Under the pieces are notes generated by a model. It did not search any database and had not been told where the DNA came from. It saw only the letters and a list, made by a program, of their open reading frames with translations. From sequence record SRR2962707_2549: a stretch of 64,000 nucleotides of DNA. One strand, given 5' to 3'. Made by a program: the position numbers and the translations under genes. Each line of letters begins with the position of its first letter. Within the stretch, counting starts at the first letter, position 1. Shown here one piece after another: positions 1 to 64,000 of this stretch.

Positions 1-5
1 TTAAC

Positions 6-101
6 CTAGGTCACGTCAGACGACAATGGTTTTGCCATAGCCGTAATTTTTTCGAGTTTTTCGCGCTTAGTCGCAATGGGTTTTTCGTAGGTCTTTTTCA
101 T
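6..101 (-). CDS. Putative RiPP precursor peptide 1 (31 aa, MKKTYEKPIATKREKLEKITA-MAKPLSSDVT)
   Basis: Manually translated; absent from the ORF track. ATG at 99-101, TAG at 6-8, GGAG Shine-Dalgarno at 108-111. YxxP motif and Thr at leader position -2, as in lasso-type leaders. Paralog at 258-371; RRE and B2 peptidase nearby. Confidence 0.85.
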   Translation of the reverse strand: MKKTYEKPIATKREKLEKITAMAKPLSSDVT

Positions 102-371
102 CAAAGTCTCCGCAATATGCATAAATAATATATTCTTCTTTTATGTCGGCAAAAATAGGCTTTTAAATTACTGCAGGCCGAGCAGGTATCTATTTCTCAA
201 ATAACACTTTTTCATCATGATAGCGCTTTGATTATAAAGCACTGTTCGTGACAAATGTTAACTGTTGCCAATATCTGGCTTTCTAGATGTTGGTTCTTTG
301 ATTTGCTGTGCCGTTATTTTTTCTAGCTTTTCGCGCTTAGTCGCAGCGGCTTTTCCGTATGTCTTTTTCAA
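42..371. repeat. Diverged direct repeat of the leader-coding DNA (42-101 vs 312-371)
   Basis: The 18-nt string TTTTCGCGCTTAGTCGCA is identical at 58-75 and 328-345; flanking similarity is confined to the leader codons. Confidence 0.9.
258..371 (-). CDS. Putative RiPP precursor peptide 2 (37 aa, MKKTYGKAAATKREKLEKITA-QQIKEPTSRKPDIGNS)
   Basis: Manually translated. TTG start at 369-371, TAA at 258-260, GGAGG SD at 377-381. Leader is identical to precursor 1 at 18/21 residues, with synonymous codon differences; the core is unrelated. Confidence 0.82.
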   Translation of the reverse strand: MKKTYGKAAATKREKLEKITAQQIKEPTSRKPDIGNS

Positions 372-527
372 TTGAGCCTCCATTGCATCTACATTTCTAA
401 AAAAAGCTAGATTTTCTGGGGCAAAGTGTCAATGTGATTGACGCGGGGTCACCATGCAACTGATAGTGCTGCACAATTAATTCCATTTCGATTAAATTCG
501 CACCTAACGCTTTTCAAAGAAAATTTT

Positions 528-1967
528 ATGCACATTCCGCTATTTGAAAACTTTCCCACAAGTTCGCAGCTTCACAATGTGCGAACTAATGAAAGCTATG
601 ATCATTCATCGCTTTGTGCTGCGGTTAAAGAACTTGTTAAATCACGATTTATTGCGACAATAATTCCGGGAGAAACCATCGTCATCGGCCTTTCTGATCC
701 ATGCGCTGTGCTCATAAAACTGTTCGCAAGTTGGGCAAATGGAAACAAGGTTGTTTTAGTCAATCCTGGCTTAAAGCCTATCGAGCAGGAGACCGTTGTT
801 AAACACACCGGCGCCACCCATTGGTTTGGGGATTATTCCGATGACCTTGAGATAGAGCTTTCTAAAAATCGTAAAACAACGCCCGCAGCGTGTCAGCCAA
901 CCGCCCTTAAATTGGACGATCCAGCCCTTGTTCTTATGACGTCTGGAACGACAGGAACACCGAAGGGAATTGTTCACACACTAAGGACACTAAAGACGAG
1001 ACTTTCTCTCAATCTTATTTATCTGAAATCCGAAGTCTTGGAAAATACGCTCTGTGTGCTGCCCCTATTTTTTGGCCACGGCCTTATCGGCAATTGTTTA
1101 ACGCCATTAGCAGCAGGCCAAAAAGTGTATTTGTGGCCAACACCAACGATAAATGAAATATCTAATTTAGGGTGTATTTTAGACGACTATAGAATTACAT
1201 TTATGAGTTCTGTTCCAACATTTTGGAAACTCGCGCTTAGATTTGATCCACCTTCAAAACCTTGTTTAGCGCGCGTCAGCATTGGCTCCGCACCACTTTC
1301 TGTTGCCCATTGGGCGGCGGTAAAAGACTGGACTGGATGCAACGCAATTTTTAACATGTTTGGCATGACAGAAACAGCAAACTGGATCGGTGGCGGTAAC
1401 CTTGAAAACGCTGACGGACGCGATGGCTATGTTGGTCCTATATGGGGCGGCCGGTACGCTGTGAGACTGGAAGATGGAACTATAGGCTTTTCTGGACGCG
1501 GCGAAGTGCTGGTTGATTCTCCAAGCAATATGGTTGGCTATTTGAACGCAGAAGCGCAGACCAATGATGCGATGCAGGGAGAATGGTTTAGAACGGGCGA
1601 TATTGGCGAACTAAGCGAAGCTGGCGAGCTGGTTCTGGTCGGTCGCAGCAAAACTGAGATTAACCGCGGCGGGATAAAGATTTTGGCCGAAGAAATTGAT
1701 ATGATGCTTGAACGGCATCCAGCGATTGCCGAGGCCTGCGCATTTGGTGTGCCTGACGAAGTGTCCGGTGAAGTTGTTGCGGCTGCTGTCATTTTGAAAG
1801 CCGAAATGGAGTTAAGCCATGGTGAGTTGCGCAAATGGTGCCTTACTCAAGTTAGAAATGAAGCGGTTCCCCAAAACATTTACTTTGTCGCTTCCATCCC
1901 AAAAAATGACCGAGGAAAAATCGTCAGAGCCGATGTTATGCGCGCGGTTTCGGGCCACGTGGTATGA
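528..1967 (+). CDS. Class I adenylate-forming enzyme (acyl-CoA/acyl-ACP ligase-like)
   Basis: Motifs MTSGTTGTPKG, FGMTE, FRTGD, RSK..INRGG and the terminal PKNDRGK lysine. ATG at 528 preferred over TTG at 438. Confidence 0.9.
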   Translation: MHIPLFENFPTSSQLHNVRTNESYDHSSLCAAVKELVKSRFIATIIPGETIVIGLSDPCAVLIKLFASWANGNKVVLVNPGLKPIEQETVVKHTGATHWFGDYSDDLEIELSKNRKTTPAACQPTALKLDDPALVLMTSGTTGTPKGIVHTLRTLKTRLSLNLIYLKSEVLENTLCVLPLFFGHGLIGNCLTPLAAGQKVYLWPTPTINEISNLGCILDDYRITFMSSVPTFWKLALRFDPPSKPCLARVSIGSAPLSVAHWAAVKDWTGCNAIFNMFGMTETANWIGGGNLENADGRDGYVGPIWGGRYAVRLEDGTIGFSGRGEVLVDSPSNMVGYLNAEAQTNDAMQGEWFRTGDIGELSEAGELVLVGRSKTEINRGGIKILAEEIDMMLERHPAIAEACAFGVPDEVSGEVVAAAVILKAEMELSHGELRKWCLTQVRNEAVPQNIYFVASIPKNDRGKIVRADVMRAVSGHVV

Positions 1968-2557
1968 TAAAAGCAATGTCAAAAAGTGATTTGTCTAATC
2001 CCATAATTACGCAGCGCTTTGAACTGGTTCCGATTGGGTGTTGGGAATTAGCAAAGCGGATCCAAAGTTCGCAAGGCGATCCCGAGCTTCTAGCATCACT
2101 GTATCATCGCACGCGCACGCAAAGCTTTTTCGCAATTCTGCTAAAGACGAAACGCAGCAAAATTCCCAAGCGGCTCTACCATAAAATTATCGTCCGCTCG
2201 ACTGGTAAGGTCATTGGTTTTCACACCCTGCAATTTAAGAAATACAAAAGTGCCAACCTCGCTGTTGTCATTCATGATCGATCTTGGTGGGGCAAAGGCG
2301 CTGTTGTTGAGATTAGAAAAATGCTCATTCCGGCTTATCAAGAAGCGATGGGCGTGACCCAGTTTTGCGCGGATGTGAACAGTCGAAATTTTGCGTCTAT
2401 CCTCAACTATAAAAAGCTTGGGTTTGAAAATGTCGGTGTAAGGTACTCTTGCGTCTACGACGAGGTCCGCCAACTGCCTGCCGATTATTACAGTTTTTCT
2501 TTGCGCGGCAAAAAGCTTGAAGAACAGATAGAAGCTTGGAAAAATCATGGCGCATGA
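1964..2557 (+). CDS. RimJ/RimL-type GNAT acyltransferase
   Basis: WWGKG acyl-CoA-binding loop and N..S...YKKLGF motif; ATGA-coupled to the ligase. Confidence 0.8.
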   Translation: MIKAMSKSDLSNPIITQRFELVPIGCWELAKRIQSSQGDPELLASLYHRTRTQSFFAILLKTKRSKIPKRLYHKIIVRSTGKVIGFHTLQFKKYKSANLAVVIHDRSWWGKGAVVEIRKMLIPAYQEAMGVTQFCADVNSRNFASILNYKKLGFENVGVRYSCVYDEVRQLPADYYSFSLRGKKLEEQIEAWKNHGA

Positions 2558-2780
2558 ACAGGCAATATCTTTGGTTTGCAAATTAACCGGCTACGATCGT
2601 TCAGAAGTTTCCGATCATGATGATGCCCAAAGCCTCGAACTCTGGGACAGCATTGCGCATGTCAATATAATCATGACATTAGAGGAGCTAATCAATCGTC
2701 CACTATCAACGGCCGAGATTATCAATATGAGCTCAATAGAAGGAATTCAAAATCTTCTAGGCAGCGTTCAACGAGCTTAG
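2547..2780 (+). CDS. Stand-alone acyl/peptidyl carrier protein
   Basis: 77 aa, acidic, with a WDSIAHVNII phosphopantetheine-Ser motif; overlaps the GNAT stop. Confidence 0.85.
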   Translation: MAHEQAISLVCKLTGYDRSEVSDHDDAQSLELWDSIAHVNIIMTLEELINRPLSTAEIINMSSIEGIQNLLGSVQRA

Positions 2781-2789
2781 GTTTATAGA

Positions 2790-3779
2790 TTGCAACGATT
2801 GAGTAAAAAGCAGCGCCTTGTCCTGTGCAGCCTGGCCGATCCAGCCAGAGCCGTAGGCGATATTGACCTGCTATCAGTATTTTCTTTGGACGACCTTATT
2901 TACGTAGCGGAAATGCACGGCATTTCTTCAATCATCCACCGAAAACTAAAAGAGTATAATGCACAAAACGCCGCTGGACTTGAAAAGGAAATAAGCGCGG
3001 GAAATGAAACTTTGCGGTTTCAAACAGCGGCAATGCTTGATTTGGATTTTCACGGCAAGAAAATCGGCCAAGCGCTTTCAAATGCAAATATAGAACACCG
3101 CTATGTAAAAGGTCTGACCTTCGCGAACGATCTTTATGATAACCCTAATGACCGCCCTTACACGGATATCGATATTGTTGTGCCCCTTGAGCAACTTGCG
3201 CAAGCAACCAAGATTGCAATTGACCTCAATTATACCCAATCAATAAAAGCGGAACTGGATGGTTCAGAGCGCAATCAAGAAATTAAACTGCTTTGGCCAG
3301 GTGCCCGCCACATACTGATTGAACTGCATGGAAATCTCGTTCACATGCAAAAATTGCGGCAAGTTAAAAAGATTGGCTTCCCTGAACTGTCTATGGCCTA
3401 TGATCGGCAAACGCCTTTTGTCGGGCATTTTGTCATCGCTGTGGCGCACTCCTCTCTGGGCCACAAGTTCCACAATCTTAAACTGATGGTAGACTGTCTG
3501 CAGGCAATGAGACGTCTAAACGAAGAAGATTTGCCCTATCTCGCTCAGATGGTTAGCCAATTTAATCTGCGCTATGAAGTGGCGACATGCCTTGAGCTCT
3601 GCCAATCAATTTTTGGCGGTAAGGAAATTTCAGCAAAAGCAGCTTTGATGAAACGCGAATTGTCGCTGCCTTTTGCATCGCCCTTTGTGAGAGCCGTTGA
3701 TGTGCTTCAGGCGCCGCTTGAAAATAACTCGGTATCACGGCTACGAAGATATTTTTTCCGCTTATCTCAAATGGTATGA
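2790..3779 (+). CDS. Nucleotidyltransferase family protein (type found in lasso-peptide clusters)
   Basis: KG...LY....RPYTDIDIVV (DxD) and IELH motifs; TTG start. Confidence 0.85.
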   Translation: MQRLSKKQRLVLCSLADPARAVGDIDLLSVFSLDDLIYVAEMHGISSIIHRKLKEYNAQNAAGLEKEISAGNETLRFQTAAMLDLDFHGKKIGQALSNANIEHRYVKGLTFANDLYDNPNDRPYTDIDIVVPLEQLAQATKIAIDLNYTQSIKAELDGSERNQEIKLLWPGARHILIELHGNLVHMQKLRQVKKIGFPELSMAYDRQTPFVGHFVIAVAHSSLGHKFHNLKLMVDCLQAMRRLNEEDLPYLAQMVSQFNLRYEVATCLELCQSIFGGKEISAKAALMKRELSLPFASPFVRAVDVLQAPLENNSVSRLRRYFFRLSQMV

Positions 3780-4768
3780 CCAAGCGCGGCTGAAATCATC
3801 TTGGCCATCTCAATGGGTGAGCCGTTTAGATTGACACGATAGCAAGGGGTGCAGCGGATCAACGCGCTATACGTATCAAGCTTGTTTTCATCATAAGGCC
3901 TCAGCGCCGAGCCGATGGTCGACATATTATCTTCCAGCAGATCATGCAGCCCATCAAACGCGCTAACTTTAACAACACTGCACGGCTTTGATAGATCGCG
4001 GGAAAGAGAAACCACCGCACTGATGGGAAGGGTTTTTTCGTCGATAATGATTTTCGCTTCAATCAACGAAGCACGGTTTAAAAACTGTTCGCCATTCAGA
4101 TCAAAGTCCTTTGATCCAAAATGATCACCTAGAAAGGGAAGCGCCTCAACCGTATTACGATGCACTTTCGGTGCGCGCGGCACTCCCCACGCGGTCGCAA
4201 CTGCAGCGTTTTGCCCACAGCGGATCACGGTCGCATCATCGCTGATAATGGCGTACCCGACTGCACCTAAAGCAAACGATGTCGTGGTTTTGCCGGTGCC
4301 GCTTTCAGCATGCAGCAAAATCGCAGAAGATTTGTCTGGCGTTGCCAAGCATGCGGCATGAACAAAGCTTTGTTCCGCTGACGTGATCGTATGTTCCAGC
4401 GCAATGATGGATAATTCGTCAAGGCCCTTTAAATGCGCTGTGGTTTTTGCCGACGAAATTTTTGCCGATCCATCCTTAAAAAGTTCGACTTTTAGATCAT
4501 CTCCAATTGTCACGACTTGCACACGGTCGTCGACTTGGTAGAACTGCAAGGCCTGACCGCCGACGGATATCTTTTCGTCAAGCAATTTACCTACCGGCGC
4601 ATTAAAATTTTGAAATTCGCAAATTTCAATCTTGAAAACCGCGCCCGAACTTGGCGCTGTTTCAACGCGCCGTGGACCGAGCAGCCAATCAAACATTTTG
4701 AGCGCAGGTTCAGGGCCACAAACACATAGGTTGGCGCCGTCAATGTCAAAATATAGTGAGGACATCAT
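3767..4768 (-). CDS. HPr-kinase-like serine kinase (lasso-cluster type)
   Basis: HAA, Walker A ESGTGKTT and ISDD motifs; coupled to the B2 gene. Confidence 0.85.
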   Translation of the reverse strand: MMSSLYFDIDGANLCVCGPEPALKMFDWLLGPRRVETAPSSGAVFKIEICEFQNFNAPVGKLLDEKISVGGQALQFYQVDDRVQVVTIGDDLKVELFKDGSAKISSAKTTAHLKGLDELSIIALEHTITSAEQSFVHAACLATPDKSSAILLHAESGTGKTTTSFALGAVGYAIISDDATVIRCGQNAAVATAWGVPRAPKVHRNTVEALPFLGDHFGSKDFDLNGEQFLNRASLIEAKIIIDEKTLPISAVVSLSRDLSKPCSVVKVSAFDGLHDLLEDNMSTIGSALRPYDENKLDTYSALIRCTPCYRVNLNGSPIEMAKMISAALGHTI

Positions 4769-5193
4769 GGTTTTGTCTCCTCCGGCACCGAATACACAAC
4801 GACCATATTTTCCAATATGTCGTTGATTAAAGCGCGGCCGTTAAGTTCAACCCAGCAATGTGCGCTTAGCTTCTGGGAATTGACTGAGCTGCGATCAATG
4901 CCGAATTTTAAAATTGGATTGTAGCCCGCCTTGCGCAAAAATCGCATGCCCAAAAGGCCTTGTCGCAGGCACTGCCGATCACGCATAAACCATGGGCGCT
5001 TGGTGGCGCGCATCACCTGCTTGGCAATTCGTGTTGGTTCCACGCCACAAAAATCTTTATCCGCATCAACTTCTATATATTTCAGCGTAGCAGCTAAATC
5101 TCGATTACGCATCATGAGGGGCAGCAATCGCGCCGAAAGCTTAATCTCAAACTTAAGGCGAAAACGCGTCCTGAGTTTTAACGTAACCACCAA
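4765..5193 (-). CDS. Lasso-type B2 leader peptidase (transglutaminase-like Cys protease)
   Basis: 142 aa; CLRQ Cys, AHCWVE His and a downstream Asp; adjacent to the RRE gene. Confidence 0.9.
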   Translation of the reverse strand: MVVTLKLRTRFRLKFEIKLSARLLPLMMRNRDLAATLKYIEVDADKDFCGVEPTRIAKQVMRATKRPWFMRDRQCLRQGLLGMRFLRKAGYNPILKFGIDRSSVNSQKLSAHCWVELNGRALINDILENMVVVYSVPEETKP

Positions 5194-5472
5194 TTAGTCT
5201 TTCGATGGAATGAGAACAGCTTCGTCGATCAAAAAATCCACCAGCTCGTTGAGGTCTTTCTCAAGCACCGCTTTTTCCACATCGAACTCTTCCAAAATAT
5301 TTGCAACAGCCGCGTCAAACGACAAGCCTTTTTGAACGTTCTTGATGAACGCTGATCCGCTTTGATTGGTTGAATAAAGTTGGCCGCTTTCGGCCATAAG
5401 AATAATGCCTTCATCACCCAAATCACGGAACGATGCAGATGGGTTGAGCGATAGGTTTTCTTTTGAAGACAT
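5194..5472 (-). CDS. PqqD-family RiPP recognition element (B1)
   Basis: 92 aa from ATG 5472; LYSTNQSG...I and EEFDVEKAVLEKDLNELVDFLIDEAVL match the PqqD/RRE pattern. Confidence 0.88.
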   Translation of the reverse strand: MSSKENLSLNPSASFRDLGDEGIILMAESGQLYSTNQSGSAFIKNVQKGLSFDAAVANILEEFDVEKAVLEKDLNELVDFLIDEAVLIPSKD

Positions 5473-5783
5473 AATTGAAGAACATCCTGTTAATGCGCCA
5501 AGATGTATTTGAAAATGACCGAAGGTCAACCCACCGCGCAATGCTTCGCATGCCGAAAGTGTATACATCGCGCTATGTTACCTTGACGGTTCATGATGAG
5601 TATTTGGATTTTGTCTGTTCTCAGCCTGTGTTTTTTCTAGCACACCTTGGCTAGTCGCGTAAGCTTACCTATGGTAATCAACGAGTATGATAGATCGCGC
5701 TTGTGCGGAATTTGCCACCTGATATGATTATTTCTACGGGGACTTTTCTAGCAAGCAAAATTTAAGAACTTAGGAAATTAAAC

Positions 5784-6782
5784 ATGAAGTGTTTCTGCAC
5801 AAATGTATTGAGAATGTGCGCAATCTCGCTTGTTTTTGGCCTCGCATTTACAGTCCCATCCATATCGGCAGAAACGATTATATTAAAAGTTGGGTACTCC
5901 GCTGGCGGTGGCTATGATCAAGGCGCGCGCCTTATCGCATCGCAACTGGGGAGATACTTGCCCGGAAATCCTTCCGTGGTGGTTCAAAATGTTCCCGGCG
6001 CTGGCAGCCTAAAACTGACCAAATTAATGATCAATTCTGAACCCAAAGACGGAACGGTTTTAGCGATGGTGAATGCGTCCGTCGCCACGGCAACAGTCAC
6101 GACACCGGACGTCGCGAATTTTGATGCCAGCAATTTTAATTGGGTCGGCAGTATAACGGATGCGTCCGCAATTTGTTATGTTGATAAAAGAATTGCGAAC
6201 ACTGATTTAGATGGACTTTTGAACGGTGGTCTTATTCTAGGTGCGAGTGGGAAAACCAGCACGACCTATATTTTCGCGGCACTTGTAAAGAACCTCTTTG
6301 GTGCGAATTTTAAAATTGTCACTGGTTTTGAAGGCATTAACGAAATAAACGCAGCAATCCTAAGAGGCGAAATACAAGGTGCATGCGGCCCGTCTTCCAC
6401 TTCCTTTGAGAGCGGAGCGGCCCAAGACAGCGTTAATGTTGTTGGTTATTGGGCATTGAACCCTGACCCGAAGTTTCCCAATATCACTAACTTCTATGAC
6501 CAAATAGAAGATCAAAAGGACAAGGCTGCTGCAAAGCTCTATGTCGGTGTGCGAACAATTAATCAGCCAATCTTTTTACCACCAGGCACACCACCCGAAA
6601 AAGTGGAGGAGATGCGTAAAGCCTACTCAACAATGGTTGCAGACCCAGCATTTAAGGAAGCTGCGATTAAAAACAATTTTGAGATTGGCCCACACTCCGG
6701 CCAAGAGGTGACTGATCTCATGAAGGAATTGATTTCAGTTAGTTCAGAAATCATAGAGCGTGCTGGAGAAATAAGCCGCTGA
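5784..6782 (+). CDS. Tripartite tricarboxylate transporter substrate-binding protein (TctC/Bug family)
   Basis: Signal peptide, GYSAGGGYD..AR and NVPGAGS motifs. Confidence 0.85.
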   Translation: MKCFCTNVLRMCAISLVFGLAFTVPSISAETIILKVGYSAGGGYDQGARLIASQLGRYLPGNPSVVVQNVPGAGSLKLTKLMINSEPKDGTVLAMVNASVATATVTTPDVANFDASNFNWVGSITDASAICYVDKRIANTDLDGLLNGGLILGASGKTSTTYIFAALVKNLFGANFKIVTGFEGINEINAAILRGEIQGACGPSSTSFESGAAQDSVNVVGYWALNPDPKFPNITNFYDQIEDQKDKAAAKLYVGVRTINQPIFLPPGTPPEKVEEMRKAYSTMVADPAFKEAAIKNNFEIGPHSGQEVTDLMKELISVSSEIIERAGEISR

Positions 6783-6819
6783 ATTGTTGATTATATTCTA
6801 GGGCGAAACTCTATTCAGC

Positions 6820-8763
6820 ATGGACATAATTTTAACTGCCTTTGAAAGTGTGATGCAAGCCGATGTTCTTTTGATGCTGTTTTGCGGCGTTACCTTAGGA
6901 CTATTCATCGGTGTGATACCAGGCCTTGGCGGCTTGTTCGGCATGGCTTTGCTGGTTCCGCTTACTTATGACATGGAGCCGATTGCGGCCTTTGCATTAT
7001 TACTCGGCATGGGTTCAGTCATAACAACATCTGACACTATTCCAGCCGTGCTTATTGGCGTGCCAGGCAGCGTTGGCGCCATTGCAACGGTTGAGGACGG
7101 ATTCCCGCTTGCAAAGCAAAATCAAGCACCGCGCGCTTTAGGCGCTGCCTATAGCGCATCGCTTATTGGCGGAATATTTGGCGCTTTGGTGCTCGCAGTG
7201 TCGATACCGATCATGCAGCCATTAGTGCTATTGTTGAAAACCCCAGATTTTCTAGCAATTTCGCTGTCCGGTCTCTTTCTCGTGTCAATCTTAAGCGGAC
7301 AACATCTCTTCAAGGGTTTGTCTGCTGCGACATTGGGCGTTTTGCTTTCACTGATCGGCATAGATGGACAAACCGCCACCGAGCGCTTCACCTTTGGCGA
7401 ACTCTATTTTTGGGACGGGCTACCGCTTGCTGTTGTATTCCTCGGCATTTTTGGTTTGCCAGCGTTAATGGATTTGATGGCGCAAAAAGACACGGTAAAT
7501 TCCTCAGCCAAAATGTCCACATCAGCTGTGCTAGAAGGTATTCGCGATACGCTGCGTGAATGGCGGCTTGTGCTATCTTGTAGCTCTGTAGGCTCGGTGC
7601 TCGGCGCAATTCCCGGCATTGGTTTGCCGGTCATTGAATGGGTTGCTTATGGTATTGGAAAGCGGCACCGCAAAGATGGACCGGAATTCGGTCAAGGTAA
7701 TATTCGCGGTGTGATCGCTCCGGAAAGCGCCAACAATGCCAAAGAGGGCGGCGCTCTTATTCCGACAATTGCAATTGGTCTTCCTGGTTCGGCGACGATG
7801 AGCATATTGCTTGGCGCCTTTATAATGCACGGGCTGGTGCCCGGTCCCAGTATGCTCACCGAAAACCTATCCATTACCTATTCGATGATCTTTTTCGTTG
7901 CTGCCGCGAACATACTTGGCGCGGTCATGTGTCTTGCGATGACAAATCAGTTGTCGAAGATAACAACAGTTCCATCTTCTATTATTGTTCCTATCGCCTT
8001 GGTCTTTATCACTCTTGGCGCATTTCAAAATGATGCAAGCTGGATTGATGGATTGGTTCTCGTCATTACCGGTCTGTTGGGCTTCTACATGAAGGAGAAT
8101 AATTGGCCACGGGCAGCGCTCGCTCTAGGTTTTGTTCTCGGCCCGACCATCGAACGCTATTTCTTCCTGTCTTATCAGATCGTAGGGACTGACGTATTGT
8201 TTCGCCCGACAATTATGTTCATCCTTTTTCTTGGCTGTGTGTTTTGCCTTAGGGCGCTGGCCAAATGGGCAAGAACAAGAACAGAAAACAAAACAAACAA
8301 CGCCTATGGCGTAAATGATTTTGTTGCTGCGATATTTTTATCGCTGGGTTCCATTTGGTGTCTTTGGCAAGTCTGGAATATGCCGCTTGGTGCCGCGCTT
8401 TTTCCCAAAATCGGGTCAGCACTACTTCTTGTGTTCACTCTTTTGATCGCTCTTAAATCCGCAAGTTCAGTATCGCGGATTAAGGGACCTATAGATAATC
8501 TGGCCGGTAACTTCCGGAACGCCCTTATTTTGCGTCAAAAGGAATTTCTGGTTCCTCTGGCGCCGATGATTTTTATTGGGTTGATCTATTTGATCGGCGT
8601 TGCTCCGGCGACCATTGCCTTTGTGGGGCTGATGATTGTTCAGGCAAATCGTGCCATGTGGCGACGCGCCGTTTGGTTTGCACTCGGCACAGCGGTTGTC
8701 GCATTTGTTGTTTTCAATGTTCTAATTGCAACGCCGTGGCCCAAGCCACTCATTGGATTGTAA
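6820..8763 (+). CDS. TTT large permease TctA with fused C-terminal TctB-like domain
   Basis: G.IPGLGG and APESANNAKEGGALIP motifs. 647 aa, with ~150 extra hydrophobic residues ending in P.P.G, as TctB does. Confidence 0.82.
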   Translation: MDIILTAFESVMQADVLLMLFCGVTLGLFIGVIPGLGGLFGMALLVPLTYDMEPIAAFALLLGMGSVITTSDTIPAVLIGVPGSVGAIATVEDGFPLAKQNQAPRALGAAYSASLIGGIFGALVLAVSIPIMQPLVLLLKTPDFLAISLSGLFLVSILSGQHLFKGLSAATLGVLLSLIGIDGQTATERFTFGELYFWDGLPLAVVFLGIFGLPALMDLMAQKDTVNSSAKMSTSAVLEGIRDTLREWRLVLSCSSVGSVLGAIPGIGLPVIEWVAYGIGKRHRKDGPEFGQGNIRGVIAPESANNAKEGGALIPTIAIGLPGSATMSILLGAFIMHGLVPGPSMLTENLSITYSMIFFVAAANILGAVMCLAMTNQLSKITTVPSSIIVPIALVFITLGAFQNDASWIDGLVLVITGLLGFYMKENNWPRAALALGFVLGPTIERYFFLSYQIVGTDVLFRPTIMFILFLGCVFCLRALAKWARTRTENKTNNAYGVNDFVAAIFLSLGSIWCLWQVWNMPLGAALFPKIGSALLLVFTLLIALKSASSVSRIKGPIDNLAGNFRNALILRQKEFLVPLAPMIFIGLIYLIGVAPATIAFVGLMIVQANRAMWRRAVWFALGTAVVAFVVFNVLIATPWPKPLIGL

Positions 8764-8794
8764 CGATAGTCCTGGGCGGGAATAGGAAGGTAAT

Positions 8795-10279
8795 CTACAA
8801 TAGAGATTGCAGTTTTTTTCGATCCAGCTTGCCATTCAAATTGTACGGCAAGCGCTCGACGACTTTGATAATTCTAGGGCGTCGGTCATGGGCGAGCATT
8901 TTCATACATAGCTCATGTAACGTGCGTTCATCACCATTTTTAGACACGATGACAGTTGCTATTTCCTGACCAAAGTCATCGTCATCAATACCGAATACTG
9001 CAACGTCGTCTATCATTGGGTGAGCGATTAGTATATTCTCTAACTCCTGCGGTGCGACATTGACGCCGCCGCGAACAATCATATCCCCTTCGCGTCCTGT
9101 GATTGTTAGAAAGCCGTCTTCGTCGATAAATCCGAAATCCCCCGGCGCTCCCCAATCATCACCCATACGTTCAGCATTACTAGCGGAATCGGGGTGCAAA
9201 ATCACTTTATCGGCCCGATATGGCGTGTAGACTTTGATGAGGCCGATTTGCGTTGGTCCAAGTGGCAACATAGACAACGGATCAACGATTTCAATTTTAA
9301 CGCCGCCAATAGCGGTGCCGGAAGTTGCAGGTTTCCTTAGCACATCTTCGCCCGATAAGAGACTGGTCGGCCCCGTAAGCGTCGACGAATACCCCATACA
9401 ATAGCCATTGCTTAAATATCGATAGGCATCTTGCTTATCTTCAATTGTCGCAGGTCCACCAATGCTGCGCAAAACCGTGAGTTCAGGAAAGAAAGGCTTA
9501 TCGCGCGGCCCAATTTCTTTGACCAGTTTTCTAACTATAGGGGGTGGGAAAGCGCAGGCCGATGGCCTCACTGACAACATGCTTTCGATTAGCTCACTCG
9601 TGCTAAATAAAGGTTTGCCAAAAATTACCAAATTTTCAAAAGCGAGGTAATTGAAAACCATTTGCCGCGTCGCAGAAAATGACATCGGCATAGGTGTAAA
9701 AAAGCGCCCCGTCGCAGAGGTTGTTTTGCTTCGTCGTGTTTTTATGCGCAATGCAATTTGGCGGTGTGATTGCGTATATGCTTTGGGAAACCCAGTTGTG
9801 CCTGATGATAGCGAAATAAAGGCTGGATACTGATCCAGTTCATCAGGTTTAGGGAACTCTCTTGAACCATCATCGACCCAATTTTTATCGCCGAGCCAAA
9901 TCAAACTTGGATAATTATCCACGCCGGCGGGGTGCCGGTTCTCGATAACTATTTTTGCCCCTGTTAACACACTAACAGCACTGCGCTGTGATGCAGGCGT
10001 TCTAAAATCAAGGATCACTGGCGTCGCACGTAAGTACCAACTGCCGATGACACAGCTTAGTACATCAACATGGTCGACGAGGCAGATAATCACGCAATCA
10101 CCGTTTTGAATACCTGATTTGGACATCATGCTTGCTGCGGATTGGGCGCGTTTTAGCAATTCGCTGCCGGTCATTTTTACTCCGTCAGCATCAATCACAA
10201 CCACTTCATCATGCCGCTTTTTCAAGCGTTCATATACAATAATTCCAAGCTGCGTTTGTGTTGTCGTATTTTCGCTCAT
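8795..10279 (-). CDS. Second class I adenylate-forming enzyme
   Basis: LSSGTTGFPK, PGD, GREGDMIVRGG and LPYNLNGKLDRK motifs; the YGxTE motif is degenerate (YSSTL). Confidence 0.88.
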   Translation of the reverse strand: MSENTTTQTQLGIIVYERLKKRHDEVVVIDADGVKMTGSELLKRAQSAASMMSKSGIQNGDCVIICLVDHVDVLSCVIGSWYLRATPVILDFRTPASQRSAVSVLTGAKIVIENRHPAGVDNYPSLIWLGDKNWVDDGSREFPKPDELDQYPAFISLSSGTTGFPKAYTQSHRQIALRIKTRRSKTTSATGRFFTPMPMSFSATRQMVFNYLAFENLVIFGKPLFSTSELIESMLSVRPSACAFPPPIVRKLVKEIGPRDKPFFPELTVLRSIGGPATIEDKQDAYRYLSNGYCMGYSSTLTGPTSLLSGEDVLRKPATSGTAIGGVKIEIVDPLSMLPLGPTQIGLIKVYTPYRADKVILHPDSASNAERMGDDWGAPGDFGFIDEDGFLTITGREGDMIVRGGVNVAPQELENILIAHPMIDDVAVFGIDDDDFGQEIATVIVSKNGDERTLHELCMKMLAHDRRPRIIKVVERLPYNLNGKLDRKKLQSLL

Positions 10280-10286
10280 GCAGATT

Positions 10287-11288
10287 TTAAACCGTCAAAA
10301 ATTGCGCAATTTCATCATCGATTAATTGCCGGTTTGCGTGCTGCCAGCCAAGATGTTTCCCCTCCACAACAACGGAGCGAACCGTTGAATCTTTAGGCAA
10401 ATTTTTAGTGTAATCCACCACAGATTGGCGCATTTCAGAACTGGCCAAAAACAAAATGTCGCAAGGATAAGGTTTTAATTCAAATGCGAGAAAAGCTCGC
10501 GCTAGCGCCTTTTTGAATTGCTCTCGGCGGATTTTTTTCCCAACGGACGTCTTATCAAGTGCCAAAAATTCCGCCGCTTTCAGCAGTTTTCTGTATTTGT
10601 TGTATTTTTTGTTGAACAGATCAGTGCGCGCCTTTGCGTCATCTGGATCTGAAAATGGGCTAACCCAACCCTTGCTCAGTAGTGGCGGATCAATAAGGAT
10701 AAGCCGAGGTTTTCTGCCCGTTCGTTCAAAATATTGTCGGCCCATTTCAAAAGCGATGAGCCCGCCAATGCAAATACCGCCAAAAACTTCAATGGAGGCA
10801 CCGTCTTCTGATGACACGGCATTGCGGTAGTTCTCAATAATCTTGTTCGGATCGACGAGAGGTATCTCTCCTTTATTTATGCCCCAACCGCGAATTGCCA
10901 ATATATTGGCTTTTGATCTGAATTTGGGTCCAAGCCGACTGACGAATAATGGGCTGCCTGACATGCCATGCACCATGGTCGCCGAAATGTTATGGGGATT
11001 GGAATCCAATTGCGTGACTATCTTCTTTAGCTTAGGCCCGTCTTGAAGTTTTGTGATCAACTGAGCTAATTCACTCGCTGAAGATGCACTGAGCAAAACA
11101 GAAGTCTGAAGTGGAACCTTGAATTCACTTTGCAGCGCCAGCGCAAGATTTTCCGCCATTAATGAATCGCCGCCGAGATCAAAAAAATTATCGTGCTCAC
11201 TGACAGAAGTCAGTCTCAGCTCTCTTTCAAAAATCCTGCAAATTTGTTCTTCAAGCGCGGAAGCCATAGTTTGTCCATTTGGGATCAT
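10287..11288 (-). CDS. Carrier protein (T)-thioesterase didomain
   Basis: N-terminal FFDLGGDSL motif; alpha/beta hydrolase with VHG, GICIGG, LIDPP and GKH. Confidence 0.82.
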   Translation of the reverse strand: MIPNGQTMASALEEQICRIFERELRLTSVSEHDNFFDLGGDSLMAENLALALQSEFKVPLQTSVLLSASSASELAQLITKLQDGPKLKKIVTQLDSNPHNISATMVHGMSGSPLFVSRLGPKFRSKANILAIRGWGINKGEIPLVDPNKIIENYRNAVSSEDGASIEVFGGICIGGLIAFEMGRQYFERTGRKPRLILIDPPLLSKGWVSPFSDPDDAKARTDLFNKKYNKYRKLLKAAEFLALDKTSVGKKIRREQFKKALARAFLAFELKPYPCDILFLASSEMRQSVVDYTKNLPKDSTVRSVVVEGKHLGWQHANRQLIDDEIAQFLTV

Positions 11289-11508
11289 TTACGTATTGAG
11301 TAGTTTATTCGTTAAATCGTAACATCAAGCAATAAAAATTGCACAATTTGAATGCAAATTCCCAAATTCATTGAACCTAGTCTGATTGAAGCAATAAGCT
11401 TCTGTTTATGGGCAATATTTTGCCACGCGGCAGCGCTAGTTAGAACTTCATTCTAAGACTGCGCTGCAAAAGCCCCCCATTATGCAAAAAATTCCAAAAG
11501 GGGCTGTT

Positions 11509-12519
11509 ATGTTCAATTTTAAGTCTACACTAAACACAGTTGCGGCCATTGCCGCCTCGATATTTTTAACATTGCCGGCAAATGCGCAGGATGAAATCGA
11601 GATCGGTTACATGCCAATCTTGCCCGTGTCTCAGCTTTTTGTTGGGCTGGAAGAGGGCTACGTCGAAGATCTGGGCGTCAAAATAAAACTCACCGAATTC
11701 CAAAATGGCCCTGCGATGGTGCAGGCTCTTTTGGCAGGCCAGCTCGACGTTGCTAATGTTGGTATTGGTCCAGCCATGGTGGCGCGGGCGCGCGGCGCGG
11801 ATATTAAAGTGGTAGCTTCCAGCATTGTTGAGCAGATCAGCATGTTAGCACTGGGCGATTTGGCGCCATATTTTGAAAATGATGATGCTGCAACCGCATT
11901 CTCTCGCTTTTCTGCTGACAAAGGCCGCAAGGCTGTTATTTCGACATTCCCTGTCGGGTCTGTGCCAGAAACCGTGTTGCAATATTGGTTGCGCAATGTT
12001 TTGGAAATCGATCCATCAGAAGTTGAGATTATTTATCAGGGCGCAGCGCAAGTACAGCAAGCGCTGCTCACGGGTGCTGTTGATGGTGCCGCGATTTTGG
12101 AACCAGCGGTCACAATCGTCAAAAGCAAGAGCGACAAAGTGCGCGTTGTCGCGAAGGGCGCAGAAATGTTCCCACGCCAGCCCGGCGCCATTCTTGCTGT
12201 GCGTGAAGGGTTGATTGAAAACCATCCGGAAATTGTTGCCAAACTTGTGGAATCACACGAAAAAGCTACACAAATCCTGAACAATGACCCTGCAAAAGCA
12301 GCGATTGCTGTGCAGAAATTCGTCGGTGGTGGACGCTTACCTGTTGCGCTCATCGAAAAGGCAATTGAAGGCTCAAAAGGTTCATTCGTTGCAGACCCGA
12401 ATTTCATTTTAGAAGGCACTCAAACCATGCATGACTTCCAAGCTGAAATCGGCACTTTGAAGCAGAAAGTGGACATCAACACATTGTTTGATACCTCGTT
12501 TTATGATGCCTTGAAATAA
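11509..12519 (+). CDS. Sulfonate/nitrate-type ABC transporter substrate-binding protein
   Basis: Signal peptide, IGYMP and FQNGPAMVQALLAGQLD (SsuA/NrtA-like). Confidence 0.85.
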   Translation: MFNFKSTLNTVAAIAASIFLTLPANAQDEIEIGYMPILPVSQLFVGLEEGYVEDLGVKIKLTEFQNGPAMVQALLAGQLDVANVGIGPAMVARARGADIKVVASSIVEQISMLALGDLAPYFENDDAATAFSRFSADKGRKAVISTFPVGSVPETVLQYWLRNVLEIDPSEVEIIYQGAAQVQQALLTGAVDGAAILEPAVTIVKSKSDKVRVVAKGAEMFPRQPGAILAVREGLIENHPEIVAKLVESHEKATQILNNDPAKAAIAVQKFVGGGRLPVALIEKAIEGSKGSFVADPNFILEGTQTMHDFQAEIGTLKQKVDINTLFDTSFYDALK

Positions 12520-12523
12520 ATCT

Positions 12524-13303
12524 ATGGCCAGAATGAATTCAATCTCGTCGCTACGCCGGCCAGTCTTAGGACTGACTGGCGTCGTGCTGTTTATCGTCCT
12601 GTGGAAGCTTTCACATGATTTGGAATGGTTTCGCTCTGGCACTATGCCCGATCCATTTTTGGTGCCGTCTGCCTTTATGGACGAGCTGAGAACAAACCGT
12701 TTATTTCCTGCAATTGGCTCAAGTTTGATCCATTATGTGTGGGGCCTTGGCTTGGGCGCATTGCTGGGTGTGACCGTGGGCGCAAGCGCGGCCACCGTCA
12801 GGTTTTTGGACGATCTACATTCTATTTTGGCCCGCATTTTGCGTCCTATACCGCCACTAGCTTGGGTGATTTTTGCCATTGCTTGGTTCCAAGTCAGCCA
12901 TGCGGGCGCGGCGTTCGTGATTGCAATTGGCGTCTTTTGGGTGAATTATTTTGCGACCTACAGCGCGGTGCGCGATGTTGATCCGCGCTATTATGAGTTA
13001 GCGCGGGCATTCGGCCAAAGCTCTTATTTCACCCAGCTGTTTAAAGTGACATTCCCCGCAGCGGCCCCTGGCACATTGGCCGGATTGCGCACCGGCGTTG
13101 GTCAAGCATGGATGACTTTGATTGCAGCTGAGCTTCTCGGCGTGCCCGGCATGGGCCAAGAAATGAATGCTGCGGCTGGTGTGGGTGCTTATGAGGCCGT
13201 TGTGGTATATATGCTTGCAATCTCAGTGGTCTATGCGATCTCTGACTTGTTTTTTGGTGCAATTGAAAAGTGGATTTTGCGTTGGCGCCCATCATCTCAA
13301 TAA
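12524..13303 (+). CDS. ABC transporter permease (SsuC/TauC-like)
   Basis: LRPIPPLAW, EAA-like loop and WMTLIAAEL. Confidence 0.88.
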   Translation: MARMNSISSLRRPVLGLTGVVLFIVLWKLSHDLEWFRSGTMPDPFLVPSAFMDELRTNRLFPAIGSSLIHYVWGLGLGALLGVTVGASAATVRFLDDLHSILARILRPIPPLAWVIFAIAWFQVSHAGAAFVIAIGVFWVNYFATYSAVRDVDPRYYELARAFGQSSYFTQLFKVTFPAAAPGTLAGLRTGVGQAWMTLIAAELLGVPGMGQEMNAAAGVGAYEAVVVYMLAISVVYAISDLFFGAIEKWILRWRPSSQ

Positions 13304-14019
13304 AAGACCTCGGTGTTCAATATGCCGATGCGGAGGAATGGACACTGCGCGGGGTTTCGCTGGACGTGAACCCGCGCGAATTTGTGGCGCTGGTCGGTGG
13401 CTCGGGCGTCGGCAAGTCTACGCTTTTGCGCGTTATTGCAGGGCTTTTGGAACCACAAGCTGGATCAATTGAAATAAATGGCACCCGCAAAAAGGGCGAG
13501 AGGCACCGTGCCTTGGTATTTCAAGATGGTCGTCTGCTGCCTTGGCGCACAGTGCGTGATAATATCAGTTTTGGCCTTGAAGGCTTGAAGCTTTCTAAGG
13601 AAGATGCCGATAAGCGGATTGATGATCTGCTGGAACTGACACAGTTGCAGGACTTTGCAGATCGCTGGCCACATCAGCTGTCAGGTGGGCAAGTGCAGCG
13701 CGTGGGCATCGCGCGGGCATTAGCCGTTAAGCCGTCAGTATTGTTGATGGACGAGCCATTCAGCGCGGTAGACGCGCTTACCCGAAAGTCGCTGCAAAAT
13801 GAGCTGATCCGTATTTGGCAACAAACCGAAACGGCGGTTGTTTTCATCACCCATGATATTGAAGAGGCGTTGTTTCTTGCCGACCGCGTGATCGTGCTCG
13901 GCGGCAAACCGGCGGGCATATTGTCTGAAACAACTGTTGAAGTGCCGCGCCCCCGCAACAGACTGGACGCAGATTTGCGAAGCAAAGCACAAGAACTGAT
14001 TGAAACGCTTGAAAACTAG
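13270..14019 (+). CDS. ABC transporter ATP-binding protein (SsuB/TauB-like)
   Basis: GGSGVGKST, LSGGQ, MDEPF and THD; exact start uncertain. Confidence 0.9.
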   Translation: MDFALAPIISIKDLGVQYADAEEWTLRGVSLDVNPREFVALVGGSGVGKSTLLRVIAGLLEPQAGSIEINGTRKKGERHRALVFQDGRLLPWRTVRDNISFGLEGLKLSKEDADKRIDDLLELTQLQDFADRWPHQLSGGQVQRVGIARALAVKPSVLLMDEPFSAVDALTRKSLQNELIRIWQQTETAVVFITHDIEEALFLADRVIVLGGKPAGILSETTVEVPRPRNRLDADLRSKAQELIETLEN

Positions 14020-14027
14020 GTGATGCC

Positions 14028-14324
14028 ATGACCGGACTTCTCATCCATGCCGCTACGCCGGACGCTTTAAAACGCGCATTGAGCAACGCCAAGAACTTCC
14101 GCTCTGCGCGGCCAGACGTGCCAGTCGAGATCATCGTCAATGGCCCCGGTGCAAAAGCAGCTTGCGCCATTGCCAGCGATCACCTGCCACCAAATCTGCT
14201 AATTTGTGAGAACAGTGTTAAAGCTCAGGAACTGACACTGCCTGAAAATGCCAAAACCATTCCCGCCGCCATTGTTTATTTGTACGATAAACAACAGGCG
14301 GGTTGGAGCTATGTCCGCGCCTGA
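14028..14324 (+). CDS. DsrE/DsrF-like small protein
   Basis: ALSNAKN, VEIIVNGPG, ICENS and Q.AGWSYVR pattern. Confidence 0.72.
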   Translation: MTGLLIHAATPDALKRALSNAKNFRSARPDVPVEIIVNGPGAKAACAIASDHLPPNLLICENSVKAQELTLPENAKTIPAAIVYLYDKQQAGWSYVRA

Positions 14325-14446
14325 CAGGTTTGAGCGTCAAACAAATTGGTTGATCTGGCTTCTGTTTTCTGTGAACACGGCTTTTTAATCAAACAATGAG
14401 CCGCCGTGATGGTTGGTTTTAAATTGATAGACCGCTCGGAGCGTCC

Positions 14447-15364
14447 ATGACCATCACTCATCTTATTACCCATTCTGGCGGCTTTCATGCTGATGAGTTG
14501 CTCTCTTCAGTTATTCTCACACATCTGTTTCCCGATGCTGAACTCAAGCGCACTCGCGACAAACAATTGCTGATCCCCGCACCAGAAAAAATCATCTACG
14601 ATGTGGGCGGCGACTATAATGCTGAAGCGCAGATTTTCGACCACCATCAACGCCCAAATCCTTTGCGCGAAGACGGCCAACCGTTCAGCTCCTTTGGCTT
14701 AATTTGGGCCCATTATGGGCGTCCATATTTGTTAGCATTGGATGTGCCTGCAAATGATATCGAAGCAATTCATTTGGCTTTTGATGCAAAGTTTGTTTTG
14801 CCAATCGATCTGTTGGACAATGGTGCGATAGAGCCATCTGCGGCGGGGCCTTTGTCCGTGTTGACGCTTCCCTCGCTTTTCGGGAGCCTAAAACCGGTGT
14901 TTGATAACAGTTCACCAACCGCTGATGATGATGCATTTTTTGCGGCTTTGCCCATCGCGCGCAGTTTCATCGAGGCGTTTATACGCAACTTGGCTGCAAA
15001 GTCTCGGGCGCAGGATATTGTCGCTGAGGCCATCGTCAAAGCGGGCACATCGCCGATCCTCGAATTGCCAATGGGCATGCCGTATCTGTCAGTCTTGGAA
15101 AAGGCGGGCGCTGATCACATCAAATTCATGGTCACGCCGCGCGGCGATGATTGGACGCTTAATGGTATCAAGCTAAACAATGAGACCTTTGAGCAACGCG
15201 CAGATTTACCTGCAGCTTGGGCCGGTCTAAGCGATGCGGCGCTGGAGGCAGCAAGCGGCGTTGAGGGCGCTAAATTTTGTCATAACGCCCGATTTATTGC
15301 AGTTGCTGATTCACGCGAAGCAATCCTCAAAATGGCAGATATTGCTGTCAAAGCGATTGTTTAA
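14447..15364 (+). CDS. MYG1 family protein (DHH-like nuclease/hydrolase)
   Basis: THSGGFHADE, DVGG, FDHHQ and FCHNARF motifs. Confidence 0.92.
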   Translation: MTITHLITHSGGFHADELLSSVILTHLFPDAELKRTRDKQLLIPAPEKIIYDVGGDYNAEAQIFDHHQRPNPLREDGQPFSSFGLIWAHYGRPYLLALDVPANDIEAIHLAFDAKFVLPIDLLDNGAIEPSAAGPLSVLTLPSLFGSLKPVFDNSSPTADDDAFFAALPIARSFIEAFIRNLAAKSRAQDIVAEAIVKAGTSPILELPMGMPYLSVLEKAGADHIKFMVTPRGDDWTLNGIKLNNETFEQRADLPAAWAGLSDAALEAASGVEGAKFCHNARFIAVADSREAILKMADIAVKAIV

Positions 15365-15421
15365 ACACATCTGGCTATTAAACATCATGTGCAATGTTAT
15401 TAAAAATCTGATTGGAAAAAC

Positions 15422-15844
15422 ATGCCCTCTGTAAACAAACAGACACCCAATTCATCGGAAACTTTATTTGATCATTTGGTGACACCAGGGATTATTCTTT
15501 TTACCGAGCGATTTTCCGAGTGTGTTGAATTTTACCGCGACAAACTTGGCCTGCCATTCTGGTTTGGAAAAGAAGGTCTGTGTTGCCTTCGTTTTGGCTC
15601 TGGCTATTTAATGGTCGAAAGCGGGGGCAGCGGAAAATCAAGTCGTAAGACAGTTCAAGAAAATCCAACCTGCCTTAGATTTAACGTGCCTGATGTCATA
15701 GCTGCGGCCAATCTGCTTGCGCTACAAAATATTGATGTGACGATCAATCGTTATGATTGGGGTACGACCGGATCTTTTCTAGACCCAGACGGCAATGTTT
15801 GTTCACTTAAAAATGCTGACGATTCAGATTTTGAGAAAAATTGA
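15422..15844 (+). CDS. VOC/glyoxalase family protein
   Basis: FYRDKLGL, DWG and DPDGN motifs. Confidence 0.82.
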   Translation: MPSVNKQTPNSSETLFDHLVTPGIILFTERFSECVEFYRDKLGLPFWFGKEGLCCLRFGSGYLMVESGGSGKSSRKTVQENPTCLRFNVPDVIAAANLLALQNIDVTINRYDWGTTGSFLDPDGNVCSLKNADDSDFEKN

Positions 15845-15871
15845 TGAAGCACTTTGCATCTAAGTTTCAGT

Positions 15872-16966
15872 TTATGCCGCTTTAAGCTTCTGTGATTGCA
15901 CCATTTGATCGCGTCCATTGTTTTTGGCTTGATAGAGGGCGTGATCGGCTTCACGGATTGCATTCCAATATTCTGTTTCTTGGGCCCAAAATTGCGCGAC
16001 GCCAGCACTGACTGTTAAGGGAAACTCTACGCCGTTGCTATGGATCGGCGTGGTTCTAACCGCCTGCAATATGCGTTTGGTAATGATTGAAGCCTGCTCC
16101 GCATTTGTATTTTTAAGGAACAACGCAAATTCTTCACCGCCAATACGGGCCGCAATATCGTTGGAACGGATATTGAGCTTCAATATTGCCGCGAAGGACA
16201 GCAAGGCTTTGTCGCCTCCATCATGTCCGTATCGATCGTTCACTGCTTTAAAGTGGTCGAGATCAAATACAATCACGCAAGTCATTTGATCTGAGTTTTG
16301 TGCATGGCGTTCAATTGCTAGCTCAAGCCCACGGCGGTTCAAAAGACCAGTTAATGAATCTGTGTTGGCAGCATGTTCCAGACTTCTTGCAGACTCGACG
16401 ATTTTCCGTTCGCGTTCAATCATCGTTCCCAGAACGAGTGACGAAACGATGAACGAAACAAGCATAATTGGATAGACACTCACCAAGAGTGTCATCGCGG
16501 TCTCAAGTGGAAGTAAAAATACCGCAGCGAATTGCAATGAAATAAGGGCGCCGCCCATTACGAGATGGTGAAGAGTTGGACGTCCTTTGCAGGGGCAAAT
16601 TCTAATCCAGAAATAGCCCAATGTCGCGGCCAAAAGAATACCAGCAACGCCAGCGATTGCGCCGTCACCGCCAATATAGAGGCGCGCCGCTGTCGCGGAA
16701 ATTGCAACAATAATGGCTGCTGGCAATCCACCAAATGCAGCGCCGAGGCCCACCATGATCGCACGGCCATCAATAAGGATACCATTTCCAAATTCGACAG
16801 GTGTTAGCATTGCGAAGATGGAAGTCGCAGAAAACAAGACGCCGATTAAAAGTGACTTATGCGCCGCTTTAAAGTTCGTGCGTATAATCGCTCCAAACAC
16901 GATGGCCGTGAGCGCCATAATTCCAGCGGACTGAATAAATGCAACAGTAATTTCTAATTCGAACAT
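15872..16966 (-). CDS. Membrane diguanylate cyclase (5TM-5TMR_LYT-like sensor + GGDEF)
   Basis: N-terminal TM helices with DGR; DLDHFK.VND.YGH and RIGGEEF. Start could alternatively be 16981. Confidence 0.9.
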   Translation of the reverse strand: MFELEITVAFIQSAGIMALTAIVFGAIIRTNFKAAHKSLLIGVLFSATSIFAMLTPVEFGNGILIDGRAIMVGLGAAFGGLPAAIIVAISATAARLYIGGDGAIAGVAGILLAATLGYFWIRICPCKGRPTLHHLVMGGALISLQFAAVFLLPLETAMTLLVSVYPIMLVSFIVSSLVLGTMIERERKIVESARSLEHAANTDSLTGLLNRRGLELAIERHAQNSDQMTCVIVFDLDHFKAVNDRYGHDGGDKALLSFAAILKLNIRSNDIAARIGGEEFALFLKNTNAEQASIITKRILQAVRTTPIHSNGVEFPLTVSAGVAQFWAQETEYWNAIREADHALYQAKNNGRDQMVQSQKLKAA

Positions 16967-17066
16967 CAATAGGGCCTTCAATTTTATTGAGCCATCATTG
17001 AATGTCTTAGGTTAATTTAACCTGTCGCTCGCTAATTCCTTAGGGCTAGGGTTAACAGTCAGTTAA

Positions 17067-17093
17067 GGGGTCAATCGAACGTAGATTGACCCC
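17067..17093 (-). terminator. Hairpin downstream of tctA
   Basis: GGGGTCAATC-N7-GATTGACCCC, perfect 10-bp stem. Confidence 0.6.
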
Positions 17094-17158
17094 TAAAGCA
17101 ATGCGTTTAGATGCATCATTCTGGAACAAATATTGTGTTGGCCCAAACCCATATATGT

Positions 17159-18694
17159 CTAGTCTGGATCCATCATTTCAGTATCTTTCGCCGCAAGTCG
17201 GGCTGGCCGCACGAAACGTCCCACAAGGATAGGTGCCACGAAGCCGATGATTGCGAAGCACCAAATGCCGATTGATAGAGGGCTATCGATGAGCGCCCAC
17301 CAATCGCCATCAGAAATCGTCAGTTCACGGCGCAAATTAGTCTCCATCAATTTGCCGAGCAATACGCCAAGGATAATAGGAACCAATGGCACCTCAGCCT
17401 TGCGGAACAACCAGCCCAAAATACCAAAGGCAATCATGATCAAAAGATCGAAGGTTGAGCCTGAAATACCGTAAATGCCGACGAACGAGATCATCGCCAC
17501 CGCAGGCATCAAATAGCGTGATGGAACTTGAAGAACGCGAACGAACAGTTTTACCAACGGCAAGTTTAGCGCCAGCAGCATCACGTTCGCGATGAAAAGC
17601 GCTGCGATTAGCCCCCAAACCACATCAGGGTTTTTCTGGAACAGCAGTGGGCCGGGGGTAATGTTGAGGGCAAGAAGTAGCGAAAGTAGCACTGCCGTCG
17701 TGCCCGACCCTGGTACGCCTAGTGCAAGCATTGGGACGAGGGCACCGCCAGCGGCTGCATTGTTGCCAGCTTCCGGCGCTGCAACGCCGCGCGGATCACC
17801 CTTGCCAAATGTGTCGCCTTTATTGGAAATTTTCTTTTCCACCGTATAGGCAAGGAACGATCCGAGCGAAGCGCCAGCGCCGGGCAAAATGCCTGCCAAA
17901 AAGCCAATCACAGTGCTTCGCGCCATTGCCGGAGTAACAGATGCTAACGTTTTGACTGAAGGCATTGTGCGTCCTAAAGGCACCTTTCGTGCATCAACGC
18001 CGCCACCGGAACGTTGTTCGAGGAAGATGAACACTTCAGAAAGGGCAAATAGGCCAACAATGACAACAAGGAAGTCGATGCCATCATAAAAATGAATATT
18101 GTTGAAGGAGAAACGCGCAACACCGGTCTGCTGATCAAGGCCGATCATCGCGATCAAGAGACCAATGCCCATGGCAAAAGCAGATTTCATCTGATTTTTG
18201 GCTGCAACGCCGCCGATGGTTGCAAAAGCAAGAGCAAATAGGGCGAAATATTCGGCTGGGCCAAACAGTAGGGCCACTTTAACCAACTGTGGGGCGAGGA
18301 ACACAAGACCCCAAGTGGCGAAGAATGCGCCCACGAAAGAAGCTATACCAGAGATCGCCAAAGCCTCTCCAGCACGGCCTGCTTTTGCCATGGGATAACC
18401 ATCAAGGCAGGTCATCATGGCAGGTTCGTCACCTGGAATGTTAATCAGGATCGAACTAATGCGGCCACCATACATAGCGCCATAATAAACAGAGGTTAAA
18501 AGAATTAGAGCAGGCGTTGCTGGCAAACCAAGAGAAAAAACAAGCGGTATGAGAATGGCAACACCGTTAGAAGGCCCAAGTCCGGGAAGTGCCCCGATTA
18601 TAGTGCCCAGAAAGCAGCCGATGGCTGCCAGCATTAGGTTCTGCAGTGTAAAGGCGATCCAGAAACCATCGCCGAGCGAGGAAAGAGCGTCCAT
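17159..18694 (-). CDS. tctA: TTT large permease
   Basis: GALPGLG, YYGAMYGG and APEAGNNA motifs. Confidence 0.92.
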   Translation of the reverse strand: MDALSSLGDGFWIAFTLQNLMLAAIGCFLGTIIGALPGLGPSNGVAILIPLVFSLGLPATPALILLTSVYYGAMYGGRISSILINIPGDEPAMMTCLDGYPMAKAGRAGEALAISGIASFVGAFFATWGLVFLAPQLVKVALLFGPAEYFALFALAFATIGGVAAKNQMKSAFAMGIGLLIAMIGLDQQTGVARFSFNNIHFYDGIDFLVVIVGLFALSEVFIFLEQRSGGGVDARKVPLGRTMPSVKTLASVTPAMARSTVIGFLAGILPGAGASLGSFLAYTVEKKISNKGDTFGKGDPRGVAAPEAGNNAAAGGALVPMLALGVPGSGTTAVLLSLLLALNITPGPLLFQKNPDVVWGLIAALFIANVMLLALNLPLVKLFVRVLQVPSRYLMPAVAMISFVGIYGISGSTFDLLIMIAFGILGWLFRKAEVPLVPIILGVLLGKLMETNLRRELTISDGDWWALIDSPLSIGIWCFAIIGFVAPILVGRFVRPARLAAKDTEMMDPD

Positions 18695-18703
18695 GTGCGT
18701 CTC

Positions 18704-19141
18704 CTAAAATCCAAGAGGTCCGCGCGCGAGCGACAGACCAAGAATGAGGTGAAATACGGTGTAAATGCCAAGCGATATAGCGACGCCTGCGATGATTGCG
18801 TGCAGAGGTTTGGCGCCGAGGCGCCAAGCAAGAAAGCCCGCACCAAAAAAAGTGGCAATGACGAAACCAAGAAGCGGTAATAATTCTGCATATGCAATGA
18901 ATACGATTAGGCCTGCGCCGACTTCCAACAGTCCGGGCAGCGCTGGCCATTCAGGTTCAGGGTCAGGCCGAAGGGCGACCGCTAGTCCTGCAATTCCGAG
19001 CAATACGCACACAATTAAGGGGAATGTCTGTGGGCCTACGGGATCAGAAATAAATGGTATGTCTATGAGCGTGGACCGCCAAGCAAAAAATACGGCGATG
19101 CCGACGCCGGTTAAGCCCATAATTCTGTCAGTAGTTGCCAT
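18704..19141 (-). CDS. tctB: TTT small permease
   Basis: DPVGP..FP motif, four TM segments, between tctC and tctA. Confidence 0.88.
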   Translation of the reverse strand: MATTDRIMGLTGVGIAVFFAWRSTLIDIPFISDPVGPQTFPLIVCVLLGIAGLAVALRPDPEPEWPALPGLLEVGAGLIVFIAYAELLPLLGFVIATFFGAGFLAWRLGAKPLHAIIAGVAISLGIYTVFHLILGLSLARGPLGF

Positions 19142-19169
19142 GCGATCCTCCCCAGATCTTTAATATTGA

Positions 19170-19197
19170 TTGCGCGGCCCATGTGAGGGCCGCGCAA
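19170..19197 (-). terminator. Intercistronic hairpin after tctC
   Basis: TTGCGCGGCCC-N6-GGGCCGCGCAA. Confidence 0.6.
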
Positions 19198-19206
19198 ATA
19201 GTTGCA

Positions 19207-20190
19207 TTATTTAATTAGGCCAATTTCACGAGAAAGATCCTGAATTTCTTGAATCGATCCCTGAACAAAGCTTTCAAACTCTGCACCTTGAAGATCAAGT
19301 GGTGCAAGACCATTGTTAGCCATCACTTCTTTCCATTCTGGAGATGCGTAGAGCGTTGCAATAGACTTAACCCAGAAATCATAGGCTTCAGCGCTCATAT
19401 TACCAGGCGCATAGAAACCGCGCCAGTTCGCACCAACCGCATCAATACCCTGCTCTTTAGCAGTTGGGTATGATGCAAAGTCACCAGGCATACGATCTGG
19501 TGCAAGTACAGCGAGAATTTTAATGTCGCCTGAGTCAACAAAGCCCTTGGCTTCTGACGCGTCACCGCTGAACACTTGGACAGAACCACCCAAGAGCTGA
19601 GTAATCGCTTCACCGCCGCCTTCAAAAGCTACGTATTTGATCGCGCGAACGTCATCAAATCCAGCCTTACGCGCTGTGATAAGGATTTTAAGATGATCCC
19701 ATCCACCCACAGATGAACCACCTGCGAATGCGATTGATTTTGGATCTGCTTTCAATTTATCCATTAGTTCAGGCAGGGTGTTGATTGGTGAATCCTTGGA
19801 AACTGCAAGAATACCATAATCCGCACCGATGGAAGAAATCCAACGGACTTGATCCATGCTTGCATCAGGGAAAGCGCCCTGTGCGAGGCGTGTCGCGGTT
19901 GCTGAAGATGCAGCAACGATCAAATTATTGTCGTTATTGCGTTTGCCAGTAACCTCAGCAAAAGCAACGCCGCCTGAACCACCGGTTAGGTTTGTTACCT
20001 GCATAGTTCCTGATATCAGACCAAGATCTTGCAGTGACTTGCCGACTTGGCGGCAAGTAAAGTCCCAACCACCGCCTGGGTTAGCAGGCGCGATACATTC
20101 AGTTGAGCCCGGATCAAAGCTTTGAGCGCTCGCCGGTAGCGTCATTGCTATGGCCACTAATGCGGCCTTAAATAAAGTCTTGTAGTTCAT
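19207..20190 (-). CDS. tctC: TTT substrate-binding protein
   Basis: ECIAPANPGGGWDFTCR, very close to citrate-type TctC. Confidence 0.9.
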   Translation of the reverse strand: MNYKTLFKAALVAIAMTLPASAQSFDPGSTECIAPANPGGGWDFTCRQVGKSLQDLGLISGTMQVTNLTGGSGGVAFAEVTGKRNNDNNLIVAASSATATRLAQGAFPDASMDQVRWISSIGADYGILAVSKDSPINTLPELMDKLKADPKSIAFAGGSSVGGWDHLKILITARKAGFDDVRAIKYVAFEGGGEAITQLLGGSVQVFSGDASEAKGFVDSGDIKILAVLAPDRMPGDFASYPTAKEQGIDAVGANWRGFYAPGNMSAEAYDFWVKSIATLYASPEWKEVMANNGLAPLDLQGAEFESFVQGSIQEIQDLSREIGLIK

Positions 20191-20231
20191 AGTACGTCCT
20201 CCCGTTGGTTTTAAAAATTCAGTGTCGTTAG

Positions 20232-21032
20232 TTAAGGTCCCTCGTAAGTGTATAAATACTTAGGAGGGATGGGTCCCTTATTGCGTCCGCCTTGTTGTGT
20301 CTGTTCCCAAGCGTGGGCCAGTATCCCAACAGAGCGTGATAGACAAAATAGACCGCGTGCAAGTGGTGGCTCGCAGCCAAGTTCAGCAAAGATGACAGCA
20401 GTCGCACCGTCAATATTCATTGGTAGAAGACGGCTGCCGCCTTTGCTAATATGTGCTTCAACAGCGATGCCGATATCGGCAAAACGCCCAGAAATGCTGC
20501 CGCGTTCAGCTGCTTCGCGCACCAGCGCCAAGAGCCGCGGCGCGCGCGGGTCACCGTTCTTATGGAAGCGATGCCCGAATCCGGGAATAAATTTTGTGCG
20601 CTGTTCTTGCCAATCCTTGATTGCTGCAGCCGTCGCTTCAGATAGAACTTCGCCATCTTTCACTCTGCTGTCGATATCATAGTAGAGTTCAACGGCCTGC
20701 TGGCCCGCACCGCCATGCACATCGCCGAGCATATTAACCGCGCTCGCCATCGCATTATTCAGTGGCAAGCCGCAGGTTACCGCCATGCGGGCAGCAGCGA
20801 TTGAAGGTGCTTGCGGGCCGTGGTCCACAGCCGCAACCAGCGCTGCCTCAAGCAATCCGGCTTCATCGGCGGTTGGCAAACGCCCCGCCACCATGAGCCA
20901 TATCATCGACGGAAAACTGACATTGCCCACCAATTCTTCAATCGGGTGCCCCCGAAAGCGGATAACGCCGGGGTGCATATCAATGATCGAGGTTCGCCAC
21001 CAATCGCGAACTTCTGTTGCGTCGTCGGTCAT
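20232..21032 (-). CDS. Citryl-CoA lyase (citrate synthase-like)
   Basis: DHG, HGGA, PGFGHRFH..DPR and NIDG; 266 aa. Confidence 0.85.
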   Translation of the reverse strand: MTDDATEVRDWWRTSIIDMHPGVIRFRGHPIEELVGNVSFPSMIWLMVAGRLPTADEAGLLEAALVAAVDHGPQAPSIAAARMAVTCGLPLNNAMASAVNMLGDVHGGAGQQAVELYYDIDSRVKDGEVLSEATAAAIKDWQEQRTKFIPGFGHRFHKNGDPRAPRLLALVREAAERGSISGRFADIGIAVEAHISKGGSRLLPMNIDGATAVIFAELGCEPPLARGLFCLSRSVGILAHAWEQTQQGGRNKGPIPPKYLYTYEGP

Positions 21033-22219
21033 ATCGCTCCCTTTTCGCGCATTGTCTCAATGTCTCCGCGACTAAAACCGAGACTGCCGAGGATCATATC
21101 ATTATCGGTGCCCAATGCCGGTGGAGGAGTTTCCACAGAAGGTGATGCGCCGTCAATTTTAATCCCCGTGCGCAAGACCGAAATGTCTCGTTCGACCCCG
21201 GGAACCATGTTAAATTTAGCAATCATGCCACTGTTCTTTATTACGTCATGGTCTAAGACTTCAGGCAGATCCATAACCGCTCCAGCTGGCACGCCGAGTG
21301 CGTTCAACTCGCGCGCCCAAATCCGTGCTGATTGACTTGCCAGTGCGCTTTCAATCTCCAATTTCAGCGCAGCGCGATTACGCTTGCGATCTTCGCGGGT
21401 TAAAAAATCAGGATGATCAAGCAAATCTGAACGTCCTATATGGCGTGCGAGAATCGCCCATTGTTCGTCTTTGTTTGCTGCAATATTAATCGGACCATCG
21501 CCGGTCTTGAATGTGCCAGAGGGGGCGGAGGTGAGGTTCTCATTGCCATTTGGGGTGGGTTTTTGACCCGCAATCAACCAGTTTGATACGGCCCAGCCCA
21601 TAGTAGCAATCAGGCTTTCCAACATGGATATGTCGATGAATGCGCCGCGCTTGGGCGCATTCAATGAAGCGGTAATGGCCATTGCGGCGGTTAGTCCGCC
21701 CACCGTGTCAGCGACCGGATAGCCGACGCGCAGTGGCGCTGTATCTGCATCCCCAGTGATTGCCATGACACCGGAAACGCCTTGCACAATTTGGTCATAG
21801 GCAGGGCGTTCAAACCAAGGTCCGGTTTGGCCAAATCCAGAAATTGCGCAATAGATTAATTCGGGACGAACTTCCTTTAGAACCTCGTACCCAACGCCAA
21901 GCCTATCCATCACGCCAGGGCGGTAATTTTCAACAAGTACATCTGCTGTGGCGACAAGACGGCGCAGAACTTCGCGTCCAGCTTCCGTTTTTAGATTTGC
22001 TGTGACTGATTTTTTGCCTGCATTTTGTGCAAGAAATGAAACGCCCATATTTGCAGCATTTAGAGCAGGGTCCGCACCTAATTGGCGCGCAAGATCACCT
22101 TTGCCCGGAATCTCCACTTTAATGACCTCAGCGCCAAGATGCGCCAATTGATGGCAGCAAAATGGACCTGCCAACACATTTGTAAGATCAAGCACGCGAA
22201 TGCCCTGAAGTGGTAACAT
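21029..22219 (-). CDS. CaiB/BaiF class III CoA-transferase
   Basis: LQGIRVLDL...LAGP, ENYRPG, SGFGQTGP and AYD. Confidence 0.92.
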   Translation of the reverse strand: MLPLQGIRVLDLTNVLAGPFCCHQLAHLGAEVIKVEIPGKGDLARQLGADPALNAANMGVSFLAQNAGKKSVTANLKTEAGREVLRRLVATADVLVENYRPGVMDRLGVGYEVLKEVRPELIYCAISGFGQTGPWFERPAYDQIVQGVSGVMAITGDADTAPLRVGYPVADTVGGLTAAMAITASLNAPKRGAFIDISMLESLIATMGWAVSNWLIAGQKPTPNGNENLTSAPSGTFKTGDGPINIAANKDEQWAILARHIGRSDLLDHPDFLTREDRKRNRAALKLEIESALASQSARIWARELNALGVPAGAVMDLPEVLDHDVIKNSGMIAKFNMVPGVERDISVLRTGIKIDGASPSVETPPPALGTDNDMILGSLGFSRGDIETMREKGAI

Positions 22220-22251
22220 TGAAATCTCCCGTCCCAGAACCTAGACAAATT

Positions 22252-22299
22252 GTTCCACCTTGTGCAATAGAATGTTCATCAAGTTCCACTAGGTAGAAC
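22252..22299. promoter_or_regulatory. Candidate IclR operator pair in the divergent promoter
   Basis: Two imperfect palindromes sharing GTTCCAC: GTTCCACCTTGTGCAAT and GTTCCACTAGGTAGAAC. Confidence 0.45.
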
Positions 22300-22301
22300 A
22301 C

Positions 22302-22976
22302 ATGAAAGAAAAACGCGTTGAGTCCGTTGAAAGAGCTTTGTCGGTTCTTGAGGCATTTTCCGCCGAGAAAACCTCTCTTTCCTTAACTGAGATCAGCTTG
22401 GAAACAGGACTTTATAAAAGTGCTGTTTTGCGTTTGGCGGCTTCCTTAGAACGCTTTGGCTACCTTAAACGGGGGCCGGATTTGCAATACCGCCTTGGCC
22501 CAGCGCTTTGGCGCCTTGGCGCACTTTATCGGCGAAATTTTGATATGGGTGAATCCATTCGGCCTGCGCTGCGCCAGCTCGTTGAAGCAACGGGCGAAAC
22601 AGCATCATTTTATGTCTTAGATCAGGACGAGCGTCTTTGTCTTTACCGTGAAAACTCAACAAATGCCGTGCGTCATCACCTTGAAGAGGGCGCGCGTCTG
22701 ACATTGCAAAATGGCGCCGCGGCTCATGTTCTCGCAGCTTATGGCCTTAATGACGAAAAGGCCTTAGTGCGTCTCAGTGGTGCCCGTTTTGCAACCTCTC
22801 AAGGAGAGCGAAATCCGCATATATCGGCAATTGCCGCTCCCTTATATGGACCAACGGGGCAGTTCCACGGCGCTCTCGCAATTTCAGGCCCGCGCGATCG
22901 CTTTGATGCCGCTGCCCGTGAGCGGGCAGGGGCTATTCTATTGGAAGCAACCGAAAAATTATCATCGCGCCTTTAG
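22302..22976 (+). CDS. IclR family transcriptional regulator
   Basis: VESVERAL HTH, TGET and IAAP...ALAISGP. Confidence 0.93.
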   Translation: MKEKRVESVERALSVLEAFSAEKTSLSLTEISLETGLYKSAVLRLAASLERFGYLKRGPDLQYRLGPALWRLGALYRRNFDMGESIRPALRQLVEATGETASFYVLDQDERLCLYRENSTNAVRHHLEEGARLTLQNGAAAHVLAAYGLNDEKALVRLSGARFATSQGERNPHISAIAAPLYGPTGQFHGALAISGPRDRFDAAARERAGAILLEATEKLSSRL

Positions 22977-23221
22977 TGCGCTTTCGATGTTGCGTAGAGG
23001 CACAGTTGAATTTTTAGCACCTCGATTTCAACCGGTCTCCTGACGATCTTCCGATCTTTAAACCAAACTAGCGCTTTAAAGATATGAAATATCTTTAAAT
23101 CAAAACCGGTTGCCGATTATTAAATGGCAATTGCGGCAAACACAGAATTTGTCCGCCGCATCCCAGATAGAAAACGAGCCAGTAACTTTCTGCCGGATCG
23201 ACAATTTATTTTAAAATAATT

Positions 23222-23246
23222 GGAACCAGATCCCGCGCCGCGCGTT
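23222..23246 (+). promoter_or_regulatory. EcfG (sigma-T/RpoE2) promoter of csbD
   Basis: GGAAC-N16-CGTT. Confidence 0.85.
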
Positions 23247-23296
23247 TAGTGAGTAAGGAAAGCAACAGTGCTTTTCGAAATGAAAGGACATATATT

Positions 23297-23494
23297 ATGA
23301 ACTGGAATCAGATCGAAGGTAACTGGACCAAATTCAAGGGTAATGTGCAATCCCAATGGGGTAAGCTTAGCGGCGACGATATCGATGTAATCGACGGCAA
23401 CCGCAAGCAATTGGTCGGCAAAATTCAGGAACTCTACGGCAAAGCCGAAGAGGACGCAGAGCGCGAAGTCGACGACTGGCTATCAAAAAGCTAA
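23297..23494 (+). CDS. csbD: CsbD family general stress protein
   Basis: MNWNQIEGNW..FKG....WG.L; AAGGA SD. Confidence 0.92.
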   Translation: MNWNQIEGNWTKFKGNVQSQWGKLSGDDIDVIDGNRKQLVGKIQELYGKAEEDAEREVDDWLSKS

Positions 23495-23519
23495 GCCTTT
23501 AAATTGCCCTCCGGCACCC

Positions 23520-23549
23520 AAAGCCCACCTTTAACGAGGTGGGCTTTTT
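23520..23549. terminator. Bidirectional rho-independent terminator
   Basis: AAAGCCCACCT-N6-AGGTGGGCTTTTTT between convergent genes. Confidence 0.85.
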
Positions 23550-24556
23550 TATGCCGTATGGTCGATGGGGAACTTCAGTTCGTAGGAGATGCCTGACGTC
23601 GAGATTTCGTATCTGGCAGTGCCGCCTACAGAATGAGGGACTACCCGCTCAAGGACGACGCTACCGAAATGTTTGGTGAGTTCGCCGCTTTCAAGCATGG
23701 CAGGATGATCTTCATCCACAGCCTTCGCCTCTGTCCATTTAATATGGATACCTGGCTGTCCATTCACATCAATTGAAATGCAGCTTACCTCTATTGGGGG
23801 CATGTCCCTACCCAGTGATCCATGGGTAACGGCATTGGCAATAAGTTCGTGCAGGGCCAGTCCCACATGCAGCGAGGCATTTGGCGATAGCATCGCATTT
23901 TGTCCGCTGATGTTGATCAGATGGCGTTCGTCTGGAATGTATTTTGATAATTGCTGCTCGACCAGTTGATTAAACCGCACGCCCTGCCAGCTGGAATCGG
24001 TGATCAAGTCCTGCGAATAGGAAAGTGAAAAAAGACGACCGCGAAACTTATGCAGAAACCCGTCTAATGTATCGGAATGTTTAGCGGTTTGAGTGGCGAT
24101 GCTTTGGATAATCGCGAGCAGGTTTTTCGACCTGTGGCTTACTTCGCGCAGTAGTGCACGTAATACCTTTTCACGCTGACGCTTGCTAGAAAGGTCAACG
24201 ATTGTCGTCATGACATCGACGTCATCACGCTCGTAGGGAATGGCTTCGATAATGAACTGAAAGTGATGGTCATCACCTTCTGAAATTTCAAATTCGTGTG
24301 TTTCCCCACTCTCCAGAACCTCTGTTTTTACTTTGGTGAGGCGAGTAGATAGTTCGGGGCCAAAAATACTTTCGTCGGTCGGTTCAACGCCAGGTTCAAC
24401 CGTCCAACCATCCAATAAATTTGCAATAAAGAGATATTCGAATTGGCTGTTCTGTAAGGCAACGCAAACGCTGGACCTCAATAAAGCCAAGAGGATGTAG
24501 CGTCTAAACTTATCCTCATCTTGCCCCGGTTTCTCCCATGTCAGCCTACGTTTCAC
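23549..24556 (-). CDS. Cytoplasmic HWE/HisKA_2 sensor histidine kinase (stress-response associated)
   Basis: EVSHRSKN (HRxxN), HELIANA..HG and W.E motifs; N-terminal PAS-like region. Confidence 0.88.
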   Translation of the reverse strand: MKRRLTWEKPGQDEDKFRRYILLALLRSSVCVALQNSQFEYLFIANLLDGWTVEPGVEPTDESIFGPELSTRLTKVKTEVLESGETHEFEISEGDDHHFQFIIEAIPYERDDVDVMTTIVDLSSKRQREKVLRALLREVSHRSKNLLAIIQSIATQTAKHSDTLDGFLHKFRGRLFSLSYSQDLITDSSWQGVRFNQLVEQQLSKYIPDERHLINISGQNAMLSPNASLHVGLALHELIANAVTHGSLGRDMPPIEVSCISIDVNGQPGIHIKWTEAKAVDEDHPAMLESGELTKHFGSVVLERVVPHSVGGTARYEISTSGISYELKFPIDHTA

Positions 24557-24648
24557 AATATAGCCTCCATAGGATCAACTTTCGTGGTTGCATCGGGAGC
24601 CAGAAGGGCAAGGCGCCCGATGCAATTTTTATTATGCCTGCATTAAAC

Positions 24649-24816
24649 TTATCTACGGCCGCGAACTAAACCCATAACCAGCGACACAACAAGGAATACC
24701 AAGAATAGGTAGAACAACACTTGTGCAATACCCGCAGATGCACCGGCGATGCCGCCGAATCCCAAAACGCCGGCGATAATCGCGACGACTAAAAATACCA
24801 ATGAATAATAAAGCAT
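24649..24816 (-). CDS. DUF1328 family small membrane protein (55 aa)
   Basis: Manually translated: [35 protein letters not shown]...; GGAG SD; EcfG promoter upstream. Confidence 0.92.
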
Positions 24817-24846
24817 TTGTTTTCTCCGTGTTTACTTCACTAGGAT

Positions 24847-24871
24847 AACGCGCAACTTCGCAATTGGTTCC
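24847..24871 (-). promoter_or_regulatory. EcfG promoter of the DUF1328 gene
   Basis: GGAAC-N16-CGTT on the minus strand. Confidence 0.85.
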
Positions 24872-24897
24872 ACACGGCTGTATTTTTTATTCACCCA

Positions 24898-25692
24898 CTA
24901 AGCCAATGCCTCTGCGTTCTCGTTAAAAAACAGCGCTTGGCTGATGAGCGCTTTCACCATGTCTGGGTTGAAAGGCTTGGTGACCAAAAATGTTGGTTCT
25001 GGACGTTCGCCCGTTAAAAGCCTTTCGGGAAACGCCGTTATAAAGATAACCGGCACACTGCTGGTCCGAATTATGTCGTTTACCGCATCAATGCCCGAAC
25101 TGCCGTCAGCAAGCTGGATATCAGCAAGGATCATTTTAGGGTTTGTGCGACTAAACAATTCGACCGCTTCGCTGTGCGTGCGTGCAATGCCCGAGACCGA
25201 ATGACCAAGTTCGAGGACTATTTGCTCAATATCCATCGCGATAAGAGGTTCATCCTCAATAATCATGATCTCAGTTGCGATACCGCTCGAAATCTCTTTT
25301 GCCGCTTGATCAAGCAATCGTTTCAGCTCGTTTTCATCAACTTTAAGTATTTCGCAGGCTTGTTCCTGAGAAAACTCCTCAACCGAAACCAAAAGAAAAG
25401 CTTGGCGGGCAATGGGCGGGATTGAAGTCAGATTGGCCGCAGCGCGCATTTCCCAAGCAAAGGGTGTTTCGCTGGGTTTAATTTCAATTTGAGTGGAACT
25501 AAATATGCCCGCAAACAGTTTAAACACTGAAACTCTATCGCTCGAAGCTTCGGGAAAAAGTGAAACGTCATCAATAAGAGCGTCCAGCGTCGCCGCGACG
25601 TAAGCGTCCCCAGATGTTTGAGAACCCGTCAATGCGCGCGCATAGCGACGCAGATAAGGCAGATGTGCCGCGATACGTGTAGAAAGTGACAT
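24898..25692 (-). CDS. phyR: PhyR anti-anti-sigma response regulator
   Basis: Sigma-like N-terminus LPYLRRYARALTG plus receiver domain IEDEPLIAMD...ADIQLADGSSG. Confidence 0.96.
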   Translation of the reverse strand: MSLSTRIAAHLPYLRRYARALTGSQTSGDAYVAATLDALIDDVSLFPEASSDRVSVFKLFAGIFSSTQIEIKPSETPFAWEMRAAANLTSIPPIARQAFLLVSVEEFSQEQACEILKVDENELKRLLDQAAKEISSGIATEIMIIEDEPLIAMDIEQIVLELGHSVSGIARTHSEAVELFSRTNPKMILADIQLADGSSGIDAVNDIIRTSSVPVIFITAFPERLLTGERPEPTFLVTKPFNPDMVKALISQALFFNENAEALA

Positions 25693-25735
25693 TTGAAATT
25701 TCCTTTTGTGAAGTCTCAGCCTTCGCCAACCTTTA

Positions 25736-25760
25736 AACGGGCAGAATAAAAAAAAGTTCC
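25736..25760 (-). promoter_or_regulatory. EcfG promoter of phyR
   Basis: GGAAC-N16-CGTT on the minus strand. Confidence 0.85.
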
Positions 25761-25768
25761 ACTTTTTT

Positions 25769-25793
25769 TGAACTTTTTTCGTTTCCGTGCATT
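25769..25793 (+). promoter_or_regulatory. Variant EcfG promoter of nepR-ecfG
   Basis: TGAAC-N16-CATT, back-to-back with the phyR promoter. Confidence 0.6.
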
Positions 25794-25829
25794 AAGTGAG
25801 AGTATAACACTATTCAGTGAGCAGCAATT

Positions 25830-26024
25830 ATGGACGAAATGAGCAACATGAGCACGGTTGAAAACGGCAAAGGTCAGCCCAATAGGGCAAACCGCCAGAT
25901 TTCGCGGAAGCTTCGTGAGTTCTATGATAGTGTTCAGGACGAGGGTATCCCTGATCGCTTTCTTGATCTTTTGGAAAAGCTTGATGAGGCGGAAAAAGCC
26001 AGCAAATTGGTAGAAAAAGAATGA
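25830..26024 (+). CDS. nepR: NepR anti-sigma factor
   Basis: I..KLREFYD.V..E.IPDRFLDLL.KL; overlaps the ecfG start. Confidence 0.93.
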   Translation: MDEMSNMSTVENGKGQPNRANRQISRKLREFYDSVQDEGIPDRFLDLLEKLDEAEKASKLVEKE

Positions 26025-26590
26025 CAAACGCCGCCGATGAGGGTGTTAGTTTTAAACGAGAAATGCTGGCAACACTTCCCAACCTTCGCGCTTTTGCCAT
26101 TTCTCTATCAGGTTCCCATGATAAAGCCGATGACCTTGTTCAAGACACGATTTTGAAAGCTTGGGCGAAGCAAGATAGTTTTGAAATGAATACCAACATC
26201 AAAGCTTGGTTGTTTACGATACTGCGCAATGAATTCTACAGTCAGATGCGCAAACGTGGGCGTGAAGTTCAAGACGTAGATGGTTTTTTCACGGATAATC
26301 TAGCTGTTGATCCTGCTCAGCAAGGAAATTTGGATTTTCAGGATTTCAAGAAAGCACTGGTTAAACTGCCAGATGATCAGCGCGAGGCGATCGTGTTGGT
26401 CGGCGCTTCAGGTTTTTCCTACGAAGAGGCTTCGGAAATTTGCGGCTGTGCCGTTGGAACAATCAAGAGTCGGGTGAGTCGCGCCCGCAATACTCTCAAG
26501 GAACTTCTCGATATTTCAGGAGAAGCTGATTATGGACCTGACGGTGTTACAGCGTCTGTGACATCACGGTCTTTCGCCCGCACACGATAA
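26021..26590 (+). CDS. ecfG: EcfG (ECF15) general stress sigma factor
   Basis: LRAFAISL, ADDLVQDT, AWLFTILRN and GTIKSRV; context with phyR/nepR. Confidence 0.95.
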   Translation: MTNAADEGVSFKREMLATLPNLRAFAISLSGSHDKADDLVQDTILKAWAKQDSFEMNTNIKAWLFTILRNEFYSQMRKRGREVQDVDGFFTDNLAVDPAQQGNLDFQDFKKALVKLPDDQREAIVLVGASGFSYEEASEICGCAVGTIKSRVSRARNTLKELLDISGEADYGPDGVTASVTSRSFARTR

Positions 26591-26610
26591 ATGCCGTGCG
26601 CGGCGAAAAG

Positions 26611-27621
26611 TTAAACGGATTCACGTTCGATAATTTCACATTCCACTTTCAATTGATCGTGGCTGCTCTTCAATCCACCCGCCAAATCGTGAATGATTTC
26701 TACCGCCATAGCGCCCATTTGAAACATCGGCAGGTGAAGCGTGGTCAATGGTGGCCGTGTAAATTGCGCGATATCGCGATTGTCGAAGCCAATGACCGAT
26801 ATGTCTTTGGGAATGGATTTTCCGCGCTCTTTAAGAGCCTCAATACAGCCCAGCGCCATCAGGTCATTTGCGCAGAAAATGGCATCCGGCGGATTAGGCA
26901 ATTCCATCAGTGCATTGGTTTCTGAATAGCCTGATGAGGGTTCCCAGTTCCCGTGCCGGATTAGCTGAGAGTCAAAAGTAAAATCATTGCTCGCTAGTGC
27001 TTGCTTATACCCGCGAAGTCGGTCGCGGGGATTATCCAATCCCTCTTGGCCGTTGATAAGACCGATACGTTTCCGGCCGGCATTAATTAGCCGTTCGGTC
27101 GCCGCCCGCCCCGCCGCAATGTCGCCAGGGACAATGGAGGGAAGGCGGCGGCTTTGATCATAACAATTGACCATGACTGATGGCAGGGTGAATAACGCTG
27201 CTGGTGGTTCAACCTTACGCGTTAGGATCGTGCCAAAGATGTAGCCCATCAATGGCTGCTGTTTGCATAGCCAAAGGATGTTCTCGTCGGGGTCTTCGCC
27301 CGCACGGAAAATACCGAGAGTAACAACAACGCCCATTTCCAGTGCTTTTTCACGGGCACCTTCAAATGCCAACGCCATCCAAGGGTCTGTGGTCAACTCA
27401 TCAGTTATAAAAGCAATGACGCGATTGTCTGCTGGATCGCCCGTCGATGATCTATTTGGAAGCCGGTAGCCAAGTTCATGGACTGCATCCATGACCTTCT
27501 TGCGCGTAGCGTCGCTAAACCGAGCGCCCGAACTTCCGTTTAGAATCAGGGACACAGTCGCTTGCGATACGCCCGCCCGCGCTGCCACATCCATCATTGT
27601 TGCTTTCAAGGTATTCTCCAT
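26611..27621 (-). CDS. LacI family regulator
   Basis: TMMDVAARAGVSQATVS HTH; GFDN and PLTT. Confidence 0.94.
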   Translation of the reverse strand: MENTLKATMMDVAARAGVSQATVSLILNGSSGARFSDATRKKVMDAVHELGYRLPNRSSTGDPADNRVIAFITDELTTDPWMALAFEGAREKALEMGVVVTLGIFRAGEDPDENILWLCKQQPLMGYIFGTILTRKVEPPAALFTLPSVMVNCYDQSRRLPSIVPGDIAAGRAATERLINAGRKRIGLINGQEGLDNPRDRLRGYKQALASNDFTFDSQLIRHGNWEPSSGYSETNALMELPNPPDAIFCANDLMALGCIEALKERGKSIPKDISVIGFDNRDIAQFTRPPLTTLHLPMFQMGAMAVEIIHDLAGGLKSSHDQLKVECEIIERESV

Positions 27622-27651
27622 GCGGAGGGTTGGGTACCCTCAAATCACTTC

Positions 27652-28641
27652 CTACGCCCTGACATTACGTAATCTGTCGAATGCCACGGCAACGATTATG
27701 AAAGTACCTATGAACATTCCTTGCCAAAATGTCGAGATCCCAAGAAGGATCAAAGAGTTGCGGATCACTTCTATCAACAGGGCTCCGATAACAGCGCCGA
27801 ATGCATTGCCTTCCCCGCCTGCGAGATTGGCGCCGCCAATAACTGCTGCTGCGATAACGGTAAGTTCCATTGCTTGGCCAAGGTTTGTCGTGACACTGCC
27901 CAACCATCCGGCCATTAAAATGCCGGTTAGTCCTGCGGTGAAGGCCGAGAACATGTAGATTGTAACTTTCAAGCGTTTGACCGCAATGCCGGTCAATATG
28001 GCCGCGCTCTCATTGCTGCCAATGGCGAAAAGATGTTGTCCCCATTTCGTCCATTTGAATACCAACGAGATGATGATCGCTAATATTATGACGACATAAA
28101 GCGGATGTGGCAGGCCGAATGTAGAGCCGCCGCCAACCCAAAGCAGAATATCGTGATCGGGTCCAAATTCCCATATCATCTTATTATCTGAAAGAACCAT
28201 GGCAAGCGATCGCGCACCCGATAAGGTGCCGAGCGTAACCACAAAGGCGGGCATCCCCGCATAGGCGATTAGAATGCCATTTAGAAGCCCTACGAGAACT
28301 GCGGCGCCGAGCGCTAATATAGCAGAGATCCAAAATGCCATCCCGCTGGACATAGCGACACTGATTACCATCGCGCTGAGCACAACGGATGATCCAACCG
28401 AAAGATCGATCCCGCCAGAGGCGATAACAGCTGTCATGCCGATGGCAATGATCGCGACGAATGCAAAATTTCGTGTGACGTTGAACAGGTTTCGTTCGCT
28501 CGCGAAGGTGTCAGTCATCAAAGTGAGAGCCACGCAAGCGAGGAGCGCCGCAGTGAATACCCAAAAAACCTGCTGGCTTCTAAGGCGCGAAAACCAACCT
28601 TTATTGTGAGATTGGCCGATAATATCGTCAAGTGTTGTCAT
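27652..28641 (-). CDS. Sugar ABC permease (RbsC-like)
   Basis: GGIDLSVGS and ELTVIAAAVIGG; ATG at 28641 with a GGGAGG SD. Confidence 0.92.
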   Translation of the reverse strand: MTTLDDIIGQSHNKGWFSRLRSQQVFWVFTAALLACVALTLMTDTFASERNLFNVTRNFAFVAIIAIGMTAVIASGGIDLSVGSSVVLSAMVISVAMSSGMAFWISAILALGAAVLVGLLNGILIAYAGMPAFVVTLGTLSGARSLAMVLSDNKMIWEFGPDHDILLWVGGGSTFGLPHPLYVVIILAIIISLVFKWTKWGQHLFAIGSNESAAILTGIAVKRLKVTIYMFSAFTAGLTGILMAGWLGSVTTNLGQAMELTVIAAAVIGGANLAGGEGNAFGAVIGALLIEVIRNSLILLGISTFWQGMFIGTFIIVAVAFDRLRNVRA

Positions 28642-28654
28642 TGCTGTTTCCTCC

Positions 28655-29395
28655 CTAAGCGTTTTCGATAGCGCCGGTAATAAGACCTGTAACTTCTTCT
28701 GGTGATGAATCGCTTGCCGCCTTTTTGGCGACGAGTTGACCACGCCGAAGAACGGCAATTCGGTCGGACACAGAAAATACGTCGGGCATACGATGGCTAA
28801 TAAGTATCACGCTGATGCCTCGGTCCCTTAGGCGTCGAATGAGATCAAGAACTTCCGCAACCTGCCGCACAGAAATCGCGGCTGTCGGTTCATCCATCAT
28901 GACGATCTTCGGTTCGGATAGCAGCGTGCGCGCGATCGCTACGGCTTGGCGCTGGCCACCTGACATTTTGCGAACGAGATCGCGTGAGCGTGTTTCTGAT
29001 TTGAGTTGTTTGAACAAGTCGGCTGAAACCGAATTCATCCGCGCGTAGTCAATATATTTAATTGGTCCCAGTTTGCGCTGGGGTTCTCTGCCGAGAAACA
29101 CATTGGATGCCGCAGACAGATTATCACACAGAGCCAGGTCTTGATAAACCATCTCAATCCCAACCTGCTGTGCATCAATAGGCTTGTGGAAAACGACTGG
29201 TTTATCATCAATTTTAATTTCACCAGTCGACGGCCGAAAGTTTCCGGCAATAATTTTGACCAGCGTGGATTTGCCCGCCCCATTATCTCCCATTAGCCCG
29301 AGAACCTCTCCCGGCTCGATAATAAGTGAAACATTGGAGAGCGCTTGAATCGCCCCAAAGTTCTTTGAAATTCCTGAAATATTAAGCCTCGACAT
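28655..29395 (-). CDS. Single-domain sugar ABC ATPase
   Basis: GDNGAGKST, MSGGQRQ and DEPT. Confidence 0.92.
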   Translation of the reverse strand: MSRLNISGISKNFGAIQALSNVSLIIEPGEVLGLMGDNGAGKSTLVKIIAGNFRPSTGEIKIDDKPVVFHKPIDAQQVGIEMVYQDLALCDNLSAASNVFLGREPQRKLGPIKYIDYARMNSVSADLFKQLKSETRSRDLVRKMSGGQRQAVAIARTLLSEPKIVMMDEPTAAISVRQVAEVLDLIRRLRDRGISVILISHRMPDVFSVSDRIAVLRRGQLVAKKAASDSSPEEVTGLITGAIENA

Positions 29396-29452
29396 TGTTC
29401 CTCCTCATGCCGTTCGATTTTTCGACTCGCTTATGCGGCTCCCACCCATTCG

Positions 29453-29464
29453 TTAATCGATTAA
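29453..29464. promoter_or_regulatory. Candidate LacI operator
   Basis: Perfect palindrome TTAATCGATTAA (central CG) in the divergent promoter. Confidence 0.55.
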
Positions 29465-29561
29465 TAATTTTATTAGTAATTACTTGACTAAATATTATTA
29501 GTAAACATATTATCTTTCAAAATTGAATTTAATAATCTGACGTGCATATGGGGAGGACTGA

Positions 29562-30542
29562 ATGAAGCTGCTTGTAACAGGCGCTGCAGGTAAAGTTGGA
29601 CAGGCGTTTGTTCCGGCATTTCTGGCCGATTCCCGTTTTGCTGACTGGGAGGTTGTCGCGCTTTGCAACAATCGGCTCATAGATGAGCAAGAGCGTGTCT
29701 CTATTGTCTCAGGGTCAATGTCAGACGAGGTTATTGTTGCAAAAGCATTGGCTGGTGTGACCCATGTGCTCCATCTGGCGGCAGTCAAAGAGTCTCCGGA
29801 TTTAATTTTCGACGTCGCACTAAAAGGACTTTTCCTGCTTCTCGAAAAATTTCGCACTTCGCAGACCGCGAGCCAGTTCATCTTGCTCAGTGGTGATTGC
29901 GTGGTCGGTCATATTTTTCAGCAGTATGAAGAGCCGGTTACCGAAACGTCAGAGCGCAGGTCTTATCAAGGCTGTTATGCGATGACTAAGGTTCTCGAAG
30001 AGACAATGCTTGAACAATACGGCGTTCAGTATGGTGTGAACTGGGCAACGCTGCGTGCGCCTTGGATCATGGAGAAAGACGATTTTCGTTTTGCTCTCGA
30101 TCTTGGTGAAGACCAATTCGGTGGACCGCCATGGGCGGATCTGATGGATGAAACGTCGTTAGAGCATTCCCAAGGTGGAAGCTATGTGCCCGTCCTAAAG
30201 GATTCAAAGGGCGATTACTTAAAGCGGAACTTTGTACACGTTGATGATCTGGTTTCGGCCATTTTGGCAACGATTGGCAATCCGCGTGCGGATGGTCAAC
30301 TTTTCAATATTTCGATGGATGAACCCGTTGATTATGGCGTTGTGGGAGAGCTTCTCAATGAAAAAAATGGCTTAGAGCCAATTGAGATAGACACGCCATT
30401 TCACAGCAATTGGTTTGACAATTCAAAGGCGAGATTGGTGCTCGGGTGGAGGCCAAAATTTGGACTCGAGCAGCTTATTGATCACGCATGGCAATACGAG
30501 CGTGAGCAAAACGACCCACGTATTGTTTGGTATCCCGGCTAA
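29562..30542 (+). CDS. NAD-dependent epimerase/dehydratase family oxidoreductase
   Basis: TGAAGKVG, HLAA, YAMTK and FVHVDD. Confidence 0.88.
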   Translation: MKLLVTGAAGKVGQAFVPAFLADSRFADWEVVALCNNRLIDEQERVSIVSGSMSDEVIVAKALAGVTHVLHLAAVKESPDLIFDVALKGLFLLLEKFRTSQTASQFILLSGDCVVGHIFQQYEEPVTETSERRSYQGCYAMTKVLEETMLEQYGVQYGVNWATLRAPWIMEKDDFRFALDLGEDQFGGPPWADLMDETSLEHSQGGSYVPVLKDSKGDYLKRNFVHVDDLVSAILATIGNPRADGQLFNISMDEPVDYGVVGELLNEKNGLEPIEIDTPFHSNWFDNSKARLVLGWRPKFGLEQLIDHAWQYEREQNDPRIVWYPG

Positions 30543-30582
30543 AGCACGAAGCCTAGTCGGATTAAATGGAGGAGGAAATACT

Positions 30583-31575
30583 ATGAGAATGAAATTACTG
30601 GCTATGACGGCCTTGTCGATTGCGACAATAGCGAGCGCTTCTGCATTCGCGCAGGAGAAAAAAACCTTAGCGATCGTCGTTAAGGGATTGGATAATCCAT
30701 TTTTCGAGCAGATTAATCTGGGCTGTAAAAAATGGCTATCTGAGAACGCAGACAGCGAATATGAATGCCTATATACAGGACCAGCGTCTTCTGCTGACGA
30801 AGCGGGCGAAGTTCAAATCGTTGACGATCTACTAACACGCGGTGTTGCAGCGATTGCTATTTCGCCGTCAAACGCACCAGCAATGGCAAACCGCATTCGT
30901 GCGATTGCACCATCTGTCCCTGTAATGACTGTGGATGCTGACTTCCTAGATGCTGACCATGATTTGCGCAAAACTTACCTTGGTACAGACAACTATCTAA
31001 TGGGCGTAAAAATGGCAGAAGAAGCAAGCAAGCTCAAAAAAGATGGCGGCAGCGTTTGCCTTCAGTTGGGCAACGTCGCAGCCGCTAACATCAATGCCCG
31101 TGCGCAAGGTTTCCGCGACACGATTGCAGGCGCTAAAGATGTTGATCGTCTAACAGGTCAAAACGGTTGGACAGAAGTTGAGGGATGTCCTGTTTACACG
31201 AATGACCAAGCCGATCTTGCTAACCAGCAGATGTCTGATGTGTTCACAGCGAATGCTGATCTTGATGCATTCATCTTGATTGGTGGCTGGGCGCAGTTTG
31301 CACCGCAAGCCTATGCTCAGGTGACTGACCAAGTGATGGACAAGCTGAAAAGCCAAGACCTTATCATCATCGCTGGCGACACATTGCCTCCGCAAACTAA
31401 GGCGTTCCGTGAAGGCCGTAGCCATGCGCAGGTTGGTCAGCGCCCATTCGAAATGGGATATCGTGCACCCGATGTTATGATCCAGTTGATCAATGGCGAG
31501 ACTGTAGAAGACCCGCTATTTACAGGACTTGATGTTTGTAACACTGAAGATGCAGGCTTCTGCGCCGACAACTAA
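30583..31575 (+). CDS. Sugar ABC substrate-binding protein
   Basis: Signal peptide, NPFF, GTDNY and VGQRP; GGAGG SD. Confidence 0.9.
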   Translation: MRMKLLAMTALSIATIASASAFAQEKKTLAIVVKGLDNPFFEQINLGCKKWLSENADSEYECLYTGPASSADEAGEVQIVDDLLTRGVAAIAISPSNAPAMANRIRAIAPSVPVMTVDADFLDADHDLRKTYLGTDNYLMGVKMAEEASKLKKDGGSVCLQLGNVAAANINARAQGFRDTIAGAKDVDRLTGQNGWTEVEGCPVYTNDQADLANQQMSDVFTANADLDAFILIGGWAQFAPQAYAQVTDQVMDKLKSQDLIIIAGDTLPPQTKAFREGRSHAQVGQRPFEMGYRAPDVMIQLINGETVEDPLFTGLDVCNTEDAGFCADN

Positions 31576-31724
31576 AACTCCCAGAGCGGTGGGGTCGCCT
31601 TAAATGGCGGCCTCATCTTTGGGCGTAAGAAATCGACCATCAACAATCCATTCAATATTGGCAGGCCGCGCGAACGGTTTGTCTGTCGCGGTCTTGGTTG
31701 AACAAGACGCAGAAGGAGTCGAAC

Positions 31725-32672
31725 ATGTACAAATTTAAGATGATATTACTCGCTGCAAGCGTTGCATTTACTGCAAGTGCTGCGGTAGCAGAAGAAAAGC
31801 CAGCGCTCGCATTTGTGGTGAACGCAGCTTCTGATTTTTGGAAACTCGCTGAAGCAGGCGTAAAAGCCGCCGGCGCAGAATTGCCGGGTTATGAATTACA
31901 GTTCCGTTACCCTGCACAGGGCACAGCCGCGTTGCAGAACGCTCTTATGGATGATTTGGTAGCCGCTGGTACAGATGCAATCATGATTTCATCGGCTGAT
32001 CCGAAAAACTCTATCGATGCCTTTAACCGCATCGCGGCCCAAGTGCCTTTGTTCACAACTGATAGTGATGCGCCAGATAGCAACCGCGTCGCCTATCTTG
32101 GTTCATCGAATACTTTAGCTGGCGTTCAGGCCGGTGAAATCGCAGTTAAGGCAATGCCAGACGGCGGAAAGTGCATGGGTTTCGTTGGCTTCTTAGGAGC
32201 AGACAATGCGATCGAGCGCATCGCCGGTTTCCGTGAAGCAATCAAAGGTTCAGGCATCGAACTCGTCGATGTACGCGGCGACGATGTGGACTTTGCTCGT
32301 GCCCGTTCTAATGTTGATGATGTGCTTGCTGCAAGCCCAGAAATCAACTGCATGGTTGGTTTCTATTCATACAACCCACCTAAAATTTATGAAGCATTGC
32401 AGGCAGCTGGCAAACTTGGCGAAGTTACCGTTGTTGGCTTTGACGAAGACCCAATTACACTTGGCGCTGTGCGCGAGGGAAGTTTTGTTGGGACTGTGGT
32501 TCAGGACCCATACCAGTGGGGCTACCGTGGCATGAAGTTGATGGCAGCATATCTGGAAGGCGACAAGTCTGAAATTCCAGCAGATGGCCTGATCATCGTG
32601 CCGACTAAAAAGATCGACAAATCTAATGTTGATGCTTTTGAAGCTGAGTTGAAAGCCCGCATTAACGGCTAA
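31725..32672 (+). CDS. Second sugar ABC substrate-binding protein
   Basis: Signal peptide, DFW, TDSDAP, VGFD and VVQDP. Confidence 0.9.
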   Translation: MYKFKMILLAASVAFTASAAVAEEKPALAFVVNAASDFWKLAEAGVKAAGAELPGYELQFRYPAQGTAALQNALMDDLVAAGTDAIMISSADPKNSIDAFNRIAAQVPLFTTDSDAPDSNRVAYLGSSNTLAGVQAGEIAVKAMPDGGKCMGFVGFLGADNAIERIAGFREAIKGSGIELVDVRGDDVDFARARSNVDDVLAASPEINCMVGFYSYNPPKIYEALQAAGKLGEVTVVGFDEDPITLGAVREGSFVGTVVQDPYQWGYRGMKLMAAYLEGDKSEIPADGLIIVPTKKIDKSNVDAFEAELKARING

Positions 32673-32756
32673 CAGGAGTTTACGTGCCTGTTTAGGCTGC
32701 GCGGATATCCCGAGTTCGCGCAGCCGCCATTTTTCTTATTTGCTAGGTTAAACCCA

Positions 32757-34265
32757 ATGACTCAAAATAGAGCCAATCCAATATCGCTCAATCTCAGTGG
32801 GATTACCAAAGTTTATCCAGGTGCCGTTGCACTCAATAATGTATCTTTGAGTTTGCGCGGCGGTGAAGTTGTCGGCCTCATTGGCGAAAATGGCGCCGGA
32901 AAATCAACCTTAATGAAGGTGCTCAGTGGTGCGATTGCACCTGATGAGGGCAAAATTATAATAGACGGGCAGGAGGTTAGTGAACTCACGCCTGCAGAAG
33001 TTAATGAGCGCGGCATCGCGCTTGTTCATCAAGAACTAAATCCCTTTTCTAATCTCGATGTAACCGCAAATGTGCTTCTTGGCCGCGAAATGCGCCATGG
33101 CGTATTTGGTTTTCTAGATCATTCTGCAATGGAAAAAAGGGTTGCCCCGATCCTCGAAATGCTTGGGGCGCGCTTCGGTCCTAAAGATTCAGTAGCCGAA
33201 CTTTCGCTTGCCGATCAGCAATTGCTTGAAATTGCGCGAGCGCTCTCAATTAATCTGCGCCTGCTCATTCTAGACGAACCCACATCAAGTTTGACCATTT
33301 CTGAAACGAAACGGCTGCTCGATGTCATTCGCCGTTTAAGCGCAAACGGCGTAGCCGTTCTCTTTATCACCCATCGCTTGGGAGAAATTGAAGATGTGGC
33401 AAGCCGTGTGGTGGCGCTGCGTGATGGGTGTAATGCGGGAGAATTGACCCGCAGCGAGATCAACAAAGAAACAATGGTCCGCATGATGATCGGGCGCGAC
33501 ATTAATCAGCTGTATAAAAAGACCGAGCATGCGGTCGGCGGCACACCAGTGTTGGAAATTAAGGACGTGCGGACTGAGACCTATCCGCATCAGTCGATCA
33601 ATCTGAATATTCATGCGGGTGAAATTTGCTCGCTCGCAGGGCTTGTCGGCGCAGGGCGCACAGAGCTTGCGCGCGCAATCTTTGGCATTGATCCCATTGA
33701 AGGCGGAAGCATTATTATGGAAGGCCAAGCTTTGGCGGGGAACTCTGTTCCCGAAGCTATTGGCGCAGGCATATGCCTTGTTCCTGAAGATCGAAAGGCG
33801 GAAGGCCTCTTTTTAGATTTCTCAATCACCGAGAACATCGCGATGCCAAGTCACACGGCGCTTTCAAAGCGGGGCATGGTTGATTTTGATGCGGAAACCA
33901 AGCTTGCGGAATCATCAAGAGAAACATTTGGTATCAAAGCATCCAGCCTCGATCGTGCTGTCGCAGAACTATCGGGTGGAAATCAACAAAAAGTAGTCCT
34001 GTCTAAATGGTTGGCCATGAAGCCCAAGCTGATCATTCTGGATGAGCCAACGCGCGGCGTTGATGTTGGCGCTAAGGCAGAGATTTATCACCTAATGCAA
34101 AAACTGGCTGCCAGCGGTGTCGCGCTGCTCATGATCTCATCGGATATGGAAGAAGTCATCGGTATATCCGACAGAGTAGCGGTTATGTGCGCTGGCCGTA
34201 TCAGCGGTATTCTCAATCATAACGAACTAACAGAAGAAACAATTCTACGCCTTGCTGTGGAATAA
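32757..34265 (+). CDS. Two-domain sugar ABC ATPase (RbsA-like)
   Basis: GENGAGKST, LSGGNQQK and DEPTRGVDVG. Confidence 0.94.
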   Translation: MTQNRANPISLNLSGITKVYPGAVALNNVSLSLRGGEVVGLIGENGAGKSTLMKVLSGAIAPDEGKIIIDGQEVSELTPAEVNERGIALVHQELNPFSNLDVTANVLLGREMRHGVFGFLDHSAMEKRVAPILEMLGARFGPKDSVAELSLADQQLLEIARALSINLRLLILDEPTSSLTISETKRLLDVIRRLSANGVAVLFITHRLGEIEDVASRVVALRDGCNAGELTRSEINKETMVRMMIGRDINQLYKKTEHAVGGTPVLEIKDVRTETYPHQSINLNIHAGEICSLAGLVGAGRTELARAIFGIDPIEGGSIIMEGQALAGNSVPEAIGAGICLVPEDRKAEGLFLDFSITENIAMPSHTALSKRGMVDFDAETKLAESSRETFGIKASSLDRAVAELSGGNQQKVVLSKWLAMKPKLIILDEPTRGVDVGAKAEIYHLMQKLAASGVALLMISSDMEEVIGISDRVAVMCAGRISGILNHNELTEETILRLAVE

Positions 34266-34277
34266 AAGGATCGCATT

Positions 34278-35267
34278 ATGCATAAAAAAGACATTGGCCT
34301 TGCGACGCTTGTGCTCACAGTTGGTGCCATCGTAGCGCTCTACAATCCGCGATTTCTCTCGCCGGTTAATCTGGCTAATACAGCAAACCTGATCGGACTA
34401 TTTGGCCTGTTTTCGATTGCTGAGGCTTTCGTCATTGTAACTGCTGGCATTGAATTGTCGATCGGTTCTGTGATCGCACTGCTTGGCGTAATCTTCATCG
34501 ATTTGATTTCAACGCACGGCGTTTCGTGGCCGCTGGCGCTGGCAATCGTTGCCATGATTTCAGTCTTAATTGGGTTGTTGCATGGATGGCTGATTACACG
34601 CTTAAAGCTGCAACCATTTGTCGTCACATTATGTGGGCTTCTCATTTATCGCGGCATTGCGCGTTTTTATACGAAGGACGGCACCGCCGGTTTTAGTTTT
34701 GGTGCAGATTTTCCAACATTGGAGTTTTTGGTCTCGGGCCGTACCGCAGGCATCCCCCATTCGATTTTCGCATTCGGGCTTGTCGCAATCGTTTCATGGT
34801 TCCTCTTGCATCGCACGGTGTTTGGCAGGCATCTTTTTGCCGTCGGTAAGAACGAGCAGGCGGCGCGCTATTCTGGCATCAACACCACACGCGTTATCAT
34901 TCAGGCCTATGTATTATGCGCCTTTCTGACGGGTATCTCCGCTATATTCTTCGCCATGTATACCCGCTCTGTTCAGCCATCATCCCACGGCAATTTCTAT
35001 GAGCTCTATGGCATTGCCGCAGCTGTGCTTGGCGGGTTTTCTCTGCGCGGTGGCGAAGGCTCAATTGTCGGCGTTGTACTGGGCGTGATATTGCTGCAGG
35101 TCTTGCAAAATCTCGTGAACCTTCTGGGCATTCCATCGTCGCTGAATTTCGCTGTAATGGGCAGTGTCATTCTGGCGGGCGTTATCGCAGATACACAATT
35201 TGCAAGCTACCGCGAAAGGCGTAGGCGGCAAACTGCAATGTCATTGCTGGAAAAGAATACCCAGTAA
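34278..35267 (+). CDS. Sugar ABC permease
   Basis: GIELSIGS and YELYGIAAAVLGG. Confidence 0.92.
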   Translation: MHKKDIGLATLVLTVGAIVALYNPRFLSPVNLANTANLIGLFGLFSIAEAFVIVTAGIELSIGSVIALLGVIFIDLISTHGVSWPLALAIVAMISVLIGLLHGWLITRLKLQPFVVTLCGLLIYRGIARFYTKDGTAGFSFGADFPTLEFLVSGRTAGIPHSIFAFGLVAIVSWFLLHRTVFGRHLFAVGKNEQAARYSGINTTRVIIQAYVLCAFLTGISAIFFAMYTRSVQPSSHGNFYELYGIAAAVLGGFSLRGGEGSIVGVVLGVILLQVLQNLVNLLGIPSSLNFAVMGSVILAGVIADTQFASYRERRRRQTAMSLLEKNTQ

Positions 35268-35279
35268 CGACACGATGGA

Positions 35280-35660
35280 TTAATCGAGGTGAAAAACCTC
35301 TTCCATGCTTGCCCACCATTCACCTTCAGCACGGTTTTCAAGCGGTTGCTGCATTGGGCCGCATAAGGCCCACCATTCCTGCGTGATCGGATCACTCGCA
35401 ATGGCCGTGTTGTCAGCCTCAAAATCATCGCCCGTATATTCCCAATAGCTGAACATAAGGTTTTCTGGCTGTTTTAAATAGATCGAATAGTTTGTGATGT
35501 TTGAATCGCGCAACCTTTGCAGAACAGCTGGCCATACATCAGCGTGAAGCCGTTTGTATTCTTCAAGAAATTCGGGCTTCAAGCCAATCACCATGCCCAT
35601 GCGTTGATGATTGGTTTTTGGGTGGCTCTGCACTTCTTCGTCAGCAGTTTTAGAATTCAT
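35280..35660 (-). CDS. L-rhamnose mutarotase family protein
   Basis: EYKRLH..VWP, NYSIY, WW and MEEVFHLD. Confidence 0.9.
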   Translation of the reverse strand: MNSKTADEEVQSHPKTNHQRMGMVIGLKPEFLEEYKRLHADVWPAVLQRLRDSNITNYSIYLKQPENLMFSYWEYTGDDFEADNTAIASDPITQEWWALCGPMQQPLENRAEGEWWASMEEVFHLD

Positions 35661-36511
35661 TGCTCATTATCCAATCCATAAAAACGTGTGGCTGTGCCGC
35701 CGTAAACTGCGCAGCGTTCATCTTGATTGAGGTCACCTAGTAGATGGTCAGATGCGCTACACCAGCGATCATAATCGCCTGCTAAATTAAGCACCGGCCA
35801 ATCGCTTCCCCACATGATGCGATCAGCGCCGAAGCATGTGATGACGTGGTCTACAATCGGTTGCAATCGCTCGGCATTCCAATCTCCACCAAACTCATTG
35901 GCAAGGCCCGAGATCTTGCAATGGATGTTGGGCAAGCGCGCGAGTTCAGCCATGCCATCGCGCCATGCATCGCCCGCATCTGCACCATTGGCAATTACTG
36001 GCTTTGCGCAGTGGTCGATCACAATCGGCAAATTAGGAATTTCCCGCGCCACCTCAGCCAAAACATCTAAATGGCGCGGTACGATCAGTGCATCTAACCG
36101 CAACCCCTGTTCGGCAAGAGTGCGAAGATTTTTGATAATGCGCGGCCCTTTGATCCAATGCGTGTCGTCGATGTCCTGCAACATCGGTCTCACACCTTTG
36201 AAAGCGGGGCTCTTTGACAACTGCTGCAATGTTTCAGGTGCATCTTCTGCTTCTAAATCGACCCAGCCGACAACACCTTTTATGAAGCTGTTCTTTGCGG
36301 CCAACCCAATTAAAAATTCAGTTTCCGCCACTGTGGCTGCAGCCTGAACGACCACGGTCCCAGCAATGTCGTGACGGGCAAGATGCGGTTTTATGTCTGG
36401 CGGTAAAATATCATGGCAAATGCTGGCTTCTGCTCCGCCCATCCATGTGTAGTCGCCACGCGAAATTTGCCAAAAATGTTGATGTGCGTCGATTCTGACT
36501 GACTGCGACAT
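35657..36511 (-). CDS. Amidohydrolase-family sugar lactonase (L-fucono/L-galactono-lactonase-like)
   Basis: IDAHQHFW, IDHCAKP, KISGL and WGSDWPV. Confidence 0.88.
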   Translation of the reverse strand: MSQSVRIDAHQHFWQISRGDYTWMGGAEASICHDILPPDIKPHLARHDIAGTVVVQAAATVAETEFLIGLAAKNSFIKGVVGWVDLEAEDAPETLQQLSKSPAFKGVRPMLQDIDDTHWIKGPRIIKNLRTLAEQGLRLDALIVPRHLDVLAEVAREIPNLPIVIDHCAKPVIANGADAGDAWRDGMAELARLPNIHCKISGLANEFGGDWNAERLQPIVDHVITCFGADRIMWGSDWPVLNLAGDYDRWCSASDHLLGDLNQDERCAVYGGTATRFYGLDNEQ

Positions 36512-36560
36512 TGCTGTTTCCCATACTCAGCTTGTTCAAGCAGAATGCTAGCTTGACTTT

Positions 36561-36586
36561 AATTGTTTAGTATAATTAAAAACAAT
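36561..36586. promoter_or_regulatory. Candidate GntR operator 1
   Basis: AATTGTTTAGTATAATTAAAAACAAT (ATTGTTT...AAACAAT dyad); 21/26 identical to 39677-39702. Confidence 0.55.
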
Positions 36587-36633
36587 GTAATTAAATGCGC
36601 CAGTCCGTCAATAGGCTTCAAGGAATAATACCC

Positions 36634-37746
36634 ATGCAATCAACGCCAATTTTACAGTTCGGTACGAGCCGCTTTTTGCAGGCCCATGCCGATCTTTTTA
36701 TATCTCAGGCGATGGATGCGGGGCAGGCTGTCGGACCGATCACGGTGGTGCAAAGCTCAGGTGATCCGGCGCGTGCCAAGCGACTTGAAGGATTAATTGG
36801 CGCTTACCCAGTGCATGTTGAAGGGCTAGAGAACGGCCAAAAAGTGCAAGAAAAAATCGCAGTGCGCAGCGTAGCGCGCACTTTGTCGACTGCCGTTCAG
36901 TGGACGGAAATTGCACGCATATTTGTTCAAGAGGCAGAGTTTGTTCTGTCTAACACTGGCGATAAAGGGTTTGCGCCTCAAGCCGCTGACATGGAGCCTG
37001 ACTTTACGCAGGCAATGTCATATCCCGCTAAATTGACGCATTTATTGCGCCTGCGTTTTGCGCAAAATGCCAAACCAATTCAAATTATGCCGATGGAATT
37101 AATCGCTGAAAATGGCGCAGTGCTTAAACGGCGCGTCTTAGAAGTTGCGGAAAATGATAGCGCAGATTTTAAACGCTATTTGGAAGAAGATGTGATCTGG
37201 GTAAACTCATTGGTGGACCGGATCGTCTCTGAACCGCTGGAACCTGCCGGCGCTGTGGCCGAACCTTATGCTTTGTGGGCGATTGAAGACCAACCCAAAT
37301 TAAAGGTTCTTTGTGAACATGAGAGTATCAAAATTGTGCCGTCGCTTGAGGAAATAGAGGCACTCAAATTATTCGTTTTGAATCTTGGCCATACGTTCTT
37401 TGCAGACCGCTGGCTTTCCGCCAACGGTGATAATAGTGTGCTCGTGCGCCAGCTGATGGATAATGAAACGGAAGTTTCCGCTTTGAAACAGGTTTTGGAA
37501 AACGAAGTTCGACCTGCCTTTGTTGCGGCGGGTCTTCAACAGCAGTTTGACGCTTATGTGCCGATCACATTGGACCGTTTTGCCAATCCTTTTTTGGATC
37601 ATAAAATTGCAGACATCGCTCAAAATCATGCTCAAAAAATAGAGCGAAGAATTGCGGCGCTGCTCGATTGGGCGGCCCAACAGGGCGATGAATCTAACAA
37701 GCCTATTCTACGTGAAATCGTGAACCGCAATCAAAAGAGTGCATGA
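36634..37746 (+). CDS. Mannitol dehydrogenase family (UxaB-like tagaturonate reductase)
   Basis: LQFG..RFL.AH.D, NSLVDRIV, AEPY.LW and KLFVLNLGHT. Confidence 0.85.
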   Translation: MQSTPILQFGTSRFLQAHADLFISQAMDAGQAVGPITVVQSSGDPARAKRLEGLIGAYPVHVEGLENGQKVQEKIAVRSVARTLSTAVQWTEIARIFVQEAEFVLSNTGDKGFAPQAADMEPDFTQAMSYPAKLTHLLRLRFAQNAKPIQIMPMELIAENGAVLKRRVLEVAENDSADFKRYLEEDVIWVNSLVDRIVSEPLEPAGAVAEPYALWAIEDQPKLKVLCEHESIKIVPSLEEIEALKLFVLNLGHTFFADRWLSANGDNSVLVRQLMDNETEVSALKQVLENEVRPAFVAAGLQQQFDAYVPITLDRFANPFLDHKIADIAQNHAQKIERRIAALLDWAAQQGDESNKPILREIVNRNQKSA

Positions 37747-38723
37747 TGAAAATGCAGTTAAATCGCGTTGGACGCACAAATGTTTCAGTCACATCCTTGT
37801 CCCTCGGTGGGGCCAGCATCGGCAATCTAGGCCATGCGATTAGTGATGCGGCGGCAAACGAAGTTCTGGAGAAGGCTTGGGAAGGCGGCATCCGCTATTT
37901 TGATACAGCACCCCGTTATGGGCGCGGTCTATCCGAACAACGTATGGGCGCGTTCTTTGCCGATAAGAACCGCGACGACTTTGTTATTTCGACGAAGGTT
38001 GGCCGTGTGCTCACGCCATCAGAACCGTTGGAAGTGGCCGATGGCTTCCTAAATCCTTTGCCCAATAGCGTCCATTATGATTATTCCGGCGAGGGCATAC
38101 TTAAAAGCTTCGAAAACAGTTGCGAGCGTTTACGCACCTCACGCGTGGATATTATATATGTTCACGATATTGGCGATTATACGCATGGTGCTAAAGAGGG
38201 CGCGCGGCATATGGCCGATCTTTTAGGGTCGGGCATGAGCGTTTTGAGTGATCTCAAAAAGGCTGGACGCATCGGCGCTATCGGTCTTGGGGTTAACGAG
38301 TCTCAGGTTTGCATTGATGTAATGAAGCAAACACCGCTCGATGTTATTCTGCTTGCTGGGCGTTTAACGCTGTTAGATCGGCAGGCTGAGGCGCAGCTAC
38401 TTGGCCTTTGTAAAGAGCAGGCAGTAAGTCTCGTCTTGGGCGGTATATTCAACTCAGGTATTTTAGCGACAGGCCCAGTGCCTGGGGCATGGTTTGATTA
38501 TGAGCCTGCGAGCGATGAGATCATGGATCAAGTGCGGATTCTTGAGGAAAGAGCACAACAGGTTGGTTTGACACTGGCAGAAGCAGCGCTGCAATTTGGA
38601 TTAAATCACCCTGCTGCTTGTTCCGTATTGATTGGCGCCGGAAATACCGACTTGTTGCAACGCAATTTTGATGCTGCGCAGATTGAACTATCCGAAGCGG
38701 CACGCTTATTTGTGACGCGCTAA
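37743..38723 (+). CDS. Aldo/keto reductase (L-fucose/L-galactose 1-dehydrogenase-like)
   Basis: LGGA.IGNL, FDTAP.YG.G.SE, STKVGR, VHD and GGIFNSGILA. Confidence 0.85.
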   Translation: MMKMQLNRVGRTNVSVTSLSLGGASIGNLGHAISDAAANEVLEKAWEGGIRYFDTAPRYGRGLSEQRMGAFFADKNRDDFVISTKVGRVLTPSEPLEVADGFLNPLPNSVHYDYSGEGILKSFENSCERLRTSRVDIIYVHDIGDYTHGAKEGARHMADLLGSGMSVLSDLKKAGRIGAIGLGVNESQVCIDVMKQTPLDVILLAGRLTLLDRQAEAQLLGLCKEQAVSLVLGGIFNSGILATGPVPGAWFDYEPASDEIMDQVRILEERAQQVGLTLAEAALQFGLNHPAACSVLIGAGNTDLLQRNFDAAQIELSEAARLFVTR

Positions 38724-39634
38724 GTTGTATGGCTGTTTGCCTGAAGTGAATTAAGCAGTGTCTGCTTTGATGTTGCCAGATGGTTTCGCGCCGCAGTTTC
38801 AGCTTGTTCTATATCTCGGCTACGCAGCGCCCTAATATAGGTCAAATGTTCCTTGATGGCGCTTTCGTTGCGCATGCGTTCATCTGTTTTATTCCATTGG
38901 AAATGATAGTGGAATATAAGCGAGATTACCTTTTGAAATTCTTTGATAAAACGGTTTGAGACAACGCTGTTTACCGCCTCATGAAAAGTCTCATCAAGGT
39001 GTGAAAAATCATGGTAGTCGCTATCAATTCTTCCAAGAAGGCCTAAATGCTCCTTTTCCAACATCTCCAACCGCGCCCATATTTCATGGCTTTGCGGTAA
39101 GGTAACAAGTTGGCGCACCGAGTTAAGTTCCAAAACAGTTCTAAAATCGGAAAGTTCAACGGCGTAGTCTGCTGTGAACCCATGCAGAACCCATCCCCCG
39201 CGCGGCCGCCGAACGACGATGCCAAAGCGGCTAAGCGCTGAGAAAAACTCCTGCAGCGTATGCGGTGCGACTGAAAAATATTTTGCGAGCTGGGCGACGT
39301 TAAGCACGGTTCCTTGCGGCACATCCATCCGCAGCACCCAATCTAAAAACCGACTTTCGAGTTCTTCAATAGTAAGTAGTGCTGCGGGTAATTCCATAAG
39401 GTCTGATTGTTTGGAGCGGCGTTTAATTGTTTTATCGCGTCCATCTAAAACGATGATGGCTTGCTCATCTAGCTTGGTCAAAACGCTGCGAATGACTGTC
39501 CGGCTGACGCCTAATTGCGATGCCAAAACATTCTCAGAGGGTAAAGCTTGGCCGATGTCCATGCTATCGCAAAGCGCCAACATTTGTTTGTGTGCAAGGA
39601 CAAATCGCTCATTTGTGCGGGCCATAATTTCCAA
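38720..39634 (-). CDS. GntR-family regulator with tandem HTH + FCD (LgoR/YjjM-like)
   Basis: LPSE..LA..LGVSRTVIR, a second HTH, and an FCD domain with D..FH and EH. Confidence 0.85.
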   Translation of the reverse strand: MEIMARTNERFVLAHKQMLALCDSMDIGQALPSENVLASQLGVSRTVIRSVLTKLDEQAIIVLDGRDKTIKRRSKQSDLMELPAALLTIEELESRFLDWVLRMDVPQGTVLNVAQLAKYFSVAPHTLQEFFSALSRFGIVVRRPRGGWVLHGFTADYAVELSDFRTVLELNSVRQLVTLPQSHEIWARLEMLEKEHLGLLGRIDSDYHDFSHLDETFHEAVNSVVSNRFIKEFQKVISLIFHYHFQWNKTDERMRNESAIKEHLTYIRALRSRDIEQAETAARNHLATSKQTLLNSLQANSHTT

Positions 39635-39676
39635 TCTCCCATCGCCTTAAGGAGAATCACTATAGCTGTTTTTTGC

Positions 39677-39702
39677 AATTGTTCAAAAAAATTAAAAACA
39701 TT
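39677..39702. promoter_or_regulatory. Candidate GntR operator 2
   Basis: AATTGTTCAAAAAAATTAAAAACATT in the regulator/ABC divergent promoter. Confidence 0.55.
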
Positions 39703-39773
39703 TGACGCGATCTTTTTACGACTATACAGTTTATTATTATTAAAAGCAGAAGTTGACTCTGGGAGGAGTGGTT

Positions 39774-40793
39774 TTGTCAGAAGTGCAGGCAAGTTCAGGT
39801 TCGAAGGCATGGGGCTTACCGTCAGGTTCAACGCTGCATAAGCTCTCTGCGCTTTTTACTTTGATTTTGCTGATTTTCGCATTTTCATTCACCAGCCCTG
39901 CGTTTCTTTCAGTCAATAACGGGCTGACGGTATTGCTGCAGACCTCCGTCATTGGGCTACTGGCCATCGGCATGACAATGGTCATCATTACTGGCGGCAT
40001 TGATCTAAGTGTCGGTTCAGTGTTGGCCTTGTCGGGCGTTGTGGCCGGCCTCTTAATCAAAGCGGGATTGCCCATAGTACCAGCGATGGGCGTGGGTATT
40101 TTCGCAGGTGGTGTGTGTGGGTTTGTTAATGGTCTGGTGATCACGAAAATGCGCATTACGCCTTTTGTTGCGACGCTCGGCATGATGATGATTGCGCGCG
40201 GTATTGCGCTGCAATTGACCGGCGCTGCACCAATCAGCCGTCTAGGCGAAAGCTTTGGCGAGCTTGGTAATGGATCGCTTTTCCGCCTTGTTGAGATGCA
40301 GCCAAATGGATTTCCCAAGGTAATTTTCCCAGGCATTCCTTATCCAGCAATTCTTTTGCTGATTATGGCCGTGCTTGGCGCTTATGTGCTGCAACGTCGC
40401 CAAATTGGACGGCATATATTTTCGGTCGGCTCAAACGAAGAAGCGGCGCGCCTGTCTGGTGTCAATGTGGCGCGTACTCGGATTTGGGCATACACGGCAT
40501 CGGGCGCGTTGGCAGGTCTGTCCGGAATGGTTCTCATGTCTCGTATTATCACAGTGCAACCCAACGAGGGTGTGATGTACGAGCTTGATGCGATTGCTGC
40601 GTCGGTAATTGGTGGCGCATCTTTAATGGGCGGCGTTGGCAGTATTTCAGGCAGCATGATCGGTGCCTTTATCATCGGCATTCTGCGCAACGGCCTCAAT
40701 ATGGCAGGAACGTCTGCCTTCATTCAACAAATCATCATCGGAGTCGTCGTGATTGGTGCTGTCTTTATCGACCAAATGCGAAACCGAAATTGA
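39774..40793 (+). CDS. Sugar ABC permease
   Basis: GGIDLSVGS and YELDAIAASVIGG; TTG start after GGGAGGAG (start uncertain). Confidence 0.9.
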   Translation: MSEVQASSGSKAWGLPSGSTLHKLSALFTLILLIFAFSFTSPAFLSVNNGLTVLLQTSVIGLLAIGMTMVIITGGIDLSVGSVLALSGVVAGLLIKAGLPIVPAMGVGIFAGGVCGFVNGLVITKMRITPFVATLGMMMIARGIALQLTGAAPISRLGESFGELGNGSLFRLVEMQPNGFPKVIFPGIPYPAILLLIMAVLGAYVLQRRQIGRHIFSVGSNEEAARLSGVNVARTRIWAYTASGALAGLSGMVLMSRIITVQPNEGVMYELDAIAASVIGGASLMGGVGSISGSMIGAFIIGILRNGLNMAGTSAFIQQIIIGVVVIGAVFIDQMRNRN

Positions 40794-40833
40794 TCAACTG
40801 TTTTAACGAGAGTCTTCATCCAGGGAGGAAATT

Positions 40834-41775
40834 ATGAAGAAAATACTGAAAACTATGCTTGCAACAAGTGTCTTGGCACTGACTGTATCGTCCGCATCTG
40901 CGGGTGAGATTGCGGTTATTGTTAAAAACACAAACTCTAACTTTTGGCAAAATGTGAACAAAGGCGCTTCGGCTGCAATCGAAGCGCAAAGTGAACACAC
41001 GATGACATTTTCGGGCGCATCTTCTGATGTGGCGATTTCTGAGCAGGTTAGCTTGGTTGAAAATGCGATTAACCGCGGCGTAGCCGGTATCGTGTTGGCT
41101 CCATCTGATCCAGAAGCATTGGCTCCGATCGTAAAGCGTGCTTTTGAATCTGGCATTCCAGTTGCGATTATCGACTCTGCGCTTTCAGATGACGCCAAGC
41201 AATATTATCAGGCGTTCCTATCAACGGATAACTGTACAGCGGGCAAACTTTCAGCGGAGATGATGATTGATGCTGCGGGCAAAGAAGGCAAAGTCGCCGT
41301 CATGTCCTACACCGCTGGTTCAGGTTCAGAGATTGGCCGCGTGGGCTGCTTTATTGAATATCTGAAAGACAACTCAAGCCTTGAGGTTGTTGGACCTTAT
41401 TATTCGCAATCACTAATGGCGACTGCTTTGAACCAGACAACAGATGTGCTTGCTGCAAACCCAGACTTGGTTGGCATCTTTGGCGCGAACGAACCAACAG
41501 CTGTTGGCATGGGTCGCGCAATTGAACAAGCAGGCAAAGCTAAGCAACTCGTAGCACTTGGCTTTGACGGCAACACAGATCTGCAAGACATGGTCAAAAG
41601 CGGCACTTTGCTTGCGACTGCCGTGCAGGGGTCATTCCAGATGGGTGAGCTTGGCGTCAATGCGATCATCGATTTGGTTTCGGGCAAAAAAGTCACCGAT
41701 TTCATCGATACAGGTGTTGTTATGGTGACCAAAGAGAACATCGATTCTCCTGAGGCACAAAACGTACTTTACTGA
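40834..41775 (+). CDS. Sugar ABC substrate-binding protein
   Basis: Signal peptide, NFWQ, STDN and GFDG. Confidence 0.92.
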   Translation: MKKILKTMLATSVLALTVSSASAGEIAVIVKNTNSNFWQNVNKGASAAIEAQSEHTMTFSGASSDVAISEQVSLVENAINRGVAGIVLAPSDPEALAPIVKRAFESGIPVAIIDSALSDDAKQYYQAFLSTDNCTAGKLSAEMMIDAAGKEGKVAVMSYTAGSGSEIGRVGCFIEYLKDNSSLEVVGPYYSQSLMATALNQTTDVLAANPDLVGIFGANEPTAVGMGRAIEQAGKAKQLVALGFDGNTDLQDMVKSGTLLATAVQGSFQMGELGVNAIIDLVSGKKVTDFIDTGVVMVTKENIDSPEAQNVLY

Positions 41776-41784
41776 TTATGCAAA

Positions 41785-41810
41785 GGTCGGCGCGCATAGG
41801 CGCGCCGACC
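41785..41810 (+). terminator. Intercistronic hairpin after the SBP gene
   Basis: GGTCGGCGCGC-ATAG-GCGCGCCGACC, 11-bp stem. Confidence 0.6.
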
Positions 41811-41824
41811 GACTCATCCTATAA

Positions 41825-42625
41825 GTGGCGAATTCTATTATGCTAAATTCAGCAATACAAAAGACCCCGCTCGTTGAGATGCAGCACGTCCATAAGCGCT
41901 TTGGAGGCATACACGCGGTCGAAGACGTTAGCGTCAGTCTGCATGCAGGCGAAGTCGTGGGTGTTTTGGGCCACAATGGTGCCGGTAAATCTTGTCTTAT
42001 GCGCATATTGTCGGGCGCAATGAACCCGAGCGAAGGAAAAATTCTGATCAATGGTCAAGAGACCGTGATCGACTCGCCTCAAGATGCGCGCCAAAACGGC
42101 ATTGAAACGATCTATCAGACACTGGCCCTAGCCAATCATTTGGATGCGGCAGCAAACCTATTTCTTGGCCGTGAATTAAAAACACGTTTTGGCAATCTTG
42201 ATGATGCGCGGATGTTCTCCGAGGCCCAAAATGCATTGCGTCAACTTAATCCAAATTTCAGTAATCTGCGCGATGCGGTGTCCAATCTCTCAGGCGGCCA
42301 GCGCCAAGTAATCGCGATTGCACGCGCCATATATTTTCAAGCCAAAGTGCTCATTATGGATGAGCCGACAGCTGCACTTGGCCCGTCAGAAACAGCGATG
42401 GTTGCGGATTTAACGCGCCGTCTCAAAGCTGAAGGTATCGGTATTTTTCTCATCAGTCATGACATGCACGATGTGTTTGATCTGTGTGACAGGGTCATGG
42501 TGATGAACAAAGGCCGCAATGTAGGCAGCTTTGCTATTGAAGACGTCAACAAGGAGGACATCTTGAGTCTGATTATCAAGGGTGCTTTGCCCGACGACTG
42601 GACCCCGAGAGGCCAAGATCAATGA
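41825..42625 (+). CDS. Single-domain sugar ABC ATPase
   Basis: GHNGAGKS, LSGGQRQ and DEPTAALG. Confidence 0.92.
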   Translation: MANSIMLNSAIQKTPLVEMQHVHKRFGGIHAVEDVSVSLHAGEVVGVLGHNGAGKSCLMRILSGAMNPSEGKILINGQETVIDSPQDARQNGIETIYQTLALANHLDAAANLFLGRELKTRFGNLDDARMFSEAQNALRQLNPNFSNLRDAVSNLSGGQRQVIAIARAIYFQAKVLIMDEPTAALGPSETAMVADLTRRLKAEGIGIFLISHDMHDVFDLCDRVMVMNKGRNVGSFAIEDVNKEDILSLIIKGALPDDWTPRGQDQ

Positions 42626-43638
42626 CCGAGCAAATGATGCAAGTCGGTGTGGTTGTCGAGCCTGGTACATTCGCCATCCAAGAGCGCCCTTACGTGTCTA
42701 ATGTGCCTGAAAATTGGGTGCTCATTGATATATGCGCCGCGGGTATTTGCGGCACGGACTACCACATTTTAGAAGGCAAACATCCATATCTGGCTTATCC
42801 GCGCATTATCGGTCATGAGCTTAGCGGGCGTGTCGTGCGCGATGGCAATGGGTGGAAAGCAGGCGAGCTTGTTGTCGTTAATCCTTATTTGTCTTGCGGC
42901 TCTTGCCGTGCGTGCAAGCGTGGCAAACCCAATTGCTGTTATGAAATTGAAGTGCTTGGCGTTCACCGCGACGGTGGGCTTACTAAACAACTCGCAGTGC
43001 CATCTGAAAATCTTTATTCTGCCGAAGGGCTTACGCCGATACAGGCCGCAATGGTCGAGTTTTTGGCAATTGGCGCCCATGCGGTTCGCCGGTCGGAGGT
43101 AGAGGCCGGTGACAATGTTCTGGTGACCGGCGTTGGACCCATAGGTATTGGCGCAGCCCTCTTCGCGCGTTTAAAGGGTGCTGATGTATCCTTGCTTGAT
43201 CTTAGTCCAGCGCGCCTTGCAGCTGCTTCTGAAAAGTTTGGTTTCAAAAATGGATATGACAGTGTCGATAGCGCTTTGGAAAAAACCGGCGGCGAAGGTT
43301 ATGACGTTGTTTTTGACGCGACCGGTCACAGTGTGGCGATTGAAACGGGTTTTAAAGCCGTTGCCCATGGTGGGTCTTATGTTTTGGTCAGCGTCGTGAA
43401 AGAAAACATCACTTTTCATGATCCTGAATTCCACAAGAGAGAAATGCGGCTGATTGGTAGCCGCAACGCGCTTAGGGAAGATTTCGACTGGGTAATGAGC
43501 GCATTTAGGGAAAACTTGATCGACGCTGATCTGCTTTGTTCCAGTATTTTATCACTTGAGGAATTAGAGGGGCAATTCAGTGATCTAGCCGCTGACCGTG
43601 CAGACCTGATAAAAGTGATCGTCAAGCTTGAGGACTGA
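42622..43638 (+). CDS. Zn-dependent dehydrogenase (L-galactonate 5-dehydrogenase LgoD/YjjN-like)
   Basis: GICGTD.H, GHE, four-Cys cluster, FHDPEFHKRE and GSRNA. Confidence 0.85.
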   Translation: MTEQMMQVGVVVEPGTFAIQERPYVSNVPENWVLIDICAAGICGTDYHILEGKHPYLAYPRIIGHELSGRVVRDGNGWKAGELVVVNPYLSCGSCRACKRGKPNCCYEIEVLGVHRDGGLTKQLAVPSENLYSAEGLTPIQAAMVEFLAIGAHAVRRSEVEAGDNVLVTGVGPIGIGAALFARLKGADVSLLDLSPARLAAASEKFGFKNGYDSVDSALEKTGGEGYDVVFDATGHSVAIETGFKAVAHGGSYVLVSVVKENITFHDPEFHKREMRLIGSRNALREDFDWVMSAFRENLIDADLLCSSILSLEELEGQFSDLAADRADLIKVIVKLED

Positions 43639-43639
43639 T

Positions 43640-45139
43640 ATGCAGGCGTCAAACATACTAAAGCTTCACGATGCCGATAATGTAGCAATCGCGCTTGCAC
43701 CGCTAAAAGCTGGTGAAGGTATTGCGCGCGAAGCCATTCCCAAATCGCACAAAGTCGCTCTTGTCGACATTCCTGCGGGAAGCAGCGTGTTACGCTACGG
43801 CCAGATTATAGGTAAGGCGACGATTTCAATTTCTGCCGGTTCCCATGTGCACGAACACAATATGGAAATGAGCGGTCACCAAGTTGAATACGCCTTTGCA
43901 TCTGCTGTTCAGCCGTTGCCAGCGCCGACAAGTGAGAGAACTTTTCAAGGTTATCACCGCGATAATGGAAGTGTCGGCACACGCAATTATTTAGGCGTTT
44001 TGACCTCGGTTAACTGTTCAGGCTCTGTGGCGCGGTTCATTGTGGAGGCCGCCGAAAAGTCTGGTCTTCTCGACGCGTTCCCCAATGTTGATGGTATTGT
44101 TCCGATTGTTCATGGTAGTGGCTGCGGTATGGCAAATCGCGGCGAAGGCTATGATATTTTGCTGCGCACATTGGCCGGATATTCAAGGCATCCAAATTTC
44201 GGCGGCATTTTGCTTGTCGGTCTTGGCTGTGAAGTTTTAGAGCTTGCCACGCTGGTCGGTGGCCGCAAAATTTCTGCCGATGGTCCGATGCGATACATGA
44301 CCATTCAACAGATGGGCGGTACGCAGCGCACGATCGAAAAAGGCCTTGAGGAACTGACCTCGCTTGCAGCCTTTGCAAATAAAGCGCCACGCGCGCCCGC
44401 ACCAATTTCCAAATTAATGTTGGGTATGCAGTGTGGCGGCTCGGATGGCTATTCCGGCTTTACTGCTAATCCGGCCCTTGGCGTTGCATCTGACCTTTTG
44501 GTGGCACATGGTGGCACGTCCATCCTATCAGAAACATCAGAGATTTATGGTGCCGAACATCTTTTGACACGCCGAGCGGTGACACAAGAAGTTGGTCAGG
44601 CACTGGTCGATAAGCTGACTTGGTGGGAAGACTATTGCGCGCGTCACGGGGTCAAAATGGACAACAACCCAAGCCCTGGTAATAAGCGCGGCGGCTTAAC
44701 GACAATTCTTGAAAAATCGTTAGGCGCTGTCTCAAAAAGCGGCCAAGCGCCGCTTTCGGGTGTATTTGATTACGCCGAACCGATCACAACTGAAGGCTTT
44801 GTGTTTATGGATAGTCCTGGCTACGATCCATGCTCAGTGACAGGGCAGGTGGCATCTGGCGCAAATCTTATTGCATTCACCACAGGGCGAGGGTCTGTTT
44901 CTGGCTATATGCCAACGCCATGCATAAAGCTCGCCTCGAACTCAGATATGTATGAGCGCATGAGCGGAGATATGGATATTAATTGCGGCGATATCGTTGA
45001 AGGGTGTTCGTTAGCAGATAAGGGCGCTGAGATTTTTGAGATTTTGATTGATGTTGCCAGCGGCACCAAAACCAAGAGCGAGCTGCTCGGCTTTGGCGGT
45101 GTTGAGTTTGTGCCTTGGCAAATTGGCGCTGTGCTCTAG
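43640..45139 (+). CDS. uxaA: UxaA-family altronate dehydratase
   Basis: SAF domain (DNVAIAL), GTRN, GLGCE, CGGSD and NPSPGNK.GGL. Confidence 0.85.
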   Translation: MQASNILKLHDADNVAIALAPLKAGEGIAREAIPKSHKVALVDIPAGSSVLRYGQIIGKATISISAGSHVHEHNMEMSGHQVEYAFASAVQPLPAPTSERTFQGYHRDNGSVGTRNYLGVLTSVNCSGSVARFIVEAAEKSGLLDAFPNVDGIVPIVHGSGCGMANRGEGYDILLRTLAGYSRHPNFGGILLVGLGCEVLELATLVGGRKISADGPMRYMTIQQMGGTQRTIEKGLEELTSLAAFANKAPRAPAPISKLMLGMQCGGSDGYSGFTANPALGVASDLLVAHGGTSILSETSEIYGAEHLLTRRAVTQEVGQALVDKLTWWEDYCARHGVKMDNNPSPGNKRGGLTTILEKSLGAVSKSGQAPLSGVFDYAEPITTEGFVFMDSPGYDPCSVTGQVASGANLIAFTTGRGSVSGYMPTPCIKLASNSDMYERMSGDMDINCGDIVEGCSLADKGAEIFEILIDVASGTKTKSELLGFGGVEFVPWQIGAVL

Positions 45140-45164
45140 GCTGAGGTCACGTGCTCTTATAATC

Positions 45165-45416
45165 TTAAAGGGTAGCAGCGCCCTTTTCATCGGGATCCGA
45201 GGCATCAACACCTAATTGCTGCAGTGCCAATTCAACCTCGCGTAAATTGTTTTCCTCAGCATTGTCTTCGCCAATCACTCCGCCTTCTGTAACGGCGCGT
45301 TGTTCAGCGCGAGCCAATTGATACATTGACAACAATTGGGATATTTTATCGTCTTTTGTTTTGTTGCCATCATTGATGACTGAGCTGATTTCATTTTTGA
45401 AATTTTTGTTGTTCAT
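45165..45416 (-). CDS. Hypothetical protein (83 aa) downstream of dps
   Basis: ATG at 45416 after GAAGG; helical, acidic protein; no family recognised. Confidence 0.6.
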   Translation of the reverse strand: MNNKNFKNEISSVINDGNKTKDDKISQLLSMYQLARAEQRAVTEGGVIGEDNAEENNLREVELALQQLGVDASDPDEKGAATL

Positions 45417-45499
45417 GTCGAATACGCCTTCACGAAAGTGGGCGATGTGAAGGATCGGTGTCCAGCACATCGCCCGTTGTTGTGGGATCGGCAGTAGGT

Positions 45500-46012
45500 T
45501 TATTCCGCGACTATTGCCCTTAGCATCCAAAGCGCTTTCTCATGGAACGTTAGGCGTGCGGTCAACATATCTTCTGTGACGATATCATCTGCATCGCCTG
45601 CCTTACTGGCAGCTTCACGCATGTCACGCACAGCCGCTTCATGATCAGCGATCAGATCTTCGATCATTTCAACGGCGCTGGTGTGTTTAACTTCGTTAGC
45701 CGCGGGCGCAAATTTAGCCGCCTGGCCCATATCAACAGGGGCGAGATGACCAAGCGCACGGATACGTTCAGCAATGATGTCGGTTGCTCCGAAAAGCGCA
45801 TTGTAATGCTCCTCAGTCAATTCGTGCAGCGGCTTGAACAATGGACCGACCACATTCCAATGATAGAGATGGCTCTTGATCGTAAGCTTATAGGTCGAAG
45901 CCAGAATGGTTGATAAAGAGGCTGAAATTTCTGAGCGATATTTTCCTGTAAGGCCAATATCGAAATTCTCATCTTTTGTTTTGGGCTTAAGTACCGATGA
46001 AACATTTGTCAT
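45500..46012 (-). CDS. dps: Dps DNA-protection ferritin-like protein
   Basis: K.H.YHWNVVGP.F..LH, D.IAERIRALG and HEKALWML. Confidence 0.94.
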   Translation of the reverse strand: MTNVSSVLKPKTKDENFDIGLTGKYRSEISASLSTILASTYKLTIKSHLYHWNVVGPLFKPLHELTEEHYNALFGATDIIAERIRALGHLAPVDMGQAAKFAPAANEVKHTSAVEMIEDLIADHEAAVRDMREAASKAGDADDIVTEDMLTARLTFHEKALWMLRAIVAE

Positions 46013-46086
46013 GGGTTAAACTCCATTTCTTTAATGAACGAATATTTGCGTCTTCGTGGTGGTGACCACTATTTTGATATGGTGGA

Positions 46087-46506
46087 CTAAGCGTCATCCT
46101 CACCATCATCGAACGCTCGCAATGCGAGATATCCAACGCCGCCAGCCGCAGCCAGCATCATTAGCGTTTTTGCACTTGGGGCTTGGCGTAGCACCGCAAA
46201 TGCGGCCGAAGTAGCGAGCATTCTCTTTGCGTTATTTCGCCGACGTTCACGCCGGTTTGTTATCATTATCGTCGCAAAAAGAGCCAAAGACACAGCAAGG
46301 GTGAGGGCGGCTATAATAAATGCCGCACCCATTGGTGACACCACGCTTGCTAAGTAAATGCCTCCGCCCACAAGGGCGGAAACAAGTGATATAAACGCAA
46401 GGACACTTGCAATGAGATACACAATCGCATTGCGTTTTGTTCGCCTGATGAACATGGGAACTCCTCGCTTAGCATAGAGTGTCAGCGTGTTTACTAGTCC
46501 CAGCAC
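46087..46506 (-). CDS. Membrane protein (YqjE/holin-like partner of DUF883)
   Basis: Two to three TM helices directly after the DUF883 gene; alternative ATG at 46455. Confidence 0.65.
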   Translation of the reverse strand: MLGLVNTLTLYAKRGVPMFIRRTKRNAIVYLIASVLAFISLVSALVGGGIYLASVVSPMGAAFIIAALTLAVSLALFATIMITNRRERRRNNAKRMLATSAAFAVLRQAPSAKTLMMLAAAGGVGYLALRAFDDGEDDA

Positions 46507-46510
46507 CGGA

Positions 46511-46834
46511 TTAACGGCGCGTCATGTATGCGAGAAGGAAGCCGATGCCTGCGGCAATGCCAACAGCCTGAAGCGGCTTATTACGCACGCGATCTTCCAT
46601 ATCTTTTTCAAGCGACTGTACTTCTTGCTTAACGCTGTCGAATGCGCCGTGCGATGCTTCAGCAAGTTTCAGACCGGCCTTTTCAGCTTTCTCAGCGTAT
46701 TGGCTAGCCTTGTTTGCACCGACCGAGGCAATCGTCTTATTCAAATTTGCAATGTCCTCGCGGAGTTGGGCAATTTGCGCTTCCACATCTGAAGCGTCTT
46801 TAGAATTTATATTTTTTGTTGCTGCAGTAGCCAT
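46511..46834 (-). CDS. DUF883 (ElaB/YqjD) family protein
   Basis: Coiled-coil followed by VRNKPLQAVGIAAGIGFLL..RR anchor. Confidence 0.9.
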   Translation of the reverse strand: MATAATKNINSKDASDVEAQIAQLREDIANLNKTIASVGANKASQYAEKAEKAGLKLAEASHGAFDSVKQEVQSLEKDMEDRVRNKPLQAVGIAAGIGFLLAYMTRR

Positions 46835-46860
46835 AGTTTTCTCCTTTTCTATACAGCTAC

Positions 46861-46885
46861 AACGTGCGGGTCCGTTAAACGTTCC
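46861..46885 (-). promoter_or_regulatory. EcfG promoter of the DUF883 gene (possibly the DUF883-dps operon)
   Basis: GGAAC-N16-CGTT on the minus strand. Confidence 0.85.
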
Positions 46886-46952
46886 AATCTTTTTTGGATA
46901 TTTTTGAGAGTGTTCGCGAAATGGTGCGGGTCTAGCAATTAATCGAAAGCTT

Positions 46953-48611
46953 CTATTCGGCGGAATTAGTTTCCACGATGGCTTCGACAGGCACCGTCAG
47001 CGACCAGATCAATCCAGTTTCTTCGTAGTTAAGTTCACTTAATCCACCAAGCGCGGATGCAGCGAACCGCTCTAAAATCTGTGTTCCAAAACCACTGTCG
47101 CTTGGCATTTCTACCTTTTGTCCACTTAGCTCCTGCCAAACGAGTTTAAGTTTGGGCCCAGAATCTGAAGCTGTAATTTCCCAAGAAACATGAACACGCC
47201 CAGCCGAAGTTTTTAAGCTGCCATACTTTACGGCGTTGGTTGCGAGTTCATGAATAGCCATGCCAAGATGCTGAACAGCTTCGGCTCTCAGTTTAAGTTC
47301 GGGGCCTGATAAAATTACGTTCTGGCCTATGGTTCCATAATTGAAGAGTTGTTTGGCCAATAGGTCATTCAGTAGCACGCCGCCCCATTTCTGGCTGGTC
47401 AGCAAGTCGATCGAAAAACTCAATCCCATGATCCGGTCGGTTAGCAATTTTGTCATTGCTTCAGTTGAGGAGGCATGGCGAGATGTCTGCCTTACCATTG
47501 AGATCACGACAGCGATGAGGTTCTTTGTTCGGTGCGCCAACTCATGGCTTACCATTGTGATCGTAGTTTCATGTTGACTTCTATCAAATGAAGCGTCTGA
47601 AAGCGCCTTTGCAACAACGTCAATTTCTGAAATACGCGAATTGATGGGCGACACAATTTCACCAGCCCCAAGCTGCCTTGCCATGCGTGCAATTGCTCGG
47701 ATTGTTTTACCCAAATAGTCAGAGAAAATATAAAGAAATGCGATTGAAACTATCGCAAAAAACAAGCTGCCGAAAATGACAATGCGCCACGTTTCGTAAA
47801 CGGATTGCTGGGCAGTTGATACTGGCCCATTGATAAAAACCTTCCAACCAGAGTTACCGACCACAGTTGAGGCAGAGATTATACCGTCTTGCTTGTTTAG
47901 GTTCTTTGCGGGATTGGCATTTAAAAATCGGTTCAGTTCCATGACGTCGAGATTTTGAACCGGATCTCCAGATACGTGTCTCGACCGATCTGAAGACGCA
48001 ACAACGCGGCCGGTACTATCAACCACCAAGGCGAGCCATTCTTCGGGCAGAGAAATATTGTCGAAAGTGCTTCCGATATCTTCAGCATTTTTAGTCGTTA
48101 TGGCTATACGAGCAGGCGAAGCGTAGTTCTGGGGCAGCAGCTTAACGACATTAAATACCCACTCATCGCTTGTTTTGCCTTTAAACACGCCAGAAACATG
48201 AACGGATTTCGACGTCAGATCGGCATTTAATCCACTTTGGTCTGATGTTCTGCCCAGCACTGTTCCATAGGGTACGCGCGTATTGAGCAATTGCTGGCCG
48301 TCTTGTGTCGTCAGAATAACAAAGCTTCCGCTGCCCTCCAGCGCAAACTGCGTTTTCCTATGAAAGCCTTGAAGATCGCCTTCGGCTAACTCTTGAGAGG
48401 ACGAAACCAAGTTTAATGTAATCGACATATTTTCAATAATTGATTCAACACTTTGCGCAACAATATCTGCAGTGCGCAACGTGCGCTGCTCTAGCGCTGC
48501 ATCCTCTGTTTTCTTCAACTGCCCGACTAGGAATAGGAGGAAGATAAGAAGTGGAACAAAGGTCGCGATAAGAAGCGCTGCAAGCCATAACGAAATTGAA
48601 AATCGTCTCAT
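46953..48611 (-). CDS. Membrane HWE histidine kinase with periplasmic Cache-like domain
   Basis: Two TM segments; ELAHRTKN, HELATNAVKYG, WQE and GFG. Confidence 0.9.
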   Translation of the reverse strand: MRRFSISLWLAALLIATFVPLLIFLLFLVGQLKKTEDAALEQRTLRTADIVAQSVESIIENMSITLNLVSSSQELAEGDLQGFHRKTQFALEGSGSFVILTTQDGQQLLNTRVPYGTVLGRTSDQSGLNADLTSKSVHVSGVFKGKTSDEWVFNVVKLLPQNYASPARIAITTKNAEDIGSTFDNISLPEEWLALVVDSTGRVVASSDRSRHVSGDPVQNLDVMELNRFLNANPAKNLNKQDGIISASTVVGNSGWKVFINGPVSTAQQSVYETWRIVIFGSLFFAIVSIAFLYIFSDYLGKTIRAIARMARQLGAGEIVSPINSRISEIDVVAKALSDASFDRSQHETTITMVSHELAHRTKNLIAVVISMVRQTSRHASSTEAMTKLLTDRIMGLSFSIDLLTSQKWGGVLLNDLLAKQLFNYGTIGQNVILSGPELKLRAEAVQHLGMAIHELATNAVKYGSLKTSAGRVHVSWEITASDSGPKLKLVWQELSGQKVEMPSDSGFGTQILERFAASALGGLSELNYEETGLIWSLTVPVEAIVETNSAE

Positions 48612-48958
48612 CTCTGGTCCTCAAAGCGACTGCAAATCATACGAGAACAAAGGATGGTGTTACATCAACGCTATCGTCAATTATTCTCTATCTTATTGAT
48701 TTATCTGAAATTTAAACAAGAGTGAACTTGAATTTATAGCTGCTGCATTTTTTGTTACAGATGATAGAGAGACGCGGTAGAAAATTGATAGGGGAATTAG
48801 TAATAATGTTTCTTATTCAGTGACTTAGAGTGCGCCATAACGAAAATTTTGCTTCACTATCGCAAGCAACCGGATTTATATCGTTGGGAATTGTAAGGAA
48901 ACTTATCGCAAGGTCACGCAGTATTTCTGCAAAAGACAGCTTTATTCTCCCAATAACA

Positions 48959-48994
48959 AATGCGCCATGGATCGTTTTTGATCCATGGCGCATT
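48959..48994 (-). terminator. Hairpin downstream of the TonB-dependent receptor gene
   Basis: AATGCGCCATGGATC-N6-GATCCATGGCGCATT, 15-bp stem. Confidence 0.75.
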
Positions 48995-49068
48995 GCAGCG
49001 TTTTTGATTAATTCAAGTTACCGTTACAGCCGTTAAACTTGAATGATCGATGTGTTTATAGACAGTTT

Positions 49069-51189
49069 TTACCAACCGATTTGTTTTGCAAATGTCAGCT
49101 TAAATGTCCGGCCAGTCGAGCGATTGGCCGCAAGGTTTTGGCGGTAGTCGGCGTTAAATAAATTATCTACCGAGAAACGCGTTTCAGTGCCAGCGAACGC
49201 CCCATCTTCAGGTTTCCAAGAGGCAAATAGATTGACCGTGTTCCAAGCCTTAGCCGAGCCATCTGCCTGCGGACCTCTTGATCCAAAAGCCTCAAAAATA
49301 TTCCGCCCTTCATCTGCAAAAGTCAGCTGAGCGCCACCTTCAAGGTTCCACTCCGGTTTACGCGCACCGATTGTTGCAACAACCTTATTTTGCGGCACTG
49401 TGGTGAGCGCCGTATTGGTCGTCAAATCATTGCCAACGGTGAACGTGTAAGCCAAGTTCGCAAACACATAGTCTGAATCATAGGCCGCTTCAATTTCAAC
49501 GCCATAAAGTTCAGCTTCCGCGATATTGCCATAGTAAGGAACACCAGTGCCGCTATTGGAAGCGATCATGTCAGTTATGTGGTTGTAGAAAACTGTGGTC
49601 TTGATCGCTGTTGAATCGCCGGCGGTGAGCAAATCATTATTAGAAAATGAAATGCCTGCTTCAATGCTGTTGGCTTTTTCTTTACGCAAATCGAGACTTG
49701 TGAGTTTGCCACGTCCTGACGAGTAAAGCTCATCTATCGTTGGCAGACGTTCAGTATGTGCCAAAGAACCAAATACGCTTACATTATCAGATAAATCATA
49801 TTGAGCGGCCAACTTTGGAGACAATGCATAGCCGTTGCGATCTGCCAATCCAGGTGTCGTTGGTGTGATCTGGTGTCCATCAACGCGCATGCCAGCAATG
49901 AACGTCAGCTTGTCATCTAAGATGAACTCATTTTGCGCAAATAGACCACCGCGCCGTTCCGTACCCTCAGGGTGTGTTGTGACATCAACATCGCCTGCGG
50001 GGAAGTACACGGTTCGGTCTTGTGAACTAGCTTGCAAACCAAATGTAAAATAGTTCTCAAATCTTTCGCCCGTCCATTCAACCGTGTTGTCAGCTTTAAA
50101 TTGGAAAGTTTGATATCCATAATCGGTGTCGGCAAAAGTGTCGGGTGGGGACGCATTGGTCAGCGGGCCATTATAAGTGTCGCGGTGATTGCGCTGCTCG
50201 TTGAGCGTGTCAGAATAGCTCAAAGACACATTAGCATTAAGCCATGGATTATCACTTGCTGGGTTCGACCATTCAATAACCGCCGTTTTGTCCGTCACAT
50301 AACGGTCGGTATATCCAAATCCGATGCCTGAAATGACACCCGTTGCGGCATAGGGCATTTGGTCTGCGCCGCTGTGCCAATGCTGATAGGACGCTTTAAG
50401 CGTCTGCTCGTTATTCTCACCAAAATGCGCAGTGCCTTTGATCAATCCGGAAAGCCCGTTAAATGATGATCCTTCCAGCGGAGCGCCATTGGCTTGCGTC
50501 ATTTCATTGGAACGCCGCCAATTGCCAGATGCAAGAACTTCAAAGCTGTCGTTAATACGCTGTGCAATCGTTGCCGAAGTTGTCGTTCCTGAACCGTTGC
50601 TATTAAAAGTTTCTTTTAGTTTTAAAGCACCATTCATGCCCGGTTCGATAAAGTCAGACGCATCTTTTGTCGTAAAGTTTATAACGCCGCCGATAGCCCC
50701 TGCACCATAAAGAGTAGATGAGGCAGGCCCGCGCAAAACTTCAACCTGTTTATAAAGTTCAGGATCTGAGAAAAATGATCCCATGCGGTACTGTTCAAAA
50801 AACTTCGGCATGCCGTCGACATTCACGATGATACGCGAGCCATCTGAGGAGTTCTCCGTTGTACCGATGCCGCGTATATTGAACGCTTCACCAAGCTGGC
50901 GGTTGGATCCTACAATGTTCACGCCCGGGACAGCATCAAACAAGTCGCCAGTCGTAGAGGCTTGTTGTTTGTCGATATCCTCTTGGTCCAGAACAGTAAC
51001 GGCCTGCGGTGTATCAATCGCAATTTTTTCTTCCCCAGCGCCAACAACAAGGCGGTTAAGAAGTGTCACTCTGTTTGATTTTTGTGTTTCGCTCGCCGTC
51101 GCTGCTTCTTCTTGTGCATAGGCAGCGCTTGTCAAAAGCATTGCCGCGCAGGCCAAAAGAACGCCCCGCCTTTTTTTAGCCAGTTCCAT
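49069..51189 (-). CDS. TonB-dependent heme/hemoglobin receptor (HmuR/ShmR-like)
   Basis: Signal peptide, plug VEVLRGP..LYG.GAIGGVIN, C-terminal W; divergent from hmuPSTUV; ATG at 51189 with GGAG SD. Confidence 0.88.
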   Translation of the reverse strand: MELAKKRRGVLLACAAMLLTSAAYAQEEAATASETQKSNRVTLLNRLVVGAGEEKIAIDTPQAVTVLDQEDIDKQQASTTGDLFDAVPGVNIVGSNRQLGEAFNIRGIGTTENSSDGSRIIVNVDGMPKFFEQYRMGSFFSDPELYKQVEVLRGPASSTLYGAGAIGGVINFTTKDASDFIEPGMNGALKLKETFNSNGSGTTTSATIAQRINDSFEVLASGNWRRSNEMTQANGAPLEGSSFNGLSGLIKGTAHFGENNEQTLKASYQHWHSGADQMPYAATGVISGIGFGYTDRYVTDKTAVIEWSNPASDNPWLNANVSLSYSDTLNEQRNHRDTYNGPLTNASPPDTFADTDYGYQTFQFKADNTVEWTGERFENYFTFGLQASSQDRTVYFPAGDVDVTTHPEGTERRGGLFAQNEFILDDKLTFIAGMRVDGHQITPTTPGLADRNGYALSPKLAAQYDLSDNVSVFGSLAHTERLPTIDELYSSGRGKLTSLDLRKEKANSIEAGISFSNNDLLTAGDSTAIKTTVFYNHITDMIASNSGTGVPYYGNIAEAELYGVEIEAAYDSDYVFANLAYTFTVGNDLTTNTALTTVPQNKVVATIGARKPEWNLEGGAQLTFADEGRNIFEAFGSRGPQADGSAKAWNTVNLFASWKPEDGAFAGTETRFSVDNLFNADYRQNLAANRSTGRTFKLTFAKQIGW

Positions 51190-51250
51190 AAATGTCTCCA
51201 AATATTTTGAATGCTGGCTTGCAGACGGCTGGCTTGCATAGTTTTTAATA

Positions 51251-51301
51251 TGATTGTTTTAGTCAAGTATTGCCTTTTATAAAACATGACTATATGAGTC
51301 A
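51251..51301. promoter_or_regulatory. Two IRO/RirA-type iron boxes (TGA-N9-TCA)
   Basis: TGATTGTTTTAGTCA at 51251-51265 and TGACTATATGAGTCA at 51287-51301. Confidence 0.8.
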
Positions 51302-51371
51302 ACTATTGAATGAAGAAAATGCCAAGCAAGCTACCAGCCAGCCAGGCAAGCCAGAATAGGCCAATCCTGTG

Positions 51372-51551
51372 ATGCAAAACGCTGATAACGTTGTTAAATC
51401 TGTAGAAAAGTCCGGTCAAAATAATCGGCAATCTTCCCATATCTCTAGCGCTGCGCTGTTCAAAGGCACGCGTGAAATTTCTATTGAGCATAATGGTGAG
51501 TTCTACCGGCTAAAAATCACGCGCCAGGACAAGCTTATTCTCAACAAATAA
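51372..51551 (+). CDS. hmuP: Hemin uptake protein HemP/HmuP
   Basis: LF....EI.IEH.G..Y.LKITRQ.KLILNK signature. Confidence 0.93.
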   Translation: MQNADNVVKSVEKSGQNNRQSSHISSAALFKGTREISIEHNGEFYRLKITRQDKLILNK

Positions 51552-51568
51552 GAGAGTTTGATAAGAGT

Positions 51569-52615
51569 ATGGTAGAACACACCAGTGCGAGCATTCGTAA
51601 GGCGAAGCTTGATAATCCGAAAAAGCGTGAGCGTGATATCGCGAATGAATTGGGCATTAGCGAAGCTGAATACGTAGAGGCATGGCTTGGTCATGGTGCA
51701 ACCCGCATCACAACCGATTTCGAAAGAATTTTTCCTGAAATGGAAGCGCTGGGGCCGGTGCTTGCGTTAACGCGCAATGAAAATGCGGTTCATGAAAAAA
51801 TCGGCGTTTACGATAACTTCATCAGCGGAAAGCGTGCTGCGATGATGCTGGGTGAACTGATCGATACCCGCATGTTTCCAGCGCACTGGGTTTATGGCTT
51901 TGCGTTTGAAAACACAGCCGGTGACACGGTCAAACGCAGCTTTCAGTTTTTTGACGCCCACGGTGAAGCTGTGCACAAAATTCATTTGCGCGAAGAAAGC
52001 AATATAGAAGCTTGGCAAAACCTAGCCCAAAAGCTTGCATTGGATGAACAATCAAGCGCGGTTTCTATTGAGCAAGTTAAAGCGCCAGTATTTGAAAATG
52101 ATCATGCTGTGCCGGTTGACGAATTGCGCACAAGCTGGCGCGCAATGACAGATACACACCAATTCTTCAACATTTTGAATCGGTTGAAAATCTCTCGCGT
52201 GAAAGCATTTGAGATCATTGGCGCAGAATTTGCGTGGAAAGTAGAGCCTGCGGCTGTCTCCAAAATGCTGCAAGATGCAGCGGATATAAAAGTGCCGCTA
52301 ATGTGCTTTGTCGCTAATCGTGGATGCATCCAAATTCATTCAGGGCCGGTGAGTCAAATTAAAGAGATGGGTCCGTGGCTCAACATTATGGACGAAACCT
52401 TTCATCTGCATCTTCGCCAAGACCGAATCCAAGATATTTGGGTGGTTCGCAAGCCAACAGATAAGGGCCATGTCACATCACTGGAAGCATATGACGCACA
52501 TGGCGAGTTGATTATCCAATTCTTCGGAAAGCGTGTTGAGGGACAGGATGAGCGCACTGAGTGGCGTGAAGTGCTGGAAAATCTTGCCAGCGCTGAAAAT
52601 TCAATAGCGGCTTGA
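51569..52615 (+). CDS. hmuS: Hemin-degrading/trafficking protein HmuS/HemS
   Basis: R.RDIA..LGISEAE, TRN..AVHE, DTHQF and N.GCIQIH.G. Confidence 0.94.
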   Translation: MVEHTSASIRKAKLDNPKKRERDIANELGISEAEYVEAWLGHGATRITTDFERIFPEMEALGPVLALTRNENAVHEKIGVYDNFISGKRAAMMLGELIDTRMFPAHWVYGFAFENTAGDTVKRSFQFFDAHGEAVHKIHLREESNIEAWQNLAQKLALDEQSSAVSIEQVKAPVFENDHAVPVDELRTSWRAMTDTHQFFNILNRLKISRVKAFEIIGAEFAWKVEPAAVSKMLQDAADIKVPLMCFVANRGCIQIHSGPVSQIKEMGPWLNIMDETFHLHLRQDRIQDIWVVRKPTDKGHVTSLEAYDAHGELIIQFFGKRVEGQDERTEWREVLENLASAENSIAA

Positions 52616-53502
52616 TGGGTAGTATAAAAATGCATCTTAAATCTCTCATCTTACCGGCATCTTTCTTTGCAAGTCTGTTTTTCACAGGGGCGAGTTATGC
52701 GCAGGACGCTCAAGCGAGCCGAATTGTTGCCGTTGGCGGATCAATAACCGAAATTGTCTATGCACTTGGCGAGGAAGAGCGGCTCATTGGCCGCGATTCC
52801 ACCAGTGTTTATCCGCCAGAGGCCTTGGCGCTCAAGGATACAGGTTACATCAGAGCGCTTTCACCTGAAGGCGTTTTGTCACTTAACCCTGACCTTATTC
52901 TGGCGCTTGATGGCGCAGGTCCGCCAGATGCACTTGCGACGCTTCAATCGGCGGGTGTCCGCGTTGTTATGATTCCCGAAGGTTATGACGAGGAAGCGAT
53001 CTCGCGCAAAGTGAAGGCTGTTGGGCAAGCACTTGGCGAGGAAGATAAAGCCAACGCACTCGCAGCGAAAATTGATCTGGCGTTAAGTGAAGCAATCAAA
53101 AAAGCAAATAACACCGAAACAAAACCGCGCGTGCTGTTTGTGTTGTCATTGCAGGGCGGCCGAATAATGGCTGCTGGTAGCGATAGCCATGCGGACGGCA
53201 TCATCAAATTGGCCGGCGGCGAGAACGTGATGGCGGCGATTACCGGCTACAAACAAATCAGTGATGAGGCGATAATCAAAGCTGCGCCGGACGTGATTTT
53301 AATGATGACGCGTGCTGGCGATCACACCGTTAACGATGACGCCGTGTTAGCGCAGGCAGCCATTGCCGCTACGCCTGCAGGAAAGGCAAAACAAGTCATC
53401 CGCATGGATGGTGCCTATCTTCTTGGTTTTGGCCCGAGAACGGCAGATGCTGTGGCAGATCTTCATGATGCACTTTACCCAGATGCTCAGGTAACGGATT
53501 AA
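52612..53502 (+). CDS. hmuT: Heme ABC substrate-binding protein
   Basis: GGSITEIVYALG, GYIRALS.EG and LGFGPR. Confidence 0.93.
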   Translation: MMGSIKMHLKSLILPASFFASLFFTGASYAQDAQASRIVAVGGSITEIVYALGEEERLIGRDSTSVYPPEALALKDTGYIRALSPEGVLSLNPDLILALDGAGPPDALATLQSAGVRVVMIPEGYDEEAISRKVKAVGQALGEEDKANALAAKIDLALSEAIKKANNTETKPRVLFVLSLQGGRIMAAGSDSHADGIIKLAGGENVMAAITGYKQISDEAIIKAAPDVILMMTRAGDHTVNDDAVLAQAAIAATPAGKAKQVIRMDGAYLLGFGPRTADAVADLHDALYPDAQVTD

Positions 53503-53506
53503 TCCA

Positions 53507-54604
53507 GTGTTAGATAATTCGCGTCTCATTTTAAACGGACCTGTTCCAGCGCCGACCCATTGGTCACGTGACCAATGGGCCAAGTTGGCATTGCCGCTGC
53601 TTGCCTTGTTGCTCGCAGTTTCTGCGTTCATTTCGCTGACAGCAGGTGCCTCTGATAGCTCGGCAATAAACGTGCTTCGCAATTATCTTGGTTTTTCCAG
53701 TGATGGTGACGTTACAGGACGCGATTTTCTAATCATCATGAATATCCGCATGCCGCGGGTTGTTATGGGCATGTTTGTTGGCGCAACCTTGGCGGTTTCA
53801 GGCGCTATAATGCAGGGCGTCTTTAGAAACCCATTGGCTGATCCGGGGCTTGCTGGCGTGTCGGCAGGTTCAGGTCTGGGCGCGGCTACGATTATTGTGC
53901 TGGGCGGTTCGCTCGCAGCGCCTTTTATGGCTTTTATGGGCTTCTTAGCACTGCCATTGGCCGCATTTATTGGCGGGCTTTTGACCACCTTAATGCTCTA
54001 TAGTTTGGCAACGCAGCAAGGGCAGACATCCATCGCGACGATGCTGCTCGCAGGCATCGCCCTTGGCGCTCTGGCGATGGCGCTAACGGGCAGTCTTGTT
54101 TACATTGCTGATGATCGTGAATTGCGAGACCTCACATTTTGGGGGCTTGGTTCTCTGGCTGGTGCCAACTGGCTGAAGGTCACTACAATTGGCTGTGTTC
54201 TGTTTATTTCCTTGCTCATTCTGCCGTTTATGGCACGAGGGCTCAATGCGCTAACGATGGGCGAAGCGGTTGCTTATCACATGGGTGTGCCCGTTGAGCG
54301 CTTGAAAAAGAGCGCCATCGTTCTTGTCGCGGCCATGACTGGCGCAGCTGTCGCAGTCAGCGGCGGTATTGGCTTTGTAGGCATTGTTGTGCCGCATATT
54401 TTGCGTCTTTCAATTGGACCCGACCATCGTTTTCTCTTGCCTGGTTCTGCACTTCTTGGCGCATCCTTGCTGGCTCTCGCCGATGCCGTCGCGCGTACAA
54501 TCGTTGCGCCTGCCGAATTGCCGGTCGGGATTATTACCGCGCTATTTGGTGCACCATTTTTTCTTTGGATTTTGCTGCGCCGCCGCAACATTTTGGACAA
54601 TTAG
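53507..54604 (+). CDS. hmuU: Heme ABC permease
   Basis: FecCD family: IRMPR, FRNPLADP and GFVGIVVPH. Confidence 0.93.
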   Translation: MLDNSRLILNGPVPAPTHWSRDQWAKLALPLLALLLAVSAFISLTAGASDSSAINVLRNYLGFSSDGDVTGRDFLIIMNIRMPRVVMGMFVGATLAVSGAIMQGVFRNPLADPGLAGVSAGSGLGAATIIVLGGSLAAPFMAFMGFLALPLAAFIGGLLTTLMLYSLATQQGQTSIATMLLAGIALGALAMALTGSLVYIADDRELRDLTFWGLGSLAGANWLKVTTIGCVLFISLLILPFMARGLNALTMGEAVAYHMGVPVERLKKSAIVLVAAMTGAAVAVSGGIGFVGIVVPHILRLSIGPDHRFLLPGSALLGASLLALADAVARTIVAPAELPVGIITALFGAPFFLWILLRRRNILDN

Positions 54605-54613
54605 GAGAACTGC

Positions 54614-55429
54614 ATGTTTGAACTAACTGCGAATGATCTGGTCGTTCATTATGGGCGGCGCATGGTTTTGAAAAATGCCAATTTCACGGCCCAAGCGGGA
54701 GAGATAACCGTTATTGCCGGCCCTAACGGGTCTGGAAAATCAACGCTGGTGAAAGCAATTTGCGGCGAAATTAATTATCGCGGCGATGTCAAAATCAACG
54801 GCTCCAATATTGCCAAAATTCCAGCTTGGCAGCTCGCGGGAATGCGGGCAGTTCTGCCGCAAGAAACCAAGGTTTCATTTCCATTTACAGTCGGCGAAAT
54901 CATACGCCTTGGATTGAATGCAGGTGGTCGGTCAACTCAGACGAACGATCTGATCGAAGCCGCGCTGGAAAAGGTTGGCCTTCAAGGATTTTCTCAAAGA
55001 TTGCTGCCTCAGCTTTCTGGCGGCGAGCGCCAGCGTGTTCAATTGGCCCGTGTGCTTTGCCAAATTTGGGATCCTGTTGGCGAACTGGGACCGCGCTGGT
55101 TGATTATGGATGAGCCAGTGGCCAGCCTTGATGTTCATCACCAAATTTCTTTGATGGAACTTGCGCGTGATTATGCTGCAAAAGGTGGCGGTGTGATCGC
55201 TGTCATGCACGATCTCAATTTAAGCGCGCTTTATGCCGAAAAGATTGTGCTTATGGATGATGGTGTCATCGCGGCCAGTGGCGATCCTCAGTCGGTGTTC
55301 ACTGCATCAACACTCTGCAATGTATTTAACTGTCCGCTCCAGCCTAATTGTTCGCCGCAGGAGGGAACTTTTATCCTTCCTCATTCTGCTGTCGGCAATT
55401 CAGCAAACATCGCTATTGCGGCTGAGTGA
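54614..55429 (+). CDS. hmuV: Heme ABC ATPase
   Basis: GPNGSGKST, LSGGERQRVQLARVL.Q and HDLN. Confidence 0.93.
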   Translation: MFELTANDLVVHYGRRMVLKNANFTAQAGEITVIAGPNGSGKSTLVKAICGEINYRGDVKINGSNIAKIPAWQLAGMRAVLPQETKVSFPFTVGEIIRLGLNAGGRSTQTNDLIEAALEKVGLQGFSQRLLPQLSGGERQRVQLARVLCQIWDPVGELGPRWLIMDEPVASLDVHHQISLMELARDYAAKGGGVIAVMHDLNLSALYAEKIVLMDDGVIAASGDPQSVFTASTLCNVFNCPLQPNCSPQEGTFILPHSAVGNSANIAIAAE

Positions 55430-55447
55430 ATAGGAAAGGTTAAAGCC

Positions 55448-55876
55448 ATGTTTTATCGGACAATGAAGCTCACATTATTTTTGCTGCTCATGCTAACTTT
55501 CAGTTCTGCTTTGGCGCAAGAAGATGCGCCCAAGATCAATGTGGAGTTCAATCGGCTGACTGACACGCCCAATGGGTGCCGCTTCACTTTTGTGGTCTCC
55601 AATCAGCTGACACAGAGCGTTTCTAAAGCGGTGATTGAACTTGCCTTTTTTAACACGGAAGGTTTGGTCGAGCGGCTGACAGCGCTCAACTTTGGATCGC
55701 TTGCGGCAGGACGCGCCAGCGTTAAGCAATTTGAATTATCCGGCCCCCAATGCGGCAACTATTCACGACTTCTGATCAATGCAGTGAAAGCATGTGACGG
55801 CCTAACCGATGGCGTGAAGGCCTGCGATGCGGCGCTTGCCTTGTCCAACAAAACAGAAATTAAATTTGGAGTTTAG
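55448..55876 (+). CDS. Secreted hypothetical protein with four Cys, upstream of exbB
   Basis: Signal peptide; Cys in GCRF, QCG and two KACD. Confidence 0.75.
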   Translation: MFYRTMKLTLFLLLMLTFSSALAQEDAPKINVEFNRLTDTPNGCRFTFVVSNQLTQSVSKAVIELAFFNTEGLVERLTALNFGSLAAGRASVKQFELSGPQCGNYSRLLINAVKACDGLTDGVKACDAALALSNKTEIKFGV

Positions 55877-55878
55877 AA

Positions 55879-56568
55879 ATGGCGTCAGCTTTAGAGAATA
55901 TGATTTCACTTCTTAAATTAGGCGGCCCCGTTGTTACTATTATCGCATGTGTGTCGATTATTGCGCTCGCGCTAATTCTTGTAAAAGCATGGCAGTTTTG
56001 GATTTGCGGCGTTGGTCATCGTCGTAGCGCACGCGCTTTGCTGGCGCAGCTACGTGCGGGGCAGGTGACACCTAGTAAACTTTCCAATGCGCAACAGCGT
56101 AATCCAGCGTCAAGTGCGGTCGCCTTTGCATTCTCGCTTAAAAAACGAGGCTTTAAAAAAGCTGAAATTGAGGAGGAGGTTGGTCGTCACGCGGCAGTTA
56201 AAATGCATGAGCTGCAAAGCGGACTGCGGCTTTTGGATGCGATTGCACAACTAGCGCCCTTGATGGGACTGTTTGGAACGGTTCTCGGGATGATTGACGC
56301 ATTTCGGCAAATGCAGGGCGCAGGATCAAATGTTGATCCATCTTTGCTGGCTGGCGGCATATGGGTTGCGCTCTTAACAACAGCTGCGGGTCTGGTTGTG
56401 GCGATGCCGGTTTCGCTTGTCCTGACCTTGCTTGAAACACGCATTGAAAGTGAACGCGTTGCTATCGAAACACTCGTCAGCGAAGTCTTATCTCCTGTGT
56501 TAAACGCACAAGCGCGCGAAGACGTTGTTAAAGAGTTCCCTTCACGGAGCGCAGTTCATGCGCATTAA
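55879..56568 (+). CDS. exbB: MotA/TolQ/ExbB proton channel
   Basis: APLMGLFGTVLGMI and ALLTTAAGL. Confidence 0.92.
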   Translation: MASALENMISLLKLGGPVVTIIACVSIIALALILVKAWQFWICGVGHRRSARALLAQLRAGQVTPSKLSNAQQRNPASSAVAFAFSLKKRGFKKAEIEEEVGRHAAVKMHELQSGLRLLDAIAQLAPLMGLFGTVLGMIDAFRQMQGAGSNVDPSLLAGGIWVALLTTAAGLVVAMPVSLVLTLLETRIESERVAIETLVSEVLSPVLNAQAREDVVKEFPSRSAVHAH

Positions 56569-56938
56569 TATTGCGCAGCGGGAGCGGCGGCGTTTGTCGG
56601 TCACTTCGTTGATTGATATTGTTTTTCTGTTGCTGCTGTTTTTTATGCTGACATCATCATTTTCGCATTATTCTAAAACGCAGATTACATCGGCGCAAAG
56701 CGGTGGCGGTGCCAGCAGTGAGCACCCAGTTATTCTCGCCAAACCCTTAAAAGATGGTTGGCAGATCAACGGTCAATCAGTAAGCGATGGCGATATTGCT
56801 GGCTTTCTCCACCAATATTCAGACAGGGGTTTAGACCGCATTTTTCTGAGCGTCTCAGAGGATTTAAGCACGCAGCGGATGGTCGCTGCGCTAGAGGAAT
56901 TGCGCCAGCTAAAATTCAAAGTCACGGTGTCGAGATAA
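56558..56938 (+). CDS. exbD: ExbD/TolR family protein 1
   Basis: TSLIDIVFLLLLFFML. Confidence 0.9.
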   Translation: MRINIAQRERRRLSVTSLIDIVFLLLLFFMLTSSFSHYSKTQITSAQSGGGASSEHPVILAKPLKDGWQINGQSVSDGDIAGFLHQYSDRGLDRIFLSVSEDLSTQRMVAALEELRQLKFKVTVSR

Positions 56939-56941
56939 GCC

Positions 56942-57340
56942 ATGATGCAAATTGAACGGCGGCGAAAACCGCGGCAGATGGAAAACACCATTGCGCTCAT
57001 TAACATTGTTTTTCTGATGCTTGTTTTTTTCATGATTGCCGCAACAATCGCGCCAGCTTCCGCGCCGAAGGTCAATCCAATCACAACGCAGGATGCAAAA
57101 ACCACCACGCATGGCTTGATGCTTGGCGTTAATGTTGATGGCGTCCTGATTTATCAAGGAGAGGAAATTTCAGCTCAAGCCTATCTCGCCAGTTTGGAGA
57201 GTGGGGCTGGAGATAGCCCTGAAATTCGCCTTTTCCCCGACCGTGATCTGCCTGCGATAAAACTCTTGGATATTCTGACCGCGCTTAAGGATGCAGGCGG
57301 CGAAAATATAACCATTATCAGCGAACGGACGCAGCAATGA
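56942..57340 (+). CDS. exbD: ExbD/TolR family protein 2 (TM Asp replaced by Asn)
   Basis: IALINIVFLMLVFFM. Confidence 0.85.
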   Translation: MMQIERRRKPRQMENTIALINIVFLMLVFFMIAATIAPASAPKVNPITTQDAKTTTHGLMLGVNVDGVLIYQGEEISAQAYLASLESGAGDSPEIRLFPDRDLPAIKLLDILTALKDAGGENITIISERTQQ

Positions 57341-58212
57341 AATTGACTGCATTCCACTGGGCTGGTGCACTTATATTTTCAGTGTCTGCCCATTTTTTTG
57401 CTGCATCATTTATGGGTGAAAAGCCCGATCAAATGTTGATTGAAGGCAGCGCGGGTGATGTCGCGGTTGTGATGCTCGGCGATGCTGCCGCAGATGCAAT
57501 TGCTGCAGGTAATCCGTCAGATACGCTTGACGCGCAGGACGTGGCCGAGACTTTGCAAGAAAATGTGCAAGAAACCGAAACTGCGCAGGAACCCGTTGTA
57601 CAAGAAAATGTGTTGGTGTCTATAGAACAGGCGGTTGAGCCCGCAGCGCTCGAACAAGTGTCTGCAGAGGCACCAAACGAAGTGGAAGCTGTTGAAGAAG
57701 AGGTGCTGGCTGTAGAGACATTGCCAGTGCCTGCCGCTAGGCTGCAAAAATCGGAGGTTACGTCTAAAGAAACAACGAAAAAACCAGCAAAGAAAGAAAC
57801 CAAAAAGGCACCTAAAAAAACTACCGCAAAGAAAAAGGCTGGTAGCGGCGGTACGTCTAATACAAATACGCAAAAGAAGGCAGCAAAAGGCAATGTTGCG
57901 CCTAAAAGCAGCCAAGCAGGAAACGCTGCGGCTTCAAATTATCCAGGAAAGGTCGCTCGGCGCCTAAGCCGTTCGCTTCGCTATCCAAAAAGCGCGCTTC
58001 GGGGAAGCCGAACCGGTCAGGCAAATGTAAGTTTTGTTGTTACAAAAAATGGCCAAGCAAAGTCCATTCGCATTATAGCCAGTTCAGGAAATCCGGTGCT
58101 TGATGAAGCAGCTGTAGATGCAGTTAAACGCGCTTCTCCATTTCCACCTATTCCTGAGGACGCGGGGCGTGACCAATGGCAATTCACCGTGCCGATCTAT
58201 TTTAAACGATAG
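57337..58212 (+). CDS. tonB: Energy transducer TonB
   Basis: TM S...H motif, Glu/Lys-rich linker, YP and SSG...LD.AA...ASPFPP. Confidence 0.9.
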   Translation: MKLTAFHWAGALIFSVSAHFFAASFMGEKPDQMLIEGSAGDVAVVMLGDAAADAIAAGNPSDTLDAQDVAETLQENVQETETAQEPVVQENVLVSIEQAVEPAALEQVSAEAPNEVEAVEEEVLAVETLPVPAARLQKSEVTSKETTKKPAKKETKKAPKKTTAKKKAGSGGTSNTNTQKKAAKGNVAPKSSQAGNAAASNYPGKVARRLSRSLRYPKSALRGSRTGQANVSFVVTKNGQAKSIRIIASSGNPVLDEAAVDAVKRASPFPPIPEDAGRDQWQFTVPIYFKR

Positions 58213-58283
58213 TTGATCAGCGACCTAATTTCACTCGCGCGTGCGGAGTTTTAAAAGCGCTTTTAGTGCGTTCAAAAATCAAT

Positions 58284-59165
58284 CTATAGCGATATGCCAT
58301 ATTTGCCAGATGCGGTCGAAAGACGGGTGTGTACTTCATCAAAGAACTCATCCTTTGGCGATAGGCTCGGTCTCACAATGCCGATTTTACGGAACAGCTG
58401 AGGTTCACCAAATGGCACAGTGACAAGCTCGGCCTTCTCATTGCGCTGAGCGATTTCAGGAACGATGCCAACACCGAGTCCAGATGCCACGCACTCGACA
58501 ATCGTCGAGATCGTATCAATTTCAGCGGTGTCTTGCGGCACGATGTTTAGGCGCGAAAGTTCCGTGTCAATCATATTGGCAAGCGGAACATTCGCACAAA
58601 AGCGGACAAATGGATAAGTTTCTAGCATTTCACGCGCTGGCATTACGGGTGTTCCAGGTGGGGCAATGACCACAAGTGGCTCGCGAATAAATGGTGTCCA
58701 TTTCAAAGATTTTGGTATGCCGAGGTGTTCGGCCACAATCGCAATATCAAGCCTGCTTGCTAGAACATCGCTAATCAGCGAGTTCGACATGCCGACACGA
58801 AGCTTGATTAAGAGTTCGGGATAGGTCTCGCGCAGAGAAATAATTGCGAGTGGCAAGAGGCCAATCGTGCTCGTGCGCACAGAACCAATGGTCAGTGTGC
58901 CGGTGGATCTTTTCCCTTCAATGACGCTTTGCGTGTCATGAACCATACGCAAAATTTTGCGCGCCGATTCCAAAAGCTGAAGCCCTTGTAAAGTAAGCGA
59001 AGGAGGGCGTGTTTCACGATTGAAAAGCGGCGCTCCAACTTCCGTTTCCAAGGCCAGAATCTGTTGGCTGACCGCGGACGGCGTAATGTGAACCACTTCG
59101 GCTGCTCGCGCGAAGGTTCCGTGTTCGGCAATAGCCACCAATGTCTTTAGCTGACGTGTATCCAT
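58284..59165 (-). CDS. LysR family regulator
   Basis: FARAA....TPSAVSQQI..LE. Confidence 0.94.
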   Translation of the reverse strand: MDTRQLKTLVAIAEHGTFARAAEVVHITPSAVSQQILALETEVGAPLFNRETRPPSLTLQGLQLLESARKILRMVHDTQSVIEGKRSTGTLTIGSVRTSTIGLLPLAIISLRETYPELLIKLRVGMSNSLISDVLASRLDIAIVAEHLGIPKSLKWTPFIREPLVVIAPPGTPVMPAREMLETYPFVRFCANVPLANMIDTELSRLNIVPQDTAEIDTISTIVECVASGLGVGIVPEIAQRNEKAELVTVPFGEPQLFRKIGIVRPSLSPKDEFFDEVHTRLSTASGKYGISL

Positions 59166-59299
59166 AATTAATCCAGTTTATCTTCATCTTAAGATCAAAT
59201 TTATTCTCTTTTCTGAAGCAACGCTATGGGTAATATATGTTTTTGCAAGGGATGCAATCCCGACACGTGCCTAAACCATTGGGAGGAGAATTGGCAATT

Positions 59300-60295
59300 A
59301 TGCGAAAGATTTTAGTAAGTGGGCCGGAAATCGCGTCCGCTGCAATCCGTATTGCAGAAAAATCAGGCTATGAACTCGTCTTTGCGCCAGCCTATTCAAA
59401 TTCCGATGCTTTGGTGGAGTTGATGCGCGAACATGACCCAGTTGGCGTGGTTTCACGCGCAGGCAATTTTGGGGCAGGGCCAATCAGTGCGGGGCGTTCA
59501 CTGCGTATTATTTCTAAGCACGGCGCTGGCGTCGATAACATCGATGTTGAATGCGCAACGCAGCATCAGATCCAAGTAATCCGAGCGACTGGCGCAAATG
59601 CTGTCTCGGTGGCTGAACATGCCGTTGCCCTTGCCATGGCCTCAGTGAAGCGCTTGCGCACACTTGATGGCACCTTGCGCCAAGGTAAATGGGAAAAGAT
59701 GGCCTTTGTTGGGCGTGAATTAGCCGGCATGCGCGTTGGTCTCGTGGGCGCTGGCGCAATTGCGCAAGTGGCAGCGCGGCTTTTCCGCGGACTTGGACTT
59801 GAAGTCGCCGCCTATGATCCATTTGCTAATCAATCTGTTTTTACCCAGATGGGCGCTGAACACTTCGCTGATTTAGACAAAATGCTGCACACGGTAGATA
59901 TCGTTAGCCTGCATTGCCCGCTAGTGCCTGAGACCCACCATTTGATGAATGAGCGGACAATCGCGCTGCTGCCAAAGGGGAGCTATATTATCAATGCTGC
60001 GCGGGGCGGGCTTGTTGATGAGCGTGCCCTTCTTGATGCTTTGGCAACGGGGCAGATTGCGGGCGCTGGCCTTGACACTTTAGAGGTTGAGCCACCTGAA
60101 GGCGATAATCCACTCTTTGATGTGCCCGAACTAATCGTGACGCCGCATGTCGGCGCTTCGACCGCTGAAGCAATGATGCGCGTGGCCGCTGAGGCTATGA
60201 ACGGCATCATAGATTTCATCGAAGGGCGCGAAATTCCTTCCAGCCGACTTGTGAATAAAATTGACAGCGAAATCGCTGCGAACCCTACTGCATAA
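59300..60295 (+). CDS. D-2-hydroxyacid dehydrogenase (SerA-like)
   Basis: HGAGVDNID, GAGAIA, NAARG and TPHVG. Confidence 0.9.
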   Translation: MRKILVSGPEIASAAIRIAEKSGYELVFAPAYSNSDALVELMREHDPVGVVSRAGNFGAGPISAGRSLRIISKHGAGVDNIDVECATQHQIQVIRATGANAVSVAEHAVALAMASVKRLRTLDGTLRQGKWEKMAFVGRELAGMRVGLVGAGAIAQVAARLFRGLGLEVAAYDPFANQSVFTQMGAEHFADLDKMLHTVDIVSLHCPLVPETHHLMNERTIALLPKGSYIINAARGGLVDERALLDALATGQIAGAGLDTLEVEPPEGDNPLFDVPELIVTPHVGASTAEAMMRVAAEAMNGIIDFIEGREIPSSRLVNKIDSEIAANPTA

Positions 60296-60310
60296 TTAGA
60301 GGATATACCT

Positions 60311-60991
60311 ATGACGATCGGAAACCGCATATTAAGTGCTAAACGCAAAGCCAGCAAAGAAATGGTTGATGCGTTCAAGCAATTGCCCGTAGCCAATGTC
60401 AGCGATTGTATGTCGCGTATGTCTGCTGCCGGTCCACAAATTAGACCGATGCATACGAGCGGAGTGCTCGCCGGTCCAGCATTGACTGTCGTAACGCGCC
60501 CAGGCGACAATCTTTTTATCCATAAGGCCATAGATATGGCTGAACCCGGCGATGTGATCGTTGTCGATGGTGCTGGCGATTTGACAAATTCTCTCATGGG
60601 CGAGCTGATGCTTGCCTATGCAATAAAACGCGGGGTTGCTGGCTTTGTGTTGAACGGCGCAATCCGCGATATTGATGAATTTCGTTCTATGAATCTGCCT
60701 GTTTATGCCGCCGGCGTAACGCATCGCGGTCCATACAAAGTTGGCCCTGGCGAAATTAATGTTACGATTGCGATAGATGGAATGACGATCGAGCCCGGTG
60801 ACTTAATTCTTGGTGACAACGATGGCGTATTGTCTGTGCCATATGACGAAATGGAAACAGTGCTTGCAGCTACGCAGAAAAAAAGCGAAGCAGAGAAAAA
60901 GCAAATGGGTGATATTCTTAATGGCACAGTTGATCGCAGCTGGATCGATATTAAATTGCGTGAAACTGGGTGCATTTTCCCAAGCAACTAG
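60311..60991 (+). CDS. RraA/HMG-aldolase family protein
   Basis: SD, GDNL, GELM, GAIRD and PGD....D.DG. Confidence 0.88.
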   Translation: MTIGNRILSAKRKASKEMVDAFKQLPVANVSDCMSRMSAAGPQIRPMHTSGVLAGPALTVVTRPGDNLFIHKAIDMAEPGDVIVVDGAGDLTNSLMGELMLAYAIKRGVAGFVLNGAIRDIDEFRSMNLPVYAAGVTHRGPYKVGPGEINVTIAIDGMTIEPGDLILGDNDGVLSVPYDEMETVLAATQKKSEAEKKQMGDILNGTVDRSWIDIKLRETGCIFPSN

Positions 60992-61003
60992 CGCAATGAT
61001 TAA

Positions 61004-62203
61004 ATGTTAGCAGCACTCCGAGACCGCAAACTTCAAGGCTATCTCGCTGGAAATCTGCTCTCAATCGTTGGAACATGGGCGCAGCGTGTCGTCGTTTTCT
61101 GGATCGCTTGGGAGATGACCGGCTCCACTGCGGTGCTCGGCGTGTTGGCAGCGCTGGACATGGCGCCCGCTGTTCTGGCAGCGCCGATAGCTGGAGCGCT
61201 CGCAGATCGCCAGCCTGCACGAAAGCTAACGATTGTTGTGCAACTATTTTCGATGTTGCCGCCGATTATTTTGGCCGGATTCGCAATCGTTGACCAAATT
61301 AGTCTGCCTCTTCTGATGGTGCTGACACTGTGTACCGGTTTGCTCAGTGGCTTTGATCATCCGCTGAGATTGCTACTTGTCGGCAGCATTACAGGGCAGG
61401 CGCAGGTATCTAACGCCGTTGCCTTAAATTCCACCGTATTTAATATTGGTCGTATGATTGGTCCGGCCTTTGGTGGTTGGATGATATCGCAGGGGCATAC
61501 CGCTATCGTTTTTGGTTTAAACGCTGCGACCTTTCTCGCCTTCGCTATTTTGCTTTCGCTGCCCGGAATGTTTCGCGAAGATGCGATGCCAAAATCAAAT
61601 GGTAACAAATTTAGTCTTGGAAGCTGGGTTAGCGTCTTCAAACAAATGGAACCGTTAGATCGACGGTTGTTTCTATATTTCGCTTCAATCGGACTCATGA
61701 TGAGACCTGTATTTGAGTTGCTGCCTTCACAGGCGGCGCGGTTCACTTCAGAGGTTTTTAGCGAAGCTCAGGCCTATTCCTTGCTCACCTCGACACAAGG
61801 TTTCGGCGCATTGCTTAGTGCCATCCTGACTTCAATATTGCTCAGCAGGATCAATGGTAAGTTCATCGCCGTCTATGCAGGTCTTGGTGCTACTTTAGCA
61901 ATTCTGGCCTTCCTATTTAGTACGCCGCTTAGCGTCGCTTTAGTGGCACTTGCTACCCTGTCGGGAGCCGTATTGATGAACGGTATTTCAACGCAAGTGA
62001 TGTTGCAGACGCGCTTGCCGCGTGAGGTGCGGGGGCGGGCACTTGCTATCTATACAATGACGCTTCGTGGAGCGCCGGCGCTTGGTGCATTTCTAGCCGG
62101 TGTTCTGGGCGGATATGTATCCCAAGTGACTTTGTTTAGTGCAGCTGCAGTCCTCATGTTCGTCTGGGGTGTTAGCTTTTTGCGAAATCAGGCGCGCGCT
62201 TGA
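61004..62203 (+). CDS. MFS transporter
   Basis: About 12 TM segments; GTWAQRV, GALADR and RGRA. Confidence 0.88.
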   Translation: MLAALRDRKLQGYLAGNLLSIVGTWAQRVVVFWIAWEMTGSTAVLGVLAALDMAPAVLAAPIAGALADRQPARKLTIVVQLFSMLPPIILAGFAIVDQISLPLLMVLTLCTGLLSGFDHPLRLLLVGSITGQAQVSNAVALNSTVFNIGRMIGPAFGGWMISQGHTAIVFGLNAATFLAFAILLSLPGMFREDAMPKSNGNKFSLGSWVSVFKQMEPLDRRLFLYFASIGLMMRPVFELLPSQAARFTSEVFSEAQAYSLLTSTQGFGALLSAILTSILLSRINGKFIAVYAGLGATLAILAFLFSTPLSVALVALATLSGAVLMNGISTQVMLQTRLPREVRGRALAIYTMTLRGAPALGAFLAGVLGGYVSQVTLFSAAAVLMFVWGVSFLRNQARA

Positions 62204-62292
62204 TTAAGAAAAACTTGATGTAATCGAAATTATTTATCGCTTTTAGTTAGTCTGACTTTTTGTATATTAATTTCTCAACGGGAGGAAACATA

Positions 62293-63243
62293 ATGAAAAT
62301 TCTTAAAGCAACACTACTCGCTGGCTCAATGAGCCTAATCGCAACGTCCGCATTTGCGGAATTCCCAGAACGTGACATCGAACTACTAGTCGGCTTTTCA
62401 GCCGGTGGTGGTACTGATGTAATGGCGCGTACACTGGAACCGTTCTTAGAGAAGTATCTCGGAGACGGCACAAATATCGTTATCAAAAATATTCCAGGTG
62501 CAAGTGGCCAGATTGCCGTGACGCAGGTGGCGCAGTCAGAAGCCGATGGCTACACAATCGGCACTTACAACTTGCCGGGCGTGATGGCGCGTACATTAGA
62601 CCGTAAAGCTGACTATACAGCTGATAGCTTCACCTACCTTGCCAATGTTGTTGATGATCCAAATGTGATCGTAACACCGCAAACCAGCTCTATTTCAAGC
62701 ATGTCTGAGTTGATTGAAAAAGCCAAAGCTGACCCAGGTTCAATCACAATGGGTATTTCAGGCTTGGGCGGCGATGACCATTTCATGTTCATTGCACTTC
62801 AAGAAGCAACTGGCGCAGAATTCACACTTGTGCCCTTCGGTAGCTCAGCACCGACACGCACAGCTCTTATGGGCGGCCATGTTGCAGCAGGTATCCTAAA
62901 CGTATCTGAGGTTGCTGGTTTTGAAGAATCTGTTCGCGTGCTTGGCGTCGCCTCTGAAGAACCTTCAGAATATGCGCCTGACGTTCCAACATTGAAATCC
63001 CAAGGCATAGACATAACCAATGGTTCTATGCGCGGGTTTGTTGCTCCAGCGAACCTACCGGATGATGTTCGCGAGAAGCTGCTCAACGCATTTAGTAAAA
63101 CTTTTGAAGATCCAGAATTTCAAAAAGCGATGCGTGCTACATCCAATCCAACAAGGCTTTCTCTTGGTGAGGATTTCCGAGTGCTCAATAATTCTCAACT
63201 TACTTTCGCTAAGAAGGTTTGGGAAACTTCTCCCTGGAAATAA
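62293..63243 (+). CDS. tctC: TTT substrate-binding protein
   Basis: GFSAGGGTD..AR and NIPGASG; GGAGG SD. Confidence 0.88.
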   Translation: MKILKATLLAGSMSLIATSAFAEFPERDIELLVGFSAGGGTDVMARTLEPFLEKYLGDGTNIVIKNIPGASGQIAVTQVAQSEADGYTIGTYNLPGVMARTLDRKADYTADSFTYLANVVDDPNVIVTPQTSSISSMSELIEKAKADPGSITMGISGLGGDDHFMFIALQEATGAEFTLVPFGSSAPTRTALMGGHVAAGILNVSEVAGFEESVRVLGVASEEPSEYAPDVPTLKSQGIDITNGSMRGFVAPANLPDDVREKLLNAFSKTFEDPEFQKAMRATSNPTRLSLGEDFRVLNNSQLTFAKKVWETSPWK

Positions 63244-63326
63244 AATTATGCCTACCGTCCTTTGGGGCGGTAGGCCAAAATTCCCAAAAATATCACTAGA
63301 TAATTCGCTGTATCTTGGGGGGTCCA

Positions 63327-63785
63327 ATGGATACCAAAGGTCTTAGTACTCGGTTGTGGGCAGAAGTCGCCTTCGCCGGTTTCATCATTGTTGCAAGCGC
63401 TTTGCTGTTGTTTTCGGCGTTGGATTTGCCGACGATGTCGGCGCTTTTGCCCGTTGCGATGCTCGGTTGTCTAATTGCTCTGGGTGTTGCGCTCATTTTC
63501 GTTCAGTTCATGCGCAGACAAAGCGTTGCAGATAAGGATCTGAAAGTTGGTGATCCGGCGCGCGCTTTAGGAGCATTTAGCGCTATCATTATCTACACAT
63601 TAGCCGTTCAATATATCGGCTTTTATATCTCTACAATCATAATGGTACCCACGGTCGCTTGGTTGTTCGGCTTTCGCAATATTCGCGGATTGGCTCTCGC
63701 CACTGTCATTTTCGTTGGCGGTACCTTCCTTATTTTTTCGATGCTGATGGGACAGCGCTTCCCTGAAGAAATCTTTTTACGCTGA
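63327..63785 (+). CDS. tctB: TTT small permease
   Basis: Four TM segments, IGFYIST, between tctC and tctA. Confidence 0.82.
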   Translation: MDTKGLSTRLWAEVAFAGFIIVASALLLFSALDLPTMSALLPVAMLGCLIALGVALIFVQFMRRQSVADKDLKVGDPARALGAFSAIIIYTLAVQYIGFYISTIIMVPTVAWLFGFRNIRGLALATVIFVGGTFLIFSMLMGQRFPEEIFLR

Positions 63786-63797
63786 AGAGAAAAGCTT

Positions 63798-64000
63798 ATG
63801 TATAGTAACTTACTCGACGCACTGCCTGAGGTTCTCACCCTTGCGAATTTTGCCGCTGTCGTGATCGGCGTGCTTTCGGGCATCATTGTGGGCGCGCTTC
63901 CAGGTTTGAGCGCTACCATGGCTATATCAGTTCTCATTCCTTTCACTTATGCGTTTGAACCGCTTGTCGCGCTTGGCCTCATGGCAGGCATCTATAATGG
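63798..64000 (+). CDS. tctA: TTT large permease (5' part, truncated by the window edge)
   Basis: Manually translated: MYSNLLDALPEVLTLANFAAVVIGVLSGIIVGALPGLSATMAISVLIPFTY... Confidence 0.85.
   Translation, partial: MYSNLLDALPEVLTLANFAAVVIGVLSGIIVGALPGLSATMAISVLIPFTYAFEPLVALGLMAGIYN

Follow-up and report, generated by a model that had tools for sequence, protein, structure and literature searches.

Positions 6-5568 of the window, the whole stretch of 64,000 nucleotides that was analysed, represent a genuine cyclase-free RiPP cluster, as confirmed by its genes. Judged from the sequence, its most likely products are short, linear, phosphorylated and acylated peptides, which have hitherto never been isolated. 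Genes were called from the listing of open reading frames (ORFs) together with Pfam and NCBIfam profiles, and both precursors were read directly; all genes named in a preliminary description of this DNA were found in place by this approach (Table 1). The cluster, the limits of which are approximate, comprises three transcription units in the order two precursors, lig1-GNAT-ACP-NTP_transf_5, and RRE-B2-HprK-like kinase.

Table 1. Genes of the RiPP cluster and of the adjoining module
Feature	Position	Strand	Basis or remark
preA2 precursor	6-122	-	ORF of 38 aa, direct reading
preA1 precursor	258-383	-	41 aa, direct reading
lig1, AMP-binding adenylate-forming acyl ligase	438-1967	+	PF00501 134.8 bits, PF13193 59.7 bits
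GNAT acyltransferase, RimJ/RimL-type Acetyltransf_3 family	1964-2557	+	PF13302 36.5 bits
Stand-alone acyl carrier protein (ACP), 77 aa	2547-2780	+	PP-binding 18 bits (cut-off 20.8)
NTP_transf_5 nucleotidyltransferase	2790-3779	+	PF14907 74.2 bits
HprK-like peptide kinase	3767-4768	-	weak TIGR04352/04355, P-loop only; fold from model
Lasso-type B2 leader peptidase	4765-5193	-	NF033537 54.9 bits (cut-off 33), PF13471 43.6 bits
PqqD-type RRE (B1)	5194-5568	-	PF05402 40.8 bits
TctC	5784-6782	+	TTT transporter part, outside RiPP cluster
Fused TctA/TctB	6820-8763	+	TTT transporter part, outside RiPP cluster
lig2, second AMP-binding ligase	8795-10279	-	outside RiPP cluster
T-TE, PP-binding + thioesterase	10287-11288	-	thioesterase 26.3 bits (cut-off 26.4)

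For comparison, 160 related loci, mostly from Rhizobiales, were gathered with a profile of the kinase; 79 of them have at least 6 kb on either side of the kinase gene and will be referred to as well flanked. A gene was scored as present when tblastn yielded E ≤ 1e-5 at a query coverage of at least 50% and at most 9 kb from the kinase. The RRE was present in 76, B2 in 78 and NTP_transf_5 in 74 of the well-flanked loci, and RRE, B2, kinase and nucleotidyltransferase form the conserved cassette of the family. The four-gene core of Mesorhizobium was observed among housekeeping genes (acetyl-CoA synthetase, DUF2259, Dak1).

The two small precursor-like genes that had been proposed, which lie at the left edge of the window, were borne out. 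A leader HMM built from the related loci matched the preA2 ORF with 30.6 bits and preA1 with 13.5 bits, and since it matches nowhere else in the 64 kb window, both ORFs exceed what would be expected by chance. The likely true start of preA2 is the second ATG at position 101, which would give MKKTYEKPIATKREKLEKITA followed by the core MAKPLSSDVT. With its YxxP-type leader motif KTYEKP...ITA and a small/Thr residue at position -2, preA2 shows the features of lasso-type precursors, and it weakly matches NF033528 (lasso_cyano) across the leader (13 bits, E 0.077). The preA1 leader, ...KKTYGKAAATKREKLEKITA, has the Pro of YxxP replaced by Ala, a Y..A variant found in 16 of 122 family precursors, and is followed by the core QQIKEPTSRKPDIGNS. 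In the family set (122 precursors from 60 sources, yielding 111 unique cores), 84 of the 122 leaders end in TA. A relative's precursor passes NF033521 (lasso_leader_L3; 21.4 bits, cut-off 19), and the NCBI annotation of the relatives' precursors is indeed 'putative RiPP precursor', as mentioned in the preliminary description. Unique cores are 5-24 residues long with a median of 11 aa, and precursors occur in multi-copy arrays of up to 10 per locus; such short, repeated cores make the chemistry readily testable by mass spectrometry. A formyltransferase-like gene was seen after the precursor in one related locus (L001), and similar extra genes may lie left of position 1.

The RRE, of 92 aa if read from its likely start at 5472, matched lasso PqqD chaperone models below threshold. 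Its predicted complex with preA2 reached a score of 0.63 compared to 0.01 for the best of three controls, a mark attained by 51 of the 78 solved complexes and 2 of the 108 mismatched pairs. The model runs agreed in at least 96% of contacts with a partner pLDDT of 60, and residues 9-23 of preA2 form the predicted interface; this pass may stem from likeness to solved RRE-leader complexes. B2 is a transglutaminase-like Cys protease which, together with the RRE, constitutes a lasso-type B1/B2 pair. C75 and H112 were invariant in all 138 B2 sequences, and the third residue of the triad is ambiguous, being N118 or D125. All ORFs of at least 75 aa taken as genes in 1-11288 fell into other families by Pfam/NCBIfam and no signal peptidase was among them, B2 being present instead.

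Lasso-type leader processing without a cyclase, the central claim of the preliminary description, proved to be a conserved state. The Asn_synthase profile was absent from all 12 window ORFs of at least 380 aa (Pfam/NCBIfam), and a home-made Asn-synthase/lasso-cyclase HMM had no match in the six frames of the 64 kb window, confirming that no lasso cyclase is present within it. Likewise, none of the 160 related loci, including 74 with 10 kb on either side of the kinase, contained a lasso cyclase. The home-made HMM matched two of these loci, the window not being among them; as lasso cyclases both candidates were rejected (NF033535, 178 and 197 bits versus a cut-off of 525), and they represent glutamine-dependent AsnB (TIGR01536, 385 and 353 bits). 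Mesorhizobium WSM4083 encodes a true lasso cyclase ~28 kb from the kinase, accompanied by its own B1, B2 and ABC exporter. In addition, most cores are ring-incompetent: only 8 of the 111 satisfy the lasso rule, which asks for G, A, S or C as the first residue and for D or E within positions 7-9, and 62 lack Asp and Glu entirely. Both window cores fail the rule, beginning with Met (preA2) and Gln (preA1).

These data also bear on the possibility that an ordinary lasso cluster has been truncated by the window edge, its cyclase and perhaps an exporter lying just left of position 1. The precursors are indeed located at the extreme edge (6-383) of a sequence that is covered from position 1 onwards, the preA2 core carries an Asp at position 8, and lasso clusters combining K and N genes with a cyclase are described for bsf and paeninodin (PMC10368454, PMC8498205). 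The absence of the cyclase throughout the related loci, the lack of an acidic residue at positions 7-9 of the preA1 core and the rarity of ring-competent cores in the family, however, make truncation extremely improbable. The genome of the closest relative (G001) argues against it as well, PF00733 yielding only PP-loop matches of 30 and 24 bits and no substantial Asn-synthase match.

Regarding modification of the linear peptide, H137, the P-loop S156-G157-T158-G159-K160-T161 and D177-D178 of the kinase are invariant among homologues and belong to the residue classes described as important in BsfK (PMC10368454). Its profile match to HprK/P is confined to the P-loop, and the structural model (pLDDT 87.5) yielded Foldseek matches to PEPCK (E 1.5e-7) and HprK/P (1kkl, E 4.9e-7; 1jb1, TMt 0.60). 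LppK and BsfK are described as phosphorylating core Ser3 in a reaction accelerated by the RRE (PMC13381572, PMC10368454). In the present family, Ser or Thr occurs at core positions 3-8 in 108 of 111 cores with a maximum at positions 4-5; the Ser residues of preA1 and preA2 at positions 6-8 lie off this peak. In the lig1-GNAT-ACP operon, which is translationally coupled, NTP_transf_5 is the fourth and last gene; it and the kinase gene are convergent and overlap by 13 nt. The NTP_transf_5 product showed invariant G108 and D126xD128 in 25 sequences and a model pLDDT of 89.6, and only weak structural matches were obtained in the PDB, each of them to a pol-beta NTase fold (MenT1, E 3.3e-3; LnuA; ANT(2''); FKRP). 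PsmN is reported to attach hexoses to the phosphate in pseudomycoidin (review PMC8498205), and activity of LppN was not detected in the published heterologous system (PMC13381572). With no LppN activity detected, the nucleotidyltransferase step has little experimental support.

The preliminary description had further combined the leader-processing genes with carrier-protein acylation, a claim that held for lig1-GNAT-ACP. In the well-flanked loci, lig1 and GNAT were found in 27 of 79, always together, and ACP in 22; within the cassette, ACP invariably follows GNAT. The order lig1-GNAT-ACP is fixed, and the location of this cassette relative to the core genes varies among at least three arrangements. 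The reciprocal test detected GNAT in four of the 301 genomes sampled from the order (kinase profile: 13 of 301), and all four matches adjoin kinase, RRE and nucleotidyltransferase genes, with B2 in three; the exception is L059 (genome G347), which together with L121 makes up the GNAT-bearing loci without a B2 match. The GNAT gene overlaps lig1, the likely start of which is the ATG at 528, by 4 nt, and lig1 orthologues of 40-59% identity adjoin GNAT in related loci. W108, W109 and G110 as well as R141 and N142 of GNAT are conserved across 42 homologues, and the ACP, despite its PP-binding score below the cut-off, shows W33-D34-S35 conserved in 90% or more of 25 homologues. The RiPP genes are thus accompanied by those for a GNAT, a carrier protein and an enzyme that activates acyl groups, the gene combination of a goadvionin-type system. 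The closest solved relatives of lig1 are oxalyl-CoA synthetase, FadD13 and MenE, so by sequence it resembles short-acid acyl-CoA synthetases rather than fatty acyl-AMP ligases. It may therefore supply GNAT with acyl-CoA, in which case the role of the ACP would be unsettled. No KS, AT or KR genes were detected in 1-11288 (ORFs and Pfam). A FabH-like gene was noticed near one related locus (L009) and is not conserved across the family.

Acyl-CoA is also the usual donor of GNAT enzymes, and the Acetyltransf_3 family acts on diverse acceptors. Acetyltransferases of the MccE/RimL kind serve as self-protection enzymes. The core cassette might thus operate as proposed while ligase, ACP and GNAT serve something other than N-terminal capping, namely acylation of Lys/Ser side chains or of a sugar/phosphate decoration, or self-protection. 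Of the 64 cores that come from GNAT-bearing loci, 41 contain Lys, some of them being Lys-rich (e.g., GANFSGKKGK... in L076); the remaining 23 are Lys-free, which leaves the N-terminus as the sole amine there. Moreover, the fixed cassette is more in keeping with a relay of acyl groups in biosynthesis than with an immunity enzyme, and goadvionin provides a precedent for GNAT-mediated acyl transfer from an ACP to the N-terminus (PMC8784127). We therefore consider a role other than capping unlikely.

The preliminary description had likewise assigned a second ligase, a T-TE didomain and a TTT transporter to the system; these did not share this co-conservation. T-TE, TctC and TctA were detected in none of the 160 related loci, and a lig2-like gene occurred in three (L005, L007, L083) at 25-27% identity. 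Conversely, the four genes are found together in another genome, G045 (identities of 43% for lig2, 48% for TctA, 36% for TctC and 41% for T-TE), with no match to RRE, B2, kinase, NTase or GNAT within 20 kb; the sole kinase-like match of that genome was weak (30.8 bits) and located on a different contig. The T-TE query had no match in G001, the genome of the closest RiPP locus. A single hybrid pathway shared by these genes and the RiPP genes could be argued from their position directly adjoining the RRE gene in the window and from the carrier-protein chemistry of lig2 and T-TE; in the light of the above it appears very improbable. By the sequence comparisons, TctC-TctAB-lig2-T-TE (5784-11288) is a separate module that is not part of the RiPP cluster, whose boundary is corrected accordingly.

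No ABC exporter was found in 1-11288 (ORFs and Pfam), and no exporter gene is conserved across the family, an ABC gene adjoining the cluster solely in L059 and L076. This would fit a product that is not a secreted natural product, and instead acts as an intracellular or envelope peptide (signal, cofactor-like or surface decoration), as would the housekeeping surroundings of the Mesorhizobium core. The role of LPPs and paeninodins is described as likewise unknown, with a location near capsule loci (PMC13381572). Nothing was found against a non-secreted peptide, and we regard it as a less probable reading but one to be reckoned with; it concerns the role rather than the mechanism and is compatible with the proposed pathway.

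From the observed genes, motifs, co-conservation and Ser/Thr residues we infer the chemical steps and their order as well as the acyl group and its site of attachment. In the proposed pathway, the RRE would bind the K-x-Y-x-K-P/A...KREKL part of both leaders and guide the HprK-like kinase to the conserved internal Ser. In this subclade, the target would be the Ser of K-P-x-S at core position 5-8, equivalent to Ser3 in the case of BsfK and LppK. NTP_transf_5 might then add a glycosyl or nucleotidyl group to that phosphate in a PsmN-like manner, and the cysteine protease B2 would cleave after ...I-T-A. Lig1 would adenylate some carboxylic acid and load the 77-aa carrier protein, from which the RimJ/L-type GNAT would transfer the acyl group onto the freed N-terminal amine, resulting in a linear N-acyl phosphopeptide of 10 or 16 residues. 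This pathway as a whole, leading from a lasso-derived cyclase-free cluster to a linear N-acyl phosphopeptide, appears reasonably probable. If it is correct, cyclase-free linear phosphopeptides reach beyond Bacillota into Rhizobiales, including culturable Mesorhizobium, Hoeflea and Nitratireductor, and lasso B1/B2 is a general leader-removal module for which a cyclase partner is unnecessary. The compact ligase/ACP/GNAT cassette might N-acylate short ribosomal peptides and could be of use in engineering lipopeptide-like or capped peptides. Somewhat short of an even chance is the further proposal of a new RiPP class in Alphaproteobacteria, possibly wider, in which B2 was kept, the cyclase lost, the N-terminus acyl-capped via a ligase-loaded carrier and an internal Ser given a phosphate-linked decoration. 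Such a class would comprise N-acyl phospho(glyco)peptides of 5-24 aa, often multi-copy, and would represent the first case of a lasso-derived pathway in which acylation depends on a carrier protein, with a B2 protease productive without its cyclase partner.

The closest known systems are the LPPs (lppA-K-B-S-D-N) of Bacillota, cyclase-free RRE/HprK-kinase/NTP-transferase RiPPs (Popov et al., Nat Commun 2026, PMC13381572). Common to both are a stand-alone RRE, a kinase resembling HprK, an NTP transferase and a YxxP-type leader, and neither has a macrolactam cyclase; the LPP product is described as linear with a phosphorylated internal Ser near the core start, to which the window cluster is likened by sequence. 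In contrast, the LPP leader is removed by an SpI/SipW-like signal peptidase (LppS) rather than by a lasso B2 cysteine protease, the clusters possess an MsbA-like exporter missing here, and the LPP core, at 45 aa compared with 5-24 aa here, is accompanied by a leader motif of greater length. Furthermore, LPPs are restricted to Bacillota according to their authors, and their clusters are presented without ligase-ACP-GNAT, the words 'acyl' and 'acetyltransferase' being absent from the main text of PMC13381572.

The bsf cluster of the Gram-negative Bradymonas sediminis (bsfA, K, B1, B2, N, C, D; PMC10368454) shares the A, K, B1, B2 and N set, and BsfK, which also takes Thr, acts on an internal core residue, as is proposed for the kinase here. 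As described there, however, a lasso cyclase and an ABC exporter belong to bsf, whose predicted product is a lasso; its leader has Ile at position -2, where the window family mostly ends in TA, and an acyl cassette is missing. Paeninodin and pseudomycoidin clusters (PMC8498205) share the tailoring pair of HPr-kinase homologue and nucleotidyltransferase, the latter adding hexose(s) to the phosphate, but are reported from Firmicutes with a cyclase, and their kinases act on a C-terminal Ser, with which only 7 of the 111 window-family cores end. In goadvionin (PMC8784127), a GNAT acylates the RiPP N-terminus from a carrier-bound donor, a likeness of described chemistry and not of GNAT relatedness; there a dedicated PKS supplies the acyl chain, and an avionin ring is part of the peptide, whereas the window cluster has a single ligase and ACP and neither PKS nor lanthionine enzymes. 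The system can thus no longer be called undescribed, as it originally was, with respect to cyclase-free kinase/NTP-transferase RiPPs, represented by the LPPs (PMC13381572), and to the Ser3 phosphorylation of bsf (PMC10368454); new here are B2 as the peptidase, the distribution in Rhizobiales and the acyl cassette.

All genes named in the preliminary description were found in the window by an ORF listing combined with Pfam and NCBIfam scans (see table). The first AMP-binding ligase (lig1), the GNAT, the carrier protein (ACP) and the nucleotidyltransferase NTP_transf_5 (NTase) form a translationally coupled plus-strand operon. It is divergent from the precursor genes preA1 and preA2, which are paralogous ORFs at the left edge of the window, and a minus-strand operon encoding the PqqD-type B1 protein (RRE), the lasso-type leader peptidase B2 and the kinase converges on it. 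Scanning positions 1-6000 for promoters and terminators yielded counts no different from those of shuffled sequence (9 vs 8.9 and 6 vs 8.1, respectively). Nothing in a plasmid collection matched window positions 1-12000, and a sequencing-run look-up listed no RNA run; none of the 12 DNA or unknown runs contained more than 0.42 of the sampled words. The G+C content of the window (~42-54%) is low compared with the loci of named relatives (61-64% in L009, L012 and L020; 53% in L001). Further right lie genes for another TctA transporter protein and for a histidine kinase of the HWE type, the latter fitting an alphaproteobacterial origin.

Features of the window and of related loci (L-numbers), with the number of well-flanked loci carrying each gene
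Feature	Position	Strand	Assignment	Well-flanked loci
preA2	6-122	-	small ORF, leader ...MKKTYEKPIATKREKLEKITA, core MAKPLSSDVT	
preA1	258-383	-	small ORF paralogous to preA2, leader ...KKTYGKAAATKREKLEKITA, core QQIKEPTSRKPDIGNS	
lig1	438-1967	+	AMP-binding, 134.8 bits	27/79
GNAT	1964-2557	+	Acetyltransf_3, 36.5 bits	27/79, in every case with lig1
ACP	2547-2780	+	carrier protein, 77 aa	22/79
NTP_transf_5	2790-3779	+	74.2 bits	74/79
HprK-like kinase	3767-4768	-		
B2	4765-5193	-	NF033537, 54.9 bits (cut-off 33)	78/79
RRE	5194-5568	-	PqqD, 40.8 bits	76/79
Four-gene module	5784-11288		right of RRE, in order: TctC, fused TctA/B, second AMP-binding ligase (lig2), PP-binding/thioesterase didomain (T-TE)	T-TE 0/79; TctC 0/79; TctA 0/79
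Four-gene module	L176 5386-10921			
Second TctA	17159-18694			
HWE-type histidine kinase	46953-48611			
Formyltransferase-like gene				15/79
Formyl_trans_N gene	L001 13690-14664; L014 8036-9049; L045 10658-11644		~330 aa	
Mur-ligase-like gene				3/79
Mur-ligase-like gene and glutamine-dependent asparagine synthase	L059 5918-9131; L071 5882-9079		divergent from RRE	
10-gene precursor arrays	L072 10684-12556; L076 8853-15762			
Canonical lasso cluster, Mesorhizobium sp. WSM4083	L167 8232-14234		PqqD B1, transglutaminase B2, cyclase, ABC exporter	

The window kinase gave 10 matches in a collection of 5.8 billion proteins, the best with 57% identity. A profile (A1) built from these matches retrieved 160 loci, 80 each from species genomes and metagenomes; the loci of the metagenome scan do not include those of the most similar kinases in the protein database (55-57% identity). 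Named genome loci are mostly from Rhizobiales (Mesorhizobium, Hoeflea, Phreatobacter, Nitratireductor, Chelativorans), with some from Rhodobacteraceae. Genes were scored as present when tblastn with the window proteins gave a match (E<=1e-5, query coverage >=50%) within 9 kb of the kinase, and a locus was regarded as well-flanked when it extended for 6 kb or more to both sides of the kinase, as 79 did. In Mesorhizobium, the four-gene core of RRE, B2, kinase and NTP_transf_5 is flanked by housekeeping genes (acetyl-CoA synthetase, DUF2259, Dak1). The formyltransferase-like gene of 15 well-flanked loci, about 330 aa with a Formyl_trans_N domain, follows immediately after the precursor in L001, and the DNA beyond the left edge of the window could hold a homologue.

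The acyl cassette lig1-GNAT-ACP belongs to the RiPP cluster. Neither lig1 nor GNAT occurs singly in the well-flanked loci, both being present in 27 of the 27 with either; with truncated loci included, both were found in 40 of 43 (all 160 loci). Cultured strains with the acyl form include Hoeflea poritis E7-10 (L012) and Nitratireductor sp. XY-223 (L024). The order lig1-GNAT-ACP is fixed, but placement of the cassette relative to the core genes varies, with at least three arrangements: converging on the kinase along with NTP_transf_5, as in the window; after the kinase on the same strand; or upstream of RRE and divergent from it. In a reciprocal search of 301 genomes sampled from the order, the window GNAT had a match in 4 and the kinase profile in 13. 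All four GNAT matches adjoin kinase, RRE and nucleotidyltransferase genes, and three also a B2 match, the exception being genome G347 (locus L059). The co-occurrence of acyl and core genes, which the preliminary description had proposed to examine, was borne out by the ligase-GNAT pairs and by these four neighbourhoods. Two GNAT-bearing loci, L059 and L121, show no B2 match between RRE and kinase; either their peptidase gene lies at another site or the two copies have decayed.

A leader HMM detected 122 precursors across 60 sources, in up to 10 tandem copies (L072, L076), and over the whole 64 kb window it matched preA2 (30.6 bits) and preA1 (13.5 bits) only. The family leader reads [M]K-K-x-Y-x-K-P/A-x-x-x-K-R-E-K-L-x-x-V/I-T-A, ending in TA in 84 and in AA in 22 of the 122 precursors. 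Leaders are near-identical within the two 10-gene arrays, the cores being variable in L072 and almost fixed in L076 (GANFSGKK...). In line with the remark of the preliminary description on short Rhizobiales leaders, members from Mesorhizobium are annotated by NCBI either as 'putative RiPP precursor' or as 'lasso RiPP family leader peptide-containing protein', and one NCBI-named Mesorhizobium precursor passes NF033521. The 111 unique cores are 5-24 aa long (median 11). Any Asp or Glu is missing from 62 of them, and only 8/111 combine G/A/S/C at position 1 with Asp/Glu at positions 7-9. Ser or Thr is present in every core (111/111), at positions 3-8 in 108 with a peak at 4-5; Ser occurs at positions 3-8 in 96 and at the C-terminus in 7. 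A K-P-[VIL]-S motif is common to the closest relatives of the window (IKKPVSGVSAG in L001, VAKPVSGVIN in L003, IKPVSGAALG in L004) and is also carried by the preA2 core (MAKPLSS...). Among cores from GNAT-bearing loci, 23/64 contain no Lys, so that the N-terminus freed by B2 would be their sole amine.

The preliminary description had further assigned lig2, T-TE and the TTT transporter to the system, and this part of its interpretation did not hold, although the genes themselves are there. T-TE, TctC and TctA are absent from all well-flanked loci. Among 101 relatives of G001, the genome with the closest RiPP locus, T-TE is full-length in G045 only, a second genome giving partial matches of 24-28% identity. 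In G045, lig2 (43% identity), TctA (48%), TctC (36%) and T-TE (41%) are clustered together, and the surrounding 20 kb contain no RRE, B2, kinase, NTase or GNAT match; a single weak kinase-like match (30.8 bits) lies on a different contig. Since the four genes occur together in G045 with no RiPP genes nearby, we regard them as a module of their own. Its thioesterase carries a G-x-C-x-G motif (GGICIGG; GGICMGG in G045), at which the usual nucleophile is Ser. We place the RiPP cluster at about 6-5568, and its left end may run past window position 1.

The claim that the window encodes no lasso cyclase was confirmed. None of the 12 window ORFs of at least 380 aa contains an Asn_synthase domain (Pfam/NCBIfam, from position 1 rightward). 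Six Asn-synthase-family proteins encoded in related genomes (L161-L166), including a true lasso cyclase that scores 787.7 bits with NF033535, were used to build an HMM, which was searched against 20,061 six-frame segments of at least 60 aa covering the window and all 160 loci. It matched L059 and L071 only and no segment of the window, and the loci L001, L012 and L024 were likewise free of matches. As lasso cyclases the two matches were rejected, scoring 178 and 197 bits with NF033535 (cut-off 525). Both proteins have intact glutamine-amidotransferase domains and pass an asparagine-synthase model (385 and 353 bits, cut-off 267). Across the 160 loci, this search thus revealed no lasso cyclase. 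In L059 and L071 the asparagine synthase gene is paired with a Mur-ligase-like gene, and the pair may represent a further tailoring module; Mur-like matches were also seen in L003 and L004.

PF00733 was also searched in five genomes holding related loci. No match lies near L009, the nearest being 219 kb off, and on the L020 chromosome the nearest is 18 kb past the locus end, ~28 kb from the kinase. G001, a metagenome-assembled genome that may be incomplete, gave PP-loop matches of 30 and 24 bits only. The match ~28 kb from the kinase is the true lasso cyclase (787.7 bits with NF033535) of Mesorhizobium sp. WSM4083 (G004), where the kinase belongs to a cyclase-free cassette and the cyclase to a complete canonical lasso cluster. 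The idea that this cyclase serves the cassette in trans was rejected, since B1, B2 and exporter genes of its own accompany it.

All chemistry that we infer for the cluster at 6-5568 derives from homology and conservation. In B2, Cys75 and His112 are invariant in 138/138 sequences and the acidic third residue is ambiguous. Invariant in the kinase are H137, the P-loop S156-G-T-G-K-T161 and D177-D178, the same residue classes that BsfK needs (PMC10368454). The kinase model (pLDDT 87.5) matches the PEPCK (E 1.5e-7) and HprK/P (E 4.9e-7) folds, and the kinase profile matched HprK/P among PDB sequences over the P-loop only. The NTase keeps G108 and D126xD128; its model (pLDDT 89.6) gave weak pol-beta-NTase matches only, with nothing at E<=0.001 in Foldseek and no sequence match in the PDB. 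PDB sequence matches of the GNAT are weak (E 0.021 or worse), and the ACP keeps the Asp-Ser site. A predicted RRE-preA2 complex, in which leader segment KKTYEKPIATKREKL rests on the RRE, scored 0.63, a mark attained by 51/78 solved complexes and 2/108 mismatches, compared with 0.01 for the best of three controls. At least 96% of contacts are shared between runs, with a partner pLDDT of 60. As RRE-leader complexes have already been solved, the predicted model shows likeness to them rather than binding.

Literature searches on this family returned the paper on linear polyphosphorylated peptides (LPPs) and lasso reviews only. As described by Popov et al. (Nat Commun 2026, PMC13381572), LPP clusters encode an SpI-like peptidase, a discrete RRE, the HprK-like LppK, the NTP transferase LppN and an exporter, have no cyclase and carry a YxxP leader. 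LppK adds up to four phosphates to core Ser3, and no LppN activity was seen in the authors' host. LPPs are called restricted to Bacillota there, and Proteobacteria and acyl chemistry are both absent from the main text; its supplements (Data 1-2) could list non-Bacillota relatives. The phosphorylated lasso cluster bsf of Bradymonas sediminis comprises A, K, B1, B2, N, C and D genes, and BsfK phosphorylates Ser3 aided by the RRE (PMC10368454). The pseudomycoidin nucleotidyltransferase attaches hexoses to the phosphate (review PMC8498205), and in goadvionin biosynthesis GNATs move an acyl group from an ACP onto the RiPP N-terminus (PMC8784127). Judged by its genes, the window cluster would work like an LPP system, or like the bsf cluster without cyclase and exporter. 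It differs from LPP clusters in the absence of their defining peptidase and exporter features and from lasso clusters in the absence of a cyclase, and to LPP and bsf, as far as the accessible texts describe them, it adds an acyl cassette found in neither.

What the first reader, a model, noticed from the sequence alone, without database searches (positions are those of the whole stretch)
6..371. Two unannotated tandem precursor genes with a constant leader and variable core
Both are below the ORF-track cutoff and each has its own SD (GGAG, GGAGG). The leaders are identical at 18/21 residues, and ATKREKLEKITA is fully conserved despite synonymous changes (CTC/CTA, ATT/ATA, GCT/GCA), consistent with protein-level selection. 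The cores MAKPLSSDVT and QQIKEPTSRKPDIGNS differ in length and sequence. The array abuts the window edge and may continue.
Basis: partly seen in the sequence, partly recalled or inferred. Interest (0 to 1): 0.85.

Follow-up and report, generated by a model that had tools for sequence, protein, structure and literature searches.

The report
Precursor genes of cyclase-less lasso-type pathway
Two tiny unannotated genes at the window's edge encode the substrate peptides of a neighbouring enzyme set that uses the leader-binding and leader-cutting parts of lasso-peptide pathways but has no ring-forming enzyme, so it probably makes short linear, phosphate- and acyl-decorated peptides that nobody has characterised.

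Summary
Two minus-strand ORFs (101..9 and 371..261) each follow a Shine-Dalgarno site. They share a 21-residue leader (18/21 identical) and have unrelated cores.

They belong to a large Hyphomicrobiales family, MKKTYEKPxLxKRxKLSxVTA plus a 5-16 residue hypervariable core. A profile built without the window finds only these two ORFs in the 64 kb (E 1e-12 and 4e-6).

The leader has the lasso spacing Tyr-17, Pro-14, Thr-2. The adjacent genes are a PqqD RRE (B1), a lasso B2 protease, an HprK-like kinase and an NTP_transf_5 protein, plus an acyl ligase, GNAT and carrier protein.

No lasso cyclase lies in the window or in six syntenic loci, and the cores cannot form a lasso.

In 61 Mesorhizobium genomes, peptides (44) and B2 (43) co-occur almost perfectly, although most peptides are unlinked to B2.

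Best reading: these are precursors of linear peptides phosphorylated on Ser, here probably also acylated on Lys.

The closest described system is the linear polyphosphorylated peptides of Bacillota (2026). Those use a different peptidase, leader and core size. I class this as a new variant of a known kind. This scan has already met cyclase-less cassettes on other DNA.

Expression and chemistry are untested.

The parts
6..101 (-). Distal precursor gene (31 aa): 21-aa leader MKKTYEKPIATKREKLEKITA, 10-aa core MAKPLSSDVT; stop at 8..6
   Evidence: family profile E 1.4e-12
108..111 (-). Shine-Dalgarno GGAG, 6 nt before the ATG at 101
   Evidence: read from the sequence
258..371 (-). Proximal precursor gene (37 aa, TTG start): leader (M)KKTYGKAAATKREKLEKITA, 16-aa core QQIKEPTSRKPDIGNS; stop at 260..258
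   Evidence: family profile E 3.5e-6; TTG starts recur at this position in the family
377..381 (-). Shine-Dalgarno GGAGG, 5 nt before the TTG at 371
   Evidence: read from the sequence
438..1967 (+). AMP-binding acyl ligase, divergent from the precursors. Homology to relatives begins near residue 31, so the real start is probably the ATG at 528.
   Evidence: Pfam PF00501/PF13193; 43-60% identical orthologues in L058, L072, L081-L083, L088-L090
1964..2557 (+). GNAT acyltransferase (Acetyltransf_3 type)
   Evidence: Pfam PF13302, E 9.5e-9; conserved in 7 of 7 syntenic loci
2547..2780 (+). Small carrier protein (ACP-like) with an invariant W-D-S motif (Ser35)
   Evidence: weak PP-binding hit, E 0.0035, below the cut-off; alignment of 9 homologues
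2790..3779 (+). NTP_transf_5 nucleotidyltransferase-fold protein (the 'N' gene)
   Evidence: Pfam PF14907, E 1.6e-20
3767..4768 (-). HprK-like P-loop kinase (the 'K' gene) with invariant SGTGKTTT
   Evidence: no Pfam hit; TIGR04352/04355 far below cut-off; alignment; model pLDDT 86; Foldseek gives PEPCK first and HPr kinase 1ko7 at rank 44
4765..5193 (-). Lasso-type B2 leader peptidase (transglutaminase-like Cys protease)
   Evidence: NF033537, 54.9 bits against a cut-off of 33; PF13471; Cys75 and His112 invariant, Asp125 in 6 of 7
5194..5472 (-). PqqD-family RRE (B1). The ORF is open to 5568, but homologues start at the Met at 5472.
   Evidence: PF05402; alignment

Best explanation
The two small ORFs are genuine precursor-peptide genes (A1, A2) of a lasso-derived RiPP pathway that has no lasso cyclase. 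The steps below are inferred unless marked otherwise. (1) B1, the PqqD RRE, binds the leader through its Tyr(-17)-x-x-Pro/Ala(-14) segment. (2) The HprK-like kinase, presented with the substrate by B1, phosphorylates the conserved Ser/Thr of the core: Ser6/7 of MAKPLSSDVT and Thr7/Ser8 of QQIKEPTS. (3) The NTP_transf_5 protein may decorate that phosphate further. (4) The ligase loads a carboxylic acid onto the small carrier protein, and the GNAT transfers it to the conserved Lys three or four residues before the Ser, or alternatively to the new N-terminus. (5) B2 cuts after Thr(-2)-Ala(-1). The products are short linear peptides of 10 and 16 residues, not lassos. What the calls show: the ORFs and their family, the leader spacing, the gene set and its synteny, the absence of a cyclase nearby, and the genome-level coupling of peptides and B2. 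All of the chemistry is inferred.
For: ORFs, SD sites and leader identity.

Family. A scan of genome contigs with the two-peptide alignment gave 110 tblastn relatives among 377 pattern matches, and 80 loci were kept. These loci hold 97 distinct small ORFs with the same 21-residue leader and 5-16 residue cores (alignment). A profile that excludes the window rows finds only the two window ORFs.

Leader spacing. YxxPxL at -17 to -12 and Thr at -2 are the lasso rule (PMC10368454, passages). Here Tyr is at -17, Pro at -14 (Ala in the proximal copy) and Thr at -2.

Neighbours. PqqD, Transglut_core3/NF033537 B2 above its cut-off, NTP_transf_5, AMP-binding, GNAT and a weak PP-binding hit. B2 has Cys and His invariant. 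The kinase has an invariant Walker A motif and a PEPCK/HprK-like fold. The carrier protein has an invariant WDS motif.

Synteny. The same set lies next to leader-family peptides in L058, L072, L081, L082, L088, L089 and L090. In 7 loci compared, ligase, GNAT, NTP5, kinase and B1 are present in 7 of 7 and B2 in 6 of 7. No other gene family is shared by more than 3 loci: no cyclase and no exporter.

No cyclase. All 8 window ORFs of 450 aa or more belong to other families. The genome of L072 has no full Asn_synthase match at all. The Mesorhizobium cassette is flanked by Dak1, PTS EI and Acs genes. Only 1 of 93 other cores has both Asp/Glu at positions 7-9 and a length of 13 or more.

Coupling. 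In 61 Mesorhizobium genomes the peptide profile hits 44 (1-25 matches each, median 8) and B2 hits 43 (one copy each). That gives 43 with both, 1 with peptide only, 0 with B2 only and 17 with neither.

Ser. All 93 of 93 other cores contain Ser/Thr, and Ser is at core position 5 in 67.

Lys. The motif K-x(2,3)-S/T occurs in 14 of 17 cores from ligase/GNAT-type loci, against 1 of 93 other cores.

Precedents. BsfK phosphorylates core Ser3 with the help of B1 (PMC10368454, abstract). LppK polyphosphorylates Ser3 of a linear peptide (PMC13381572, section 7). A nucleotidyltransferase adds hexose to the phospho-Ser of pseudomycoidin, and a GNAT acetylates Lys10 of albusnodin (PMC8498205, passages). 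GNATs fatty-acylate Lys in selidamides (PMC8784127, abstract).

Predicted complex of B1 and the distal peptide. The verdict was weak support: score 0.58, best control 0.03. The runs agree in at least 96% of contacts, and the partner pLDDT is at least 61. The mark was reached by 51 of 78 solved complexes and 2 of 108 mismatched pairs. At 0.60 or under, however, it was reached by only 5 of the 78 and by all 4 passing mismatches of 180. Similar RRE-leader complexes have been solved, so the pass may reflect likeness to them.

Annotation. RefSeq names some Mesorhizobium homologues 'putative RiPP precursor'.
Against: There is no evidence of transcription or translation. The proximal leader has Ala instead of Pro at -14, and both leaders have Ala at -12 where lasso leaders have Leu. 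The same Ala(-14) appears in all 3 peptides of L058 and all 5 of L088, so it is probably tolerated, but this is untested.

The kinase has no Pfam match, and its NCBIfam hits are far below their cut-offs. The role of NTP_transf_5 is unknown; its LPP counterpart LppN did nothing in the heterologous host (PMC13381572, section 7).

Lys acylation rests on a correlation only. 3 of 17 ligase-type cores (L089, L090) lack the motif, and the GNAT is of the RimJ/RimL type, which would equally suit N-terminal acylation.

L090 has no B2 between B1 and the kinase. No exporter is conserved. The DNA to the left of the window is unseen. The co-occurrence count is not corrected for phylogeny.
Confidence: 0.75

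Rival explanations
1. They are ordinary lasso-peptide precursors whose cyclase lies just off the window or elsewhere in the genome.
For: The leader, B1, B2, K and N are all parts of phosphorylated lasso clusters (PMC10368454 and PMC8498205, passages). The window's left flank is unseen. Weak sub-threshold hits to lasso leader models occur.
Against: With ring closure at Asp8, core 1 (10 aa) would leave a two-residue tail. Core 2 has acidic residues only at positions 5 and 12. The first residues are Met and Gln. No cyclase appears in six syntenic loci on either side of the cluster. There is no full Asn_synthase match in the genome of L072. Only 1 of 93 family cores meets even minimal lasso requirements.
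Confidence: 0.05
2. They are real precursors, but the main chemistry differs from the model. For example, the GNAT/ligase/carrier trio acylates the new N-terminus to give a lipopeptide. Or the phosphorylated Ser is only an intermediate that is eliminated or substituted. Or the kinase acts on something other than the peptide.
For: The GNAT is of the Acetyltransf_3 (RimJ/RimL) type. A formyltransferase-like gene follows the peptides in 3 of 7 loci, and L072 adds a sugar epimerase/dehydratase and a second NTP_transf_5. The final LPP product is also unknown (PMC13381572, section 7).
Against: The first core residue varies widely in ligase-type loci, whereas Lys and Ser are the conserved nucleophiles. 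Kinase-on-Ser has two experimental precedents in related systems.
Confidence: 0.15
3. The ORFs are not translated. On this reading the similarity is a duplicated DNA element or a regulatory repeat in the divergent promoter region of the ligase operon.
For: The ORFs are very short, there are no expression data, and neither peptide is in the protein collection.
Against: In the conserved 12 codons only synonymous differences are seen. The family is conserved at the protein level across genomes of 45-67% GC. SD sites sit at the correct spacing. The cores vary while the reading frame and the stop are kept. The ORFs co-occur with B2 at the genome level.
Confidence: 0.03

Closest known systems
Linear polyphosphorylated peptides (LPP; lppA-K-B-S-D-N) of Bacillota, Popov et al., Nat Commun 2026, PMC13381572 (abstract and sections 6, 7 and 12 read)
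   Same: Both are lasso-derived pathways without a macrolactam cyclase. [quoted passage not shown] Both have one to several precursors per cluster with a conserved N-terminus and a variable C-terminus. The product is linear. In LPP, Ser3 is polyphosphorylated.
   Different: LPP uses an SpI-type signal peptidase (LppS), whereas here the peptidase is a lasso B2 Cys protease. LPP has an MsbA-like exporter, and none is conserved here. The LPP leader consensus is YxxPxVLxHQxIxFETxxS, against KKTYEKPxLxKRxKLSxVTA here. The studied LPP core has 45 residues, against 5-16 here. The authors describe LPP as restricted to Bacillota, whereas this family is alphaproteobacterial. The window type adds a ligase, GNAT and carrier protein.
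Phosphorylated lasso peptide clusters: paeninodin, pseudomycoidin and Bradymonas bsf (PMC8498205 and PMC10368454, passages read)
   Same: They share the A, B1, B2, K and N genes, the leader spacing of Tyr-17, Pro-14 and residue -2, and a kinase that acts on the linear precursor with the help of B1.
   Different: Those clusters have a cyclase (C) and usually an exporter (D). Their cores start with Gly and have Asp/Glu at positions 7-9. Neither feature is present here.
GNAT-acylated RiPPs: albusnodin (acetyl-Lys lasso; PMC8498205 passages), IatT-type lasso GNATs (bioRxiv 10.1101/2024.12.31.630886, abstract), selidamides (PMC8784127, abstract)
   Same: A GNAT is encoded in a RiPP cluster, with a conserved Lys in the core.
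   Different: None of the texts I read describes a dedicated acyl ligase plus carrier protein beside the GNAT. Those scaffolds are lassos or cyclic proteusin/Nif11 peptides, not short linear phosphopeptides. Lipoavitides (10.1101/2023.10.25.564083) were seen only in a search listing.

Membership tests
Lasso peptides | Leader with YxxPxL at -17 to -12 and Thr at -2 | tested here: met
   Tyr-17, Pro-14 (Ala in the proximal copy) and Thr-2 are present, but position -12 is Ala. The rule is taken from PMC10368454.
Lasso peptides | PqqD-type RRE (B1) and transglutaminase-like leader peptidase (B2) | tested here: met
   PF05402; NF033537 at 54.9 bits against a cut-off of 33; Cys and His invariant.
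Lasso peptides | Asn-synthase-like lasso cyclase (C) in the cluster | tested here: not met
   None among the 8 window ORFs of 450 aa or more. None is conserved in the 7 syntenic loci. The genome of L072 has no full PF00733 match. The window's left flank is unseen.
Lasso peptides | Core able to form a 7-9 residue macrolactam with a threaded tail | tested here: not met
   Core 1 is 10 aa with Asp8. Core 2 has Glu5 and Asp12. Only 1 of 93 family cores qualifies.
Linear polyphosphorylated peptides (LPP) | RRE + HprK-like kinase + NTP transferase, with no cyclase | tested here: met
Linear polyphosphorylated peptides (LPP) | SpI-type (SipW-like) leader peptidase LppS | tested here: not met
   The conserved gene set holds a B2 protease and no further shared gene. 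No dedicated search for a signal-peptidase family was run.
Linear polyphosphorylated peptides (LPP) | MsbA-like exporter LppD | tested here: not met
   No transporter is shared by the 7 loci. The window has TctC/TctA uptake-type genes beside B1.
Linear polyphosphorylated peptides (LPP) | Leader consensus YxxPxVLxHQxIxFETxxS | tested here: not met
   Only YxxP is shared. The family consensus is MKKTYEKPxLxKRxxLSxVTA.
Linear polyphosphorylated peptides (LPP) | Multiple phosphates on one core Ser | not testable with these tools
   This needs mass spectrometry. A conserved core Ser is present.
GNAT-lipidated RiPPs (selidamide-like) | GNAT in the cluster and an acceptor Lys/Orn in the core | tested here: met
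   PF13302; K-x(2,3)-S/T in 14 of 17 ligase-type cores against 1 of 93 others.
GNAT-lipidated RiPPs (selidamide-like) | Fatty acyl group on the side chain | not testable with these tools
   The ligase substrate is unknown. Its best NCBIfam hits are fatty-acid ligase models, all far below their cut-offs.

The most novel reading that the evidence does not exclude
The window type is an undescribed RiPP subclass: short linear peptides of about 10-16 residues that carry a phosphate-based group on a conserved Ser and a carrier-protein-delivered acyl group on a nearby Lys. They would be made by lasso leader machinery (B1/B2) without a cyclase. The wider family behaves like a one-cassette, many-substrates system. 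In Mesorhizobium a single B1-B2-K-N cassette would serve up to about 25 unlinked, hypervariable precursor genes per genome, which points to a diversified signalling or competition repertoire in rhizobia.
Probability: 0.35. Interest if true: 0.8.

Novelty: new variant of a known kind. Interest (0 to 1): 0.62.

Why it matters
Cyclase-less, lasso-derived linear phosphopeptides were first described in 2026. That work covered only Bacillota, a different leader peptidase, and an unknown final product.

This finding extends the idea in four ways. First, the family is alphaproteobacterial and keeps the B2 protease. Second, the cores are tiny. Third, in Mesorhizobium the precursors are numerous and mostly unlinked to the enzymes, yet peptides and B2 are both present or both absent in 60 of the 61 genomes searched. 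Fourth, the window shows a rare sub-type (4 of 401 genomes searched) with an acyl ligase, carrier protein and GNAT, whose cores have a matching conserved Lys.

This gives a compact, directly testable system: about 5.5 kb, two natural substrates and seven enzymes. It can be used to ask what K and N really make and whether RiPP lipidation can be fed from a dedicated carrier protein. It also shows that genome annotation misses the substrate genes, since neither window peptide is in the 15-billion-protein collection.

Tried and rejected
No whole genome is held for the window, so the left flank could not be read.

Searches that found nothing:
- Megablast of 1-6000 against plasmids: no match.
- The search for homologous proteins with the 41-aa form of the proximal ORF: no candidate. 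The 31-aa form was too short for the tool.
- phmmer of B2 and of the kinase against PDB sequences: no hit.
- NCBIfam: no model reaches its cut-off for any of 10 family peptides. There are only weak hits to lasso leader models.

Sequencing runs. No RNA holder is listed. Contigs from four DNA runs were laid on 1-1500. They are fragmentary, so nothing can be said about expression or selection. The one listed difference inside an ORF is 268 C>T in a single contig. By my own reading this changes a core residue.

Literature. I found no paper on a cyclase-less B2-type system, on Mesorhizobium RiPP precursors of this kind, or on the leader motif strings. Subscription journals and supplements were not searchable. 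The supplementary data of PMC13381572 (lists of BGCs) could not be seen and may hold non-Bacillota cases.

Readings considered and rejected:
- A lasso peptide: see the rival explanations.
- A cofactor-type peptide such as PQQ or mycofactocin: rejected because the cores are hypervariable and multi-copy.
- The second ligase and the ACP-thioesterase at 8795-11288 as part of the cluster: they are not conserved in the relatives.
- The 435-aa and 584-aa 'unknown' ORFs beside the Mesorhizobium cassette: these turned out to be antisense shadows of Dak1 and PTS EI genes.

Full report
1. The observation

On the minus strand there are two short ORFs.
- The distal ORF starts at the ATG at 101, preceded by GGAG at 111..108 with a 6-nt spacer, and stops at 8..6. 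It reads MKKTYEKPIATKREKLEKITA-MAKPLSSDVT (31 aa).
- The proximal ORF starts at the TTG at 371, preceded by GGAGG at 381..377 with a 5-nt spacer, and stops at 260..258. It reads (M)KKTYGKAAATKREKLEKITA-QQIKEPTSRKPDIGNS (37 aa).

The first 21 residues are 18/21 identical. In those 21 codons there are 5 synonymous and 3 non-synonymous differences, plus ATG versus TTG at the start. In ATKREKLEKITA all 4 differences are synonymous. The parts after ...ITA are unrelated in length and sequence. Only 5 bases remain beyond the distal stop, so whether the array continues is open.

2. More than chance: a large peptide family

A scan of one genome per species with the two-peptide alignment gave 110 tblastn-confirmed relatives among 377 pattern matches, and 80 loci were kept. 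Nearly all are Mesorhizobium or other Hyphomicrobiales.

In these loci I found 97 distinct small ORFs with a start codon, the leader MKKTYEKPxLxKRxKLSxVTA, and a core of 5-16 residues (72 of them aligned).

A profile built only from the rows that are neither from the window nor from its closest loci finds the two window ORFs at E 1.4e-12 and 3.5e-6 among 2414 six-frame segments of the window. Nothing else scores below E 0.8.

RefSeq calls some Mesorhizobium members 'putative RiPP precursor'. The window's two peptides are not in the protein collection under any of the three start choices tried.

3. The leader is a lasso-type leader

Counting back from the conserved ...VTA/ITA end, Tyr is at -17, Pro at -14 and Thr at -2. 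This is the spacing described for lasso precursors: YxxPxL at -17 to -12 and Thr at -2 (PMC10368454, passages). It places the cut after Thr-Ala, exactly where the two window peptides stop being alike.

There are deviations. Position -12 is Ala in both window peptides. The proximal peptide has Ala at -14, as do all 3 peptides of L058 and all 5 of L088.

4. The neighbours

| Window position | Strand | Gene | Evidence |
|---|---|---|---|
| 5472..5194 | - | PqqD RRE (B1) | |
| 5193..4765 | - | Lasso B2 protease | NF033537, 54.9 bits, cut-off 33; Cys75 and His112 invariant, Asp125 in 6 of 7 |
| 4768..3767 | - | P-loop kinase | see below |
| 438..1967 | + | AMP-binding ligase | |
| 1964..2557 | + | GNAT | |
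| 2547..2780 | + | 77-aa carrier protein, invariant WDS | |
| 2790..3779 | + | NTP_transf_5 | |

The plus-strand genes converge on the minus-strand B1-B2-kinase block.

The kinase has no Pfam hit. It has an invariant SGTGKTTT motif and a confident model (pLDDT 86.4, pTM 0.84). The best structural matches are PEP carboxykinases (TM about 0.55), with HPr kinase/phosphatase 1ko7 at rank 44. That HPr kinase shares the PEPCK-type P-loop fold is from my own knowledge.

5. Synteny

The full set recurs next to leader-family peptides in these loci:
- L058 (3 peptides) and L072 (1 peptide).
- Two metagenome contigs, L081 (2 peptides) and L082 (1 intact).
- L088 (5 tandem peptides), L089 (1) and L090 (2), from three further genomes. 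These came from a search in which 4 of 401 genomes of that order had the GNAT.

Across 7 loci, ligase, GNAT, NTP_transf_5, kinase and B1 are present in 7 of 7 and B2 in 6 of 7. L090 has none at the syntenic place. A Formyl_trans_N gene follows the peptides in 3 of 7 loci. No other family is shared.

6. No cyclase, and cores that cannot be lassos

- All 8 window ORFs of 450 aa or more belong to other families.
- No Asn-synthase-like gene is conserved in the syntenic loci.
- The genome that holds L072 has only two weak PF00733 matches, near 31 and 23 bits.
- In Mesorhizobium the cassette is just peptide-B1-B2-kinase with NTP_transf_5 opposite, flanked by Dak1, PTS enzyme I and acetyl-CoA synthetase genes.
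- Core 1 has 10 residues with its only acidic residue at position 8. Core 2 has acidic residues at positions 5 and 12.
- Among 93 distinct cores from the other loci, only 1 has Asp/Glu at positions 7-9 together with a length of 13 or more. The median length is 9. Rows not starting KK.Y or shorter than 24 residues were dropped, as were L058 and L072.

7. Peptides and enzymes are coupled even when unlinked

Only 10 of the 80 loci have B1/B2/kinase/NTP_transf_5 within 10 kb. The rest sit beside unrelated genes.

In 61 Mesorhizobium genomes the peptide profile hits 44, with 1-25 matches each (median 8, 353 in all). B2 hits 43, always once. The split is 43 genomes with both, 1 with a single peptide match only, 0 with B2 only, and 17 with neither. 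Fisher's test gives 3e-14, not corrected for relatedness.

In complete chromosomes the cassette and most peptides lie megabases apart (places listed). This is what one expects of substrates and their maturation enzymes.

8. What is modified

All 93 other cores contain Ser/Thr, and Ser is at core position 5 in 67 of them, usually after Pro. The kinase and NTP_transf_5 are the only modifying enzymes common to all versions, so the Ser is their likely target.

The literature gives these precedents:
- BsfK phosphorylates core Ser3 with the help of B1 (PMC10368454).
- LppK puts several phosphates on Ser3 of a linear peptide (PMC13381572, section 7).
- The pseudomycoidin nucleotidyltransferase adds hexose to the phospho-Ser (PMC8498205).

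In loci with ligase, GNAT and carrier protein, the cores carry a Lys two or three residues before the Ser/Thr. Examples are MAKPLS and IKEPTS in the window, KPIS and KPVS in L058 and L088, and KLGYS in L081 and L082. This holds for 14 of 17 such cores against 1 of 93 others. That correlation is my only ground for proposing Lys acylation. N-terminal acylation after leader removal is the alternative.

9. Binding test

The predicted complex of B1 (92 aa) with the distal peptide gave 'weak support': score 0.58 against a best control of 0.03. The runs agree in at least 96% of contacts, and the partner pLDDT is at least 61.

The calibration is as follows. The mark was reached by 51 of 78 solved complexes and 2 of 108 mismatched pairs. 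At 0.60 or under it was reached by only 5 of the 78 and by all 4 passing mismatches of 180. RRE-leader complexes of lasso systems have been solved, so this may only reflect likeness to them.

10. Comparison with what is known

A note from this scan pointed me to Popov et al. 2026 (PMC13381572), which I then read (abstract and sections 6, 7, 12). That paper describes linear polyphosphorylated peptides of Bacillota. [quoted passage not shown] The authors call them restricted to Bacillota.

The present family has the same logic but fails three of that family's features: the peptidase type, the exporter and the leader consensus. It also differs in core size and taxon. The window type adds an acylation module. 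I therefore class it as a new variant of a known kind.

Earlier notes of this scan report cyclase-less B1/B2/K/N cassettes in other phyla. This was therefore found before on other DNA. I did not find the link to a multi-copy precursor family or the ligase/GNAT sub-type in those notes.

11. Limits

- No RNA run holds the stretch.
- All of the chemistry is inferred.
- The window's left flank is unknown.
- Supplements of the papers could not be read.

Noticed in passing
window 168-254 (-): Between the two precursor genes lies a 28-aa ORF that contains MMKKCYLRNRYLLGLQ. Its ATGAAAAAG start matches the first codons of the leader, so it may be the decayed remnant of a third copy. The family profile does not support this (E 6.6).
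   Followed up: partly
window 8795-11288 (-): A second AMP-binding ligase (494 aa) and a PP-binding + thioesterase protein (333 aa) lie 3 kb beyond B1, separated from it by TctC and TctA/B genes. L081 also has a second AMP-binding gene beside B1, but the two are only about 31% alike over 195 residues.
   Followed up: partly
Mesorhizobium loci L004, L012, L015, L019, L029, L032, L035, L048, L063: Many cores have the conserved Ser framed by two Cys (VCTPSTCVD, IACPSTGCPVD, AICNSSNPCGF, QACPVSHCTVD). This suggests a small disulfide loop around the modified Ser.
   Followed up: no
G037 and other genomes: One Mesorhizobium genome has 25 profile matches. Several genomes have tandem runs of 4-5 copies within 1 kb (for example G056:C1 around 6,000,025-6,001,057), far from the single B2 gene.
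   Followed up: partly
L072 6176-9403; L011 and L026 about 12021-12611: A Formyl_trans_N protein follows the peptides in L058, L072 and L088, and also sits inside the Mesorhizobium cassettes of L011 and L026. L072 adds an NAD-dependent sugar epimerase/dehydratase and a second NTP_transf_5. This hints at a sugar-type decoration.
   Followed up: partly
L082 8089-8241 (-) versus L081 8138-8263 (-): The first precursor of L081 (MKTYEKPRIVKRGNIRHCTA...) has in L082 only an out-of-register counterpart (MKTVYGQPSN...), which looks like a frameshifted copy.
   Followed up: no
L090 12900-13700: This ligase-type locus has B1 followed directly by the kinase, with no B2 gene between them. Its two cores are Gly-rich (NAGGTAPGGGPPKGGGG...).
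   Followed up: partly
window 1-435, contigs of runs X1-X4: In run X1 a contig that covers 1-100 continues with ten letters identical to window 371-380, as if a single-copy or recombined form of the array exists, or the assembler collapsed the repeat. In X4 a 5.3-kb contig matches only 286-322, the conserved leader-coding stretch, so another leader copy exists elsewhere in that sample.
   Followed up: no
L049 9692-10390: Aquibium sp. has four tandem precursors whose cores are hydrophobic and Trp-containing (VPVTLIWVPVT, AKVTLIWVPLP). They have Thr rather than Ser at the conserved place, and lie next to kinase, B2 and NTP_transf_5 genes.
   Followed up: no
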